A stretch of DNA of 50,755 bases from a virus (lineage: Duplodnaviria > Caudoviricetes). Shown in pieces: positions 1 through 50,755 of this stretch (its first letter is position 1; every line of letters begins with the position of its first letter). The stretch covers positions 1 through 50,755 of the IMG/VR virus record IMGVR_UViG_3300037195_001443. The stretch is one strand, 5' to 3'. The notes beneath the pieces were generated by a model. The model was not told the origin of the DNA, did no database searches, and worked only from the letters and a program-made list of their open reading frames with translations. The translations under genes were made by a program, and so were the position numbers.

Positions 1-141
1 ACTGCCCAAATCGGTGAACTGGTTGATAGACATATAATAGATGAACAACAAAGATATGCAAAAATGGAAGAGGAATTGCAATGGTACCAAAAAGAATTAA
101 ATCTAAATCCACTAAGCTGGCGAAAGAAAAAAAAGAAGTAA
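1..141 (+). CDS. Partial (5'-truncated) hypothetical protein, coiled-coil with basic C-terminus, lysis region
   Basis: Frame 1 is open from base 1 to TAA at 139-141 (…EEELQWYQKELNLNPLSWRKKKKK*). Confidence 0.6.
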   Translation, partial: TAQIGELVDRHIIDEQQRYAKMEEELQWYQKELNLNPLSWRKKKKK

Positions 142-146
142 GGGCT

Positions 147-218
147 ATGTCTTTTAGTGAGATATTAGCCAAGATTAATCATTACATAAGCGTACATGGT
201 AAGCTCCCAGGAAACTAA
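147..218 (+). CDS. Tiny hypothetical peptide (23 aa)
   Basis: ATG at 147 to TAA at 216-218, overlapping the next ATG (TAATG coupling); fills the gap exactly. Confidence 0.35.
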   Translation: MSFSEILAKINHYISVHGKLPGN

Positions 219-538
219 TGATAGATTTTTTGACCGTTTACAGCGAGGCTGGGATGATAGGCGTTGTGGGGGCAATGTTTGTTTATCTTGTAATTTCTTT
301 AAGTCAGAAAAGTGCAAAGCAGCAGGAATCACTTGAAGATTTACGTATTGAAAATAAGGGACAGAGTGAAACGCTGGAAAATATGGAAGGCATGATTATA
401 AAATTGATTGATAGGTGGAATAAATCAGATGAAACAAGAGACAGAAGGCATGAGGATATGGTTAAAGAAGTAAATGATCTTTCAGATGTTATGATGGAAG
501 TGAAAGGAAGCGTGAGTAGGATTAATGGCAGAAAATAG
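218..538 (+). CDS. Holin-like membrane protein (N-terminal TM helix plus coiled coil)
   Basis: Hydrophobic AGMIGVVGAMFVYLVISL followed by a heptad-rich region; lies upstream of the endolysin. Confidence 0.55.
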   Translation: MIDFLTVYSEAGMIGVVGAMFVYLVISLSQKSAKQQESLEDLRIENKGQSETLENMEGMIIKLIDRWNKSDETRDRRHEDMVKEVNDLSDVMMEVKGSVSRINGRK

Positions 539-761
539 AACAGTAGCAGATTATAGGGCTGACACTACTGCACAGCTTGTTAAGCTTGGGGAGCGTCAGA
601 TTAGTATTTTTAAAAGTATTCAAAGAGTGGAAAAGCATTTGGATAAACTTAATGGACAGGTGGAAGAAAATAAGACTAACTTGACCAAGATAGGTACAGT
701 TGGTTCGGTTGGTATTATTGTGATGCCTGTAATTGTATCAATAATAATGAGGTTACTATAA
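525..761 (+). CDS. Small coiled-coil protein with C-terminal TM helix (lysis cassette, XhlA/holin-like architecture)
   Basis: Coiled coil followed by hydrophobic IGTVGSVGIIVMPVIVSIIMRLL. Confidence 0.5.
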   Translation: MAENRTVADYRADTTAQLVKLGERQISIFKSIQRVEKHLDKLNGQVEENKTNLTKIGTVGSVGIIVMPVIVSIIMRLL

Positions 762-917
762 ATGGAATGGATCATTGAAAACTGGGAATATGCATTAATA
801 GTTATTCTGGCAATTGACAAGGCTGTTGCTTTGTCTCCGTCTACTTGGGACGATCTCTTGTGGACTTCAGTTAAAAAGGCTTTTTTAAAGGCCGCGGGTA
901 AGGAGGAATCAAAATGA
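762..917 (+). CDS. Small holin-like membrane peptide (51 aa; not in ORF track)
   Basis: MEWIIENWEYALIVILAIDKAVALSPSTWDDLLWTSVKKAFLKAAGKEESK; starts immediately after the upstream stop. Confidence 0.65.
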   Translation: MEWIIENWEYALIVILAIDKAVALSPSTWDDLLWTSVKKAFLKAAGKEESK

Positions 918-1078
918 GTATGTTATCGTCCTATATTAGGAGACAGGTAAAGAAAAGAGGTGCTAAGGCACTTATTCTGAAGATACTGGAAATGATTGTA
1001 AAGGCTACACCATCTAAAACTGATGATATGATGGTTGCAAAGGTTAAAGAGACTTTAGCAGAATTTGAAGATGGATAG
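914..1078 (+). CDS. Small holin-associated peptide (54 aa; not in ORF track)
   Basis: AGGAGG RBS at 901-906 and ATGA overlap; MSMLSSYIRRQVKKRGAKALILKILEMIVKATPSKTDDMMVAKVKETLAEFEDG. Confidence 0.65.
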   Translation: MSMLSSYIRRQVKKRGAKALILKILEMIVKATPSKTDDMMVAKVKETLAEFEDG

Positions 1079-1568
1079 AGTTTTGAATTCAGACATTATT
1101 AAAAAAGTCTTAGTGCGGGAAGGAGGTAGTAAGATTAGCCGTGATCCTGATGACCCTGGCGGGGTTACTAAGTACGGTATATCTAAGCGTTCTAACCCAG
1201 ATGTTGATATTGAGAACCTTACTGAAGAAGATGCTATTCTTATATATTTCGAAAAGTATTGGACTCCATCAAAAGCTTCCCGTCTTCCAAAATCGTTACA
1301 GGATATGTATTTCGATATGGTAGTGAATTTTGGTCAGCGTAGAGCAGTTAAAATATTGCAGGAGGCCTGTAATAATAAGGCAAAAAGAAAAAATAAAAAG
1401 ATAGTTGTTGATGGAAGGATTGGACCTAAGACTATAGGAGCGACTAAATACCTTGAAAAGGATAGGTTGCTTGCTTTTAGAGTGATGCATTATTCAAAAT
1501 TGTGTGAAAAAAATAAAGGGTTAATGAAGTACTATTATGGATGGATACGTAGAACAATATCTATATGA
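1071..1568 (+). CDS. Endolysin, glycoside hydrolase family 108 with peptidoglycan-binding domain
   Basis: REGG..RDPDDPGGVTKYGIS catalytic motif, FDMVVNFG, VDGRIGPKT, YYYGWIRR; ATG 1071 preferred over TTG 1065. Confidence 0.92.
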   Translation: MDRVLNSDIIKKVLVREGGSKISRDPDDPGGVTKYGISKRSNPDVDIENLTEEDAILIYFEKYWTPSKASRLPKSLQDMYFDMVVNFGQRRAVKILQEACNNKAKRKNKKIVVDGRIGPKTIGATKYLEKDRLLAFRVMHYSKLCEKNKGLMKYYYGWIRRTISI

Positions 1569-2599
1569 AACAAAGAAAGAAGCCGCCAAAAATAGAAATT
1601 ATCCCGACGGAGTTTATTGAAATGATGATGGTGGATAAACCTGAATATACTCCAGACATGTTAGCTGCAATGTTTGGAGTATCTAAAAGGACAATTCGTT
1701 ATTGGAAGGAGACAGTAAGAACAGAAGTTGGTTTCCAAAGAGAAATAGCTATGCCTGATAGTATAGATATAGATGAGTTGGTAAATGAAAGAACAAGGAA
1801 ATTTGAGCGTAAAGGAATACGCAAGAAAAATGAAAAACTTATTGGTATAAAAATTATGAATGATGGTCCTATAGGCATTGCTCATTTTGGCGATCCTCAT
1901 ATTGATGATGATGGTACTGATATATCTCTTCTTTTAAAACATGCTGATTTAGTGGCAGAAACAGAAGGTATGTATGCTGGCAATGTTGGAGATATACAGA
2001 ATAATTGGATAGGAAGACTGGGGCGTCTATATGGAGAACAGTCTACATCTGCAAAGGAAAGTTGGAGATTAACTGAACATTTTATACGGAAAGTTTCATG
2101 GTTATATATATGTGGCGGGAATCATGATGCTTGGGTAGGTAGTGGTGATCCGCTGGAGTATATTATTGGACAGCCAACTGTATATAACATGTATCAAGTC
2201 AGATTAAATTTAATATTTCCAAATGGTAAACAAGTTAGGGTTAATTGCAGACATGATTTTAAAGGTCATAGTCAATATAATACTGCTCATGGTCTTACAA
2301 AGGCTGCTATGTTTGGGTGGCGGGACCATATTCTTACTGCTGGGCATAAGCATGTAAGCGGTTATCAAGTAGTTAAGGACCCTATGAGTGGATTAATTAC
2401 TCATGCTATACGTTGTTCCAGCTATAAGACTCATGATAGATATGCTGAAGAAATGGGTTTGGCTGATCAGAGCATATTTATGTGTCCAGTCACTATTATA
2501 GATCCTCAGTATGAGGATAATGATCCGCGTTTGGTTACTGTTGTTTTTGATCCTTATGAGGGGGCTGATTATTTAACCTGGAAAAGAGGCAAGAAGTAG
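1565..2599 (+). CDS. Calcineurin-like metallophosphoesterase with N-terminal HTH
   Basis: GDPH, GD, GNHD, H and GHKH motifs in canonical order; LAAMFGVSKRTIRYW is HTH-like. Confidence 0.85.
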   Translation: MKQRKKPPKIEIIPTEFIEMMMVDKPEYTPDMLAAMFGVSKRTIRYWKETVRTEVGFQREIAMPDSIDIDELVNERTRKFERKGIRKKNEKLIGIKIMNDGPIGIAHFGDPHIDDDGTDISLLLKHADLVAETEGMYAGNVGDIQNNWIGRLGRLYGEQSTSAKESWRLTEHFIRKVSWLYICGGNHDAWVGSGDPLEYIIGQPTVYNMYQVRLNLIFPNGKQVRVNCRHDFKGHSQYNTAHGLTKAAMFGWRDHILTAGHKHVSGYQVVKDPMSGLITHAIRCSSYKTHDRYAEEMGLADQSIFMCPVTIIDPQYEDNDPRLVTVVFDPYEGADYLTWKRGKK

Positions 2600-5496
2600 T
2601 GCCAAAGCAAGTAATAGAAATATCTGAATTTTCTGGAGGGATGAATAATTATACTAATCCAGATACATTAGAGGAAAATGAATCTGTTCAGTTAAAGAAT
2701 CTTCATGTTCGTAAGGGGATGGTTGTTCCAGGTTATTCAGAAGACGCGGCATCTGGTTCGATACCAGATACTGGTACTTTGGTAACAGTTCCTTATAAAA
2801 AAACTATATTTAGTTACAGTACAGATTATGATCATAATAAGGGTGAGGCATTTACAGAATATCTTATGCATACTGATGGAATAAAATTGTTTAGGTTGGA
2901 AAATAGTCAATGGGTGGAAATATCTGCACTTGAAACAAATAGTAGTTCGCCAGCGGTTAATATATTTGATGGTGAGGTTCGTTTTTCTGATGGTTCATTT
3001 GATGTAACTACAACAGGCACTGTTCATGTTCCAGATAATAAAACAAAATTCTATACTCAGGCAGATAGAAATTGGTTTAATGATGATGTTAATTATCAGT
3101 CTGGGACTAATTATGGGGCTGTTTCTGGAGTACAGAATATTTCCAGCGATTCTGCTATTTATAAGCCTTTGTATGGCAATATTACTTTTGATGAACAGGG
3201 AAGTACTGTTGGGAAGGCTCAAACATGGCTTGGTTTAGAAGTATTTAGAATATCTTTTAATAAAGAATCTGATCATACGTTTACTAGTAGTGATTCTATT
3301 AATGGGTCAGGAGATTATAATGCTACTGGGACTTTTGAAAGTGTTGAAGATTCATATAGTAGTTATTTAGCAACTGCTGGTATTGATGATAATAATTTAT
3401 GGGCGGATTCATATGGTGATGATACTGTAGCGTCTGATCTTGGTGTGAGTGGAGAGGGTACAGTTAGTTACGAAACATATAGTGGTCAAAAATATATTGT
3501 AGTAGCTATTGATTCTACTGTAGAAATACCATTTACTTATCAGGATGATGCTTTAAATTGGGAATTTGGTACTGGTAATACATTTGAAATTGAACTTTGG
3601 GGAAGAGGGTTTAGGAAGTATGTTGACGGAGGAGGAGGAAATCATAATGTATTTACAAGTTTTTATGATGTTGGTCAAGGAACGGCTTCTAATTTTATAG
3701 ATGTTACTAAGATAAAAGTTATACCAGTTGACCCAGTTACTGGGGATCAGACAGCGCTTTCAACTACAGTTACATGGCCTACTCAAGATTTAGATATTAA
3801 TAAAATTAAGATAACTTTTACTGATTCTACTGCTGGAAAGCCCAACTTTAGAAAATATAGGCTAAGAATAGAATCACATACATTAAATACAGAAAGAATT
3901 TATTTTCATCTATTGAATGCTAAAAGCAATCTTAAACCATATACAGATGATAGGTTTTTGAAAATAACGAAGGCTAGTAGTACATATTATGGGTGGCAGT
4001 CACAACAAGATTTCTGGTCAGCCTCAGAATTTCAAAGTGGTGAATATGTTGTAGTTGGCAGGGTTGCTGTTCCATCAACTGGTACTTTGCCATTAAAGTT
4101 GAGGGTGTATTTTACTGATGTAGATAATCCAGGAAGTTCAAGTGCATTTGATAGCGGTAATACTGCCTATTGGGAATTAGGTCCAAATTGGATAGCTGAA
4201 AATAAAGGGAAAGGCTGGAGAGAAGTTGTAATCCCTTTAGGAGAGCTTATTACTCGTGAAGGTTCACCAGCATTGGGGAGTCTTGACAATGTTGCTTTTA
4301 TAGTTTATACTGATGGCGATACCTCTACTGTAGCGTATTTTGATGATTTTGCTGAATGTGAGGATAATCGCGGTACATGGGATGGTCATTATAAGTTTTT
4401 TTATAATTGGATATATGACCGCAAGCAGCATTCTCCTTATTTTGAATTTCCTAATCAGGGTGACGGTTTACTTGCAAACCAGCATAGGTTACAGTTTAGG
4501 GCAATAAATAGAATGAGTATAAGTGGGGGTTTTGGTGTTAATAGCAATAGTTATCCTGGAGGTGATGGTGTAACGTATGGAGGATTTAGAATAACTGGTG
4601 CTAATGTATTTTTTGCAGAGTATGATCTTAGTACGAAAACTTTAAAATATGATGATCCTTTTCAGGTATTATCTGTTGATTTTGAACGAGGTGTAAAGGT
4701 AGCTGGCGGTACAGAATTAAAACCATGGTACAATAGACCTGCTGATACTACATATTTTCATATTGAGCATGATCCTTTTGAATTAGCGGACCCTCTTTAT
4801 GCATCAACATTTAGTATATCTTCTGGATATGATTATGATCCAAGCAACCATATACTTCAGATAAGGTTTAGATCATCAGCGATAATGCATAGGAGAGTGT
4901 ATTATGGTAATGTTGATTTGGTTTATGAAAAAATTGGTGATGAAACAAGGGGTATTAGACAGCGGTATGGTGATAGGGTATACAAATCCCTGCCAGATCA
5001 GCCAGATATTATACCTTCTTATAATTATCTTGATATTGGAATTAATGATGGAGATGAGATTACTGCTTTAGCTGCATATGCTGATAGGTTGCTTGTTTTC
5101 AAGAATGAAGCTATGTATTTAGTTAATGTCACACAGGATTTAGAGTTTCTTGAGGAGACTTATAAGTATCTGGGTGTTCTGGGGGATGAGGCAGTTACTC
5201 AGACAAGTACTGGTATAGCTTGGGCAAATACAAGAGGTGCTTATTATTATGATGGTGAAGAGGTGCATAAAATATCAGAGGGAAAGATTAATAATTGGAA
5301 TTTAGGCAGTTATCCTACGGTTGGTTATTATCCAGAAAAGAATCATATAATATTTATGGGTGGCGGGGTTGCTACTGGTTATGTTTATGATCTTAAGCTT
5401 GAGTCATGGAGTGAGTTTAGCAATATGACTGAAGCTACTAGAAATCTAATATTTTATAAGAATGAACTTGTTTATCCTGCGGTTGGGACTGTGTAA
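2599..5496 (+). CDS. Tail nozzle / tail tubular protein B-like (beta-propeller) with inserted carbohydrate-binding-like domain
   Basis: N-terminal FSGGMN..NPDTLEENE…L.NL; propeller segments NDGDEITALAAYADRLLVFK and GIAWANTRGAYYYDGEEVHKISE; sits just before the ejection proteins. Confidence 0.75.
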   Translation: MPKQVIEISEFSGGMNNYTNPDTLEENESVQLKNLHVRKGMVVPGYSEDAASGSIPDTGTLVTVPYKKTIFSYSTDYDHNKGEAFTEYLMHTDGIKLFRLENSQWVEISALETNSSSPAVNIFDGEVRFSDGSFDVTTTGTVHVPDNKTKFYTQADRNWFNDDVNYQSGTNYGAVSGVQNISSDSAIYKPLYGNITFDEQGSTVGKAQTWLGLEVFRISFNKESDHTFTSSDSINGSGDYNATGTFESVEDSYSSYLATAGIDDNNLWADSYGDDTVASDLGVSGEGTVSYETYSGQKYIVVAIDSTVEIPFTYQDDALNWEFGTGNTFEIELWGRGFRKYVDGGGGNHNVFTSFYDVGQGTASNFIDVTKIKVIPVDPVTGDQTALSTTVTWPTQDLDINKIKITFTDSTAGKPNFRKYRLRIESHTLNTERIYFHLLNAKSNLKPYTDDRFLKITKASSTYYGWQSQQDFWSASEFQSGEYVVVGRVAVPSTGTLPLKLRVYFTDVDNPGSSSAFDSGNTAYWELGPNWIAENKGKGWREVVIPLGELITREGSPALGSLDNVAFIVYTDGDTSTVAYFDDFAECEDNRGTWDGHYKFFYNWIYDRKQHSPYFEFPNQGDGLLANQHRLQFRAINRMSISGGFGVNSNSYPGGDGVTYGGFRITGANVFFAEYDLSTKTLKYDDPFQVLSVDFERGVKVAGGTELKPWYNRPADTTYFHIEHDPFELADPLYASTFSISSGYDYDPSNHILQIRFRSSAIMHRRVYYGNVDLVYEKIGDETRGIRQRYGDRVYKSLPDQPDIIPSYNYLDIGINDGDEITALAAYADRLLVFKNEAMYLVNVTQDLEFLEETYKYLGVLGDEAVTQTSTGIAWANTRGAYYYDGEEVHKISEGKINNWNLGSYPTVGYYPEKNHIIFMGGGVATGYVYDLKLESWSEFSNMTEATRNLIFYKNELVYPAVGTV

Positions 5497-5945
5497 TGGC
5501 TGATAAATATATTATTAAGCAAATAAAGATACCAGCTACTTCAGTTTTGTCTGTGCCTGTTTTAACTACAAAAGAAGTTATATTTGGTAATTATTCTCAT
5601 AAGGTTAGCGTTACAAGGGTTTATGTGAAGTATATTGCTGAACTTGATACAGTTGGTATTGGTTCAGATTCTGATAAACCAGCGTATGGATTAAAAATGC
5701 AGTTTACGACAAATGGCGGGTCTTCTCTAAAAGAATTTTCATCCCCGATTTTTCCTAATTCTACTACTGTTTCTACTGCCACTTTTACGCCAGCAAGCGG
5801 TGATGCAAAAAATATACATTCAATAAGATTCCATATTACTGGCTGTGGGCATACTGATGCTAGTAGTGGCGATGATGGACTTTCCAGATCAAGTACACAA
5901 ATACTTCAAATTGGGGTAATTTATAAGGCTAAAACAGTAAGGTAA
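5496..5945 (+). CDS. Probable separately encoded C-terminal beta-domain of the tail nozzle
   Basis: LTTKEVIFGNYSHKVSVTRVYVKY…IGVIYKAKTVR resembles the usual C-terminus of podovirus nozzle proteins; TAATG-coupled. Confidence 0.55.
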   Translation: MADKYIIKQIKIPATSVLSVPVLTTKEVIFGNYSHKVSVTRVYVKYIAELDTVGIGSDSDKPAYGLKMQFTTNGGSSLKEFSSPIFPNSTTVSTATFTPASGDAKNIHSIRFHITGCGHTDASSGDDGLSRSSTQILQIGVIYKAKTVR

Positions 5946-5946
5946 A

Positions 5947-6132
5947 ATGAAAAGTATTAAGAAAATGAAGCGTATGATGAGACATGCTACTCAGCAGAAG
6001 ATTTCAGAAAAAGGCTCTAAGGAGCGTAGAACAGGTGTTGGGGAGTATTTTGAGAAGACCACATCTGGCTTAGTAAAAACAATTAATTATGGCGGTAAGC
6101 GTTATAAACAGGAATTGATACAGGAGGATTAA
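5947..6132 (+). CDS. Small basic hypothetical protein
   Basis: 61-aa ORF tightly packed in the operon. Confidence 0.6.
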   Translation: MKSIKKMKRMMRHATQQKISEKGSKERRTGVGEYFEKTTSGLVKTINYGGKRYKQELIQED

Positions 6133-6133
6133 T

Positions 6134-6511
6134 ATGAGTTACAGTGATATAGCAACTAGCGGGATTGCACAGTCTAAAAGGTATGTGGCAAAGGCATCTT
6201 CCCTTTTAAAAGATAGAGAACGAAAGGATAAGAAGTTAGATGATTTAAAAATGATGCTAACTTTTAGTCAGTTTGAGGGAAGGCAGAAAAAGGAGTTTAA
6301 AGAGGGTCCTTATAAGGATTTAATTACATCCCCTGGGTTTAGAAAGTATTTTGGTGGTAAAGATTTTCCTACTTGGGATGAAGCATATGCTGGAAAACCT
6401 TTTGTAATAGGGGGTATATCACTTCCATTTAGTAGCCTAAGTAGTGTAGTCGGGATGGGGAATCTGGATAGCAAAGATTTAAGAGCCCTTGTTGCAATGA
6501 TGGGTAAATAG
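6134..6511 (+). CDS. Hypothetical protein, possible internal virion protein
   Basis: GGAGG RBS; lies between the nozzle and the ejection genes. Confidence 0.55.
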   Translation: MSYSDIATSGIAQSKRYVAKASSLLKDRERKDKKLDDLKMMLTFSQFEGRQKKEFKEGPYKDLITSPGFRKYFGGKDFPTWDEAYAGKPFVIGGISLPFSSLSSVVGMGNLDSKDLRALVAMMGK

Positions 6512-6525
6512 AAAGGAGTATAATT

Positions 6526-7605
6526 ATGGCAAATCAATTTCTTGAGTCTTTACAAAGGAAAGCTAATATGAGCTGGATGGGTAATCTTAGTGGGCATGGT
6601 TTAAATGCTACTCCTCTTGGGAATATGTCTGCTACTTTGAATGCTATACCTGATTATTTAAGTGGCGTAGGTGCTGGTCCGCCTAAAGTGCCGCAATTAT
6701 CTGTCCCTAATGCATCTTCAGCAGCTGCGACTGGTGGTAAATCTGTTGGTGCAATGGTGAAAAATGTTCAAAATATGAATAATAGTTTATCTTCTATGTC
6801 CCCTAGTCTTAATCCATTTGGAACAGGGAATAAGTTAGGAGGAGGGCAAAGGTCAAGATTAAAACCTGGCGCAGGAAATCAATATGGAATTACAACTCCT
6901 TCGGCAATAAATGTTCCTGATATACAGGGATTGGCTTCAGAACCATCACTTATGGATAGTTTTAAAGGCGTTGCTGGTAAAGCTGGCGGGTTTCTAAAGG
7001 AGCATCAAGCTGGGATATCTGCTGTTGCTGGCGGTGCTATGGCTGTTGGAGGCGCATATCAAAAGAATAAAAGTTTAAATAAAAGCATAGATGAAGTGAA
7101 TAAGGCTATTAAGACCCTTGAAGGATCAAAGACAGAGATAGGAGATAGATTGAGGACTGATAGGGAATTGGTGCTTGATGAGGTTAGCGAGGAAGGACAA
7201 AGAAATGCAGTAAGTGAATTTTCTGACTTATCTAATCAAACAACAGCCGCGGTTAATGCTAATCGTTCCTTGTCTTCTGGTCATTTAAATAAAAAGGTGC
7301 AGGAGATACAAAAAGCTTCTCAAACGAAATTGAGTAATATATATGAGGCAAAAAAGAAAGATGGTCAAAGAAAAGTAGATTTATTGGTAAGCAATGCTAA
7401 GGTCAATACTGATAAATTGACTGCTCATGTTGGTACAATGAAAGATACTAGGGATGAAATGAAAGAGGCGCAGTCTAATATTGCTAGGAATACCGCGCTG
7501 GATGTAGGCAGTATAGCACTTGGGGCTACTGGCATAGGCTTACCTGCTATGTTTGCAATGCAGATGGGAATGAACGCTTTAAAAGAAGAAAATCAATATT
7601 CATAG
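6526..7605 (+). CDS. Putative internal virion (ejection) protein
   Basis: Gly/Ala-rich hydrophobic segments (ISAVAGGAMAVGGAY; VGSIALGATGIGLPAMFAM) flanking a coiled coil; AAGGAG RBS. Confidence 0.6.
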   Translation: MANQFLESLQRKANMSWMGNLSGHGLNATPLGNMSATLNAIPDYLSGVGAGPPKVPQLSVPNASSAAATGGKSVGAMVKNVQNMNNSLSSMSPSLNPFGTGNKLGGGQRSRLKPGAGNQYGITTPSAINVPDIQGLASEPSLMDSFKGVAGKAGGFLKEHQAGISAVAGGAMAVGGAYQKNKSLNKSIDEVNKAIKTLEGSKTEIGDRLRTDRELVLDEVSEEGQRNAVSEFSDLSNQTTAAVNANRSLSSGHLNKKVQEIQKASQTKLSNIYEAKKKDGQRKVDLLVSNAKVNTDKLTAHVGTMKDTRDEMKEAQSNIARNTALDVGSIALGATGIGLPAMFAMQMGMNALKEENQYS

Positions 7606-7613
7606 GTGATATA

Positions 7614-8939
7614 ATGGCTAACAATCAATTTTTTCAAATGATGTATTTGCTTGAAGCGCAAAAGAAGAATAAACAAAGGGGTGAAATGACTCCTGCTCAA
7701 ATAATGTCAAATATTATGAATAGGGATAAATTGGGAATGGGTGCTTCCAATGAGCATGTTAAAAATTTTGCTGTAAATACAACTGAAGATAATTATAATG
7801 CTGTAATGAATAGTCTTGACCAGTTTAAGAAAGATGCTATTCTTCCAGAGGCTCAGGGATATATTAATTCACAAATGGTTAATGTTGATAATATCTGGAA
7901 TGTAAAGAAAAAAGCGAATGAGTCAAAAAAAGGAATTTTAGACGCTTTGAAAACAGTTGATGCTGCTGATAGGAGTAGTGTGTTGAATCTCCAGAGCATG
8001 ATTGTAGATGCATCAATAGATGGTGCTTTAAATTCTCAGGAAACAACATACTGGTTAAAAGAAGTAAATGATCGAACTAAAGAATATGAGGAAGATCAGA
8101 ATTTACTAAATATATCTGAAACTTTGAGGGCTTTAAAATCTGATAAAACTCCAACTGCACCAGAATTGCTTGGTAAAGTTGCTGATATGGCAGATAAAGA
8201 ATATACTGACTTGTCAGCGTTAAATTTTGTTACAGGTCTAGGAAAATTTATGGTTGATGAATATGGTGAATATGGTAAAAGTAATGATTTGCAAACCTTG
8301 CAGGATCAGAAGAATGTATATAATAATCTTGAGTCTAAACTTGCTCAAATTGAGAATTACTGGACTCAATTTACTGATTTAGAGCAAGATAGATTTTCTA
8401 TGTTGGCAAGTGCAAAGGGCAGGGCTGAGGGTGTGGCGTCGTATGGCGGTGAAAGTAAAACTGGAATATTTTCTTTTGATATAACTGGCTTATATGATGA
8501 TACTATTGAGAATATGGTAGATTTTATAATGTTTAAGACGAGGCCTAATCAAAAAGAGTTTTTAGAATTTCATGAGACTGTACGTCCTAGCAGGACTGGG
8601 AGAAAGGGAAAGATGAATAAGGAAGTGTTATTTGATAGGGATCATCCTGACCATAAGATTGTTGTAGATCTTTATAAAGAAAAGTTGTGGGAGGCATACA
8701 AGGGACATTATAAGAAAGAAGATAAGCATTCTATTCATGCAGAAGTGGCAAAATTATATATGGAGGTTATAGATGAAATTCAAGCTAGGGGTCATAATTT
8801 TAAGGCTTGGGATCATTTAGATTGGAATATTGGAGAACCCAGTAAAAAGGATAAAATACAATTAAAAAAGATTAATGTTAAAGATCTTCATGATCTGAAA
8901 TATTTCCAGACTGCTAAACAAATACAGGCTGGCTCGTAG
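7614..8939 (+). CDS. Putative internal virion (ejection) protein
   Basis: Helical 441-aa ORF inside the ejection-protein cluster. Confidence 0.5.
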   Translation: MANNQFFQMMYLLEAQKKNKQRGEMTPAQIMSNIMNRDKLGMGASNEHVKNFAVNTTEDNYNAVMNSLDQFKKDAILPEAQGYINSQMVNVDNIWNVKKKANESKKGILDALKTVDAADRSSVLNLQSMIVDASIDGALNSQETTYWLKEVNDRTKEYEEDQNLLNISETLRALKSDKTPTAPELLGKVADMADKEYTDLSALNFVTGLGKFMVDEYGEYGKSNDLQTLQDQKNVYNNLESKLAQIENYWTQFTDLEQDRFSMLASAKGRAEGVASYGGESKTGIFSFDITGLYDDTIENMVDFIMFKTRPNQKEFLEFHETVRPSRTGRKGKMNKEVLFDRDHPDHKIVVDLYKEKLWEAYKGHYKKEDKHSIHAEVAKLYMEVIDEIQARGHNFKAWDHLDWNIGEPSKKDKIQLKKINVKDLHDLKYFQTAKQIQAGS

Positions 8940-8942
8940 ATA

Positions 8943-11900
8943 ATGCCTCTTCTTCCTCCAGTTGCTCAAAAATATTCTTGGCATCCTCTATTACGGAGTC
9001 TTGGTCCAGAATTGCCAGAAGATATAAATAATTCAGATAATGAATATTTTCAAGTTCAGTTTGATTCAGGATTCGGCTGGGGTGAAGGCGAAGATAGATT
9101 CAATCTGTGGGAAAATTATCTTACTGGTGTAAATCATATAGTAAAAAATGATCATGGGGCTGATTTTAGTGAAAATTTAAATTCTACAAGTGGTTTTACA
9201 TTAAATCGTGTCAAGGCTAGTGAAGATATAAATATTTATAATAATTTGTATTCTGTTGTTAAGAATAATATGGAGAGGAATACTAATTGGCTACAGAATG
9301 TACCATCAGTAAGAAGAGATCAAACTATTAAATACTGGACTAATAGGCTTTTTTCTGCTCAAAAACATGTTAATGAAATGATACCTATGGATCAAGTGTC
9401 TGATGAAGCTAAGGATGCTTTAAATGATTGGACCAACCAATATTTTGGCGCAATGGAGTCTTTGATATATGATACTTCGGTTGCTGAATATAATCAGTTT
9501 AGAGATGCTAAATTTAAACATGGGCATGCTTTAAGTGAGGGGTTTGTACAGTTTAAAAGCGGTATAGCAGAGGGTCTTCCTGCTTTATTAGATAAGGATT
9601 TTGTTAGTCCAGTATGGCATAACTGGACGGAAGGTATAAAGAAAGAAGCTGAACAGTTATCCCGTACTCGCGCTGGTGGTATTTACGAAATGACTACAGA
9701 GGATGTTTGGAATAGTGATAATACTGATGCTTGGGATGTTTTGGCTACTGTTTGGTCCCATGCTGTAACTAGTGCGCCACAACAAATTCCATCTGCTGTT
9801 TCAAGTGTTATTGCTCTTAGTAGTAAATCTTCTCCAGCTGGCTGGGCTCTTAGTGGTCTTGGTATGATAGGGGCTCTTGGTACGGGGCATGTACAGGAGG
9901 CTGGTGGTTTTTCGCAAGATATGCAATCTGAATATAATACCCTAAGAAGTAATGCGATAAATGATAAAATAGCTGTCAATAAAGGTGAGATGCCTGAAAA
10001 AGATTTTCGTTCATTATATGGGTTACAGAACGGTAAGACTGCTGACGAGTTAAATGATGAAGAAATTCTTGATATGTCAAGAAGCCTTGCTAGGAATTAT
10101 TCTAATTATGCTACTGGTCTTGAAGTTTTAAATACTGTTGGGGATATTGCTCTTGGGAGACATATAGCTTTAGCAAGACAGGCAATGGGACAGGCTCCTG
10201 AGATTGCAGCTAAGTCATTTTTTAAAGCTTTTTGGAAGAAACCATTTATAAAAGATATAAGTCTTGAATCAACTGGTGAAGGTTTAACTGAGTTATTGCA
10301 AGAAACTGTATCTGAATATAAGAAACATACAGCATTGCCAGATTATGATATGTCTACGATCCAAATTCTTGAATCTGGAGCTATTGGAGCTGGTTATGGA
10401 GCGTCATTTGGCGGTATACATCAATTAATAGATAGACCAGATACTCCAAAACCTAGTAGTGCAGAAGCTCAAGCCAGGGTATCAGAAAGGCTTGATAAGT
10501 TTCGTCATAAAGAAGTAGATGATGCAATTATTGTCGGATTGCATGTTTCGCCAGCAACTTGGATGGAAGATGTTGGAAGAGAATATGATATGTCTATAGA
10601 AGAAGTTGAGGCAAGGGCGGCAGAATTGAATCTAAATCAAATTGACATTTCACGTAAGTCGGCTGCCAGGAGATATAAAAATAGTAAGAAAGATTTATTT
10701 AGTGTCTTTCCAGTAACTCAGGAGGAGGGTTATGAATCTCCTTTTAAAAAGAAAGATTTAAAATCGGATGGACTGGACTTTTTAGATCCAGATTATGATC
10801 CAACTATGGATGTAGATAATCCAGATCATTCTAGTGGTCTTGATGAATCTTTATATTCTGAAATTCAGATATATAAACATGAGAGATTGCAGTTTGAGGA
10901 AGAATTACGAGTAATAAATGAAGCATTAAAAAATCCAGATCCAAATGTTCCAGGGAATACTAGACCTGAATTGGAGGCTGCAAAAGCTGATTTATTGAAG
11001 AGAATTGATTCTTTGAATAAGATAATTTCTGGTGGTGCTATTGGTAATAAAAAAAGAAGAGCTAATAATGTAAAGAAAAAAGCTAAGAAATCTGATTCTG
11101 CTGGGGTTGTTGGTGAGAGGGTGACTTTAAAGACTCCAAAGCTAAACAATACTAAAGGGGAAATAATAGCTATTGATAAAAAGAATCCTAATTTGCTTCA
11201 TGTACAGACTGCAAGAGGAATTAAAAAGATATTAGCAAGTAATGTTGTATTTAAGAATGAGACAGATGCTATAAAGGCTTGGAGAAAAAAGTCTAAAAAA
11301 GATAAGAAAAAGTCAGGTGATAATTATCAATTAAAGAATAATCTTATAACTGCTTTAAAAGAGAGTGGTTTAGATGATTCTGTATTTTCTAAGGCTTCTG
11401 TTGATGAACTTATTGCTATTGGAAAGGAATTGCCAAAAGATAAAAGAAGTCCTCGTTTACAGGCTATTCTTGGTAAAAAGGTTACTAAAAGGAAAGCTCC
11501 TTCAAAGCCAGGGTTGTCTAAAGATGAGAAAGAAGATTTAAAACTTCTAAAAGCTGAACTTAAAAATGTAGAGGGTGAATTAAGTAAACCGAATATAAAG
11601 AAAAAGAGAAAGAAGGCATTAGAAAATTCAAAGAAGTTAATTCTTGATGGGATTGAAAAATTAGAGGGTAAGGCTCCTACTCCATCGCCCGTAACCAATA
11701 TTAATCCAGAGACAGGTAAGCCATTTACTCGAGTAACGGGTATTATAGATGCGTTTGTACATACAACAGACCCTGAAGAGGAAGCAAGGGAAACAGATTT
11801 AAATACTTTACATGGTATAAAAGATAAACCAGGAATTCCTAAAGAAAATAGGGATATATATAATAGAGTATTCGATGAAAGAATGGAAGAGCTTACTGGT

Positions 11901-14900
11901 GAGACAGAAGAAGCCCCAGTGCAAGATGATGATGGTGCAGTAAAACGTTATGAAAAAATGTCGAGTTTTAATCTTACGCTTGAAGATGTAAAGGCTGATT
12001 ATAAAGACATATATAAAAAAGAATTGGAAAAAGGGGAGATAACCCAAGAAGAAGTAGATCGAATGGCTAAGGGTCACTATGAAGAAGTTCAAGAAGAATT
12101 AAAAGTATATAAAGAGAATCCATTAAAATATTTAGAGAATGAATTAGAAAGTTGGTCTTTTTACCAAGAAAAGAACAAGGATGAAGATTATTCCAGTAAT
12201 ATTGAAATTGTAAAAAATGCTATAGCAGAGCTTAAAAAAACTAAGACGGCACTTCCTGCTGAAGATGTGCCAGGAAATGCTGTTGAGTTAGATAAAGACT
12301 ATATTAAGAAAGCAATGGCAAAAGCAGGGAAAGGTAAGAAAAGAGGAAAAAAAGGAAAAAAGGGGAAAGGAAATCTTAGACCAGATGAAAAAGGCAATAT
12401 TGCCAACAATACAACTGGTGGAGTATTAGGAAGTCTTTTAGAAGATACCGATAGAAATGATTCAAAAGTATCAATGTCTGAAGAAGGGGAAGTAACCCAT
12501 TTAATAACTGGAAAGGCTAAGAAGAAAGTAGATAGGTTTTTTGAAGCAACCTGGGCGCATGTGAAAAAGGCTAAGGGTTTGACCGATATGCAGTTCAGAT
12601 CATATTTTGATGAAATGCAACCCTATTTTGATAAAACTCCTTTTGGAATAAATTTTAGACAATGGGGCGAGCATAAGATTGCTGGCGGAGTTGGACAGTA
12701 TGTTTCCGAGGTTATTGGCACTATTAGGCGTGCTGGTGGCAATTTAATGGGGATAGGTGAGTATAATGCTATAAATGCTGTGTTACAGGAAGATTTCTAT
12801 GATGCTATTGAGTTTGCAGAAGGATTAAATGTTCTTGAAAGTGAAATAGAGCAGGGCGGTATGGATGTTAAGAGCTATTCCAAGATTGCTAAAACCTTTT
12901 TTCAAAAGTATGCGTTTAATATTACTCCAACAAAATTGAGGTATATGTGGAAGACTGCTGAACAGTATGCAAATGATTCGCGATATACTCCTAGTCAATC
13001 ATATATTAGATGGCTTGATGGAATATCTTCTCATGAATTTCTTGCAAATGATAGAGGTGAAAGTGTAAGTGAGTTTATAAGTAGAAATCAAAGAGGCAGG
13101 GAGTTTTTAAAAAGGTTCTGGGTTTCTATACATCCTGATAATGTTGGAACTGCCAATAAAGGTAAAAAGGGTGAAATAGTTGAATGGGAAGCTGCGTATC
13201 ATCCGCCTATTTCTGGCGATCCTGAATTAATAGGGACCAAAGAGGCTGAGGAGTCTATAAAAAAGTTTAGAGCTACTAAAGAAGAAAGTCTGGATGGGTC
13301 CAGCAGACCTGAAGTTGGCACTAAGAGATTGTTTACTCGTTTTATGCCAGATATGCCTTTTTCAATAATGAGCGTAAAAGACCTTTTTGATATATCTATG
13401 GGTTTTAAGGGTTTTTGGAAAGGGCCTATTAGAAAGAAGGTTTATAATTTTATGACCAACCCGCAAATGCTCAATTTTTACAAGTTTAGATTTATAAAGA
13501 AAGGGTTGGTTCCGCTGGCAAGTAGAGGTGAGAATGGGAGAATGATTTTTACTTCTGTTGATAAAGATATTGAATCTGTTTCATCTAATAAAGATGATCT
13601 TGCAGATTATCTTTGGTATGAATTAAAAGATCAAGGTTATTGGGATATAGAAAATAGTAATGAACCAGAAGATATAGCTAGAAGAGAGAAAATTGAGAAT
13701 CACTTTAAAAATATTGAGAGTAAAAAGAATCTGGATGAAGCTGAACAATGGATGCTCAGAAATGTATTTGATGGAAATTATGTAAAATATCGCCAGCATT
13801 GGATTGCTAGGCATAATGCTTTTGTTCGCTTGTTCGGTACAGAATATATTTATATGAAACCGTCTGAGTTGATGTATAGAATAAAGGTCCCCTTTACTCC
13901 AGTATTTACAAGTCCTACTTTACCTGACAGGAAAGTTATGTACTTTAAAACTGGCGGTGCCAAGATAAGATATTATTATGAAGGGAAGATGGTACAGGAA
14001 AGGGATCTTGTTCAGGATTTGGATGGAAAAATGCAGTATATAGGAGATGGGCAAACATTAACTTCTGAAATTGTATTTGTTGAAGAATATCCAGAGCATT
14101 TTGGAGCGCATTCAAACTCTAAACGGGCTAAAACAGTACATTATAATAATGATGGAAGGAATAATATTCATATAGGCAAGCATCAGGAAATGACTCTTGA
14201 TATTAATAGGGATGAAACTGCTGATATTGTTGATTCTGATGGGAATGTTATTGCTGTTTTTAAGAGAGATACTAATGGAAATCTAAATATCTATCATCCA
14301 AATGATACTACAGAAGGTAATCATATACATTATTTAATGAGCGATGATGAGGCAAAGACTCCTGAGTTACGTAAAGGCAGTCCTTATAATGAGGTTGTTG
14401 AACTTCCTGGAAAAAGTGTTGGAATGGTGCTTTATACTCCAAATAATATGAAAACAGTCAGTCAGTTCTCTGCCCAGTTATCTTATCATTTTGATGATCT
14501 AGGTTTTCAGGAATTGTTAATGAAGGAGTTTGTATTAGGTGAAGAACATTATTTTTCTCCTAAGAATATATGGAATAGGCTTCTTAATTATAATAAGAGT
14601 GCTGAAGGAATTAATGGTCTTATTAGTGAATTTGCCTTAAAGCATTTTGATGTTATGCCTCAGAATATAGAAGAGCTTGGTAAGCTTGGTGCTGGTAGAC
14701 ATCCTACTACAATGAGTTTCTTAAGAGAAGTGTTAAGAAGTAAAATGCTAAAACCAATTGCTGATTTTAAGATGCGTGGGACATATGGGGATTTTCGTGC
14801 TGATTATAGGGGTAGAGTATCAGATGATGAAGTTATAATTGGGTCAGGGAAGTCTCTTGTAAACTTTGTTATTGAGCAAATGGGTGCAAAGAAAAAGGTA

Positions 14901-16580
14901 TATAACAGCTGGGGTCATAAACTTGAGGAGATGAATCGCTGGCTGGCTAATAATAATCTTCGTGTAATGATAGTAAGGCATCCAGTAGCATCCAGTATGG
15001 GTTTTGGGGTATATAGGGTTAAGGAAATAGATTCTAAGATTGGTGATTCTTTTATAGTGAGTCCTAAAGAGGTTAAGGAAAGATTTGAGGGCGATCAGGA
15101 TCATGATACTGGACATATTGTATTTCTTACTAATGATATGGCAAATCAATTGCAAAGTTATCAGCAAAAAACAAGAGGTTTAAATCTTCAAAGATTTGAA
15201 AGAAGGGAAAGAAATCCTGACATTGCCAGCTTAGCATGGGGGATAGATTTAATTAGGGAAATGACTTATGGTGAGAAAGCTATTGGTGAGGTAGCTAATG
15301 TTGGCAGATTTGCTGGATTATTGAATCAGATGATGTCAGTAGATGATGGATTTAAGTTTAAAGATGGTGCTGGGAATGAAACAGAAATTAAGGTAAGAAG
15401 GCTTGATGATGTTGTTGAGGACCATGATATGCGACTTAAGACAGGTGGTCATTTTAAAGGGACATTAAGAGAATTGTTAAGAATATATCTACAGGCAGCA
15501 GTTGATCATCCTAAAGTATTATTATTAAAGGATTGGAATTATACTCAGGCAAAACTTTATTCAATGGTATTTTATGATACAGCCCAGGCTCACCGCAATC
15601 TTGATATGGAGAGTGATGGTACAGTAAATGCAGATGGTGTAAAAATAATTAGAACTTTAAATGCTGGATTTATTAAGCCAATCTTGAAGATCAATTCTAA
15701 AGTAGATAATCAAAGAGATGCGGTTACTGGTTCAATAAATTTTAAAGATATATTTGATTTATCTTCTGATTATCATGCATTTGTTCTGGATAGAAATGGG
15801 GTAGTCGCTCAAGAAATGAGTGGATTTAAAAAGAGATGGGAAGCTAAAATGGCTAATTATGGAAAAGATGCTGATTATTTTGAAAATTATATGGAATTAA
15901 GTGATGTGAATATATCGGCAGGTAAATATCCAATTTCTTTACAGGAAATGATTACTGTGGCGTTTGATCAAATATTGACCACTTCCAACACTCCAAGAGA
16001 TCGCTGGTTTGACGTTCCTCATGATGTTAGTAGTGCTGTTCATCCAGTTGCAGTTAAAGACATTACCGAAATGGTTCTTCCAGAAATAAGTAATATAGAT
16101 CAGGACACTAATTGGCGTCATGCTCTTGGATATGCACAGCAAATGCAGAATGAATTGTATGCGATGGTTAATAAAATGGAAAGAACTGGCAGAAAGGAAA
16201 TGCCGTTTATTGATAAATTAAATCCTAAGACATGGGATTATGCTCCAGAGTTTATTGAGTTCTTTGAGAAATGGTCTAAAATATTTGATAAATTAGATCC
16301 GATACAGAGAAAGGTTGCGACCATTGCATTTTTAAATGGAATGGTAATAGAAAGCAATGTTACTGGTAAGAGAAACTCTAGAAAAGATTTAAGAATGATA
16401 CCTCCAATAAAAGAGGAAGGTTCAACTACTCTGGACCCAGATATAATGAGTATGTATTTTGAAAGATATAATGAAGTACTTGATAATATTTATTCAGATA
16501 AAACTCTTCTGAAAAAATATAAGAAGATGGGTAAATTTCGTTCTATTAAAAAATTAAAGAAGGCATTTGGTTGTGGGTAA
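8943..16580 (+). CDS. Giant internal virion protein containing a single-chain two-barrel (DPBB) RNA polymerase; putative virion RNAP
   Basis: Ordered motifs YIGDGQTLTS (D1702), GKHQE (K1746), DDEAK (K1805), VMIVRHP (R2012), FEGDQDHDTGHIVF (D2051/2053/2055), AIGEVAN and LQAAVDHPK (D2188), collinear with the beta/beta', QDE-1/RDR and crAss-like RNAP cores. Confidence 0.85.
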   Translation: MPLLPPVAQKYSWHPLLRSLGPELPEDINNSDNEYFQVQFDSGFGWGEGEDRFNLWENYLTGVNHIVKNDHGADFSENLNSTSGFTLNRVKASEDINIYNNLYSVVKNNMERNTNWLQNVPSVRRDQTIKYWTNRLFSAQKHVNEMIPMDQVSDEAKDALNDWTNQYFGAMESLIYDTSVAEYNQFRDAKFKHGHALSEGFVQFKSGIAEGLPALLDKDFVSPVWHNWTEGIKKEAEQLSRTRAGGIYEMTTEDVWNSDNTDAWDVLATVWSHAVTSAPQQIPSAVSSVIALSSKSSPAGWALSGLGMIGALGTGHVQEAGGFSQDMQSEYNTLRSNAINDKIAVNKGEMPEKDFRSLYGLQNGKTADELNDEEILDMSRSLARNYSNYATGLEVLNTVGDIALGRHIALARQAMGQAPEIAAKSFFKAFWKKPFIKDISLESTGEGLTELLQETVSEYKKHTALPDYDMSTIQILESGAIGAGYGASFGGIHQLIDRPDTPKPSSAEAQARVSERLDKFRHKEVDDAIIVGLHVSPATWMEDVGREYDMSIEEVEARAAELNLNQIDISRKSAARRYKNSKKDLFSVFPVTQEEGYESPFKKKDLKSDGLDFLDPDYDPTMDVDNPDHSSGLDESLYSEIQIYKHERLQFEEELRVINEALKNPDPNVPGNTRPELEAAKADLLKRIDSLNKIISGGAIGNKKRRANNVKKKAKKSDSAGVVGERVTLKTPKLNNTKGEIIAIDKKNPNLLHVQTARGIKKILASNVVFKNETDAIKAWRKKSKKDKKKSGDNYQLKNNLITALKESGLDDSVFSKASVDELIAIGKELPKDKRSPRLQAILGKKVTKRKAPSKPGLSKDEKEDLKLLKAELKNVEGELSKPNIKKKRKKALENSKKLILDGIEKLEGKAPTPSPVTNINPETGKPFTRVTGIIDAFVHTTDPEEEARETDLNTLHGIKDKPGIPKENRDIYNRVFDERMEELTGETEEAPVQDDDGAVKRYEKMSSFNLTLEDVKADYKDIYKKELEKGEITQEEVDRMAKGHYEEVQEELKVYKENPLKYLENELESWSFYQEKNKDEDYSSNIEIVKNAIAELKKTKTALPAEDVPGNAVELDKDYIKKAMAKAGKGKKRGKKGKKGKGNLRPDEKGNIANNTTGGVLGSLLEDTDRNDSKVSMSEEGEVTHLITGKAKKKVDRFFEATWAHVKKAKGLTDMQFRSYFDEMQPYFDKTPFGINFRQWGEHKIAGGVGQYVSEVIGTIRRAGGNLMGIGEYNAINAVLQEDFYDAIEFAEGLNVLESEIEQGGMDVKSYSKIAKTFFQKYAFNITPTKLRYMWKTAEQYANDSRYTPSQSYIRWLDGISSHEFLANDRGESVSEFISRNQRGREFLKRFWVSIHPDNVGTANKGKKGEIVEWEAAYHPPISGDPELIGTKEAEESIKKFRATKEESLDGSSRPEVGTKRLFTRFMPDMPFSIMSVKDLFDISMGFKGFWKGPIRKKVYNFMTNPQMLNFYKFRFIKKGLVPLASRGENGRMIFTSVDKDIESVSSNKDDLADYLWYELKDQGYWDIENSNEPEDIARREKIENHFKNIESKKNLDEAEQWMLRNVFDGNYVKYRQHWIARHNAFVRLFGTEYIYMKPSELMYRIKVPFTPVFTSPTLPDRKVMYFKTGGAKIRYYYEGKMVQERDLVQDLDGKMQYIGDGQTLTSEIVFVEEYPEHFGAHSNSKRAKTVHYNNDGRNNIHIGKHQEMTLDINRDETADIVDSDGNVIAVFKRDTNGNLNIYHPNDTTEGNHIHYLMSDDEAKTPELRKGSPYNEVVELPGKSVGMVLYTPNNMKTVSQFSAQLSYHFDDLGFQELLMKEFVLGEEHYFSPKNIWNRLLNYNKSAEGINGLISEFALKHFDVMPQNIEELGKLGAGRHPTTMSFLREVLRSKMLKPIADFKMRGTYGDFRADYRGRVSDDEVIIGSGKSLVNFVIEQMGAKKKVYNSWGHKLEEMNRWLANNNLRVMIVRHPVASSMGFGVYRVKEIDSKIGDSFIVSPKEVKERFEGDQDHDTGHIVFLTNDMANQLQSYQQKTRGLNLQRFERRERNPDIASLAWGIDLIREMTYGEKAIGEVANVGRFAGLLNQMMSVDDGFKFKDGAGNETEIKVRRLDDVVEDHDMRLKTGGHFKGTLRELLRIYLQAAVDHPKVLLLKDWNYTQAKLYSMVFYDTAQAHRNLDMESDGTVNADGVKIIRTLNAGFIKPILKINSKVDNQRDAVTGSINFKDIFDLSSDYHAFVLDRNGVVAQEMSGFKKRWEAKMANYGKDADYFENYMELSDVNISAGKYPISLQEMITVAFDQILTTSNTPRDRWFDVPHDVSSAVHPVAVKDITEMVLPEISNIDQDTNWRHALGYAQQMQNELYAMVNKMERTGRKEMPFIDKLNPKTWDYAPEFIEFFEKWSKIFDKLDPIQRKVATIAFLNGMVIESNVTGKRNSRKDLRMIPPIKEEGSTTLDPDIMSMYFERYNEVLDNIYSDKTLLKKYKKMGKFRSIKKLKKAFGCG

Positions 16581-19500
16581 ATGTAAAAGTTTAAAAGATT
16601 CACAGATAGAATTTGCTGAGTCTATAGAGGCTGATTCTAAATATGTAGAAGGCATACGTGATGAATATGGTGCGGATGGTGGTAAGGAAGAGTTTGCTGG
16701 ATTCTTTGGCGCACTGACTGATACGATAAATGGGATAATAACAGGAACGGTAAAGGCTAATTCTCCTGCAGAGCAATGGCATATAAGGATGGAAACTATT
16801 GATAGAATGGCTGATAGCTATTTTAGCAATAAAGATGATAAAGAAAAGGCGAGTATTATTACGAAGTTAATGGCTTTGTCTGCTGAAGATCCTGGAATGA
16901 AAGCTGCTATAGATAATCAATTACAGGAAAATATTCTTTCATTACCCTATGAAGATCTTTCTAGAAGAGGAACTCCAGTAAAGTTTCATGAAGGTACTGG
17001 TAAGCCTATATTAGCTACATTGCCGTTACCAGAGCTTCGTAATATTATGAGATGGGTTCAAAACGACTTACAGCCAGATGGCCCCAATTATGGAAGGCTT
17101 GGAAATGCTCTATATTTACAATTTTCACTATCTAAAACTGCATTGGGGAGAATACCTAGTAAGGCTGTAATTAAATTTAAAAAAACAATAGCGGATTGGA
17201 GAAATAGATTAAATGGAGAGGTAAATACTTATTTGTCGGGTATTGATGTATCAGAGGATGAAGATAATTTGCTTGTGCATCCTGAAACTGGTGTAAAGCA
17301 GATAAACGTATTAAAAAGAAGTAAAGCTGGCATTAATCAAGTTATGACTAGTCTTAGAGAGGAAATGGCTCAAGGTTTAATGAATAATGGTCAGAATATG
17401 ATTTCTGAACCTGATGAAGTATTCATTATACTTCGTGACTTGATGTCTGGTAAAGCATTTTTCCGACAAGATGGTGATCATTTTGGTGAGGTCTGGATGT
17501 ATGAAAGAGAGGCACCTGTAGGCACATATGAAAATGGTGATTATATATTTTCATGGGTAGGTAAAAAATTTAATATGAAGAAGGAAAAAGAATATGGTAC
17601 AAGTAATTATGTTTCTCCCTATATAACAAGTACTGGTAAACATTTAAAGTTTCAGCTAAAATATAAGAATGGGCCTATGGCTGAACATATGGATTCTATA
17701 ACTCAGCATATTGATCGTATATTGCTGGAATTTGGTGAAAATACTGTCGCTCAATTAGATATGGCTCAGAAAAGATGGAATGCTTTAAATATAACGCAAG
17801 AAGGGGACAAATTTGTAGTTAATGGTAAAGAGATTAATATTCCAGGAAGTATGGTTGGTGAACTTTCTCAGTTAATAGAAACTGATGTTGGTGACGTAAA
17901 AGGAACAATGGAAAGACTTGATGAGGAAGGTAGACCAGTAACTACAGAAAAAAGAAATCAATTACTTAGACTTAAAGAAAAAATATCTCCAGAGCGTAAT
18001 GATTTAGTAGATAAAGATGGTAATAAGATGAAGACTAAGCATTATAAAAGATATTCTCCTATATTGTATTTTAATCATCGTATACCAGTTATTATAGAAG
18101 AAGTTTTAAATAATCTTAATGCGGAAATAGAACTTCTTCAGGAAGGTGCTGATTTTAGATCAGGTAATAGTTTAAAAGACAGGCGAGCCAATACTGACCG
18201 CTTGATGGAATATAGAAAATATAGAGATGATATACAGGCTCAAATGGATAAAAATCTGGGATTGCTGGAGGATGCTCCTTATGAAAGTGATGACGAGCCT
18301 AAAGTATTTGCACCATTTGAGAAACATTTTAAAAAGGTAACTCACTTAGTGCCGTATGAAGAACGTAGAGCAGATTCTGGAGTCTATCAGGAATATTTTC
18401 GCAGAGTATCAACTAATATTATTAGAATGAATATGATGATGGATGCTATTGATGGATTGGTTTCTATAGATAGTCCAATTATGCAGGAATATATATGGAA
18501 TAAGTATAAGGTAGCATTTGGTCAAAGCGATGCTCACGGACGAATGGGCGGATTTAGATTTTCCACTCAGGATTTAGCTAAAGTATTACCATATGTTAAT
18601 GCGGATCAATTAAAAAAGATTCTGACAAATATAAAACAATGGCAGGTATTTGCTACATTAAGCGGACCATTGACTGGTGCTATGAATTTAGCAGCTATGA
18701 TAAGTAAAATACATGAGGTTGGTGTAGACTCATGGCATGATGCTTTTATTACATCTCAAAAACCAGAAAGCGCAGAAAGAATATTGAGAAGTGGTGTATT
18801 GTCATTTCAGGATATAATTGAGAATCATTTAATGATTCATGCAACAGAACAAGAAATTTTATCTTATAGAGAAACAGTAAATGAAATACGGGAAAAAGTA
18901 GCAAAATATAAGAATGAAAATGATCCAGAAGCTATTGCTCAAATGGATAGGATATTATCCAGGGTAAAACAAACAAAGAAAATAACTTGGCTTCGTAGTC
19001 TTGCTACTTGGTCTATAAAAGGTGAATTTCTCAAGTTACCACATATAGATCGTGGTCCTACACAATTTATAAAAAAGATTGCTAACCTAAAAAGGTATAT
19101 ATCTATAGATTGGTCAGAAAAAATAATAAGGTCAGTATCTTTTCAAATAGGTGCTAAACAATCAGTTAGGGCTGGTGCAGCTACAAGTATGGATGATCCT
19201 GTTGCTATAGAATGGGGTAAGAGATATATGGATTTGACTGATTACCATCTTGGCGCAGAGAATATGGGTGATTGGTTTGGGAATGATGCTATGCAGTTAT
19301 TGAACCATGTTCGTATATGGAGCAATCAAAGATTTGCTTATGGTAAGGATTCTGTGAGAGATGCTTTAAGAAGTGCCAGCGTGCCTATACAGGACCCAAA
19401 GAACTTTGCAGAAAAAATGGTTAATAGTTCTTCAAGAGGTTATGAGTTTACTAAGGCATTATTTAAGGTGGGAATGCCATTTGGTTTAATGGGGGCTGGC

Positions 19501-20172
19501 GTAGTAGGAGGGGCCGCGGTTGCATTGCCACTTGGAACGCTTGCTGGAATTGCTGGAGGTGTAGGAGGTTTATATGGGGGATATAAATTTCAGGATATGT
19601 TTAAAGGGATGGAAAGAGTAAAAGCGATGAGAATAGGCAATCAGAAGATGGCAAAAGGTGCGCAGATGTTTATGTTTCATGGCTTTATGTCTGCATTATA
19701 TGATTTAGTAATATTTAATTTTGACGCTGATTGGGGATCTATGGCTGGTTTAGTTACTGCAATAAAGAGGGCGGGTTGGAAAACTGGGGCTCATAAGGCA
19801 GGACCATCATTTGCACCGCCAGAAATGCGACTTGCATTGGCTTCAATATCTTTATTATTGAAGTGGAAAGATGATGAAGAGGAGATAGATGGGTATGATT
19901 ATGCTAAGTTGATGGGGAGTTATTGGGGTATAGGGTCTATGTTTATAGGTTATCTTATATTAAATATATTATATAAACCTAATAGGATGATGAAAAACGC
20001 TTATAAAAAAGACGAAGACTTTGAACGTAAGGCTACTCAATTATATTCACCGCCATGGATACCACCAGAATATGTAATGGAAGCTAAAACAAAAGTGAAA
20101 AGTGAAATTAATTATCTTATAAATGAATTAACAAAGGCTGATAATCCACATAAGATTGGTGATTTTAGATAA
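16567..20172 (+). CDS. Large internal virion (ejection) protein with C-terminal membrane segments
   Basis: 1201 aa, helical, with a long Gly-rich hydrophobic stretch (GLMGAGVVGGAAVALPLGTLAGIAGGVGGLYGG); last gene of the late arm; true start may be GTG at 16573. Confidence 0.65.
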   Translation: MVVGKCKSLKDSQIEFAESIEADSKYVEGIRDEYGADGGKEEFAGFFGALTDTINGIITGTVKANSPAEQWHIRMETIDRMADSYFSNKDDKEKASIITKLMALSAEDPGMKAAIDNQLQENILSLPYEDLSRRGTPVKFHEGTGKPILATLPLPELRNIMRWVQNDLQPDGPNYGRLGNALYLQFSLSKTALGRIPSKAVIKFKKTIADWRNRLNGEVNTYLSGIDVSEDEDNLLVHPETGVKQINVLKRSKAGINQVMTSLREEMAQGLMNNGQNMISEPDEVFIILRDLMSGKAFFRQDGDHFGEVWMYEREAPVGTYENGDYIFSWVGKKFNMKKEKEYGTSNYVSPYITSTGKHLKFQLKYKNGPMAEHMDSITQHIDRILLEFGENTVAQLDMAQKRWNALNITQEGDKFVVNGKEINIPGSMVGELSQLIETDVGDVKGTMERLDEEGRPVTTEKRNQLLRLKEKISPERNDLVDKDGNKMKTKHYKRYSPILYFNHRIPVIIEEVLNNLNAEIELLQEGADFRSGNSLKDRRANTDRLMEYRKYRDDIQAQMDKNLGLLEDAPYESDDEPKVFAPFEKHFKKVTHLVPYEERRADSGVYQEYFRRVSTNIIRMNMMMDAIDGLVSIDSPIMQEYIWNKYKVAFGQSDAHGRMGGFRFSTQDLAKVLPYVNADQLKKILTNIKQWQVFATLSGPLTGAMNLAAMISKIHEVGVDSWHDAFITSQKPESAERILRSGVLSFQDIIENHLMIHATEQEILSYRETVNEIREKVAKYKNENDPEAIAQMDRILSRVKQTKKITWLRSLATWSIKGEFLKLPHIDRGPTQFIKKIANLKRYISIDWSEKIIRSVSFQIGAKQSVRAGAATSMDDPVAIEWGKRYMDLTDYHLGAENMGDWFGNDAMQLLNHVRIWSNQRFAYGKDSVRDALRSASVPIQDPKNFAEKMVNSSSRGYEFTKALFKVGMPFGLMGAGVVGGAAVALPLGTLAGIAGGVGGLYGGYKFQDMFKGMERVKAMRIGNQKMAKGAQMFMFHGFMSALYDLVIFNFDADWGSMAGLVTAIKRAGWKTGAHKAGPSFAPPEMRLALASISLLLKWKDDEEEIDGYDYAKLMGSYWGIGSMFIGYLILNILYKPNRMMKNAYKKDEDFERKATQLYSPPWIPPEYVMEAKTKVKSEINYLINELTKADNPHKIGDFR

Positions 20173-20207
20173 AAAAAAGGGGGTCCGAATAATCGAAAAC
20201 CCCCTTT
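20171..20207. terminator. Intrinsic terminator between the convergent arms (likely bidirectional)
   Basis: AAAGGGGG…CCCCCTTT stem; A8 on the left gives a U-tract for the - strand, TTTAAT on the right. Confidence 0.8.
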
Positions 20208-20255
20208 AATCCCCACAAAAACGCCATACGCCTTCATATATATATTAATCAATTT

Positions 20256-20624
20256 TTATGTAACATGACCAGTACTATTTAATGGGTCCTGACATTTTAA
20301 ACATAGCATTGTTGTAACATTTTTTAAAGCCATAGTTAATTCCAGCCAATCATCATATGGTATAACTGCATAAGGTGTACCGCGGTCTTCTTTTATAACT
20401 TGTATATCTACATTTTCATTGGGAATAATATAGTTAGGCAGTTTCTTTCTACATTTAGCTTGTACTTTAATTTTCCCTTCAATAAGAAGATCAACTTCTT
20501 CGTGCATCCCTAGACTTTTACCACTACTACCCCAGGCTCTCTGGCAATTCAAACCTATATCTTCAGTCATATCTCTTATAAGGTACTCAAAACGATTCCC
20601 TTTTTGCTTAGATTTGCTAGGCAC
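20256..20624 (-). CDS. Holliday junction resolvase-like PD-(D/E)XK nuclease
   Basis: SKQKGNRFE…VDLLI…VQAKCRKK. Confidence 0.8.
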   Translation of the reverse strand: MPSKSKQKGNRFEYLIRDMTEDIGLNCQRAWGSSGKSLGMHEEVDLLIEGKIKVQAKCRKKLPNYIIPNENVDIQVIKEDRGTPYAVIPYDDWLELTMALKNVTTMLCLKCQDPLNSTGHVT

Positions 20625-20739
20625 AGTTTCCCTCCCTGTAATCTTTAAAGAACATAAATGCTAAAGTAAGACAGAATGCTCCTATACCACTAAAAAAGAT
20701 CCATCCGACAATATCCCAAATAAGATGTATTGTACTCAT
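20617..20739 (-). CDS. Small membrane peptide (40 aa; not in ORF track)
   Basis: GGAGG RBS; MSTIHLIWDIVGWIFLVGIGAFCLTLAFMFFKDYREGNCA; overlaps both neighbours. Confidence 0.6.
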   Translation of the reverse strand: MSTIHLIWDIVGWIFFSGIGAFCLTLAFMFFKDYREGNCA

Positions 20740-20924
20740 TTTTCCTCCTCTTCATATATATAGTCTAAGAGGTCTTGATACTCATCAACTATATTGTTTA
20801 TTTTGTTTTCTATTCTATTAAGTCTTATTGCAATACTGGCAAAATATAATAAGAAAAAAAACATGGTTCCTTCCCAGAAAGGGAAATACTCAACGCTAAA
20901 TAATGCTTCAAGATAATGTTTCAT
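20736..20924 (-). CDS. Small membrane protein
   Basis: TM segment FWEGTMFFFLLYFASIAI plus a short coiled coil. Confidence 0.6.
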   Translation of the reverse strand: MKHYLEALFSVEYFPFWEGTMFFFLLYFASIAIRLNRIENKINNIVDEYQDLLDYIYEEEEK

Positions 20925-21151
20925 ATAGTCTCCTGTAATAAATCTAAAGTCTCACTTAGGTTGTCTTTAATATGTTTAGAATATTGAGAAAATGATATAA
21001 AGAGGTTTTTGTTAGAGGATATAACCATTGACAATTTTGATTCAAGTTTGTTTATTTTAGACTGCTGATTTGATATAATTAATTCTAATTCTAATATTCT
21101 TTCAGCATTTCTTCTATTTAACCATTTTACTCTTTTGCTTTTTTCTATCAT
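20921..21151 (-). CDS. Hypothetical coiled-coil protein
   Basis: AAGGAG RBS; operon packing. Confidence 0.6.
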   Translation of the reverse strand: MIEKSKRVKWLNRRNAERILELELIISNQQSKINKLESKLSMVISSNKNLFISFSQYSKHIKDNLSETLDLLQETI

Positions 21152-21165
21152 AATAAATCTCCTTT

Positions 21166-21210
21166 AAAAAAAAAGGGGCATAATGGAGGGTTGGTTCATA
21201 TTATGCCCCT
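21166..21210 (-). terminator. Intrinsic terminator
   Basis: 11-bp perfect stem AGGGGCATAAT/ATTATGCCCCT followed by a U-tract on the - strand. Confidence 0.75.
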
Positions 21211-21232
21211 AGTGATGGAGGTTAAGAAATCT

Positions 21233-21427
21233 TTAGTTTGCACAGTTAGGACAAATAACCTTTTTTTTACCATAACTAGGAAAGTTTGTATACCATGCAA
21301 ATTTAACACTTTGATAATACTGTGATCTTAAATCTTCCCAGCATTTATTACAAGAAGTACAAAGAAATATGGATTGATCGGCAGTTGGCCCATCTCTTTT
21401 CCATTTATATTTAGTTAGCGGTTTCAC
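21233..21427 (-). CDS. Small zinc-finger protein
   Basis: CTSCNKC…CPNC. Confidence 0.6.
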   Translation of the reverse strand: MKPLTKYKWKRDGPTADQSIFLCTSCNKCWEDLRSQYYQSVKFAWYTNFPSYGKKKVICPNCAN

Positions 21428-22818
21428 TTAGTTAATGAAAATAATGTATCCTTCACTTCTTCTATGTCTGCATTTTCATCAATATGTATATCAATACCAT
21501 CATTTTTAGATACTATCCGAGGATTTTCATGGAATAGACACTTATTACCATCAAAACCCATGTTGATTATCCTAGAAGTCCCAAAACGCACCTTTGCTGC
21601 CACTATCTGGTTAATATCGGGTCCAAGTTCGGATAACTCATAATTCTGCTTATAATCATAATATACGAAGAAAATATTCTCAGCAACTTGTTCAATGGTT
21701 CCGCTTTCTGCAAGATCAGACATTTTAGGTACACTATCATGCCTAATCTCAATATTTCTATTTAACTGTGAAACTAATATTGCGGACATATTGTTTTTCT
21801 TACAGAGTTGTTTATATTCTTTCATAATATAATCAATCTCAAATCTTCTTTGCTCATATTTGTTACCTTCCACCTTAATGAGCTGAATGTAATCATCAAT
21901 AATAACGTCTGGTTTAAATTTATTTATTATAGACAAACCATGAGAAAGAGAAAATATGTCATCAAAAGTCCAGAACTTCCCATTCCAGCAATCTAAAAAG
22001 TGAGAATGCACGCGTTTAATCTCGCTATCATCAATTTTACCTATTTCACCATGCCTTATAGTACCATAAGATAAAGAACCGCTGGATAAGGTAGTGAGTT
22101 TCTTCATTACTTCAGAATTTTTCATCTCTCTATTGAGCATAAGGACTTTATAGCCCCCCTCTAATAGCTTATATACTAAATTAATTACAAATGTTGTTTT
22201 TCCATGTCCTGGCCTACCTCCTACAACTGTAATTTCGCCTCTAGTCATACCGCCAGCAATTCTATCTAGGCTTTTGTAACCAAATGGTATAAGAACTTTC
22301 GGATTAACTATCGAATCGTACGTACTTTCCAGCAATTCTGACAAATCAAACTCTTCTTTTGTATTAATAGTCTGTAAAGTATCAGATAATCTTCCTATAT
22401 GACTCACAATATCATTAAAATCTTCTGTATTATCAAAACAATACCCTTCAATCTTATTTAATTCCTTAATAAAATGTCTTTGGTAATATTTTTCAGCAAC
22501 TATACGGGAATAATCATCAATTTGATGATCTAATCCCATATCAAATAAACCAGAAAGCCAATATCTATCTAAATCTCCATACTTTTCTTTGTCTTTTCTA
22601 GTAAGCAATGCTGAAACAGTAACAATATTTATAGATTGTTCCTTTTTTTCCAGTTTAAGAATAAGTTCCCATGTTTTTCTTGTTCTTTCAGCATAAAACA
22701 TCTTTTTATTGGTAATATATTTCTTAGCAATACCAAGAGTTTCATTATTCTGAAATATAATTGACAACAATCCCTCTTCAGCATCTATAGAAGAGGGAAG
22801 TAATTTAATATTGTCCAT
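21424..22818 (-). CDS. dnaB: Replicative DNA helicase, DnaB family
   Basis: N-terminal PSSIDAEEGLL; Walker A GGRPGHGKT; IIDDYIQL; SQLNR; SDLAESGTIEQVAE; AKVRFG. Confidence 0.95.
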   Translation of the reverse strand: MDNIKLLPSSIDAEEGLLSIIFQNNETLGIAKKYITNKKMFYAERTRKTWELILKLEKKEQSINIVTVSALLTRKDKEKYGDLDRYWLSGLFDMGLDHQIDDYSRIVAEKYYQRHFIKELNKIEGYCFDNTEDFNDIVSHIGRLSDTLQTINTKEEFDLSELLESTYDSIVNPKVLIPFGYKSLDRIAGGMTRGEITVVGGRPGHGKTTFVINLVYKLLEGGYKVLMLNREMKNSEVMKKLTTLSSGSLSYGTIRHGEIGKIDDSEIKRVHSHFLDCWNGKFWTFDDIFSLSHGLSIINKFKPDVIIDDYIQLIKVEGNKYEQRRFEIDYIMKEYKQLCKKNNMSAILVSQLNRNIEIRHDSVPKMSDLAESGTIEQVAENIFFVYYDYKQNYELSELGPDINQIVAAKVRFGTSRIINMGFDGNKCLFHENPRIVSKNDGIDIHIDENADIEEVKDTLFSLTK

Positions 22819-22833
22819 TGAGTCTCCCTTTAT

Positions 22834-23073
22834 TTAGTCAGAACATGATTCACAATTGGAATGTGAACCGTTTTTATAATCATTTTCTGTGATTTTGCTG
22901 GGAATGTCAGCAACTTCACCCACAGCCTTTAATAAAGATTTAATTTCAGGTTTATTAGCGGCATAATTAGGTAAAAAATCAAGTGATTCACGAAGAACTC
23001 TTGCCTCCTGTGTTGTCAGTCCTATTAAGTATTGATGTTTTGGCATTTCTTCTAGGGATGTTACTTTTCTCAT
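22834..23073 (-). CDS. Hypothetical protein
   Basis: ORF track; operon context. Confidence 0.55.
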   Translation of the reverse strand: MRKVTSLEEMPKHQYLIGLTTQEARVLRESLDFLPNYAANKPEIKSLLKAVGEVADIPSKITENDYKNGSHSNCESCSD

Positions 23074-23209
23074 TAGTTATTCCTGTTTTGTTGATAAGGG
23101 AATAATATTCAATAAGATTATGATCTTCTTTCAATTTATTTTCTGCTTCATTGAATGTGATATTATAATCATCAGCAACAGCAATAACTATTTTCTTGAA
23201 TGCGCCCAT
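22988..23209 (-). CDS. Hypothetical protein
   Basis: AAGGGAG RBS; overlaps the downstream ORF. Confidence 0.5.
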   Translation of the reverse strand: MGAFKKIVIAVADDYNITFNEAENKLKEDHNLIEYYSLINKTGITNEKSNIPRRNAKTSILNRTDNTGGKSSS

Positions 23210-23230
23210 GAATTTCTCCCCTTAAAGTGA

Positions 23231-23333
23231 ATGAGCCTGTAAATAAAGCATACCAAAAGTTTTCAAAAACGTACTTAGTTTAGCCAACCAGTTCATTTAT
23301 TAACTTATGTATTCCACTATTTTACAGGCTCAT
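23231..23333 (-). other. Intergenic element closed by a 13-bp perfect inverted repeat (candidate structured RNA or processing site)
   Basis: ATGAGCCTGTAAA (23231-23243) / TTTACAGGCTCAT (23321-23333). Confidence 0.55.
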
Positions 23334-23384
23334 ATATTTGATTAATTGAATTGTAAATAATTCATATTAAGGTGTAGGATTAAC

Positions 23385-24281
23385 TTAATTACTGAGCATT
23401 TTAAATGCACGGAGTTTCGTCTGATTTCCACTTCCAAACATTGAAAAACCATTATCATTTTCTACTTTACTATTGTAATGATCAATATAATCAGTAACAG
23501 TGTTAAACATTCTCCAATTAGAATTATGCATTTCACTTCCATAATTATTATAAATCTCATCGTAAGTATTTACAATATTCTTGCCCCGTGAAGAAAGCAT
23601 AGGAGGTGTCCATGATATTGTTTCCATTTTACCATTAACCTTCTTCTTTATGGGACGCGGTTTATATTCCATTCCATAAAGATCAACAGCAAAATCATGA
23701 GCAGATGAAAATGTTCTCTGTTCAGCCATTTGTTCCATAACAGTAACAATATCTTTCTGTATTTTAGATATTGTTAAAATAGAATCAGTAAATTTCTCAA
23801 TTCTATCCCTGGCATTTCTGGTGTGTTTTACAGACAGGATCATATCTTTTACACTATTGTTTGCCTGTTGGAAAGTATTACTGCACCATATTCTTATAAT
23901 ACCAGTAAAGAATCGAAAAGCAAGAGAACCATCATGCGAATTTGCTAATGTTGCATATCCTTCAACTTTACCATGTTTATCTCCAGGAATAACTGCTTTT
24001 ATAAATTCATCATTTGTAAACTGGACAAAAAGCTGTCTTCCATTCTTAAATGATCCTGATTTTTCAATATTACATCCAAGATCCTCTTTAAGAGTGTTTA
24101 CAACATCAAGGAAAATACTATTTCCTATTGGTTGATAGGTATTTTTACATACATGGAGTACATCGTGAGTATCTGTACGTCTAATTTGATGATAACCATC
24201 TATTTCTATCCCATTTGATGTATATATAGGGTGAGTCATTACATCCCATGAATCAAGGGCTTGTGTTTCTGGTAGGTACAT
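23385..24281 (-). CDS. DUF932-family phage/plasmid protein
   Basis: RRTDT..VLHV…YQPIGN; GSFKNGRQLF; LANSHDGSLAFR…IRIWCSNT; KHT; WRMFNTVTDYIDH; FGSGNQTK.RAF. Confidence 0.88.
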   Translation of the reverse strand: MYLPETQALDSWDVMTHPIYTSNGIEIDGYHQIRRTDTHDVLHVCKNTYQPIGNSIFLDVVNTLKEDLGCNIEKSGSFKNGRQLFVQFTNDEFIKAVIPGDKHGKVEGYATLANSHDGSLAFRFFTGIIRIWCSNTFQQANNSVKDMILSVKHTRNARDRIEKFTDSILTISKIQKDIVTVMEQMAEQRTFSSAHDFAVDLYGMEYKPRPIKKKVNGKMETISWTPPMLSSRGKNIVNTYDEIYNNYGSEMHNSNWRMFNTVTDYIDHYNSKVENDNGFSMFGSGNQTKLRAFKMLSN

Positions 24282-24312
24282 TGTTGTTTTCCTTTCTTAT
24301 TTAATAAAAATT

Positions 24313-24555
24313 TTATGAATATTCTGCGTCTGCTAGCAATATCTGATCAACATTACCAACAATTCTTAAAGATTGACCATCACTTACTCTTATACACCAA
24401 GCTGAAAAATAACTATTTCCAGTACGAGGATATTCAATAATCTTTAATTCAACATTAATTTGATACCATTCATTATCTGTAAGATAAATAAAGTTTATAT
24501 CATCAATAAGAACTCCAAATAAATGATGTTTTATGTTGTCTGAAATAGGTGTCAT
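24313..24555 (-). CDS. Hypothetical protein
   Basis: ORF track; ATGA overlap with the upstream gene. Confidence 0.55.
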   Translation of the reverse strand: MTPISDNIKHHLFGVLIDDINFIYLTDNEWYQINVELKIIEYPRTGNSYFSAWCIRVSDGQSLRIVGNVDQILLADAEYS

Positions 24556-24755
24556 AAATCCCCCAAAGTTATTGGATTAATATTAGGAGGGTCCTTTTCT
24601 TCACCCTCATAAGTAATTTCAATTTCAATTCTTCTTTTAGGCTCCTCTTCTTCATCCTCAATACCATCTGCATGTTCTCTGCATTCTGAACATATATCAT
24701 TATCGGGCCAACCTGGCTCATAAAATGGTGCGCTACAACATTCTGATACTATCAT
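24552..24755 (-). CDS. Small acidic Cys/His-rich (zinc-binding-like) protein
   Basis: SECCSAP…ICSECREH; AAGGAG RBS. Confidence 0.65.
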   Translation of the reverse strand: MIVSECCSAPFYEPGWPDNDICSECREHADGIEDEEEEPKRRIEIEITYEGEEKDPPNINPITLGDL

Positions 24756-24758
24756 TGT

Positions 24759-24920
24759 TTATTTCTCCTTTGTTTTTTCTGGAAGTCTTTTAATTGCTTT
24801 CCTTGCAATCTTTTTAAGAGTTTTTTTACCAGCATCTATTGTAATAATTAAATCCAATGCATCTGCTAATATTTTTATTTTTTGCCAGCATACATCTTCT
24901 GCTTTAACATTCTGGGTCAT
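24759..24920 (-). CDS. Hypothetical basic protein
   Basis: AAGGGGG RBS supports a start at 24920 (MTQNVKAED). Confidence 0.55.
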   Translation of the reverse strand: MTQNVKAEDVCWQKIKILADALDLIITIDAGKKTLKKIARKAIKRLPEKTKEK

Positions 24921-25359
24921 CTTGTATCCCCCTTTTTGTGTCTTTATGGGCAAAACCAGCTCCTAATGGATGATCTTCAACTTCTTCATCTATTAAAGGA
25001 GGATTAGCACCATGTTTACTTAATTCTAATTTCTTACTTCTGCTATAAAAATTATGTTCTTCAATAATCATTTTTTTTAGATAAGAAAAACTCTTTCCAT
25101 CTTTATAATGTTTATGTTTATTATATTTATCTATAGAAAGGTTTACTAGTTTTAAATCTCCATGATCAATTGTATACATTAAAGTGTTCCATTCATTATT
25201 CAGTCTACTAACATTATGAAACTTTAATAAATATTTATATATAGTAATTAATTTTTGTTTTATGTTTGTTGGCAACGTTGCCAGAATATGTCTTACCTCT
25301 ACTTTTTGTGTAGATTTATCTGTGGAATATCCACAAGCAGGACATCTATTAATTGTCAC
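24904..25359 (-). CDS. Hypothetical protein with N-terminal CxxC; possible replication-associated protein
   Basis: RCPACGY; lies between the SSB-like gene and DnaB; function inferred from context only. Confidence 0.5.
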   Translation of the reverse strand: MTINRCPACGYSTDKSTQKVEVRHILATLPTNIKQKLITIYKYLLKFHNVSRLNNEWNTLMYTIDHGDLKLVNLSIDKYNKHKHYKDGKSFSYLKKMIIEEHNFYSRSKKLELSKHGANPPLIDEEVEDHPLGAGFAHKDTKRGIQDDPEC

Positions 25360-25567
25360 TTAAACCAATTCCCCTGTTTCTCATCCATCTATGAAAGTCA
25401 GTAATAAACTGATCGTGTATAAACTTTGTTTCAAATTGGCTGTTTTCATAATCCATTACCCATTCATACATTTCAATCAAATCGCCTCCATGAGTTTCAG
25501 TTAAGACTTTATCAAATTCTTTATAATTAAGGGATCTTCTAACTCTTTCTTCTTTGTCTAATGGCAT
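25349..25567 (-). CDS. Hypothetical protein
   Basis: ATG at 25567 (MPLDKEERV) preferred because the upstream TTG lies inside a hairpin. Confidence 0.55.
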   Translation of the reverse strand: MPLDKEERVRRSLNYKEFDKVLTETHGGDLIEMYEWVMDYENSQFETKFIHDQFITDFHRWMRNRGIGLSDN

Positions 25568-25588
25568 GTGTTTATTTCCAGAAAAAGA

Positions 25589-25660
25589 GGAGAGGCGCAA
25601 TACCTATGTTGTATAAACAACATTATGACATGACATGTGTGCATCGGCTTGCACCTCTCC
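25589..25660 (-). other. Structured RNA element downstream of the SSB-like gene
   Basis: 12-bp stem GGAGAGGUGCAA/UUGCGCCUCUCC (U-G pair on the - strand only) enclosing an ATGTTGT/ACAACAT hairpin. Confidence 0.6.
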
Positions 25661-25671
25661 GAGGTTACTAT

Positions 25672-26286
25672 TTAGAAAGGGACAGAATCTTTATTATTTT
25701 TCGGTTCTCCTTCCCATTTATAAACACCTAATTCCTTAGAGGATGTGCCTTCTTTTAATTCGCCAGCATCATTAGTAAAGGAATAATCATTATGAATAAC
25801 ATCAATAATTACCCTTTTCCCAACAATTTCACTATCATCAATATCAACAGGAAGTTCATATCGTTTCTTCATTTCACCTTTATTGTCTTCCATTTCAACA
25901 ACATTAAAAGGATAGTCAACAGCTTTTAATACTGTACTATAACGGAAATTGCCAGCATCGTTGGGAGTTATATTAGGATCATCGCTCTTTTTCCAAACCC
26001 AAATACTATTGGATTTTACTTCATAACCAACATAATCATCACCAAGAACTTCATTTCCATCAGTATCTTCAAAAGACATGCCTTCATTATCCTCATGTAA
26101 GCGATAACGAAATATATATTTATCAGCCAAATGGGTGACAGTTTTATCATGTCTACTGGTAATCATTTTATCAGTAAGAACTTTATCCACATCAATAACC
26201 ATAGCATACCATTTCCCTTTAGGAATCGGTCCACTTGGTTTTTTCTTATCGTCAGGTGTAAAATAAGTGGTTTCAGTTTTAAACAT
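25672..26286 (-). CDS. Single-stranded DNA-binding protein-like
   Basis: PIPKGKWYAMVIDV, EIVGKRVIIDVIH and C-terminal DSVPF tail; follows the annealing protein. Confidence 0.7.
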   Translation of the reverse strand: MFKTETTYFTPDDKKKPSGPIPKGKWYAMVIDVDKVLTDKMITSRHDKTVTHLADKYIFRYRLHEDNEGMSFEDTDGNEVLGDDYVGYEVKSNSIWVWKKSDDPNITPNDAGNFRYSTVLKAVDYPFNVVEMEDNKGEMKKRYELPVDIDDSEIVGKRVIIDVIHNDYSFTNDAGELKEGTSSKELGVYKWEGEPKNNKDSVPF

Positions 26287-26962
26287 CTTTTTTCTCCTTT
26301 GTTAGTTCATTTTCAAGTTGGGAATACATAAGATCATAATTCATCTTATGGACCTTCCCATTATTTAGGTTTGCTTTTACATTCATTCTGATAGCATCGG
26401 AAGCATTATGTTTATCCATTAAGTCTAAAACTTTTTGGATTTGTTCATCGGTTAGATCAACATCTTGTTTATCATAAACATCATCACAAATATGAGTAAG
26501 TCTATTGATAGCCCGCTTAAAGGCAGCAGTATTTGCACTCGCAACATTTTTATCAACATCAATGATATTATCAGCAGTATGAGGTTGATTTCTTTTGTAT
26601 TGAATACGAACTGAACCAGGAGAAAAGAAGTTTCTTTGAACTCCATGATCATTTATAACAAGATTGCCAGATACTACTACCCATTCACTTCCTAAAAACT
26701 GAACTGGATTATCACCCGCTGGCAGCCATGACCATTCTGGAAAATGAACATCTAATTGCCGACGCATATAAGCTTCATCAACATAATTAAGACCATCTGG
26801 TCTAACTTTTATTTTAACATTCGGAGTATTTGTATCTGAGCGTGTTGTAGCAGAATTTCTGATTAATTCCTGACGTACAGAAAGTTCAAGAATGTCCTGT
26901 GGTACAGGAGGCATTTTTATTGGAACTTCTGTCTTTTTAGGCGGTTGCTTTTTTCTTGGCAT
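26279..26962 (-). CDS. Rad52/Sak-like single-strand annealing protein
   Basis: LNYVDEAYMRRQLDVHFPEWSW…SANTAAFKRA…ICDDVYD. Confidence 0.8.
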   Translation of the reverse strand: MPRKKQPPKKTEVPIKMPPVPQDILELSVRQELIRNSATTRSDTNTPNVKIKVRPDGLNYVDEAYMRRQLDVHFPEWSWLPAGDNPVQFLGSEWVVVSGNLVINDHGVQRNFFSPGSVRIQYKRNQPHTADNIIDVDKNVASANTAAFKRAINRLTHICDDVYDKQDVDLTDEQIQKVLDLMDKHNASDAIRMNVKANLNNGKVHKMNYDLMYSQLENELTKEKKDV

Positions 26963-27167
26963 TATTATTATCCTTTTTATTTAACAAAACTCTTCCAGTA
27001 GCCTTACAATCATCGCAAGGTCCTAAATCTGGTTCATATGTAGGTTCACCAAAACCATCATCTGTAACAAAAAATCCATCCATTACAGTACCAGTACCTT
27101 GACATGTTGGACACATTTCCCCAGGAACAGGTGGCTTAGGCAATATTTCTGGTCTTTCATTATACAT
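26937..27167 (-). CDS. Small DnaJ-type zinc-finger protein
   Basis: CPTCQGTG…CDDCKATG. Confidence 0.7.
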   Translation of the reverse strand: MYNERPEILPKPPVPGEMCPTCQGTGTVMDGFFVTDDGFGEPTYEPDLGPCDDCKATGRVLLNKKDNNNAKKKATA

Positions 27168-27466
27168 TATTCTTCTTCATCCTTAAATTTATCTAATAAT
27201 CCATTCAGTTCATCAATTAACTTTTTTCCAACTAATTCAGTATTATCACGTTCTTTCTTTAAAAGATAATATTCTTCTTCTGCATTGACCCAGGATGCAT
27301 TAGTATCATCTAGTGCAGACAAAGCAATTCCCTTTAAAAAAGCAGGATTTGATTGTTCAGTCGCACGTGCTATTTCTTTTAAGGCGCAACTCATCTTTAT
27401 ACATGTATTAACTAAAATAGAAATCTTAGATTCTATTGATACATGTAAATCTTCATATTTACCCAT
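27167..27466 (-). CDS. Hypothetical protein
   Basis: TAATG coupling on both sides. Confidence 0.6.
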   Translation of the reverse strand: MGKYEDLHVSIESKISILVNTCIKMSCALKEIARATEQSNPAFLKGIALSALDDTNASWVNAEEEYYLLKKERDNTELVGKKLIDELNGLLDKFKDEEE

Positions 27467-28260
27467 TACTTTTTACCTTTCTTTTTTTCTGTTCTAAATT
27501 CAGAATCACAATGATTCCAAAATCTGCAGTATTCTTCCTTACATTCCCAATTACTATAATAAGGAATTAGTTTTTGATTACTAGGAGATTCTTTTTGATT
27601 AGCAATTTCTCCAGCTTTAATCCAATATTCCTTAGCCCACTTAATATATTCATTATCAACATCAATAGTAGCCATTCTAGAATCATCTTTATTATAGAAT
27701 ACTAAACCCATGTAAACAATATTATCACATTCAAATTGATTTTTATCTGTACGTTTACCAAATTTATTTGTTGAACTGCAAATAAGGTTAGCATAAGTAC
27801 CTAACTGAAATTCATAATTATAAGATTGAGGTAATTTATTTCTAGGTTTGCCAGTTTTCTGAGTAAATGACCAGCTTTTAGCAGTTTTGTAATCATATAG
27901 ATAGCCATTCCGAGTTTCTCTGTTAACTAGTAATAAATCAAATGAACCGCCAACATTCAAATAATCATCGTATACATATTCTTCAGTATAAACAACCCAA
28001 TCATTATTACACATTCCCCACCATTTCATAGCAGTTTCCAAGTCATCACCAACAATAGTTCCTAAACGAAATATTCTTAATGTATCATTACCAAAAGGTT
28101 CCCCTTCAAATTCATTTCTTTCGTACCACAGTTTTTTAGCACATAAACCAGCAGATGAAGCAGAAAAGCGACCTTCCTTTAATAATTGGCGTTGTTCAAG
28201 ATGAATCGTATTGGAATGATAGAGGAATTCATTGTATATACTTATAATATTAGGATGCAT
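27466..28260 (-). CDS. Cas4-like PD-(D/E)XK exonuclease with four-Cys (Fe-S) motif
   Basis: SASSAGLCAKK; GSFDLL; YDYKT; QLGTY; C-terminal ECKEEYCRFWNHC. Confidence 0.85.
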   Translation of the reverse strand: MHPNIISIYNEFLYHSNTIHLEQRQLLKEGRFSASSAGLCAKKLWYERNEFEGEPFGNDTLRIFRLGTIVGDDLETAMKWWGMCNNDWVVYTEEYVYDDYLNVGGSFDLLLVNRETRNGYLYDYKTAKSWSFTQKTGKPRNKLPQSYNYEFQLGTYANLICSSTNKFGKRTDKNQFECDNIVYMGLVFYNKDDSRMATIDVDNEYIKWAKEYWIKAGEIANQKESPSNQKLIPYYSNWECKEEYCRFWNHCDSEFRTEKKKGKK

Positions 28261-28534
28261 TGAGTCCTCCTTCTATAATTTCATCAAATTCATTGGATGT
28301 TGATGCTTCCAGCAATCTATAAATATGTCCAGCTCTTATTAAAGTACATAAAGCCATTGCCGCGTCTTCATTTATATAATAATCGTAATCTAAATGATTA
28401 GAATCTGCAATTTTTCCATCAGCATTGTAATTAGACCTATGACCACTACCATCAAAACATCTTCTTCCAAATTGCATTCTTACAATTTTATCAGGTGGTA
28501 TTTCTTTACCACTTATTTCACATATTACTCTCAT
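28250..28534 (-). CDS. Hypothetical protein
   Basis: AAGGGAG RBS; operon packing. Confidence 0.6.
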   Translation of the reverse strand: MRVICEISGKEIPPDKIVRMQFGRRCFDGSGHRSNYNADGKIADSNHLDYDYYINEDAAMALCTLIRAGHIYRLLEASTSNEFDEIIEGGLNAS

Positions 28535-28902
28535 TATTCACTCCCTTTTAGTTTATCGTTATGAAAATCTTCTACCACTTGAGAATCGTAATCAATTGTA
28601 GCCTGAATATATCTTTTCTGGTTTCTCTGGCGTACCTCATATTTTTTACCACGCAAAGATGGATGCACTTCCTGAACTTTTCTTCTGGCTCTATTTATAC
28701 TGCTAATAGAGGGAAGATTCTCTCTTTCTAATTTTGAAAAGAAATCAGTGACTGACATCCCTTTTATATTACCAGTTGGATGAAAGTCTTTGTCAATAAT
28801 AGTATAAAGTCTATATGCTAAATAATTATCACTGTCTCTTGTTTCTGGTCTATGTTCAAGTATATCTTTAATTAAATCAAATAGTTTTACTGTCATAGCC
28901 AT
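28534..28902 (-). CDS. Phage hypothetical protein (possible DNA-binding)
   Basis: AAGGGAG RBS; PETRDSD…SINRARRKVQE..P.LRG. Confidence 0.65.
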   Translation of the reverse strand: MAMTVKLFDLIKDILEHRPETRDSDNYLAYRLYTIIDKDFHPTGNIKGMSVTDFFSKLERENLPSISSINRARRKVQEVHPSLRGKKYEVRQRNQKRYIQATIDYDSQVVEDFHNDKLKGSE

Positions 28903-28945
28903 AATATTATGTCTCCCTTAAGTGTTGAAATTACTGAATTTACGG

Positions 28946-29325
28946 AAATTAGCCTATCTAATTTATTGCCCAACCATGATGTTATTAATTATATCTTGGG
29001 TAGATTATAACTCACAACACCACTTCGGTTGGGCAATTTAGTGTGGATAGTACAACGTGGTCGCAGAGTATCTTTTCAACTCAGACCATATGCATATGCC
29101 ACCACACTAATTTAAATGCTGGCTTTATATTCTTTACTTTTTATAATTGAAAGAATGTAGTAGCCTTTCACTACAAAGTGTCTTATAGTCAGTTGACCTC
29201 GAGTCCATTGACATAAGCCAGCATAAATATGGGGGCGAGCTAGGTATTCCACATACCGATTAAGGGATAAGATAGGTAATATCCCGAGAGGAAGGCCCGC
29301 CCCCCTTACGCATAGGGAGATGCGT
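28946..29325 (-). ncRNA. Array of six abutting stem-closed modules; candidate structured ncRNA cluster
   Basis: Inverted repeats at 28946-28964, 28965-29037, 29038-29110, 29116-29224, 29231-29304 and 29308-29325; internal helices extend through G-U pairs on the - strand. Confidence 0.6.
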
Positions 29326-30974
29326 TATAAATTATAGCGAAGTATTTCGCTATTGTCCGTGACCTCCCTTATCCGCTTGTAGAAGAGATCACTCTTCTTT
29401 TTGTTGAATATTCCGCACAATTCAGGTGGAAATTCGTCCAATGTTACAAGAAATGCAACTAAATCAGCCTTTTTCTTAGTAACACCATTTAAAGAACCAT
29501 TATGAGGAACCATGCAAGTTTGAAGTTGAGCAGTAGTGAAGCAATTGATCATGTCTTCTCTGGGAATGAGATTATTCCTCCAATAATTAAGAATACGATT
29601 CTTAAAATTGATGGTTTTCTCTTTATTATATCCAGTAGCCTTTTCAACTTCATCAAAAGAAGCATGAACAGATAACCAGTAATTCAATATGCCCTGTGTA
29701 ACAACAAAACAATAATCTTTTACAAGTTCATCAAATCCTACCAAAGTACGTATTTTATCAGTAGGCTTATCACCCTGCATAAAAACATTATTGTTCCAGG
29801 TATCAATACTTCCAAGAGCAACACGATCTTTCATATACTGATATGAAAATACCTTCATAAATAGATTACTGTCATTGTTTATTTCATCAATAACATCCTC
29901 TAAATATTTCTGCCCGATAGCCCTGGCAAATTTGGTATCAACTCGTACATATAGTTTATCAACAGGATCAGTACCTTCAACAATCTTATCATTCTTCTTT
30001 ATAGGTTTCTGAAATACCAAACGATCCATATTCCCATTATGTGCTGTATATTGCTTAATAAAACGTACAGGGTCTTTGTACGTTACAAGCTTATGCAACC
30101 GCAAATCATGGCGTTCTTCATATTTGATGTTTTCATTAACCTTCATATCAGCAAGAGCATTCATTAAATCAGAATATTTTTGCTCTAAGCAATATTCCAG
30201 AAAATCCTTGTCCTCATAGACAAGATCATCAAATAATACCAAAGATGACTGAAGTACAACAGGATATTTTTCAGCATAAGCAGAAAGCTCCTTCTTTGTA
30301 AACAATTCCATCAATGTTTGATCTGGTTTACCGCTACGAAGCCAATGCCAATGAAAATCGTCCAGCATTATTTCATTATGAAGATTTTTGGGGTCTATTT
30401 CATAATATTTGATATAATCATCAAGACATTTATCCTGATAAGCAATATCAAAACCAACAATACCTTCAATATCTTCAAGACGATCTTCATCAATAATATC
30501 TGGATGCATCAATCTGTCACAAAGATTAGCCAGCTCTACCAGCATTCTTGTATGAGGCATAGTAAAGCCAAATGCAACTGATATATCTTTGATAGATGTA
30601 TAATTAGCAATAACCTTCTTAACAGCCAGGACTTTTTCATATAATGACATGGAAACACGGTAATTGTTAGCATGATACATCATTTCAGTAAGTCTATCTG
30701 GTTTATCAATGATACGCGCAGGTATGAATTCATGTTTTAAGTCTTTATAAGCAGCTACACGCTGATGACCATCAATTAAAACATATTCATCGCCATTCTT
30801 ATAAACTATTACAGAGTGTAAAACACCCTCAAGCAATTTAATAGAATTACGCAGTTGTTTATACTCATCAAGAGTTTTATCAACTTTCTTTTTACGAATA
30901 TTGCCGTTAGAAACAATGCTACTAATAGCAAGTGACTTGGCAGTATCGTCTACATATTCACTTATGAATACCAT
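29325..30974 (-). CDS. ParB/Srx N-terminal domain protein
   Basis: QLRNSIKLLEGVLHSVIV…YVLIDGHQRVAAY…IPARI…ANNYRVSMS followed by an HTH-like segment. Confidence 0.85.
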   Translation of the reverse strand: MVFISEYVDDTAKSLAISSIVSNGNIRKKKVDKTLDEYKQLRNSIKLLEGVLHSVIVYKNGDEYVLIDGHQRVAAYKDLKHEFIPARIIDKPDRLTEMMYHANNYRVSMSLYEKVLAVKKVIANYTSIKDISVAFGFTMPHTRMLVELANLCDRLMHPDIIDEDRLEDIEGIVGFDIAYQDKCLDDYIKYYEIDPKNLHNEIMLDDFHWHWLRSGKPDQTLMELFTKKELSAYAEKYPVVLQSSLVLFDDLVYEDKDFLEYCLEQKYSDLMNALADMKVNENIKYEERHDLRLHKLVTYKDPVRFIKQYTAHNGNMDRLVFQKPIKKNDKIVEGTDPVDKLYVRVDTKFARAIGQKYLEDVIDEINNDSNLFMKVFSYQYMKDRVALGSIDTWNNNVFMQGDKPTDKIRTLVGFDELVKDYCFVVTQGILNYWLSVHASFDEVEKATGYNKEKTINFKNRILNYWRNNLIPREDMINCFTTAQLQTCMVPHNGSLNGVTKKKADLVAFLVTLDEFPPELCGIFNKKKSDLFYKRIREVTDNSEILRYNL

Positions 30975-30975
30975 T

Positions 30976-31254
30976 TTATTCTCCTTTTATTAGGTTTGGT
31001 TGTATTATGTAATCAGAATTGGAGTTCCACCGATCCTTTGGATCTCTTTTCTTTAATTCAGCCTTTAGTGCCTTATATTCCTTAGTATTAGCACCAGTTT
31101 TCTGAATATACATATCATTTTCATCAACAGGATCAGTTCTTAAAGCATAATAGACAGTACGCTCCAAGAATCTCATTGCATTGACAATATGATTATAATC
31201 CATGTCAGCAATAAGAATTTTGCCTTTAGATTGACTAGTATAATATTTCTTCAT
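30976..31254 (-). CDS. Hypothetical protein
   Basis: ORF track; operon packing. Confidence 0.6.
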   Translation of the reverse strand: MKKYYTSQSKGKILIADMDYNHIVNAMRFLERTVYYALRTDPVDENDMYIQKTGANTKEYKALKAELKKRDPKDRWNSNSDYIIQPNLIKGE

Positions 31255-32015
31255 ATTAAATCCAATCTGACATATTTCTGTCCCTTTTTAACATTGAAGT
31301 TGTAAATATCTTCAATTGCCCTTAAATAAGACTTGGTATTGCCAGCAAGACGCAGATCACGTATCAATTCATAAGGCTTTTGATTTAATTTTACCAAAAA
31401 TCTCTCATGATCATAATCTGTATTCTTAAATAACAAGAGCATAACATTGACAAAGCGACTGCTTTTCCAGCCAACATATATTTCCCTGCATCGTCTGATC
31501 ATTCTAGCCTGTTCACGAGCTTGATTATAATCTTCAACAGTAAAAATGCCCTCTTTGAACATTCTTCCTATTAAACCGCTATCAGAAGAATGATTGCTTA
31601 AGAGATTTAAACAGCCTTTATGAGAATATTTAAACTCAGACCTGAACAATAAATATCTCTTATAATGTTCATTGCCCTTTCCAGCAAAATGACGAGCATA
31701 ATTCCACTCATTCCATTTTTCCATGAGTATATTAAGCTCAACAGCATCAGAATCAGTCAAGCCAGGTATCATCATGTAATATACTGGGAGATTAAGATTC
31801 ATTCGCGAAGAGAAACTATGCTGACCATCAATAATACCATAAGTATCATTAACAAGAATAGGTATCTCATATGCTCGTTTTTCCATTGATTTTTGAAGTT
31901 TCATAATGTGACTCTTGTTAAGAGTACGATTATGCTGAATAAAATTGAAGTGATTATATTTATCTGGACCAACCATATAAATATTATTAACCACAGTTCC
32001 TATTTTGCGTGCCAT
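31251..32015 (-). CDS. ParB-like (DGQH) domain protein
   Basis: HNRTLNKSHIMKLQKSM…PILVN…IIDGQHSF. Confidence 0.8.
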   Translation of the reverse strand: MARKIGTVVNNIYMVGPDKYNHFNFIQHNRTLNKSHIMKLQKSMEKRAYEIPILVNDTYGIIDGQHSFSSRMNLNLPVYYMMIPGLTDSDAVELNILMEKWNEWNYARHFAGKGNEHYKRYLLFRSEFKYSHKGCLNLLSNHSSDSGLIGRMFKEGIFTVEDYNQAREQARMIRRCREIYVGWKSSRFVNVMLLLFKNTDYDHERFLVKLNQKPYELIRDLRLAGNTKSYLRAIEDIYNFNVKKGQKYVRLDLI

Positions 32016-32036
32016 TGTTTTGACTCCTTTATTATA

Positions 32037-32459
32037 TTAATTATTATCGCCAGGACGAAAGCCAGAGATTCCAGAATGCTTTATACCAATATCATCAAGA
32101 AAATCAACTAGAGATGATTCTGAAGCTGGACCAACAACATAACTATTATTCTCTTCTGCTTCTTTTGATTTAGACCATTCTTTATGATTACGAAATATAT
32201 CCTCTAAGTCACTTTCAGTCATAGGACCCTTAGCAGATTGTATTCTCTCTTTTAATATCATGATTAATGGATAGTCTTTAAACATATTTAAACCCATGTC
32301 ATTTAATAGAGACAGGCAAGCCTTTTTGCTTAATGTGTTTATATTCTCAGCATATTCATTATCGAGTTGTTTTAGTAATTCATAAAATGAATCAATCAGA
32401 GCCATAAATACAGCAATGTGAGCGCAGCACTTGGTCATTTTATCTTTGTGATTTGTCAT
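32037..32459 (-). CDS. Hypothetical protein
   Basis: GGGAG RBS. Confidence 0.6.
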   Translation of the reverse strand: MTNHKDKMTKCCAHIAVFMALIDSFYELLKQLDNEYAENINTLSKKACLSLLNDMGLNMFKDYPLIMILKERIQSAKGPMTESDLEDIFRNHKEWSKSKEAEENNSYVVGPASESSLVDFLDDIGIKHSGISGFRPGDNN

Positions 32460-32640
32460 TATTATCTCCCTTTTTATTGTGTTCTATTATTTCAATTGCT
32501 CTATCTATAGTTTCAGCCATTATTTCACGAGACTCAACATCACCACGAACATGATCAAATCGAGTCTTCATATCAACAAACAATTTCTTTATTTGTACTA
32601 AATTTCTGATTACTTCTTCATCAAACATGATTAAAAACAT
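32440..32640 (-). CDS. Hypothetical protein
   Basis: TAATG coupling. Confidence 0.55.
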   Translation of the reverse strand: MFLIMFDEEVIRNLVQIKKLFVDMKTRFDHVRGDVESREIMAETIDRAIEIIEHNKKGDNNDKSQR

Positions 32641-33017
32641 TATTTCTCACTCATATCAAATAATCTTAATTTCTTTCTAATCTTTACTAATTGCTTAGTA
32701 TGATGTATAAACCAAAATATTGGACGTCTTGAACCATAAGCCCACATACCCAATTGCTGTTTATGCTCATCACTATAACAACATTCCCAATGAAATACCT
32801 CATCATCATAATCATCCTTTTTAAAATCAAATAATGAGAAACCAAAACGATACCAAGCATCAGGATGATACCAATGATTAAAGACAAAAAAGTATTTATA
32901 AGGTAACTGGAAACAATATGCCACCTTCATTCTATGACGATGTATGTAAAAGAAATCACCAATTATATCCCATTTACCTTTAGTGATATTGTCCTTAATA
33001 GTAGTGTAAACATCCAT
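32640..33017 (-). CDS. Hypothetical aromatic-rich protein
   Basis: GGGAG RBS; TAATG coupling. Confidence 0.55.
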   Translation of the reverse strand: MDVYTTIKDNITKGKWDIIGDFFYIHRHRMKVAYCFQLPYKYFFVFNHWYHPDAWYRFGFSLFDFKKDDYDDEVFHWECCYSDEHKQQLGMWAYGSRRPIFWFIHHTKQLVKIRKKLRLFDMSEK

Positions 33018-33340
33018 TAGTTTCTCCCTTCAACAATATCCATTGCCATTTTAAATAAATCACGACTCCTAAAATCTCTACCTTTAGAGTCTTTACCTGA
33101 ATCATATTCGCGAATATCACCATTAAGAATAATTTTCCTGAGTAATAATAAAGTAGACCTTTCAGACATTATACTAGCATAATCTGGTGCAGATAAATCA
33201 CCAATATGATCATCCCAAGTAGCTTTCCAATTGTCAAAATGCAATTGATTCTCCTCAAGTAAAATATCAATGATCTCTACTATAAGGTAAAATGTCTTAT
33301 AATTTGGAATAGTGTAATTATCAAATACTTTGTCAGTCAT
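33017..33340 (-). CDS. Hypothetical early protein
   Basis: GGGAG RBS supports a start at 33340 (MTDKVFD). Confidence 0.6.
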   Translation of the reverse strand: MTDKVFDNYTIPNYKTFYLIVEIIDILLEENQLHFDNWKATWDDHIGDLSAPDYASIMSERSTLLLLRKIILNGDIREYDSGKDSKGRDFRSRDLFKMAMDIVEGRN

Positions 33341-33565
33341 GATTGATTCTCCCATTTATTTCTTTGATTAATGAGATATTGTTTTGTATCAGATGTTATT
33401 TCAGGAGTATCAACATCATCTTCATCAGAGATTGTATCTTCACATGTACAAACATATCTTGTTCCATCTGGATCACAGTTTAAACACTGACAAGGATTGC
33501 CAGAACCATATTGCTCCTCAAAACAAGCAGGACATAAATTTGTATAAATAACTTTGTCAGTCATG
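33327..33565. repeat. 15-bp direct repeat covering the starts of two adjacent genes
   Basis: ACTTTGTCAGTCATG at 33327-33341 and 33551-33565. Confidence 0.85.
33337..33564 (-). CDS. Small Cys-rich acidic early protein
   Basis: CPAC…CQCLNC…CTC. Confidence 0.6.
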   Translation of the reverse strand: MTDKVIYTNLCPACFEEQYGSGNPCQCLNCDPDGTRYVCTCEDTISDEDDVDTPEITSDTKQYLINQRNKWENQS

Positions 33566-33716
33566 CCGATACCTCAACACGCTTTGTCAACTTCTTTGAC
33601 AACTTAGCATCACGTGATTTAACAGTATCATCGCCAGAAACTTTGATAGTAACACGATGTACAGAACCATATGGATCAATGCAGAAATATGTGCGAGTAT
33701 TTGTTAATTTGGTCAT
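33561..33716 (-). CDS. Small basic early protein
   Basis: AGGGAG RBS supports a start at 33716 (MTKLTNTRT). Confidence 0.55.
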   Translation of the reverse strand: MTKLTNTRTYFCIDPYGSVHRVTIKVSGDDTVKSRDAKLSKKLTKRVEVSA

Positions 33717-33867
33717 AATAAGACTCCCTATGTGTTTAAATGTGTGTTTGTGGAAAGTGTGTAAATAATGGCTATGTATCATTCAACATGAATTAAGTGA
33801 CTATCACGGTTGTATCAGAGCGTGCTGTCACACCAAGTGTTATAAAATGCTTATAGTTCACAAGCAA

Positions 33868-33898
33868 TGAACCATGCCCGCGGATGCGGGCAGGTTCA
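33868..33898 (-). terminator. Strong GC-rich hairpin after the first early gene (terminator, processing site or hairpin promoter)
   Basis: TGAACC-A-TGCCCGC GGAT GCGGGCA GGTTCA; only a weak U-tract. Confidence 0.5.
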
Positions 33899-33913
33899 GT
33901 GGTGGGGCGGGGA

Positions 33914-34195
33914 TCAGAAGATCAGGTCACCAGTGGCAGGGTTCATCTGGCAAGACTTGGGAACATGTTTCAGGATCTTCTTCTCAGACCAGGAGTTCCA
34001 CTCGATGTCCAGGAAGGCCACGGTGATGGCATCTTCAGGGAGTTCGGTGTCAGAGTCAGAGCCACGCTTGGTGAGGTAGGTCATGGGCTTGCCCTTGAGC
34101 GTCTCGGTGGAATGTGACTGAAAGGAGTTGTTCGAGTAGTACCACCGCATGGTCTTGAGGGATTGTTGCAGGTAGACAGTGATTGATTTAGGCAT
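33914..34195 (-). CDS. First early-arm gene, hypothetical, anomalously GC-rich
   Basis: GGAGG RBS 5 nt before ATG 34195 (MPKSITVY); C/G-ending codons. Confidence 0.7.
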   Translation of the reverse strand: MPKSITVYLQQSLKTMRWYYSNNSFQSHSTETLKGKPMTYLTKRGSDSDTELPEDAITVAFLDIEWNSWSEKKILKHVPKSCQMNPATGDLIF

Positions 34196-34243
34196 AGTAA
34201 CCTCCATGGTTTAACCTAGTTGTTGGATTCAATGAAACTTAAC

Positions 34244-34269
34244 GGTGACGCGAATCCGAGATCGTCACC
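34244..34269. promoter_or_regulatory. Hairpin upstream of the first early gene
   Basis: GGTGACG-N12-CGTCACC. Confidence 0.4.
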
Positions 34270-34402
34270 ATACGGGGACCCGACACAATATATAGGTGTA
34301 TGACATTTTGTTACAATTTTTGAAGTTTGGTTGTCGTCTAGATTTTTATAGGTGATAGTTATGAGGAACAGAGGTTGTTCAACATTGGTTTAGCAGTCTA
34401 TC

Positions 34403-34504
34403 AGGACTGTTAGGACCGTTAGGACCGTTTTTTAGTAAACTATTATATATACGTATACGTGAGGGAGTTTATAGAAAAAGGGGTTTAACAGTCCTACTGT
34501 CCTG
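34403..34504. repeat. Iteron-like direct and inverted repeats around a palindrome; candidate replication origin or packaging site
   Basis: AGGACYGTT x3 (34403-34429); inverted copy AACAGTCCT (34487-34495) plus degenerate ACTGTCCTG; central TAAACT…ACGTATACGT…AGTTTA. Confidence 0.6.
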
Positions 34505-34604
34505 GTAAAAAAAGTTTACTGGGAGGTGTAATTATATGTTAACTATTGAAGGAAATAGAATTCTGGTATATTAGTGTGTGTGTGTATGTCTATTTCCTGC
34601 TGAG

Positions 34605-34633
34605 AAGCTAAGGTTCAAATGGTCATTTGTCAA
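34605..34633 (-). promoter_or_regulatory. Sigma70-type promoter pointing toward the early arm, overlapped by a palindrome
   Basis: TTGACA-17 bp-TAGCTT on the - strand; CAAATG-GT-CATTTG at 34616-34629. Confidence 0.55.
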
Positions 34634-34660
34634 GAGAAAAATAATTTGTAAGTTAGAGCC

Positions 34661-34876
34661 ATGAAGAAATATACTCTTACTATTGTGTATGAGGATGAGG
34701 GTGATGTCGAATTTATTGAAGAAAGGATTGAAAAGGCAGAGAATTCCTTGCCAGAGCCTTCGGATACTGATTTGGTTCACAAGTGTATGACACCGTTTAT
34801 GGGTATTGATTCCCATGTATATAATGATTTAATAGAATTAAGTATTGAGGGTGGTTTTATTATAGGCGATGCGTAA
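34661..34876 (+). CDS. Small acidic hypothetical protein
   Basis: ORF overlapping the terminase small subunit start. Confidence 0.55.
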   Translation: MKKYTLTIVYEDEGDVEFIEERIEKAENSLPEPSDTDLVHKCMTPFMGIDSHVYNDLIELSIEGGFIIGDA

Positions 34877-35585
34877 ATATACAATAAAAAAGGGTACTTA
34901 TACAGTTTATGATGATTTATCTGAGTGTCCAGATGACATTATTATAAAGGATGACTGGCGTGTAGCTGACCTTGGCGACTGGGTTTTAGCTGATGACGGT
35001 TGTGTAATAGAGATTATCCGCCAGGGCTGGTTAAAGTACAGGGGTCGTGATGACAGATATATTGGAACATGTACTGGAACTTTTATATGCAAGCCTAATA
35101 TGAAGATGGATACTGAAAAAAGAAAGAATATTTATTCTTTGGGCGGTGACAAGAATAATTTAGATTCTATACAGGATAGAGTGAAGCCTACATTGCAGGA
35201 GGTTATCTTTGCGAGGTATATTGCTCATGGCAAGACTCCTGAGGAGGCGTATTTAAAGGCATTCAGGACTAAAAATTCTAATTATGCCAAGACGCGGGCG
35301 GCTATTTTAATTAAACAGGAGCGTATAGTTATGGCAGTTAAGGAAGAATTGGATGCAGTATTTAAGACACTTAAGCTTGACCTTGTATATTTAATTGGGA
35401 AGGTAAAGGATGAGGTGGAGAATTCTGACCGTGCGTCTGACCGCTTAAAGGCTTTGCAGATGTTATGGGATGCAGCAGAGGTTGTTCCAAAGCAGACAAA
35501 GGTAACTCAGCTTACTGGTGCAGTTTTCCAGGGATTTGATCAAGATGCATTAGATAGTGCTGAAAGACCGCTTTTAGAGGAGTAG
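34869..35585 (+). CDS. terS: Terminase small subunit with extra N-terminal domain
   Basis: QEVIFARYIAHGKTPEEAYLKAF…YAKTRAAILIKQERI HTH and SDRLKALQML oligomerisation motif. Confidence 0.75.
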   Translation: MRKYTIKKGTYTVYDDLSECPDDIIIKDDWRVADLGDWVLADDGCVIEIIRQGWLKYRGRDDRYIGTCTGTFICKPNMKMDTEKRKNIYSLGGDKNNLDSIQDRVKPTLQEVIFARYIAHGKTPEEAYLKAFRTKNSNYAKTRAAILIKQERIVMAVKEELDAVFKTLKLDLVYLIGKVKDEVENSDRASDRLKALQMLWDAAEVVPKQTKVTQLTGAVFQGFDQDALDSAERPLLEE

Positions 35586-35589
35586 TTAT

Positions 35590-35949
35590 ATGGCTGATGG
35601 TCTTCAATATCATGTTGAACAGTCTAAAAAGGAAAAATTAGGTAAAATTTCCAACAGTATGCAGTATGCGTTAGATTTCCATAATAGGAATGATAGTGTT
35701 GAGATTCCTGTATTTGATACTTGGTTAAAAGCTGGCGGTTCTCTTCAGGAAGAGCATTTACGTTTAAATGAGATGATACATGAATTTGGGGACTCAATTC
35801 CTTCTGATTTTGCAGATTCTTTATATAAGCATAATAGAGCAATTATAAATGACCCTGATTACAAGAAAATTCGATATGACTGGTATAAGAACCGTTCTAT
35901 GGAGAAGAAAATTTTAGAAAGTATGTCAGAGGATGGCATTTTTAAATAG
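35590..35949 (+). CDS. Hypothetical protein
   Basis: GAGGAG RBS. Confidence 0.6.
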   Translation: MADGLQYHVEQSKKEKLGKISNSMQYALDFHNRNDSVEIPVFDTWLKAGGSLQEEHLRLNEMIHEFGDSIPSDFADSLYKHNRAIINDPDYKKIRYDWYKNRSMEKKILESMSEDGIFK

Positions 35950-36504
35950 ATGTCTTACAGTAAATTATTTAAGCTTTTAAGAAGGATGGGAAAGAAGTCT
36001 AAGGGTCCTATTACTGCTGGAGATTCTAGCGTTCAGGAATATATACCTCGTATACTTGAGTCTCGTTCTTTGGATGCGGGTGGTAATAGGATGGTAACTG
36101 CTGTTGAAATGTTAAACAGGAAAACTGGCGATACTTATCTGCAACCGTTTTATAAATCTTCGGGAACGAGTGTAAGTGCATCTAAGAAAGGTTCTTGGTT
36201 GCCATTTATGGGAAGAAAGACATCAAATAATTGGTATGTAAAGGGATATGCTACTGATAAGAATAGATGGATGTATACTATTGATTCTCCTGAGTATAAA
36301 TATTGGCATCCAAGGAGTGACCCAGATAAACATTTCTATGAGGCTGTGGGTCCATATTCAAAGGTATCTAATGAAATAAAGAGGCTTGAGGGTCTTGGAT
36401 ACTATAAATCTGGCGGTTATGCCAGAACTCCTGGAGAAGTCAACAAATGGTTGGAGGGTTTTGGTGGTTTAGACCCTTTTAAGGTGAAAAGCAAAATATA
36501 TTAA
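35950..36504 (+). CDS. Hypothetical protein with globular, possibly enzymatic domain
   Basis: Basic amphipathic N-terminus; QPFYKSSGTS…GSWLPFMG core. Confidence 0.55.
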   Translation: MSYSKLFKLLRRMGKKSKGPITAGDSSVQEYIPRILESRSLDAGGNRMVTAVEMLNRKTGDTYLQPFYKSSGTSVSASKKGSWLPFMGRKTSNNWYVKGYATDKNRWMYTIDSPEYKYWHPRSDPDKHFYEAVGPYSKVSNEIKRLEGLGYYKSGGYARTPGEVNKWLEGFGGLDPFKVKSKIY

Positions 36505-36521
36505 AATAAAGGATAATTGAC

Positions 36522-37676
36522 ATGAGTAACGGTAAAGTTAGAAAAGAATATGTAGACGGGCGTAAACAGGCTACTGTTATGCCAGATATTAATAGATGGA
36601 TGGCAATGCAGGAGCAAGGCCCGTCTTTGGGTGAAAGATTTGTAGAAAAATACCCTCCTCAGCGGATAGATGATGATCCTGAATTAACGGCAAAGCAGAA
36701 GAGAAATCTTAGTTCTGTCTTAGATTTTCTTACTTGGTCTAATAAAGATGAAATGGAGGAAGAATTATTGTGGACAGCAGCTTTGGGTGCTGGTGCTAAG
36801 GGAGTAACGGGAGGTGTAAAGGCAGCGAAGAGATATTTTGCCAATATTCCGATGAAGGCTCGTAGGGGAGCGCCGACTCCTAAGTTTTCAGATAAATATA
36901 AGGCAATGATGCATGATAAGCCTTTTGATTTTCGTCCTTCAGATATTTATTCAATATTTTCTAAAAGAAGGAGCATGAATATGCCGACTGCTCCTGAAGG
37001 TGTGTCTGATATGCAAAGAAGGTTATATGACAGGTATATGGCGAATATTATGGAGTGGACATCCAGAAAAGGGAACAGTTTTGCCACTTTTAAAAAACTG
37101 CCCCCAGATTTACAGCAAGATATTGCAGGCATGGACTGGGGAAGGGTTGCAGCAGGAGGCAGTAGGACATTTCCGCAGGGATTTACTGGTTATCGGTCAT
37201 CATTTAAGCCAGGATGGGCTCCATCGGGTACTAAAGTGGAGACTGGTGAGTATTTTGCTCAACCTGAGTTTCGTAATGTTTTTGAAAAGATGCTTAGTAG
37301 GAATCCATTACGCTGGTCTGGAGAGCGTTCTTTTCTTAAAGAGACTCCTAGGTCTTTTGATAGGCCTCTGGAGTTTCTGAATACTGGAAAAGCACTTAAG
37401 CTTAGAAAAGTTTTAGATACTGGTAAGCTTACACCTGATGAGCTTAGACGCGCTCAAATTGAATTAATGGGGGATGAAAATTTTCCAGGAAAAATGCTTA
37501 ATGTTTTTAAAGGAAAGAAGGACCCTAAAAAACTTTATATGATGGAAGAGGCCGCGGCATCTGAAAAGCAAATGGACTGGGGAAGAAGAGTCCAGGAAAT
37601 GATAGATGATTTGCATAAACAGTATGACAGAACTGGCAGACCGCTTACTAAAAAGCAAAAAATGGGTAATTATTAG
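36522..37676 (+). CDS. Hypothetical protein, possible virion cargo
   Basis: WTAALGAGAKGVTGGVKAAK glycine-rich helix followed by a basic domain. Confidence 0.55.
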   Translation: MSNGKVRKEYVDGRKQATVMPDINRWMAMQEQGPSLGERFVEKYPPQRIDDDPELTAKQKRNLSSVLDFLTWSNKDEMEEELLWTAALGAGAKGVTGGVKAAKRYFANIPMKARRGAPTPKFSDKYKAMMHDKPFDFRPSDIYSIFSKRRSMNMPTAPEGVSDMQRRLYDRYMANIMEWTSRKGNSFATFKKLPPDLQQDIAGMDWGRVAAGGSRTFPQGFTGYRSSFKPGWAPSGTKVETGEYFAQPEFRNVFEKMLSRNPLRWSGERSFLKETPRSFDRPLEFLNTGKALKLRKVLDTGKLTPDELRRAQIELMGDENFPGKMLNVFKGKKDPKKLYMMEEAAASEKQMDWGRRVQEMIDDLHKQYDRTGRPLTKKQKMGNY

Positions 37677-38593
37677 TGGGCAAACTGAAGGCAGCAAAAG
37701 AGTTAGTTGATTTAGTAAAGGCTAGAAAAACATTAGATCTTTTTGGTAAGCAACAGAAATGGGTTGGTGAATGGGTTGAGGGTCGTAAACGCAATCCTAA
37801 AGTGGATTTTAATAGGTATTGGGATGATATAGACCATTCCGAAAGCTTAATGAGGGGGGATATCCCTTATGCTTTCTATAGATATTCTGACGAGTATGAT
37901 GATCTTGGAAAACACGTTAAAGTTAAAACTCTTGGTTCATGGGAGCCACGGCCTGCAAGTTATGAAGGGGTGGAAGAACTTGGTGATAATATAACTATGC
38001 TGAGGGGCAAAATCCTCGATGGACTAGATGCTCCTCCTTCTCATGGCTACATGCTTCTAAATGATCAATTTATGGATGTACAACATTATCTTAATAGGCG
38101 GAGTTTTTTACATTCTGATATGAGTCCGTACTGGAATATGATGAAAAAAGACCCAGACCGCTATATTAAGTCAACAGGTGCGCATGAAGGTGCGCATGCA
38201 GTTCTTCCTCATGGTGGAAAGGCTACGCCTCAAATGGCAAAATATATGGAAGATATGGAATATAGTACTCGTAAGAGGCGTTTTGGAGAAGGCGAGGGGA
38301 AAGGTCATGCGCGTTGGCGGGCGCAACATCAAACATATCTTGTTCCTGAAGATAAAGAGTTAAAATATCTATTACAGCCAGGAGAAACATGGGCAAGGCT
38401 TATGCAAATTAGAAGAGATCTTGATATTAGCCCGTTAGATTTAAGTGAGGTTAAGCTATCTAAATCTTTTATGAAGATGTCAAAACCTTATAGTGATTTA
38501 AATGTTACTTATGGAGAACCTGAAATACGTAAAATGCTGAGAGTTTTGCCAGCACTTGCAATTATGGAGAATCCAAATAGAAAAAATAAATAA
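37676..38593 (+). CDS. Zincin-like metallopeptidase domain protein
   Basis: HEGAH (HExxH) with a downstream Glu in YLLQPGETWARLMQIR. Confidence 0.65.
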   Translation: MGKLKAAKELVDLVKARKTLDLFGKQQKWVGEWVEGRKRNPKVDFNRYWDDIDHSESLMRGDIPYAFYRYSDEYDDLGKHVKVKTLGSWEPRPASYEGVEELGDNITMLRGKILDGLDAPPSHGYMLLNDQFMDVQHYLNRRSFLHSDMSPYWNMMKKDPDRYIKSTGAHEGAHAVLPHGGKATPQMAKYMEDMEYSTRKRRFGEGEGKGHARWRAQHQTYLVPEDKELKYLLQPGETWARLMQIRRDLDISPLDLSEVKLSKSFMKMSKPYSDLNVTYGEPEIRKMLRVLPALAIMENPNRKNK

Positions 38594-40124
38594 CATAGCG
38601 GTACAGGAAGAGGCTTTAAAGCTTGCCAAAGTAGACTTGATCTCTTTTGGTAAATTATTTCTTCCAGACGATTTTATGCGTAGTGAAACGCCTCCATTTC
38701 ATTATGAGGTAGTTGATACTATTTGCGATCTCAACAATAAACAGGTAGCTGTTATCTTGCCTCGCGGACACGGTAAGACAGTTTTAACAAAAGCTTCAAT
38801 ATTGCGGGATTTTCTCTTTTCAGATGAACCGTTGTTTTATGGCTGGGTATCTGCTACGCAGAAGTTATCGGTTGGCAATATGGACTATGTTAAGTACCAT
38901 TTAGAGTTTAACGAAAAGATTCATTATTATTTTGGTCAAGTAAAGGGCAGAAAGTGGACAGAAGAGGATATTGAACTGAACAATGGCTGCAAACTTATAT
39001 CTAAATCTAACATTTCAGGGATACGTGGCGGTGCTAAACTGCATAAGCGTTATGACCTGATCATCCTGGACGATTTTGAAGATGAGAATAATACGCTTAC
39101 TCCAGAAAGTAGAAGCAAAAATGCTAACCTTATCACTGCGGTTGTTTATCCTGCTTTGGAGCCTAATACTGGTAGGCTTCGTATCAATGGTACACCTGTG
39201 CATTTTGATAGTTTTATTAACAATTTATTAACTAGGGACTCTAAGGCTAAGAAAAATAAAGAGAAATTTTCCTGGAAAGTGATTACTTATACTGCGATAG
39301 ATAAGAAGGGCAATGTTTTATGGCCTAGCTGGTTTTCTAAGAGTAAAATGGAGGAGAAGAAGAAATTCTATCGTGATAGTGGAATGCCTCATAAATTTTA
39401 TCAAGAATATATGATGCAGGTTCAGAGTGAGGAAGATTCTATATTTAACAGAAGGCATATTAAATATCATGATGGTGTTTTTAAGATTGATAGTGATACT
39501 GGTGTACCATTTCTTTATCATGATGGAGTAGAAAAACCAGTCAATGTATTTGCTGGTGTGGACCCAGCTACGGATAGTCAGAGGAGTACATCAGATTATT
39601 CAGTAATAATGATAGTAGCTGTAGATGAGCATAATAATGTGTATGTTTTGGAGTATTTGCGTAAACGCGGTATCCCAGTTCTGGGAATCCCAGGAGAGGA
39701 AAGAATTGGCATTGTTGATTACATGTTTGATTTCCAGAATAAATATCAGCCGAATTTATATGTGGTGGAGGATACTACAATGTCCAGACCAATATTTCAG
39801 TCACTTCGGAGTGAAATGAGGAGGCGTAATGATTTTAGTGTTAGATTTAAAGAGGAAAAGCCTGGGACCCGTTTAAGTAAGCTGGACAGGATACAAACTA
39901 TACTTGCACAGCGTTTTGCTATAGGTTCAATGCACATAAGAAAGAATCATTTTGATTTAGAACATGAAGTTGTAACTTTTGGTCCCCGTATGGCGCACGA
40001 TGATACTATAGATGCGCTTGCCTATGCATGTAAATATGCTTCGCCTCCTGTAAATCTTATGAAGAATAAAGAAGGTATTTATGGCAAACATAAGCCTAGT
40101 CCGAGAAGCTGGGTAACTGCTTAG
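38556..40124 (+). CDS. terL: Terminase large subunit
   Basis: PRGHGKT Walker A; IILDDFED Walker B; INGTP; GVDPA and HDDTIDALAY nuclease motifs; exact start uncertain. Confidence 0.95.
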   Translation: MQLWRIQIEKINNIAVQEEALKLAKVDLISFGKLFLPDDFMRSETPPFHYEVVDTICDLNNKQVAVILPRGHGKTVLTKASILRDFLFSDEPLFYGWVSATQKLSVGNMDYVKYHLEFNEKIHYYFGQVKGRKWTEEDIELNNGCKLISKSNISGIRGGAKLHKRYDLIILDDFEDENNTLTPESRSKNANLITAVVYPALEPNTGRLRINGTPVHFDSFINNLLTRDSKAKKNKEKFSWKVITYTAIDKKGNVLWPSWFSKSKMEEKKKFYRDSGMPHKFYQEYMMQVQSEEDSIFNRRHIKYHDGVFKIDSDTGVPFLYHDGVEKPVNVFAGVDPATDSQRSTSDYSVIMIVAVDEHNNVYVLEYLRKRGIPVLGIPGEERIGIVDYMFDFQNKYQPNLYVVEDTTMSRPIFQSLRSEMRRRNDFSVRFKEEKPGTRLSKLDRIQTILAQRFAIGSMHIRKNHFDLEHEVVTFGPRMAHDDTIDALAYACKYASPPVNLMKNKEGIYGKHKPSPRSWVTA

Positions 40125-40133
40125 GGAGTAATT

Positions 40134-40709
40134 ATGGGTGAAGGTCCAATATACACTGATCCAGAACATGTAGAATCATTATATGCCGATCCCTGGGCTA
40201 CAGATTCACCAGATTATGAACTGTCACATGATGTATTTTCTGATGAAGGCTGGAGAGAGGGAGGGCGTAGTTCTATTGCAGATTCCGAAGTTGGAGAAAA
40301 TGGTGATTACAATCTTAGAAATAGAAGGAATATGTTCGATACTGCTATGTATAATAATGATGGTTATACTCCAAACTATGTTGATAATGCTCACAATAAG
40401 GTTGATGCTCCAGAATTTTGGAATGAGATTAATAATTTTGAACCAGATTTAAGAGATGATTTATGGGGAGTTCTTAAAGCTGGTAGATATTCTTATCAGA
40501 ATGGGACTGACCAGAATAAAAGAAATACCAATTGGGGTAATTTACAGGATGTAGTTTGGGCAGATAAATATTTAAAAAATAAAAGGGCTGGTGCGAGAAG
40601 GCATACAGAAAGAATGGGTCCTGATCACCAATTTGGTGAATTAAGGAGAAGTGAAGATCCTACTATTAATGGTTTACTGGGTCAATTTGAAGGGAAAGAT
40701 GCATTTTAA
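40134..40709 (+). CDS. Acidic hypothetical protein
   Basis: AGGGAG RBS. Confidence 0.6.
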   Translation: MGEGPIYTDPEHVESLYADPWATDSPDYELSHDVFSDEGWREGGRSSIADSEVGENGDYNLRNRRNMFDTAMYNNDGYTPNYVDNAHNKVDAPEFWNEINNFEPDLRDDLWGVLKAGRYSYQNGTDQNKRNTNWGNLQDVVWADKYLKNKRAGARRHTERMGPDHQFGELRRSEDPTINGLLGQFEGKDAF

Positions 40710-41189
40710 ATGGCAAATAATATTATAATTAGTTCTAGTTTTGAAACAGTTATGGATGTAACTCAGACTCTTGGCGGGAAAGCATATAATTTTAAAGCCA
40801 GAGATCAGATTATAGGTGCTAGTAGCGGGAAATTTACTAATACATATAACGCGGCTAAGACAAAGAAGATTGTTATGGTATTAAATGACACTACCAAGGA
40901 TGAGTGGGAAGAGGCAGGTGTTGGTGGAGGTCAGTCTACAGTAACAACTGGTGGTGGATATACTGGTGCGACTGTAAATATGTTCTATCTTAGTTTTGAT
41001 AGTGAGGTAGGAAGTGGTAAGACCGTTACTGTTTATACTAATGATGTGACTAATGGGATACTTACTGTTGGGCAATCAATTATTATTCCTCTTGTTATAG
41101 ATTCGGATGAAATATATATAAAGGGTTCTGAGGCTTATACTGCTGATGTTTCTGAAATTCACATAACAATGATAGCTACGGCAAATTAA
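40710..41189 (+). CDS. Putative virion structural protein (beta-rich)
   Basis: Thr/Gly/Val-rich; immediately before the portal. Confidence 0.5.
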   Translation: MANNIIISSSFETVMDVTQTLGGKAYNFKARDQIIGASSGKFTNTYNAAKTKKIVMVLNDTTKDEWEEAGVGGGQSTVTTGGGYTGATVNMFYLSFDSEVGSGKTVTVYTNDVTNGILTVGQSIIIPLVIDSDEIYIKGSEAYTADVSEIHITMIATAN

Positions 41190-43429
41190 TGGCTAAAGTA
41201 GGCGAAAAAGCAGATAGAATAAGGAATTTATTCAATTCTCTTAATAATGCTCATCGTATAGATTGGGAATCAATAAATCAAGAGGGATATGATTTTTATC
41301 TCGATAATCAGCTTTCAAAACAGGAAGTTGAAGATTTGCAGGACCAAGGTATGCCTACATTTACTGTAAATAGAATTATACCAGTTGTAGAGATGCTGGA
41401 TTTTTATGCTACTGCCAACAGTCCGCGCTGGCAAGCTGTAGGAACTGAGGGAAGTGATAGTGATGTAGCGGCTGTGTTCTCTGATGTTGCAGATTATATC
41501 TGGCAGCAGTCTGATGGTTCTACTTTGTATTCTAATGTTATTAATGATGCAGTTACCAAGAGTATAGGGTATATGATGGTAGATGTTGATTCAAATGCTG
41601 ACAGGGGTATGGGTGAAGTAATATTAAGGAATCCTAATTCATTTGATATTTATGTTGACCCGAAGTCCCGTGACCCTCTCTTTCGGGATGCTTCTCACGT
41701 ACTTATAAGAAAGATACTGCCCAAGACACAGTTGATTAATCTATATCCAGAGTATTCGGCAAAGATAAAGCGGGCTTCGGGCAATTACTCAGAATTTAAT
41801 TATTCTCCGAATGATGCTAATTCAGCAGATTTTCAGATTAATGATATTAATATGGCTTTTGATAGAAAGGGCGGTGATGATCCTTTAATTGATTACATTG
41901 AATGTTATGAGAAGGAAAGTCGTCCATATTGGAATGTATTTATCCAGATTCCTCCTACAAGAGAAGCGTTGCAGAAGGCTCAGGAGCAGGTAGATGCTCA
42001 ATTAAAAGAAATGTCTGAAGAAATGGAAGTTCAGATACAGGAATTGCAAAATCAGTTGCAACAGGGGGTAGAAGCTGGTGAGGTTCTTCCAGATAGAATG
42101 CAGTTAGAGATTGAAAAGGCAGTTAAGCAGAATGAAGCTCAATTGGCTAAGGCATCCGAAGAAATGCTGGCAAAAGCACAGCAGGAACTTGTAGTTACTG
42201 AGAATCAGGTAGTTCCAGACAAGGTCTATAAAGTTATGCTGAAGGATGAAATGACTGCTAATTATATAGTAGATGCAGTGAAATTTTATAAAAAGATTGT
42301 CAAGCTTACCTGTATTGTTGGCGACCAGTTACTTAAAGAAAAAGATTTACCCACATCACATTACCCCATTGTCCCTTTCACATACAAATGGACTGGCACA
42401 CCTTTCCCGCTCAGTGCTGTTTCACCTCTCGTTGGTAAGCAGAAAGAAATCAACAAAGCACACCAGCTTATGGTACATAATGCATCCCTAGGTTCTTCTT
42501 TAAGGTGGATGTATGAAGAAGGTTCGGTTGACACTGCTTACTGGGAGAAGTATTCATCTGCGCCAGGGGCATTGCTCCCTGTCAATAGCGGATATGAAAC
42601 ACCTACGCCAGTTTTGCCGATGCAGTTGTCTAATGCCTTTGCTAATATTGTTGAGGGCGGTAAGAATGAAATGGAGTATCTTGCTGGAATATGGTCTAAT
42701 GCTATGGGTAACCCAAGTGAGCAGTCAGAGACATACCGCGGTATGCTTGCTATGGATGAGTACGGGACCAGAAGAGTAAAGCAATGGATGAAATCTTCTA
42801 TTGAGCCAGCCTTAGTGCAGCTTGGGAAGGTTGTAAAGGATTATTCTCAGGCAGTATATAAGGCGCATAAGGTTTTCCGACTTGTCCAGCCTAATGATCT
42901 TCAGGAAGAGGGTAAGCAGGTAGAGATGAATATTCCTATTTATAATGATATGGGAGAAGCGGTTGGCAAGTACCTAGATTATGAAACTGGTAAATTTGAT
43001 GTGAAAATAGTAGCTGGCTCAACATTGCCAGTGAATAGATGGGCTTATTTAGCCGAATTAAAAGAATTATTAAAACTTGGCGTTGTGGACGATATAGCAG
43101 TATTGGCCGAAACAGATGTACGGCAAAAAACAAAAATCGCACAACGCAAATCCTTGTACGCTCAAATGCAGGGACAGATTGCCGAACTGGAAGAAAAAGT
43201 AAAAGACCAGGACGGAATCATGCAGACCTTAGAAAGACAGTTAGTTCAGTCTGGCATAAAAGCAAAGGTCATGCAAGTTGAGAATGAAGTTCGCAAGAGT
43301 GCAGGTGATGCCCAACTGAAGATGAGAGATACTGCTCGTGGAATGGCATCCGATAGAGAGCAGACTGCTGATAAATTGCGATTAATTGAACAACAAGCAA
43401 AGCTACAAGGAAAAGCAAATGGAAGCTGA
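41189..43429 (+). CDS. Portal protein (P22-like)
   Basis: FYLDNQLS…MPTFTVNRI.P; YVDPKSRDPLF.DA; YPIVPF; QKEINK; FDVKIVAGSTLP; C-terminal coiled coil. Confidence 0.9.
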   Translation: MAKVGEKADRIRNLFNSLNNAHRIDWESINQEGYDFYLDNQLSKQEVEDLQDQGMPTFTVNRIIPVVEMLDFYATANSPRWQAVGTEGSDSDVAAVFSDVADYIWQQSDGSTLYSNVINDAVTKSIGYMMVDVDSNADRGMGEVILRNPNSFDIYVDPKSRDPLFRDASHVLIRKILPKTQLINLYPEYSAKIKRASGNYSEFNYSPNDANSADFQINDINMAFDRKGGDDPLIDYIECYEKESRPYWNVFIQIPPTREALQKAQEQVDAQLKEMSEEMEVQIQELQNQLQQGVEAGEVLPDRMQLEIEKAVKQNEAQLAKASEEMLAKAQQELVVTENQVVPDKVYKVMLKDEMTANYIVDAVKFYKKIVKLTCIVGDQLLKEKDLPTSHYPIVPFTYKWTGTPFPLSAVSPLVGKQKEINKAHQLMVHNASLGSSLRWMYEEGSVDTAYWEKYSSAPGALLPVNSGYETPTPVLPMQLSNAFANIVEGGKNEMEYLAGIWSNAMGNPSEQSETYRGMLAMDEYGTRRVKQWMKSSIEPALVQLGKVVKDYSQAVYKAHKVFRLVQPNDLQEEGKQVEMNIPIYNDMGEAVGKYLDYETGKFDVKIVAGSTLPVNRWAYLAELKELLKLGVVDDIAVLAETDVRQKTKIAQRKSLYAQMQGQIAELEEKVKDQDGIMQTLERQLVQSGIKAKVMQVENEVRKSAGDAQLKMRDTARGMASDREQTADKLRLIEQQAKLQGKANGS

Positions 43430-44300
43430 AACTATGGCAAACCCAGAAGTTGAAGAAAACATGCCGTCACAAGAGGCAGTTAATGAATCAATTTTTGGCT
43501 CCGATGGCAACTTCTTCGCTGATCTTGACCGAGAGGTCAACGGATCTATTTTAGATCCAATTGATGAGCCGATTGATGTATCAGAAACTCAGTCCCCAGC
43601 ACCCCCAGTTAATGTGGAAGCTGGTAACACTGACCCTGTTGAAACGGTAAATTATGAGAAACGGTACAAGGATTCATCCCGCGAGGCGCAAAAGATGAAA
43701 CAACAACTGGATGAAGTTGAACCGTTTATGCCTCTTCTTCAACTTATGAATGAAGATGAAGGTTTAGTTGATACAGTAAAACAGTACTTAGTTGACGGGA
43801 AAAAACCACCTCAGTTTGAGGTCCCAGAGGATTTTGAATTTGATATTCAGGAAGCAATGAACGACCAAAATTCAGATTCAGCAAAATACTTTAGTACGTT
43901 GATGGATAATACAGTAAGTCAAAAAGTCAATAACATCATTGGTGAAGAACGTGTTCGTGATGAACAGGAACAGTCCAAAGCTTATATGGCCCAACAGGCT
44001 AATCAGTTTAAGGAACGTATGAAGATGAATGATGGTGATTTTGAAGAAATGATGAACTGGGCAAATGATCATAAAATGTCGTTTGATGATCTTTATTACA
44101 TGAAGAACCGTGATAAAATCAATCAAAACGTCAGTAATTCAACGAGAAAGGATATGCTGAACCAAATGAATGCTGTTAGGGATATTCCAGCTTCGCAGAG
44201 CAATATGAACTCTGTAAAAGTTGAAGAAGACCCTAACAAGGCGGTTCTCGATGCACTCAAGGGACTAGACGGAAGCGTGGATAATATATTCTCTGACTAA
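43419..44300 (+). CDS. Capsid scaffolding protein
   Basis: Acidic and helical, NYEKRYKDSSREAQKM; lies between portal and MCP. Confidence 0.75.
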   Translation: MEAETMANPEVEENMPSQEAVNESIFGSDGNFFADLDREVNGSILDPIDEPIDVSETQSPAPPVNVEAGNTDPVETVNYEKRYKDSSREAQKMKQQLDEVEPFMPLLQLMNEDEGLVDTVKQYLVDGKKPPQFEVPEDFEFDIQEAMNDQNSDSAKYFSTLMDNTVSQKVNNIIGEERVRDEQEQSKAYMAQQANQFKERMKMNDGDFEEMMNWANDHKMSFDDLYYMKNRDKINQNVSNSTRKDMLNQMNAVRDIPASQSNMNSVKVEEDPNKAVLDALKGLDGSVDNIFSD

Positions 44301-44321
44301 GTGTGAAAAATAAAGGAGTTT

Positions 44322-45869
44322 ATGATGGCTGACAGCCCTCTATATCTCAGTACTCACGGGCAACAGCCCACTGCTACTGGCGATCCAGCAAAGATTGGTG
44401 ATCTTAGGAGAAGGTATAATTTCGGTGCCGCGGTAACGGAATTAGCCATAGACCAAACACCATTTTTTAGATTTGTATCGCAGGTGGCAAACAAACCTAC
44501 AGACGACCCCGAATTCAAAACAACCGAAGAGCGCTCCATGTGGCATAAGCGTTATGCTTATGCGGTGGCGATTGATTTGGATACACCAGTTCCAGTATTG
44601 AATGATGATGCTGGATACGTTCACACTGCTTTCTCTAATGCTGAGTTGGCGCAAGATCAGACTTTTGCAATAAAATTCGAATGCGATTACGAATCTGCTG
44701 GAAATGTGCAATCTATTCTTGGTCAAACTGCAGTTACCAGAGGAGCTACTGGAACGAAACCGATCTTCTTTTTAGATGGTCAGTTGGTTAAAATTCCATT
44801 GTTCAAAACCACTGTTAATAATGGTGCAGTTGGCACGGTAACTGGACGTGATTACATGATCGTTCAAATATCCGCTGTTGGCGATGGAACTTCAGATACG
44901 GAAGCTGTATATGCTACCTGTACTGTGATCAGACCTGCTGCTTCTGGATATAATGCTCTTGGACTTGCGGTTGCACATGCTAGTGATGGATCATATGATA
45001 CTATGAGTGCTTCTGGTCATACAGAAGAGCATAAGTGTTATGTTGTTGGTTCAGCACATGCTGAAGGAAGCACATTTCCAAGCACCTTTAAAGATTCGCC
45101 TTATCTGGTTCGTACTGGATACACGCAAATCTTTAAAACCACCATGCAGATGACAAATACGGCTCGGGCAACCCAGCTTAAACTTGTCTCTGATGAATGG
45201 GGCAGGATTTGGAAGAACAAGCTGATTGAGCATAAATGGGATATTGAACAGGCTCTCCTGTTTGGTCGTGGTTATGTAACTGGAGATGGTTCTACTTCTA
45301 GAACTAGTTATACCCAGGGTGCAGTTGATTACATCTTGCAGGAAGGTAACGTGTTTTCGTGGACAACAGCTAAGGATTCAGATGACTTTCTAGAAGATAT
45401 GAGCGATTTCCTGGACCCGCGTTATAATAATTCCAATTCTACGCTTTTCATGTGTAGTACAGATGTTTATAACTGGTTGCACAAACTTGGTGGTTACTTT
45501 GCTCAGAATGTCAATGCTGTTGGAGCAGGTACTGCTAATGGTATGGGCCGTGCAGACTTTGCAGTTACTGGAAAGTCCAACAAGTACGGGCTTGGTATTA
45601 CTACAATCAGTACACCTTATGGGAACATGAACGTTACCCGCAATATCCACTTAGATAGTGGACAAGGCGGTGCAAAGATCGTTGGTGTGAACATGAAGCA
45701 CGTTGCTTATCGTCCGCTGGTAGGTAATGGTCTTAACCGAGATACGTCAATTTATGTTGGCGTTCAGTCCCTGGAAAACACTGGTGTTGACCGCAGGATT
45801 GATCTGATCCAGACCGAATCTGGTTTGCAGATTGTAATGCCTGAAGCGCACGCTGTTTGGACTGGTTAA
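44322..45869 (+). CDS. Major capsid protein (HK97 fold, DUF5309/SU10-like, with inserted domain)
   Basis: TPFFRFV…TDDPEFK; GSAHAEGS; YTQIFKT; EHKWDIEQALLFG; TESGLQIVMPEAHA; strong AAGGAG RBS. Confidence 0.9.
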   Translation: MMADSPLYLSTHGQQPTATGDPAKIGDLRRRYNFGAAVTELAIDQTPFFRFVSQVANKPTDDPEFKTTEERSMWHKRYAYAVAIDLDTPVPVLNDDAGYVHTAFSNAELAQDQTFAIKFECDYESAGNVQSILGQTAVTRGATGTKPIFFLDGQLVKIPLFKTTVNNGAVGTVTGRDYMIVQISAVGDGTSDTEAVYATCTVIRPAASGYNALGLAVAHASDGSYDTMSASGHTEEHKCYVVGSAHAEGSTFPSTFKDSPYLVRTGYTQIFKTTMQMTNTARATQLKLVSDEWGRIWKNKLIEHKWDIEQALLFGRGYVTGDGSTSRTSYTQGAVDYILQEGNVFSWTTAKDSDDFLEDMSDFLDPRYNNSNSTLFMCSTDVYNWLHKLGGYFAQNVNAVGAGTANGMGRADFAVTGKSNKYGLGITTISTPYGNMNVTRNIHLDSGQGGAKIVGVNMKHVAYRPLVGNGLNRDTSIYVGVQSLENTGVDRRIDLIQTESGLQIVMPEAHAVWTG

Positions 45870-45879
45870 AACAATCAAA

Positions 45880-45947
45880 ATTGAGATAAAATAGATCTCA
45901 ATGTCGGGGGCGGATTCATAATGCGGTTTTCTTGGTCCCGCCCCCGA
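45880..45947 (+). terminator. Tandem hairpins after the MCP gene (terminator, attenuator or stabiliser)
   Basis: ATTGAGAT/ATCTCAAT (45880-45902) and TCGGGGGCGG/CCGCCCCCGA (45904-45947). Confidence 0.6.
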
Positions 45948-45966
45948 TCTGATTTAAGGATAAGAC

Positions 45967-47136
45967 ATGGCAGCGTTTAAAGCTCAGATAGAGAACTTTG
46001 CTGGTACTATAGATACTGAAGATTATACTACTGCCCTTGATAATGGAATCAAGGATGTAGTTAATCGGATGATGAAGATATCGCCAGAGAGTGTATATCA
46101 ATTTGCCAGTTCTTCTACGAATACTGTTGGCAATTCTTATGTTACAGTAGATGATACAGACAAGGTTCTTGATGTTGTCAGGTTAGAAAGCGGGGTGGGT
46201 AAGAATTGTACAGAATTACCAGCTAATTTAAGATTGATGGCAGATGATAGTACATCTCTCCATAAAGCTACAGTTGAGTATCCTGTATTTTATAAGTATC
46301 AAAGTAAAGTATATGTTTTACCTAGCACAACTACAGTTGACAACATATATGTAAACAAGGTTGTTTATGGTACAATAACCAACGCGTCATCTGGGACAAG
46401 TGCAATATCCAGTTTTCCTAGCGGTCTTTATCCTTTGGTGGTATTGTATGCGTCTGTACAGGTTTTGATGGAAAAGGTAGCTGAGTTTACTTTAGAGACT
46501 GATATTGACCTGTCTGCTATATACAGCAGTGCTTTAGGTGTGCCGACTGCTCCAGATTTTACTGATCCGTCGCCATCACTTCAAGATGCTACTAGCACGG
46601 TTACAAAGACATTAAGTACTGGTACTCCAGATTATTCTAAGCCTCTGTCATCATTTGATACGGCTCAATTTGAGACATTTTTGGAAACTGAGGAGGATCC
46701 TGAACTTGCTCAAGTGCAGTTAGGTAGACTGAATAAGGAACTTGGAGAATACCAGGCAGATATTCAGAATGAATTAAATGAATTTAATAAAGAAAATGCC
46801 ATTTGGACGGCTAATGTTCAGAGAGATATGGCTGAATTGCAGGGTCAGGTACAGGCAGATGTTGCAAAAATGCAAGCCAGTACTAATGTTGATACTCAGG
46901 CTAAAGCACAAGTTTTACAAAAAGAAAGTCAAGAATATGCTCAGAAAGTGGCAATATTCCAGGCTGACTGGCAAAGAGTGGCGGCTGAGGTTGGTGCTAA
47001 GATTCAGGAATGGACAACAAAGTATCAAAAGGACTCTCAGCAGTATACATGGTTAATGGAAAGAATTATACATCTCCAGCAAAGGTATGAGCGTGAGTTT
47101 CAGCCTTATGCTAATAAAGGTGAGGAGGCAGCATAA
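45967..47136 (+). CDS. Head-tail adaptor / tail tubular A-like protein with long coiled-coil extension
   Basis: PVFYKYQSKVYVLP…FPSGLYPLVVLYAS; Gln-rich coiled coil. Confidence 0.6.
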   Translation: MAAFKAQIENFAGTIDTEDYTTALDNGIKDVVNRMMKISPESVYQFASSSTNTVGNSYVTVDDTDKVLDVVRLESGVGKNCTELPANLRLMADDSTSLHKATVEYPVFYKYQSKVYVLPSTTTVDNIYVNKVVYGTITNASSGTSAISSFPSGLYPLVVLYASVQVLMEKVAEFTLETDIDLSAIYSSALGVPTAPDFTDPSPSLQDATSTVTKTLSTGTPDYSKPLSSFDTAQFETFLETEEDPELAQVQLGRLNKELGEYQADIQNELNEFNKENAIWTANVQRDMAELQGQVQADVAKMQASTNVDTQAKAQVLQKESQEYAQKVAIFQADWQRVAAEVGAKIQEWTTKYQKDSQQYTWLMERIIHLQQRYEREFQPYANKGEEAA

Positions 47137-47411
47137 TGCCAAGAAATGAAAATGACACTTCCTGGTCATCTGTAACTATTGTTCCAGATACTTCGTATAC
47201 TGCAAGTGCGGTGGCTCCTGTTACTTCATATGCTGTTGCTGAGGCAGTGCCTAATTCTTCTTATGTTGTACAGTCTACTAGCCCATCAAATCAATATGAA
47301 AGTTATGAGAGACATTTTTGGAATACGGCAGATGATTTTTTTGATATGAGATGGGATACTCTTATTACTGATGAACTTGATCCAAATAATGTTTTATGGG
47401 GGCCGTCATAA
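47136..47411 (+). CDS. Small protein with ~11-aa P-x-(T/S)-S-Y repeats
   Basis: DTSW…PDTSY…PVTSY…PNSSY…PSNQY. Confidence 0.6.
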   Translation: MPRNENDTSWSSVTIVPDTSYTASAVAPVTSYAVAEAVPNSSYVVQSTSPSNQYESYERHFWNTADDFFDMRWDTLITDELDPNNVLWGPS

Positions 47412-47689
47412 TGGTTATGAAAGAATTAATGGAACGCGTTGGCACTTCTAATTTTGGATTTGCTAATGCATATTTAGAGGATGCAATACGTGAATCAAAT
47501 ATGCTTATTGAGGAATCTGTGGCTACTGCTAAGACAAATTTGGTAAAAGACCAGCGTTATTATGCGATGGAGTCTGCTCAGATAACTGGTCTTGTTAAAT
47601 TGCTTAATATAGCAATATTGGATACAGAATCTAGTGAATATCGTCCAATAAGCCGTGTTGTTGGTCAAACAAGTATAGATGAGGTTTAA
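47411..47689 (+). CDS. Adaptor-like protein (resembles the N-terminal half)
   Basis: MKELMERVG…AYLEDAIRE…TNLVKDQRYYAM; TAATG-coupled start at 47411. Confidence 0.5.
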   Translation: MVMKELMERVGTSNFGFANAYLEDAIRESNMLIEESVATAKTNLVKDQRYYAMESAQITGLVKLLNIAILDTESSEYRPISRVVGQTSIDEV

Positions 47690-47691
47690 AT

Positions 47692-48069
47692 ATGAGTCAT
47701 CAGCTTAGAAGAATTAATAATACTAAATATGGTTATTATATGGAAGGTGGCAATGTTGGTATTCTTGAGCAGAATACAACTACAAAACATTGGGAGAGTC
47801 CGACTAAATCAATCACTAATGGGATTCTTGTTACATTTACCAAGATGCCTACAATGCCAACATCAGAGTCCTCTACGGTTCCAGTAGATAATGAACTTGC
47901 GATTGCATTGGTTGATTACGTAAAGGCAAAGTTTTTTGAACAAGATGGTGAATATGAAAAAAGGGAGTTTCATATGAGAGAATTTAAAAAGAAAGTGTTC
48001 CAATACCAGAAGAACAGACATGGTGGTTTAAAGCAGACTATGCCTGTTGGTGCTTGGGCAATCAGATAA
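47692..48069 (+). CDS. Adaptor-like protein (resembles the C-terminal half)
   Basis: PTMPTSESSTVPVDNELAIALVDYVKAKFFEQDG. Confidence 0.55.
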   Translation: MSHQLRRINNTKYGYYMEGGNVGILEQNTTTKHWESPTKSITNGILVTFTKMPTMPTSESSTVPVDNELAIALVDYVKAKFFEQDGEYEKREFHMREFKKKVFQYQKNRHGGLKQTMPVGAWAIR

Positions 48070-48079
48070 AGGAGAGAAT

Positions 48080-48337
48080 ATGGCTTTAACATTTGATACA
48101 CAAAAAGGATTACAGGATTTTACTGTTCAGGAAAGTACTGCTCCATATATAAAGGCTGTTGTAAGTGATGGTTCTACTGCGGTAGATGCTTGCAGGGCTG
48201 TTTATATTAAGGTTGCTGGCAATTATGCTTTGACAGTGAACGGAACCGCGGTGACATTTACTGGACTTTTGGCGGGTACTATTTATCCAATATCGTGTAC
48301 TCTTGCCAGTAGTGCAAATGTAATACATCTTTACTAA
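48080..48337 (+). CDS. Capsid spike-base-like small beta protein (RcGTA Rcc01079-like)
   Basis: CRAVYIKVAGNYAL…VTFTGLLAGTIYPI motif; AAGGAG RBS supports start 48080. Confidence 0.6.
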   Translation: MALTFDTQKGLQDFTVQESTAPYIKAVVSDGSTAVDACRAVYIKVAGNYALTVNGTAVTFTGLLAGTIYPISCTLASSANVIHLY

Positions 48338-48822
48338 TGGCTGGGTTATCTGGAAATTCAGTAGGTCAAACCTACAAGGACCTTTTAACTATTCTTGGTT
48401 CAACTGCTGGGGAGGGGTTAGAAGCAACAGAGAAACAGGTATATGATGGAGATGGTGTTGGCGCGGCTATAAAGCTTAGTACTAATAGTGTTAATCTTAC
48501 TGGGACTTTTAAACTTGGTGATACAGAGGTTACTTCTACGGCTACTGAATTGAATCTTTTGGATGGTGCTGCTGTAACTACAGAAGAAATAAATTTGCTT
48601 AGTGGGATGACATCAATATCAGGTCAAGTGTCATTACCATTGACTTATAATAGCATATCGGAAATTGTGTCTGGTAATCTTGTTGAATATCAAAATGACG
48701 ATACAGAAAAATTCTCCATTGATTACAATGGAGTCTTAAATCTTGCTACTCAGAGTAGTACGCCAACAGCGGTTGCTGGCGGTCTATACTTTGATGGCAC
48801 AAGTATATACATAGGAGTATAA
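48337..48822 (+). CDS. Fibre/spike-like structural protein
   Basis: VTSTATELNLLDG / VTTEEINLLSG repeats. Confidence 0.6.
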   Translation: MAGLSGNSVGQTYKDLLTILGSTAGEGLEATEKQVYDGDGVGAAIKLSTNSVNLTGTFKLGDTEVTSTATELNLLDGAAVTTEEINLLSGMTSISGQVSLPLTYNSISEIVSGNLVEYQNDDTEKFSIDYNGVLNLATQSSTPTAVAGGLYFDGTSIYIGV

Positions 48823-48823
48823 A

Positions 48824-50011
48824 ATGGCAGTATGGAAAGAAGTATTAACAAGCGCATCAGCGGCTGGGTCGTTCCCTACCCTTAACCAGAGTACAAACGG
48901 TACTGCGGCTATAGCTACAGCTATAACTGTTGCAGATGAGAGTACGGATGAAACATGTTTTCCGTTGTTTTCAACAGATGCAACTGGCGATTTAGGACCA
49001 AAGTCTGGTGATAATTTAACATTTAATTCAGCTACGGGTTTATTGACTGCAACTGGAGTTACCGCAACTGGTACAGTTACAGGCGTAACGGTTCATGGCT
49101 CAACGGCAGTACAAACTGCGGCAATTCAATATACAGATGGCGACTCTGCATTGACTATTGCTGATGGTGGTGGATTAACTACATCAGGTACACTGGCTAC
49201 TGGCGGGGCTATAACCACTACTAGTCTTAATGCTACTGGTACTATAACTAGTGGAGGTACTTTAAAACTTAGTAATAATACTATAGCAAATTCAGAAGGT
49301 ACAACTACTATCACTTTAGATACTGATGAGGGCGTGACTATTGCGGGGGACTTAGTAGTTAGCGGGAGTACAACGACTATTAATACAACAACTCTTGAGG
49401 TGGAAGATGAAAGTATTACCCTGGCTAATATAGCCGATACTAGCACTGCGGCGCAACATGCATCAGCGGCTGAGGGTGCTGGTATAAATGTTGAGATTAT
49501 GTCTGCTAGCGGTATAATGGGTATAACTGGTATAACTGCAGGTAGTGGTTATGCATTAGATGAAACTTTCACTAAAGATGCGTCTAATGGCACAGGTTTT
49601 GCTGGTAAAATTTCTTCAATAAATGGCTCTGGTGGAATAACAGGAATTACAATTACAAATCATGGTACAGGCTATACTGCTAATGTTTCTGTTGAATCTA
49701 GTGATTTTACAACTACTAATGGGACAAGTGGTGCTTTACAAGCCGTAAAATGTGATGGTACACAGAACCCAGAGATTTTTTGGAAAACTGGTCAGGGTGG
49801 TGGTCTTGATGGTACAGGTAGCGCAAATGGCTTAACTGGATGGATGGTTCGTCCTAGACGGCAGACAAATGGAGCATTCTTTTCTGTAGCAGTAATGACA
49901 TTTGGGACAGGCGATGAAGATGGTGTTGGTGGCTCTGCGGGTAATGCGGCTGGTACGGGTTCATTTTATTTAGATACTGATTCTACCAAATTATGGATTA
50001 GGACTTCTTAA
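48824..50011 (+). CDS. Tail or head fibre protein
   Basis: Thr/Gly-rich; GDLVVSGSTTTINTTTLEVEDESITL; ITGITITNHGTGYT. Confidence 0.75.
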   Translation: MAVWKEVLTSASAAGSFPTLNQSTNGTAAIATAITVADESTDETCFPLFSTDATGDLGPKSGDNLTFNSATGLLTATGVTATGTVTGVTVHGSTAVQTAAIQYTDGDSALTIADGGGLTTSGTLATGGAITTTSLNATGTITSGGTLKLSNNTIANSEGTTTITLDTDEGVTIAGDLVVSGSTTTINTTTLEVEDESITLANIADTSTAAQHASAAEGAGINVEIMSASGIMGITGITAGSGYALDETFTKDASNGTGFAGKISSINGSGGITGITITNHGTGYTANVSVESSDFTTTNGTSGALQAVKCDGTQNPEIFWKTGQGGGLDGTGSANGLTGWMVRPRRQTNGAFFSVAVMTFGTGDEDGVGGSAGNAAGTGSFYLDTDSTKLWIRTS

Positions 50012-50208
50012 TGAGTAAACTGGTTCCTCAAGCAGTGAGGGAATCGGTGGTAAAGAAAGCCTCACTCAGTATTAAAGACACCGACTTCCTTTTAAAACTT
50101 ATTCTGAAGTCAACCTTTGAAGGCTCTGAACTTGAAGTTGCCTTTAGGGTGATGGAGAAACTTGCAACCATGCATAAGGGGTATCTTGATGAGACTGACA
50201 GCAGATGA
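50011..50208 (+). CDS. Small fibre-associated (chaperone-like) protein
   Basis: Lies between two fibre genes; paralog of the next ORF. Confidence 0.55.
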   Translation: MSKLVPQAVRESVVKKASLSIKDTDFLLKLILKSTFEGSELEVAFRVMEKLATMHKGYLDETDSR

Positions 50209-50338
50209 GTTAATGTTTATTTTAAGAACTCTTCAAGCGTGTACTATACAGGGGAAAGACGCAGAAATGCTTGTAAAATTAATGAATAAAGTTGGTAAGG
50301 GCTTTGAGCGTCAAGTCAAAAAGGAGAATACTGAGTAA
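50189..50338 (+). CDS. Small fibre-associated protein (49 aa; not in ORF track)
   Basis: AAGGGG RBS; MRLTADELMFILRTLQACTIQGKDAEMLVKLMNKVGKGFERQVKKENTE. Confidence 0.6.
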   Translation: MRLTADELMFILRTLQACTIQGKDAEMLVKLMNKVGKGFERQVKKENTE

Positions 50339-50755
50339 TGGCAACCTGGAAACAAGTCTCTTTTAGCGACCATACCCACTCATATGCGCCTACAGCTAGT
50401 CCTACATTTACTGGCACCGCCACGTTCACCGGAAATGTAACTGTTGATGTAGCAGGAAATGCTGAATTGAAAATAGATGGTGGAGATGCTAATTATTCTA
50501 CGCTTTGGTTAGGACAGGATGGGGCAAAAAGATGGGAGATACAAAACCATCCAACTGCTGATGAATTACAATTTCATTCTAATACTACGTCTGATATACT
50601 GAAATTATCCCAAGCTGGGGTTGCCACGTTTGCTGGAAAAGTTGATTTAACAAATGCCACTTCTTGGGAGCCTCAATTAAGAATATTTAGTACTCATACT
50701 GGTACTACTCCTGGGCAATTACAGTTTTGGAAAAAGCCTTCAGATAATTCAATGG
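50338..50755 (+). CDS. Fibre protein, 3'-truncated by the window edge
   Basis: MATWKQVSFSDHTHSYAPTASPTFTGTATFTGNVTV… open to the end of the window; AAGGAG RBS. Confidence 0.75.
   Translation, partial: MATWKQVSFSDHTHSYAPTASPTFTGTATFTGNVTVDVAGNAELKIDGGDANYSTLWLGQDGAKRWEIQNHPTADELQFHSNTTSDILKLSQAGVATFAGKVDLTNATSWEPQLRIFSTHTGTTPGQLQFWKKPSDNSM

What the first reader, a model, noticed from the sequence alone, without database searches (positions are those of the whole stretch)
28946..29325. Array of six abutting stem-closed RNA modules in the early arm
The 380-nt ORF-free gap is tiled by inverted repeats with 0-6 nt between them: AAATTAG/CTAATTT, ATTGCCCAACC/GGTTGGGCAAT, TTAGTGTGG/CCACACTAA, ATGCTGGCTT/AAGCCAGCAT, GGGGGCG/CGCCCCC and ACGCAT/ATGCGT. 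The four large modules are 73-109 nt and unrelated in sequence. On the - strand, 28965-29037 extends into a long hairpin (GUGGUGUUGU pairs with AUAACAUCAU using three G-U pairs that would be A-C on the + strand). 29116-29224 and 29231-29304 are multibranched, and the latter ends in CCCCCA. The G-U bias points to selection at the RNA level. Inference: a polycistronic cassette of tRNA-sized small RNAs (decoys, antisense or anti-defence RNAs) excised from the early transcript.
Basis: partly seen in the sequence, partly recalled or inferred. Interest (0 to 1): 0.75.

Follow-up and report, generated by a model that had tools for sequence, protein, structure and literature searches.

The report
Swappable folded RNA modules between phage genes
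A 422-base gene-free gap in an uncultured marine phage holds four back-to-back, self-closing folded modules that are not tRNAs; at least one is a cassette that different phages share and lose, but its role is unknown.

Summary
The gap 28903-29324 lies between two minus-strand early genes, a ParB-like 549-aa gene and a 122-aa ORF. It contains four abutting stem-closed modules: A 28965-29037, B 29035-29113, C 29116-29224 and D 29231-29304. This tiling was reached by 2 of 3000 shuffles and 0 of 989 other genome windows. The gap folds at z about -6 to -7, against -0.6 to -1.9 for flanking coding sequence. The two small end hairpins are at chance level.

The tRNA reading fails: ARAGORN and Rfam find nothing. 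The cassette idea gains support. Five relatives checked have gaps of about 117-191 nt with one GC-rich hairpin where D sits, so A-C are lineage-specific additions. Module C recurs at 97% identity in another marine phage contig whose flanks are unrelated. It also recurs in a third context, and it is mostly deleted (92 nt) in phage variants from two metagenomes. The variants' breakpoints fall at module C's edges. The few substitutions mostly keep pairing on the sense strand.

My best reading is exchangeable, accessory structured-RNA cassettes carried in the early transcript. Transcription, excision and function are not shown. No homologues of A, B or D were found.

The parts
29325..30974 (-). 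Upstream gene: 549-aa protein with a ParB-like N-terminal domain. Its stop codon lies 1 nt before the first hairpin.
   Evidence: ORF. PHROG ParB-like families at E 2e-13. Pfam ParB_N is below its cut-off, at 20.1 bits against 26.3.
29309..29323 (-). Small 6-bp hairpin right after the stop codon. Its loop CUCCCU is complementary to the ribosome-binding site of the next gene.
   Evidence: Sequence. Hairpins of this size are at chance frequency. The long-range pairing is examined.
29231..29305 (-). Module D: a three-way junction closed by a 10-bp G/C-rich stem. It occupies the position of the single GC-rich hairpin that follows the ParB-like gene in relatives.
   Evidence: -33.0 kcal/mol, z -3.1. 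Relatives' hairpins. Variants 29295 G>A and 29297 C>T keep pairing on the minus strand.
29116..29224 (-). Module C: a 109-nt four-way junction with a 10-bp closing stem and three hairpins. The shared cassette spans about 29107/29108 to 29225/29228.
   Evidence: Copies in L182 (97% over 109 nt, flanks unrelated) and L187. A 92-nt deletion variant and a copy with foreign flanks appear in metagenome contigs. Pair counts.
29035..29113 (-). Module B: a branched domain of about 79 nt closed by a 12-nt stem with one mismatch.
   Evidence: -24.7 kcal/mol, z -3.9 on the minus strand. No homologue found.
28965..29037 (-). Module A: a 73-nt near-perfect long hairpin with 31 pairs on the minus strand.
   Evidence: -33.7 against -22.6 kcal/mol; z -8.3 against -4.2. 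No homologue found.
28903..28964 (-). Leader of the 122-aa ORF: a small A/T hairpin (28946-28964), a stretch weakly alignable to relatives' leaders, and the ribosome-binding site AAGGGAG.
   Evidence: local alignment score reached by 2 of 500, 21 of 500 and 79 of 500 shuffles against L114, L087 and L088. The motif is not repeated elsewhere in the genome.
28534..28902 (-). Downstream gene: 122-aa ORF of unknown function, with relatives at 31-56% best-segment identity (31-46% where most of the protein aligns) in 73 viral contigs.

Best explanation
The gap is a lineage-specific tract of four self-contained structured RNA domains on the sense (minus) strand of the leftward early operon, between the stop codon of the ParB-like gene and the leader of the next gene. 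D is the local version of a GC-rich hairpin that follows this gene in relatives. A, B and C are accessory cassettes added between that hairpin and the leader.

Each cassette is an autonomous RNA unit of about 75-120 nt whose own closing stem lets it fold independently of its neighbours. That is why such units can be swapped, stacked or deleted without harm. I think they most likely act as RNAs in their own right, whether as stable domains of the early transcript or as pieces released at the A/U-rich 0-6 nt linkers by host RNases. Their role would be accessory, on the host-interaction side, rather than core to the phage.

Shown: the repeats, the folding excess, the absence of A-C from relatives, and for C its horizontal sharing, its loss and the breakpoints at its edges. 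Inferred: transcription of the tract, the acting strand, any processing, and any function.
For: (1) Tiling and folding are beyond chance.

(2) The tract is not conserved coding sequence. The only minus-strand ORF of 30 aa or more is a 46-aa GTG ORF. It is broken by the 92-nt deletion variant, and a 1-nt insertion variant breaks a plus-strand ORF.

(3) Five relatives' loci, from four records, have gaps of 117-134 nt (191 in L113) with one hairpin of about 10-16 bp after the stop and then the leader. TerL identity of 81-83% was measured for the records of L087/L112 and L088.

(4) Module C sits at 97.2% identity over 109 nt (95.9% over 121 nt) in L182, where nothing else aligns. It lies in the same orientation relative to the flanking genes and again in an intergenic tract with two other stem-closed stretches, upstream of an ERF recombinase gene. 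Those two neighbours fold only weakly (z -1.2 to -2.4).

(5) L187 shares 97% identity with L182 over 528 nt and diverges 7 nt past module C.

(6) In metagenome contigs the joint 29116>29209 appears in two DNA runs from two studies. A roughly 90% copy of 29107-29225 carries foreign flanks on both sides. Other contigs break at 29224/29225.

(7) Substitutions on the sense strand: the closing stem of C changes U-A to U-G, hairpin 1 changes C-G to U-G, and hairpin 3 changes U-A to C-G on both sides while its loop shrinks from 14 to 7 nt. In D, G-U becomes A-U and G-C becomes G-U.

(8) MFE is lower on the sense strand for A, B, D and the separate module E, strongly so for A and E.

(9) A relative (L113) has an extra stem-closed stretch of about 56 nt in the same gap, downstream of the leader motif.

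(10) Precedent: long early intergenic regions of phage phi14:2 are transcribed more strongly than most genes and persist (10.1101/2020.03.07.982082, passages read).
Against: There is no proof of transcription. The three RNA-library contigs (29198-29473, 29225-29340 and 29519-29669) could come from contaminating DNA and carry no strand or end information.

Covariation is thin. There are 3 sequences of C, 0 double-sided changes in aligned columns, and every shuffle equals the observed score. The one compensatory pair lies in columns the aligner did not match. One substitution breaks a pair on the sense strand and forms a wobble on the other. A variant copy in run X9 also changes the outermost pair of hairpin 3 to a mismatch.

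z-scores do not separate the strands for B, C, D or the whole gap.

A, B and D have no homologue anywhere I searched. The cassette behaviour is therefore shown for C only.

The covariance model of C matched only L187's own record among 74 viral records.

C is dispensable in the phage variants found in two samples.
Confidence: 0.4

Rival explanations
1. The tract is generic cis-acting mRNA architecture with no autonomous function. The hairpins would protect the 3' end of the ParB-like message, provide RNase III or RNase E cutting sites, or control translation of the next gene. Stem-closed insertions would simply be the only kind tolerated in such a spacer.
For: The tract starts 1 nt after a stop codon and ends at a ribosome-binding-site leader. 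Relatives keep a hairpin in the same place, and its stem is maintained across different sequences. A is a 31-pair irregular hairpin, the general shape of RNase III substrates (the substrate shape is recalled, not tested). In the whole-gap fold an 11-bp helix joins the loop just after the stop codon (29320-29305) to the ribosome-binding site (28922-12), enclosing all four modules. That segment is the best partner of the site in the whole gap. Equal or better pairing occurred in 23 of 1000 and 40 of 2000 shuffles, and in 7 of 1318 windows of the early arm.
Against: A single hairpin of about 10-16 bp suffices in relatives. A 109-nt four-way junction kept at 97% identity between phages with unrelated flanks is more than a generic spacer needs. 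The long-range helix is not conserved: 0 of 5 relatives show significant pairing between the first 25 nt and the ribosome-binding site. No intrinsic-terminator-like site lies in the gap on the sense strand.
Confidence: 0.3
2. The units are selfish or passive DNA-level palindromic elements, like MITEs or REP elements, or recombination scars. The closing stems would be terminal inverted repeats, and any RNA structure would be incidental.
For: The arms are perfect or near-perfect at the DNA level. There is presence/absence polymorphism, and copies sit in unrelated contexts. z-scores are equally good on both strands for most modules.
Against: Each unit is single-copy in this genome and the units are unrelated to one another. 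No target-site duplication is visible at C in three contexts. The 92-nt deletion is not a precise excision: it leaves one arm behind and has 2 nt of microhomology. L187 carries a C.A mismatch in the arms at the DNA level that is a G-U pair in sense RNA. The interior helices, not only the termini, are maintained. C has the same orientation relative to genes in both independent contexts with known genes. A 24-nt core of C has no exact match in the representative genomes of 185,579 prokaryote species.
Confidence: 0.15
3. One reading: degenerate tRNA genes or tRNA-like decoys that are processed like a tRNA precursor.
For: Module lengths of 73-109 nt and spacers of 0-6 nt resemble phage tRNA arrays. 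D has a 7-bp G/C stem followed by A. In 5 of 50 loci from related and other viral contigs there is a tRNA-Met in the leftward arm next to long ORF-free tracts.
Against: ARAGORN finds 0 genes by default and at 80% thresholds. At 60% it gives 3 calls against 80 in 40 control pieces. Rfam finds no tRNA, tmRNA or tRNA-like family even at E up to 10. A is a plain hairpin, D has two internal arms, and no arm has a 7-nt anticodon-like or T-loop-like loop. The relatives' tRNA-Met is in a different part of the genome.
Confidence: 0.03
4. The arrangement is a chance cluster of inverted repeats in non-coding filler with no function.
For: Genome-wide inverted-repeat counts are at chance. The loose tiling criterion is reached by about 1-2% of controls. 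Most modules have no homologue.
Against: The stricter tiling criterion was reached by 2 of 3000 shuffles and 0 of 989 windows. The whole gap folds at z -6 to -7. The genome is tightly packed, with only six gaps of 120 nt or more. C is conserved across phages with its helices maintained.
Confidence: 0.07

Closest known systems
Early intergenic long non-coding RNAs of Cellulophaga crAss-like phage phi14:2 (Drobysheva et al., preprint 10.1101/2020.03.07.982082; passages read)
   Same: Both are long protein-free tracts among the early genes of a marine phage. In phi14:2 they are transcribed in the gene direction, more strongly than most genes, and persist late in infection. Their function is unknown.
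   Different: Those RNAs are defined by expression data and their structure is not described in the passages I read. Here there is structure and population data but no expression data. No sequence relationship was tested, because I held no phi14:2 sequence.
PeSL (promoter-early stem-loop) cassettes of T4-type phages (Arbiol et al. 2010, PMC2839356; abstract and section 13 read)
   Same: Both are small intergenic stem-loop-bearing units in the plastic early regions of a phage, lying between a stop codon and the next ribosome-binding site. Both are associated with insertion, deletion and replacement differences between related phages.
   Different: PeSLs are about 50 copies per genome of one repeated motif, built around a sigma-70 promoter with one simple G/C stem-loop, and recombination between copies does the shuffling. 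Here the units are single-copy, mutually unrelated, 73-109 nt and branched. No repeated promoter motif exists.
Intercistronic RNase III processing hairpins of phage T7 early mRNA, and the processing stalks of rRNA operons (recalled knowledge, no paper read)
   Same: Both are irregular hairpins of about 20-30 bp between cistrons of an early polycistronic transcript. Module A has this shape, and an enclosing long-range helix is predicted around the whole tract.
   Different: T7 has one site per gene junction, not four different abutting domains. Cleavage is untested here. B, C and D are branched rather than plain duplexes.
Phage tRNA gene arrays and the stable small RNAs encoded among them in T4 (recalled knowledge)
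   Same: Both are tightly abutted RNA units of about 75-110 nt, each closed by its own terminal stem, and variable between related phages.
   Different: No unit here has a cloverleaf or scores as a tRNA.
REP/BIME and MITE-type palindromic elements (recalled knowledge)
   Same: Both are intergenic, closed by inverted repeats, polymorphic in presence, and found just after stop codons.
   Different: Those elements occur in many near-identical copies per genome. Here each unit is unique in the genome and has no target duplication.

Membership tests
tRNA / tRNA-like / tmRNA | Cloverleaf with a 7-bp acceptor stem, D arm, anticodon arm with a 7-nt loop, and T arm, detectable by ARAGORN or the Rfam models | tested here: not met
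   ARAGORN found 0 genes in the window and 0 at 80% thresholds. At 60% it gave 3 calls in the gap against 80 in 40 control pieces. Rfam found none at gathering scores or at E up to 10.
Any Rfam 15 family (ribozymes, riboswitches, phage RNAs, Y RNAs, large ornate RNAs) | Covariance-model score at or above the family's gathering score | tested here: not met
   There were 0 matches in the whole window. In 28700-29500 at E up to 10 there were only four matches at 16-20 bits against gathering scores of 37-49. L187 1-1400 gave 0 at E up to 1.
PeSL cassettes | One motif repeated many times in the genome | tested here: not met
   Each module matches only itself in the window. The leader motif occurs once.
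PeSL cassettes | A strong sigma-70 promoter is part of the unit | tested here: inconclusive
   Six promoter-like sites lie in 28400-29800 against 6.5 +/- 3.0 in shuffles. One of them, matching 10 of 12 positions, ends at 29331, just before the tract.
PeSL cassettes | Sits at the breakpoints of differences between related phages | tested here: met
   Breakpoints lie at 29107/29108, 29224/29225 and 7 nt past C in L187.
RNase III processing site | An irregular duplex of about two helical turns or more in an intercistronic position | tested here: met
   Module A has 31 pairs with small bulges. This feature is necessary for membership but not sufficient.
RNase III processing site | Cleavage by RNase III | not testable with these tools
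   Only assembled contigs of RNA libraries were available. They show no RNA ends.
MITE / REP-like mobile palindromic element | Multiple copies per genome | tested here: not met
   Each unit is single-copy in the 50.8-kb genome. A 24-nt core of C has no exact match in the genomes of 185,579 species. The model of C matched 1 of 74 viral records, which was its own source.
MITE / REP-like mobile palindromic element | Target-site duplication flanking terminal inverted repeats | tested here: not met
   Terminal repeats are present, but the flanks of C in the window, L182 and L187 show no direct repeat.
Intrinsic terminator | A G/C-rich hairpin with a short loop followed by a U tract on the sense strand | tested here: not met
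   The two terminator-like sites found are on the plus strand and lie outside the gap.
Expressed early intergenic lncRNA (phi14:2 type) | Abundant, persistent sense transcript of the intergenic tract | not testable with these tools
   Contigs from two metatranscriptome runs cover 29198-29473 and 29225-29340. This does not show transcription.

The most novel reading that the evidence does not exclude
Marine phages may trade a pool of autonomous structured-RNA genes of about 75-120 nt. These would be new RNA classes, possibly protein-binding decoys or small ribozymes. They would move as stem-closed cassettes that can be stacked in any early intergenic slot because each folds independently of its neighbours. 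This tract would be one such stack, and module C one circulating family.
Probability: 0.25. Interest if true: 0.8.

Novelty: new variant of a known kind. Interest (0 to 1): 0.55.

Why it matters
Early regions of phages are where host-takeover and counter-defence functions concentrate, yet almost all attention goes to their proteins. If units like module C are RNA genes that circulate between unrelated phages, they would be an unannotated class of accessory genes. The stem-closed design would explain how non-coding functions can be shuffled as freely as small ORFs.

Even under the plainer reading, the tract shows that intercistronic spacers of phage operons accept and lose folded domains at precise boundaries. 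That matters for annotation and for engineering phage operons.

Notes from other windows of this scan describe similar arrays in unrelated phages (these are unchecked AI notes). The pattern may therefore be general.

Tried and rejected
Searches for relatives of the tract:
- blastn of the gap against 50,697 GenBank phage records found no match.
- The ParB-like protein gave no pattern match in IMG/VR. Among 5.8 billion protein clusters it had only one homologue, at 96% identity on a 2450-bp contig I could not fetch. Among GenBank phages only the N-terminal domain matched, at 29-31% in 7 Gordonia phage records.
- The Cas4-like neighbour gave no phage match.
- The metagenome scan with the ParB alignment returned one contig that covers only the gene's first 90 residues, not the tract.
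- blastn of the gap against 25 related viral records gave only short A/T-rich matches, best E 0.0016.
- blastn of each module against all 190 loci found only C in L182. The L187 tract found nothing.

Exact-pattern scans:
- Closing-stem scans in IMG/VR for A and D hit only GC-rich coding sequence, which I rejected as chance. One of the two hits for C (L183) was also chance.
- Three of the five hits for the core of C were chance.
- An interior pattern of B gave 0 hits.
- The core of C gave 0 hits in prokaryote genomes.

Other checks:
- The covariance model of C matched no other record among 74. L182's record was not held, so it was not searched.
- The idea that the leader is a repeated phage promoter was rejected because the motif occurs once.
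- A 10-nt likeness of module B to a promoter-like motif of relatives was rejected because that motif is absent from the window.
- No homing endonuclease or RNA-handling enzyme lies near the tracts.
- Long gaps are not a feature of the downstream gene family. In 60 of 69 loci with a measurable gap it is 200 nt or less, and in 5 of 69 it is 300 nt or more (a crude ORF-based measure; 4 of 73 loci gave no value).
- Conservation of the long-range ribosome-binding-site pairing was not found in any of 5 relatives.
- MAFFT misaligned the leaders, so I used pairwise local alignment instead.
- Parts of the stretch without contig cover in the laid runs say nothing.
- Earlier-findings look-ups by place and by sequence returned nothing.

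Literature:
- Three full-text searches turned up no paper describing arrays of unrelated stem-closed RNA cassettes shared between phages.
- PMC10690425 (passages read) catalogues single candidate structured RNAs from IMG/VR and does not use the words tandem, array or adjacent. Its supplementary tables, which I could not open, might list one of these modules.

Full report
SETTING. The window is a complete IMG/VR virus record of 50,755 bp, estimated 93% complete. Runs that hold it are marine or seawater metagenomes. It is a tightly packed phage genome at about 31-44% G+C, with strong strand-linked GC skew. It has two rightward arms and one leftward arm from about 20.2 to 33.4 kb. The leftward arm carries a DnaB-like helicase, two ParB-like proteins, a Cas4-like exonuclease, DUF932 and a PDDEXK nuclease, so it is an early or replication arm. 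The finding lies in the gap 28903-29324 between the 549-aa ParB-like gene (29325-30974) and a 122-aa ORF (28534-28902), both on the minus strand. Only six gaps of 120 nt or more lack an ORF of 60 aa or more on the arm's coding strand. This is the second largest, after the 1.3-kb divergent control region.

THE OBSERVATION.
- Read on the minus strand from the stop codon, the order is: a 6-bp hairpin (29323-29309), D (29304-29231), C (29224-29116), B (29113-29035), A (29037-28965), a 7-bp A/T hairpin (28964-28946), and then about 45 nt of leader with the ribosome-binding site.
- Spacers are 0-6 nt and A/U-rich.
- Each large module folds better than its shuffles on both strands (z -2.8 to -8.3).
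- The whole gap folds at z -6.1 (minus) and -7.3 (plus), against -0.6 to -1.9 for equal-length coding flanks.
- The whole-gap minimum-energy fold keeps all four modules as separate domains on both strands.
- Four non-overlapping modules with 10-nt arms and at most one mismatch were reached by 2 of 3000 shuffles and 0 of 989 other windows. A looser rule gave 11 of 1000 and 16 of 989. Both rules were set after seeing the data.
- The two small end hairpins are no more than chance gives.
- The tract is also present in independent assemblies, so it is not an assembly artefact.

NOT tRNAs AND NOT A KNOWN RNA FAMILY. ARAGORN finds nothing in the window. With thresholds lowered to 80% it still finds nothing in the gap. 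At 60% it makes 3 calls, against 80 in 40 control pieces of the same genome. Rfam 15 gives no match at gathering scores anywhere in the window. In 28700-29500 at E up to 10 it gives only four chance-level snoRNA or miRNA matches. A is a plain 31-pair hairpin, D is a three-way junction and C is a four-way junction with arms of 20-30 nt. None has tRNA-like loops.

WHAT RELATIVES SHOW. No close relative exists in GenBank phages or IMG/VR. The ParB-like protein has a single 96% homologue among 5.8 billion protein clusters.
- The large terminase finds at least 597 related viral contigs, the best 80 at 66-83% identity.
- In 25 of the longer ones, a ParB-like homologue was found in 5, at only 27-41% identity. 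The early arm therefore evolves very fast.
- In five relatives' loci (L087/L112, L088, L109, L113, L114) the gap between this gene and the homologue of the 122-aa ORF is 117-134 nt (191 in L113). It consists of one GC-rich hairpin of about 10-16 bp soon after the stop codon, followed by a leader. TerL identity of 81-83% was measured for the records of L087/L112 and L088.
- The hairpin's stem is kept while its loop and sequence change.
- The last 50 nt before the window's ribosome-binding site align weakly to those leaders. The score was reached by 2 of 500, 21 of 500 and 79 of 500 shuffles.
- So D sits where relatives have their hairpin, and C, B and most of A lie between that hairpin and the leader as additions of the window's lineage.
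- One relative, L113, has its own extra stem-closed stretch of about 56 nt in the same gap, downstream of the leader motif.
- Across 69 loci of the downstream gene family with a measurable gap, 60 have 200 nt or less.

MODULE C IS A SHARED, LOSABLE CASSETTE. A scan of IMG/VR for C's two arms found contig L182.
- The only alignable DNA between L182 and the window is 121 nt at 95.9% identity (L182 5345-5465 against 29108-29228), or 97.2% over the 109-nt module.
- L182 is a different marine phage. Only scattered weak protein-level matches exist.
- There, C again lies in an intergenic tract on the gene strand, between a 92-aa ORF and an ERF recombinase gene. It is flanked by two other stem-closed stretches that fold only weakly (z -1.2 to -2.4; context).
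- A core-pattern scan added L187. L187 is 97% identical to L182 over 528 nt and diverges 7 nt beyond C, into a 730-nt ORF-free folded tract.
- Logan contigs of four runs were laid on 28300-29900. The joint 29116>29209 skips 92 nt, which is most of C, in two DNA runs from two studies. It has 2 nt of microhomology and leaves one arm of the stem behind.
- One contig carries a copy of 29107-29225 at about 90% identity, with unrelated sequence on both sides.
- Three further contigs break at 29224/29225. One of them, from an RNA library, continues from D into foreign sequence.
- The unit's boundaries are therefore the same in independent contexts, and the unit is dispensable.

WHICH STRAND, AND IS STRUCTURE SELECTED? 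Minimum free energy is lower on the sense strand for A (-33.7 against -22.6), B, D and a fifth module elsewhere (E, -30.1 against -20.0). It is slightly higher for C. z-scores separate the strands only for A.
- Among three sequences of C, 83 of 84 cells pair in my four-way-junction model. Two one-sided changes stay paired as G-U on the sense strand and would be A.C on the other strand. One change breaks a loop-closing pair on the sense strand and would be a wobble on the other.
- A seventh pair of hairpin 3 changes U-A to C-G on both sides in L187, while the loop shrinks from 14 to 7 nt. The aligner did not place those columns together, so the formal count shows no double-sided change, and the shuffles are uninformative with three sequences.
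- The indels and substitutions of the fourth variant of C also fall in hairpin 3. One of them turns its outermost pair into a mismatch.
- In D, the two variant positions seen in contigs (29295 G>A and 29297 C>T) turn G-C into G-U and G-U into A-U on the sense strand. The first would be a C.A mismatch on the other strand.
- Taken together this leans towards sense-strand RNA but is far from a statistical demonstration.

EXPRESSION. Contigs from two metatranscriptome runs cover 29198-29473, 29225-29340 and 29519-29669. Contigs cannot show strand, ends or level, and DNA carry-over is possible. I count this as no more than compatible.

MECHANISM. I commit to this reading. The tract is part of the leftward early transcript. 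D is the resident 3' hairpin of the ParB-like message. A-C are accessory structured-RNA cassettes acquired by exchange between phages. Their closing stems make them fold autonomously, so they can be stacked, swapped and deleted cleanly. They act as RNAs, either embedded in the transcript or released at the A/U-rich linkers. I put this at about 0.4.

RIVALS.
- The main rival, at about 0.3, is that the tract is generic mRNA architecture for end protection, RNase cutting or translational control. A point in its favour is an 11-bp helix predicted between the loop just after the stop codon and the ribosome-binding site of the next gene, which would enclose the whole array in one multiloop. That helix is only modestly beyond chance and is absent from 5 of 5 relatives.
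- A DNA-level palindromic-element reading, at about 0.15, fits the polymorphism. It does not fit the single-copy state, the lack of target duplications, the imprecise deletion, or the maintenance of inner helices.
- tRNA-like decoys (0.03) and chance (0.07) are unlikely.

COMPARISON AND NOVELTY. The nearest described things are as follows.
- The abundant early intergenic RNAs of phi14:2.
- The PeSL cassettes of T4-type phages.
- T7-type RNase III sites, phage tRNA arrays, and REP or MITE elements. These three comparisons rest on recalled knowledge.

The tract fails the defining features of PeSL (a repeated motif), of MITE/REP elements (copy number and target duplication), of tRNAs and of every Rfam family. 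It shares with PeSLs and tRNA arrays the habit of sitting at the breakpoints of phage mosaicism. Three literature searches found no description of unrelated stem-closed RNA cassettes shared between phages. Supplementary tables of the IMG/VR structured-RNA catalogue (PMC10690425) could not be opened and might contain a module. Unchecked notes from other windows of this scan describe similar arrays in other phages. I rate this a new variant of a known kind, with interest about 0.55.

LIMITS. Cassette behaviour is shown for C only. A, B and D have no homologue. Covariation rests on three to four sequences. No host is known. Transcription and processing are inferred.

Noticed in passing
window 23231-23333: A fifth stem-closed module (E) lies in another early-arm gap. 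It has 13-bp perfect arms and spans 103 nt. It folds at -30.1 kcal/mol on the sense strand against -20.0 on the other (z -4.8 and -4.0). It ends a few nt before the ribosome-binding site of the next gene. No homologue was found in the loci held.
   Followed up: partly
window 29320-29305 with 28922-28912: An 11-bp (7+4) long-range complement joins the hairpin loop just after the ParB-like stop codon to the ribosome-binding site of the 122-aa ORF. It encloses the whole array in the predicted fold. Duplex energies are -13.7 and -12.5 kcal/mol. Equal or better pairing occurred in 40 of 2000 and 23 of 1000 shuffles and in 7 of 1318 windows of the arm. It is not conserved in 5 of 5 relatives.
   Followed up: partly
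L113 about 2897-2952: Compared with its near relative L114, this contig has an extra stem-closed stretch of about 56 nt in the same ParB-to-ORF gap (gap of 191 nt against 134).
   Followed up: partly
L187 333-1062; L182 5238-5541: Other marine phage contigs carry ORF-free, heavily folded tracts of 304 nt and about 730 nt on the gene strand after a 92-aa ORF. Module C is one unit among several unrelated stem-closed units there. The L187 tract has no match in the loci held.
   Followed up: partly
L022 7075-7148, L038 7569-7637, L052 1462-1537, L070 7079-7152, L081 6138-6212: Five of 50 scanned loci, all terminase relatives at 67-69% identity, carry a tRNA-Met on the strand opposite the terminase. 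In L022 and L038 it is followed by long ORF-free sequence holding a shared promoter-like motif. The window has no tRNA and lacks that motif.
   Followed up: partly
window 33356-34660: This is a 1.3-kb ORF-poor divergent control region between the leftward and rightward arms. It has 10-bp inverted repeats at 34403-34495 and 34550-34598, and a stretch of about 55-62 nt conserved at 75-82% in three close relatives.
   Followed up: no
window 8943-16580, 16567-20172, 2599-5496: Three very large rightward ORFs (2545, 1201 and 965 aa) match no Pfam family. The 1201-aa and 965-aa ORFs also match no PHROG at E up to 1e-5; the 2545-aa ORF was not searched against PHROGs.
   Followed up: no
window 29325-30974 and relatives: The ParB-like protein is only 27-29% identical over long alignments (41% over a 62-residue fragment) in phages whose terminase is 81-83% identical. 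The early arm therefore diverges far faster than the structural arm.
   Followed up: no
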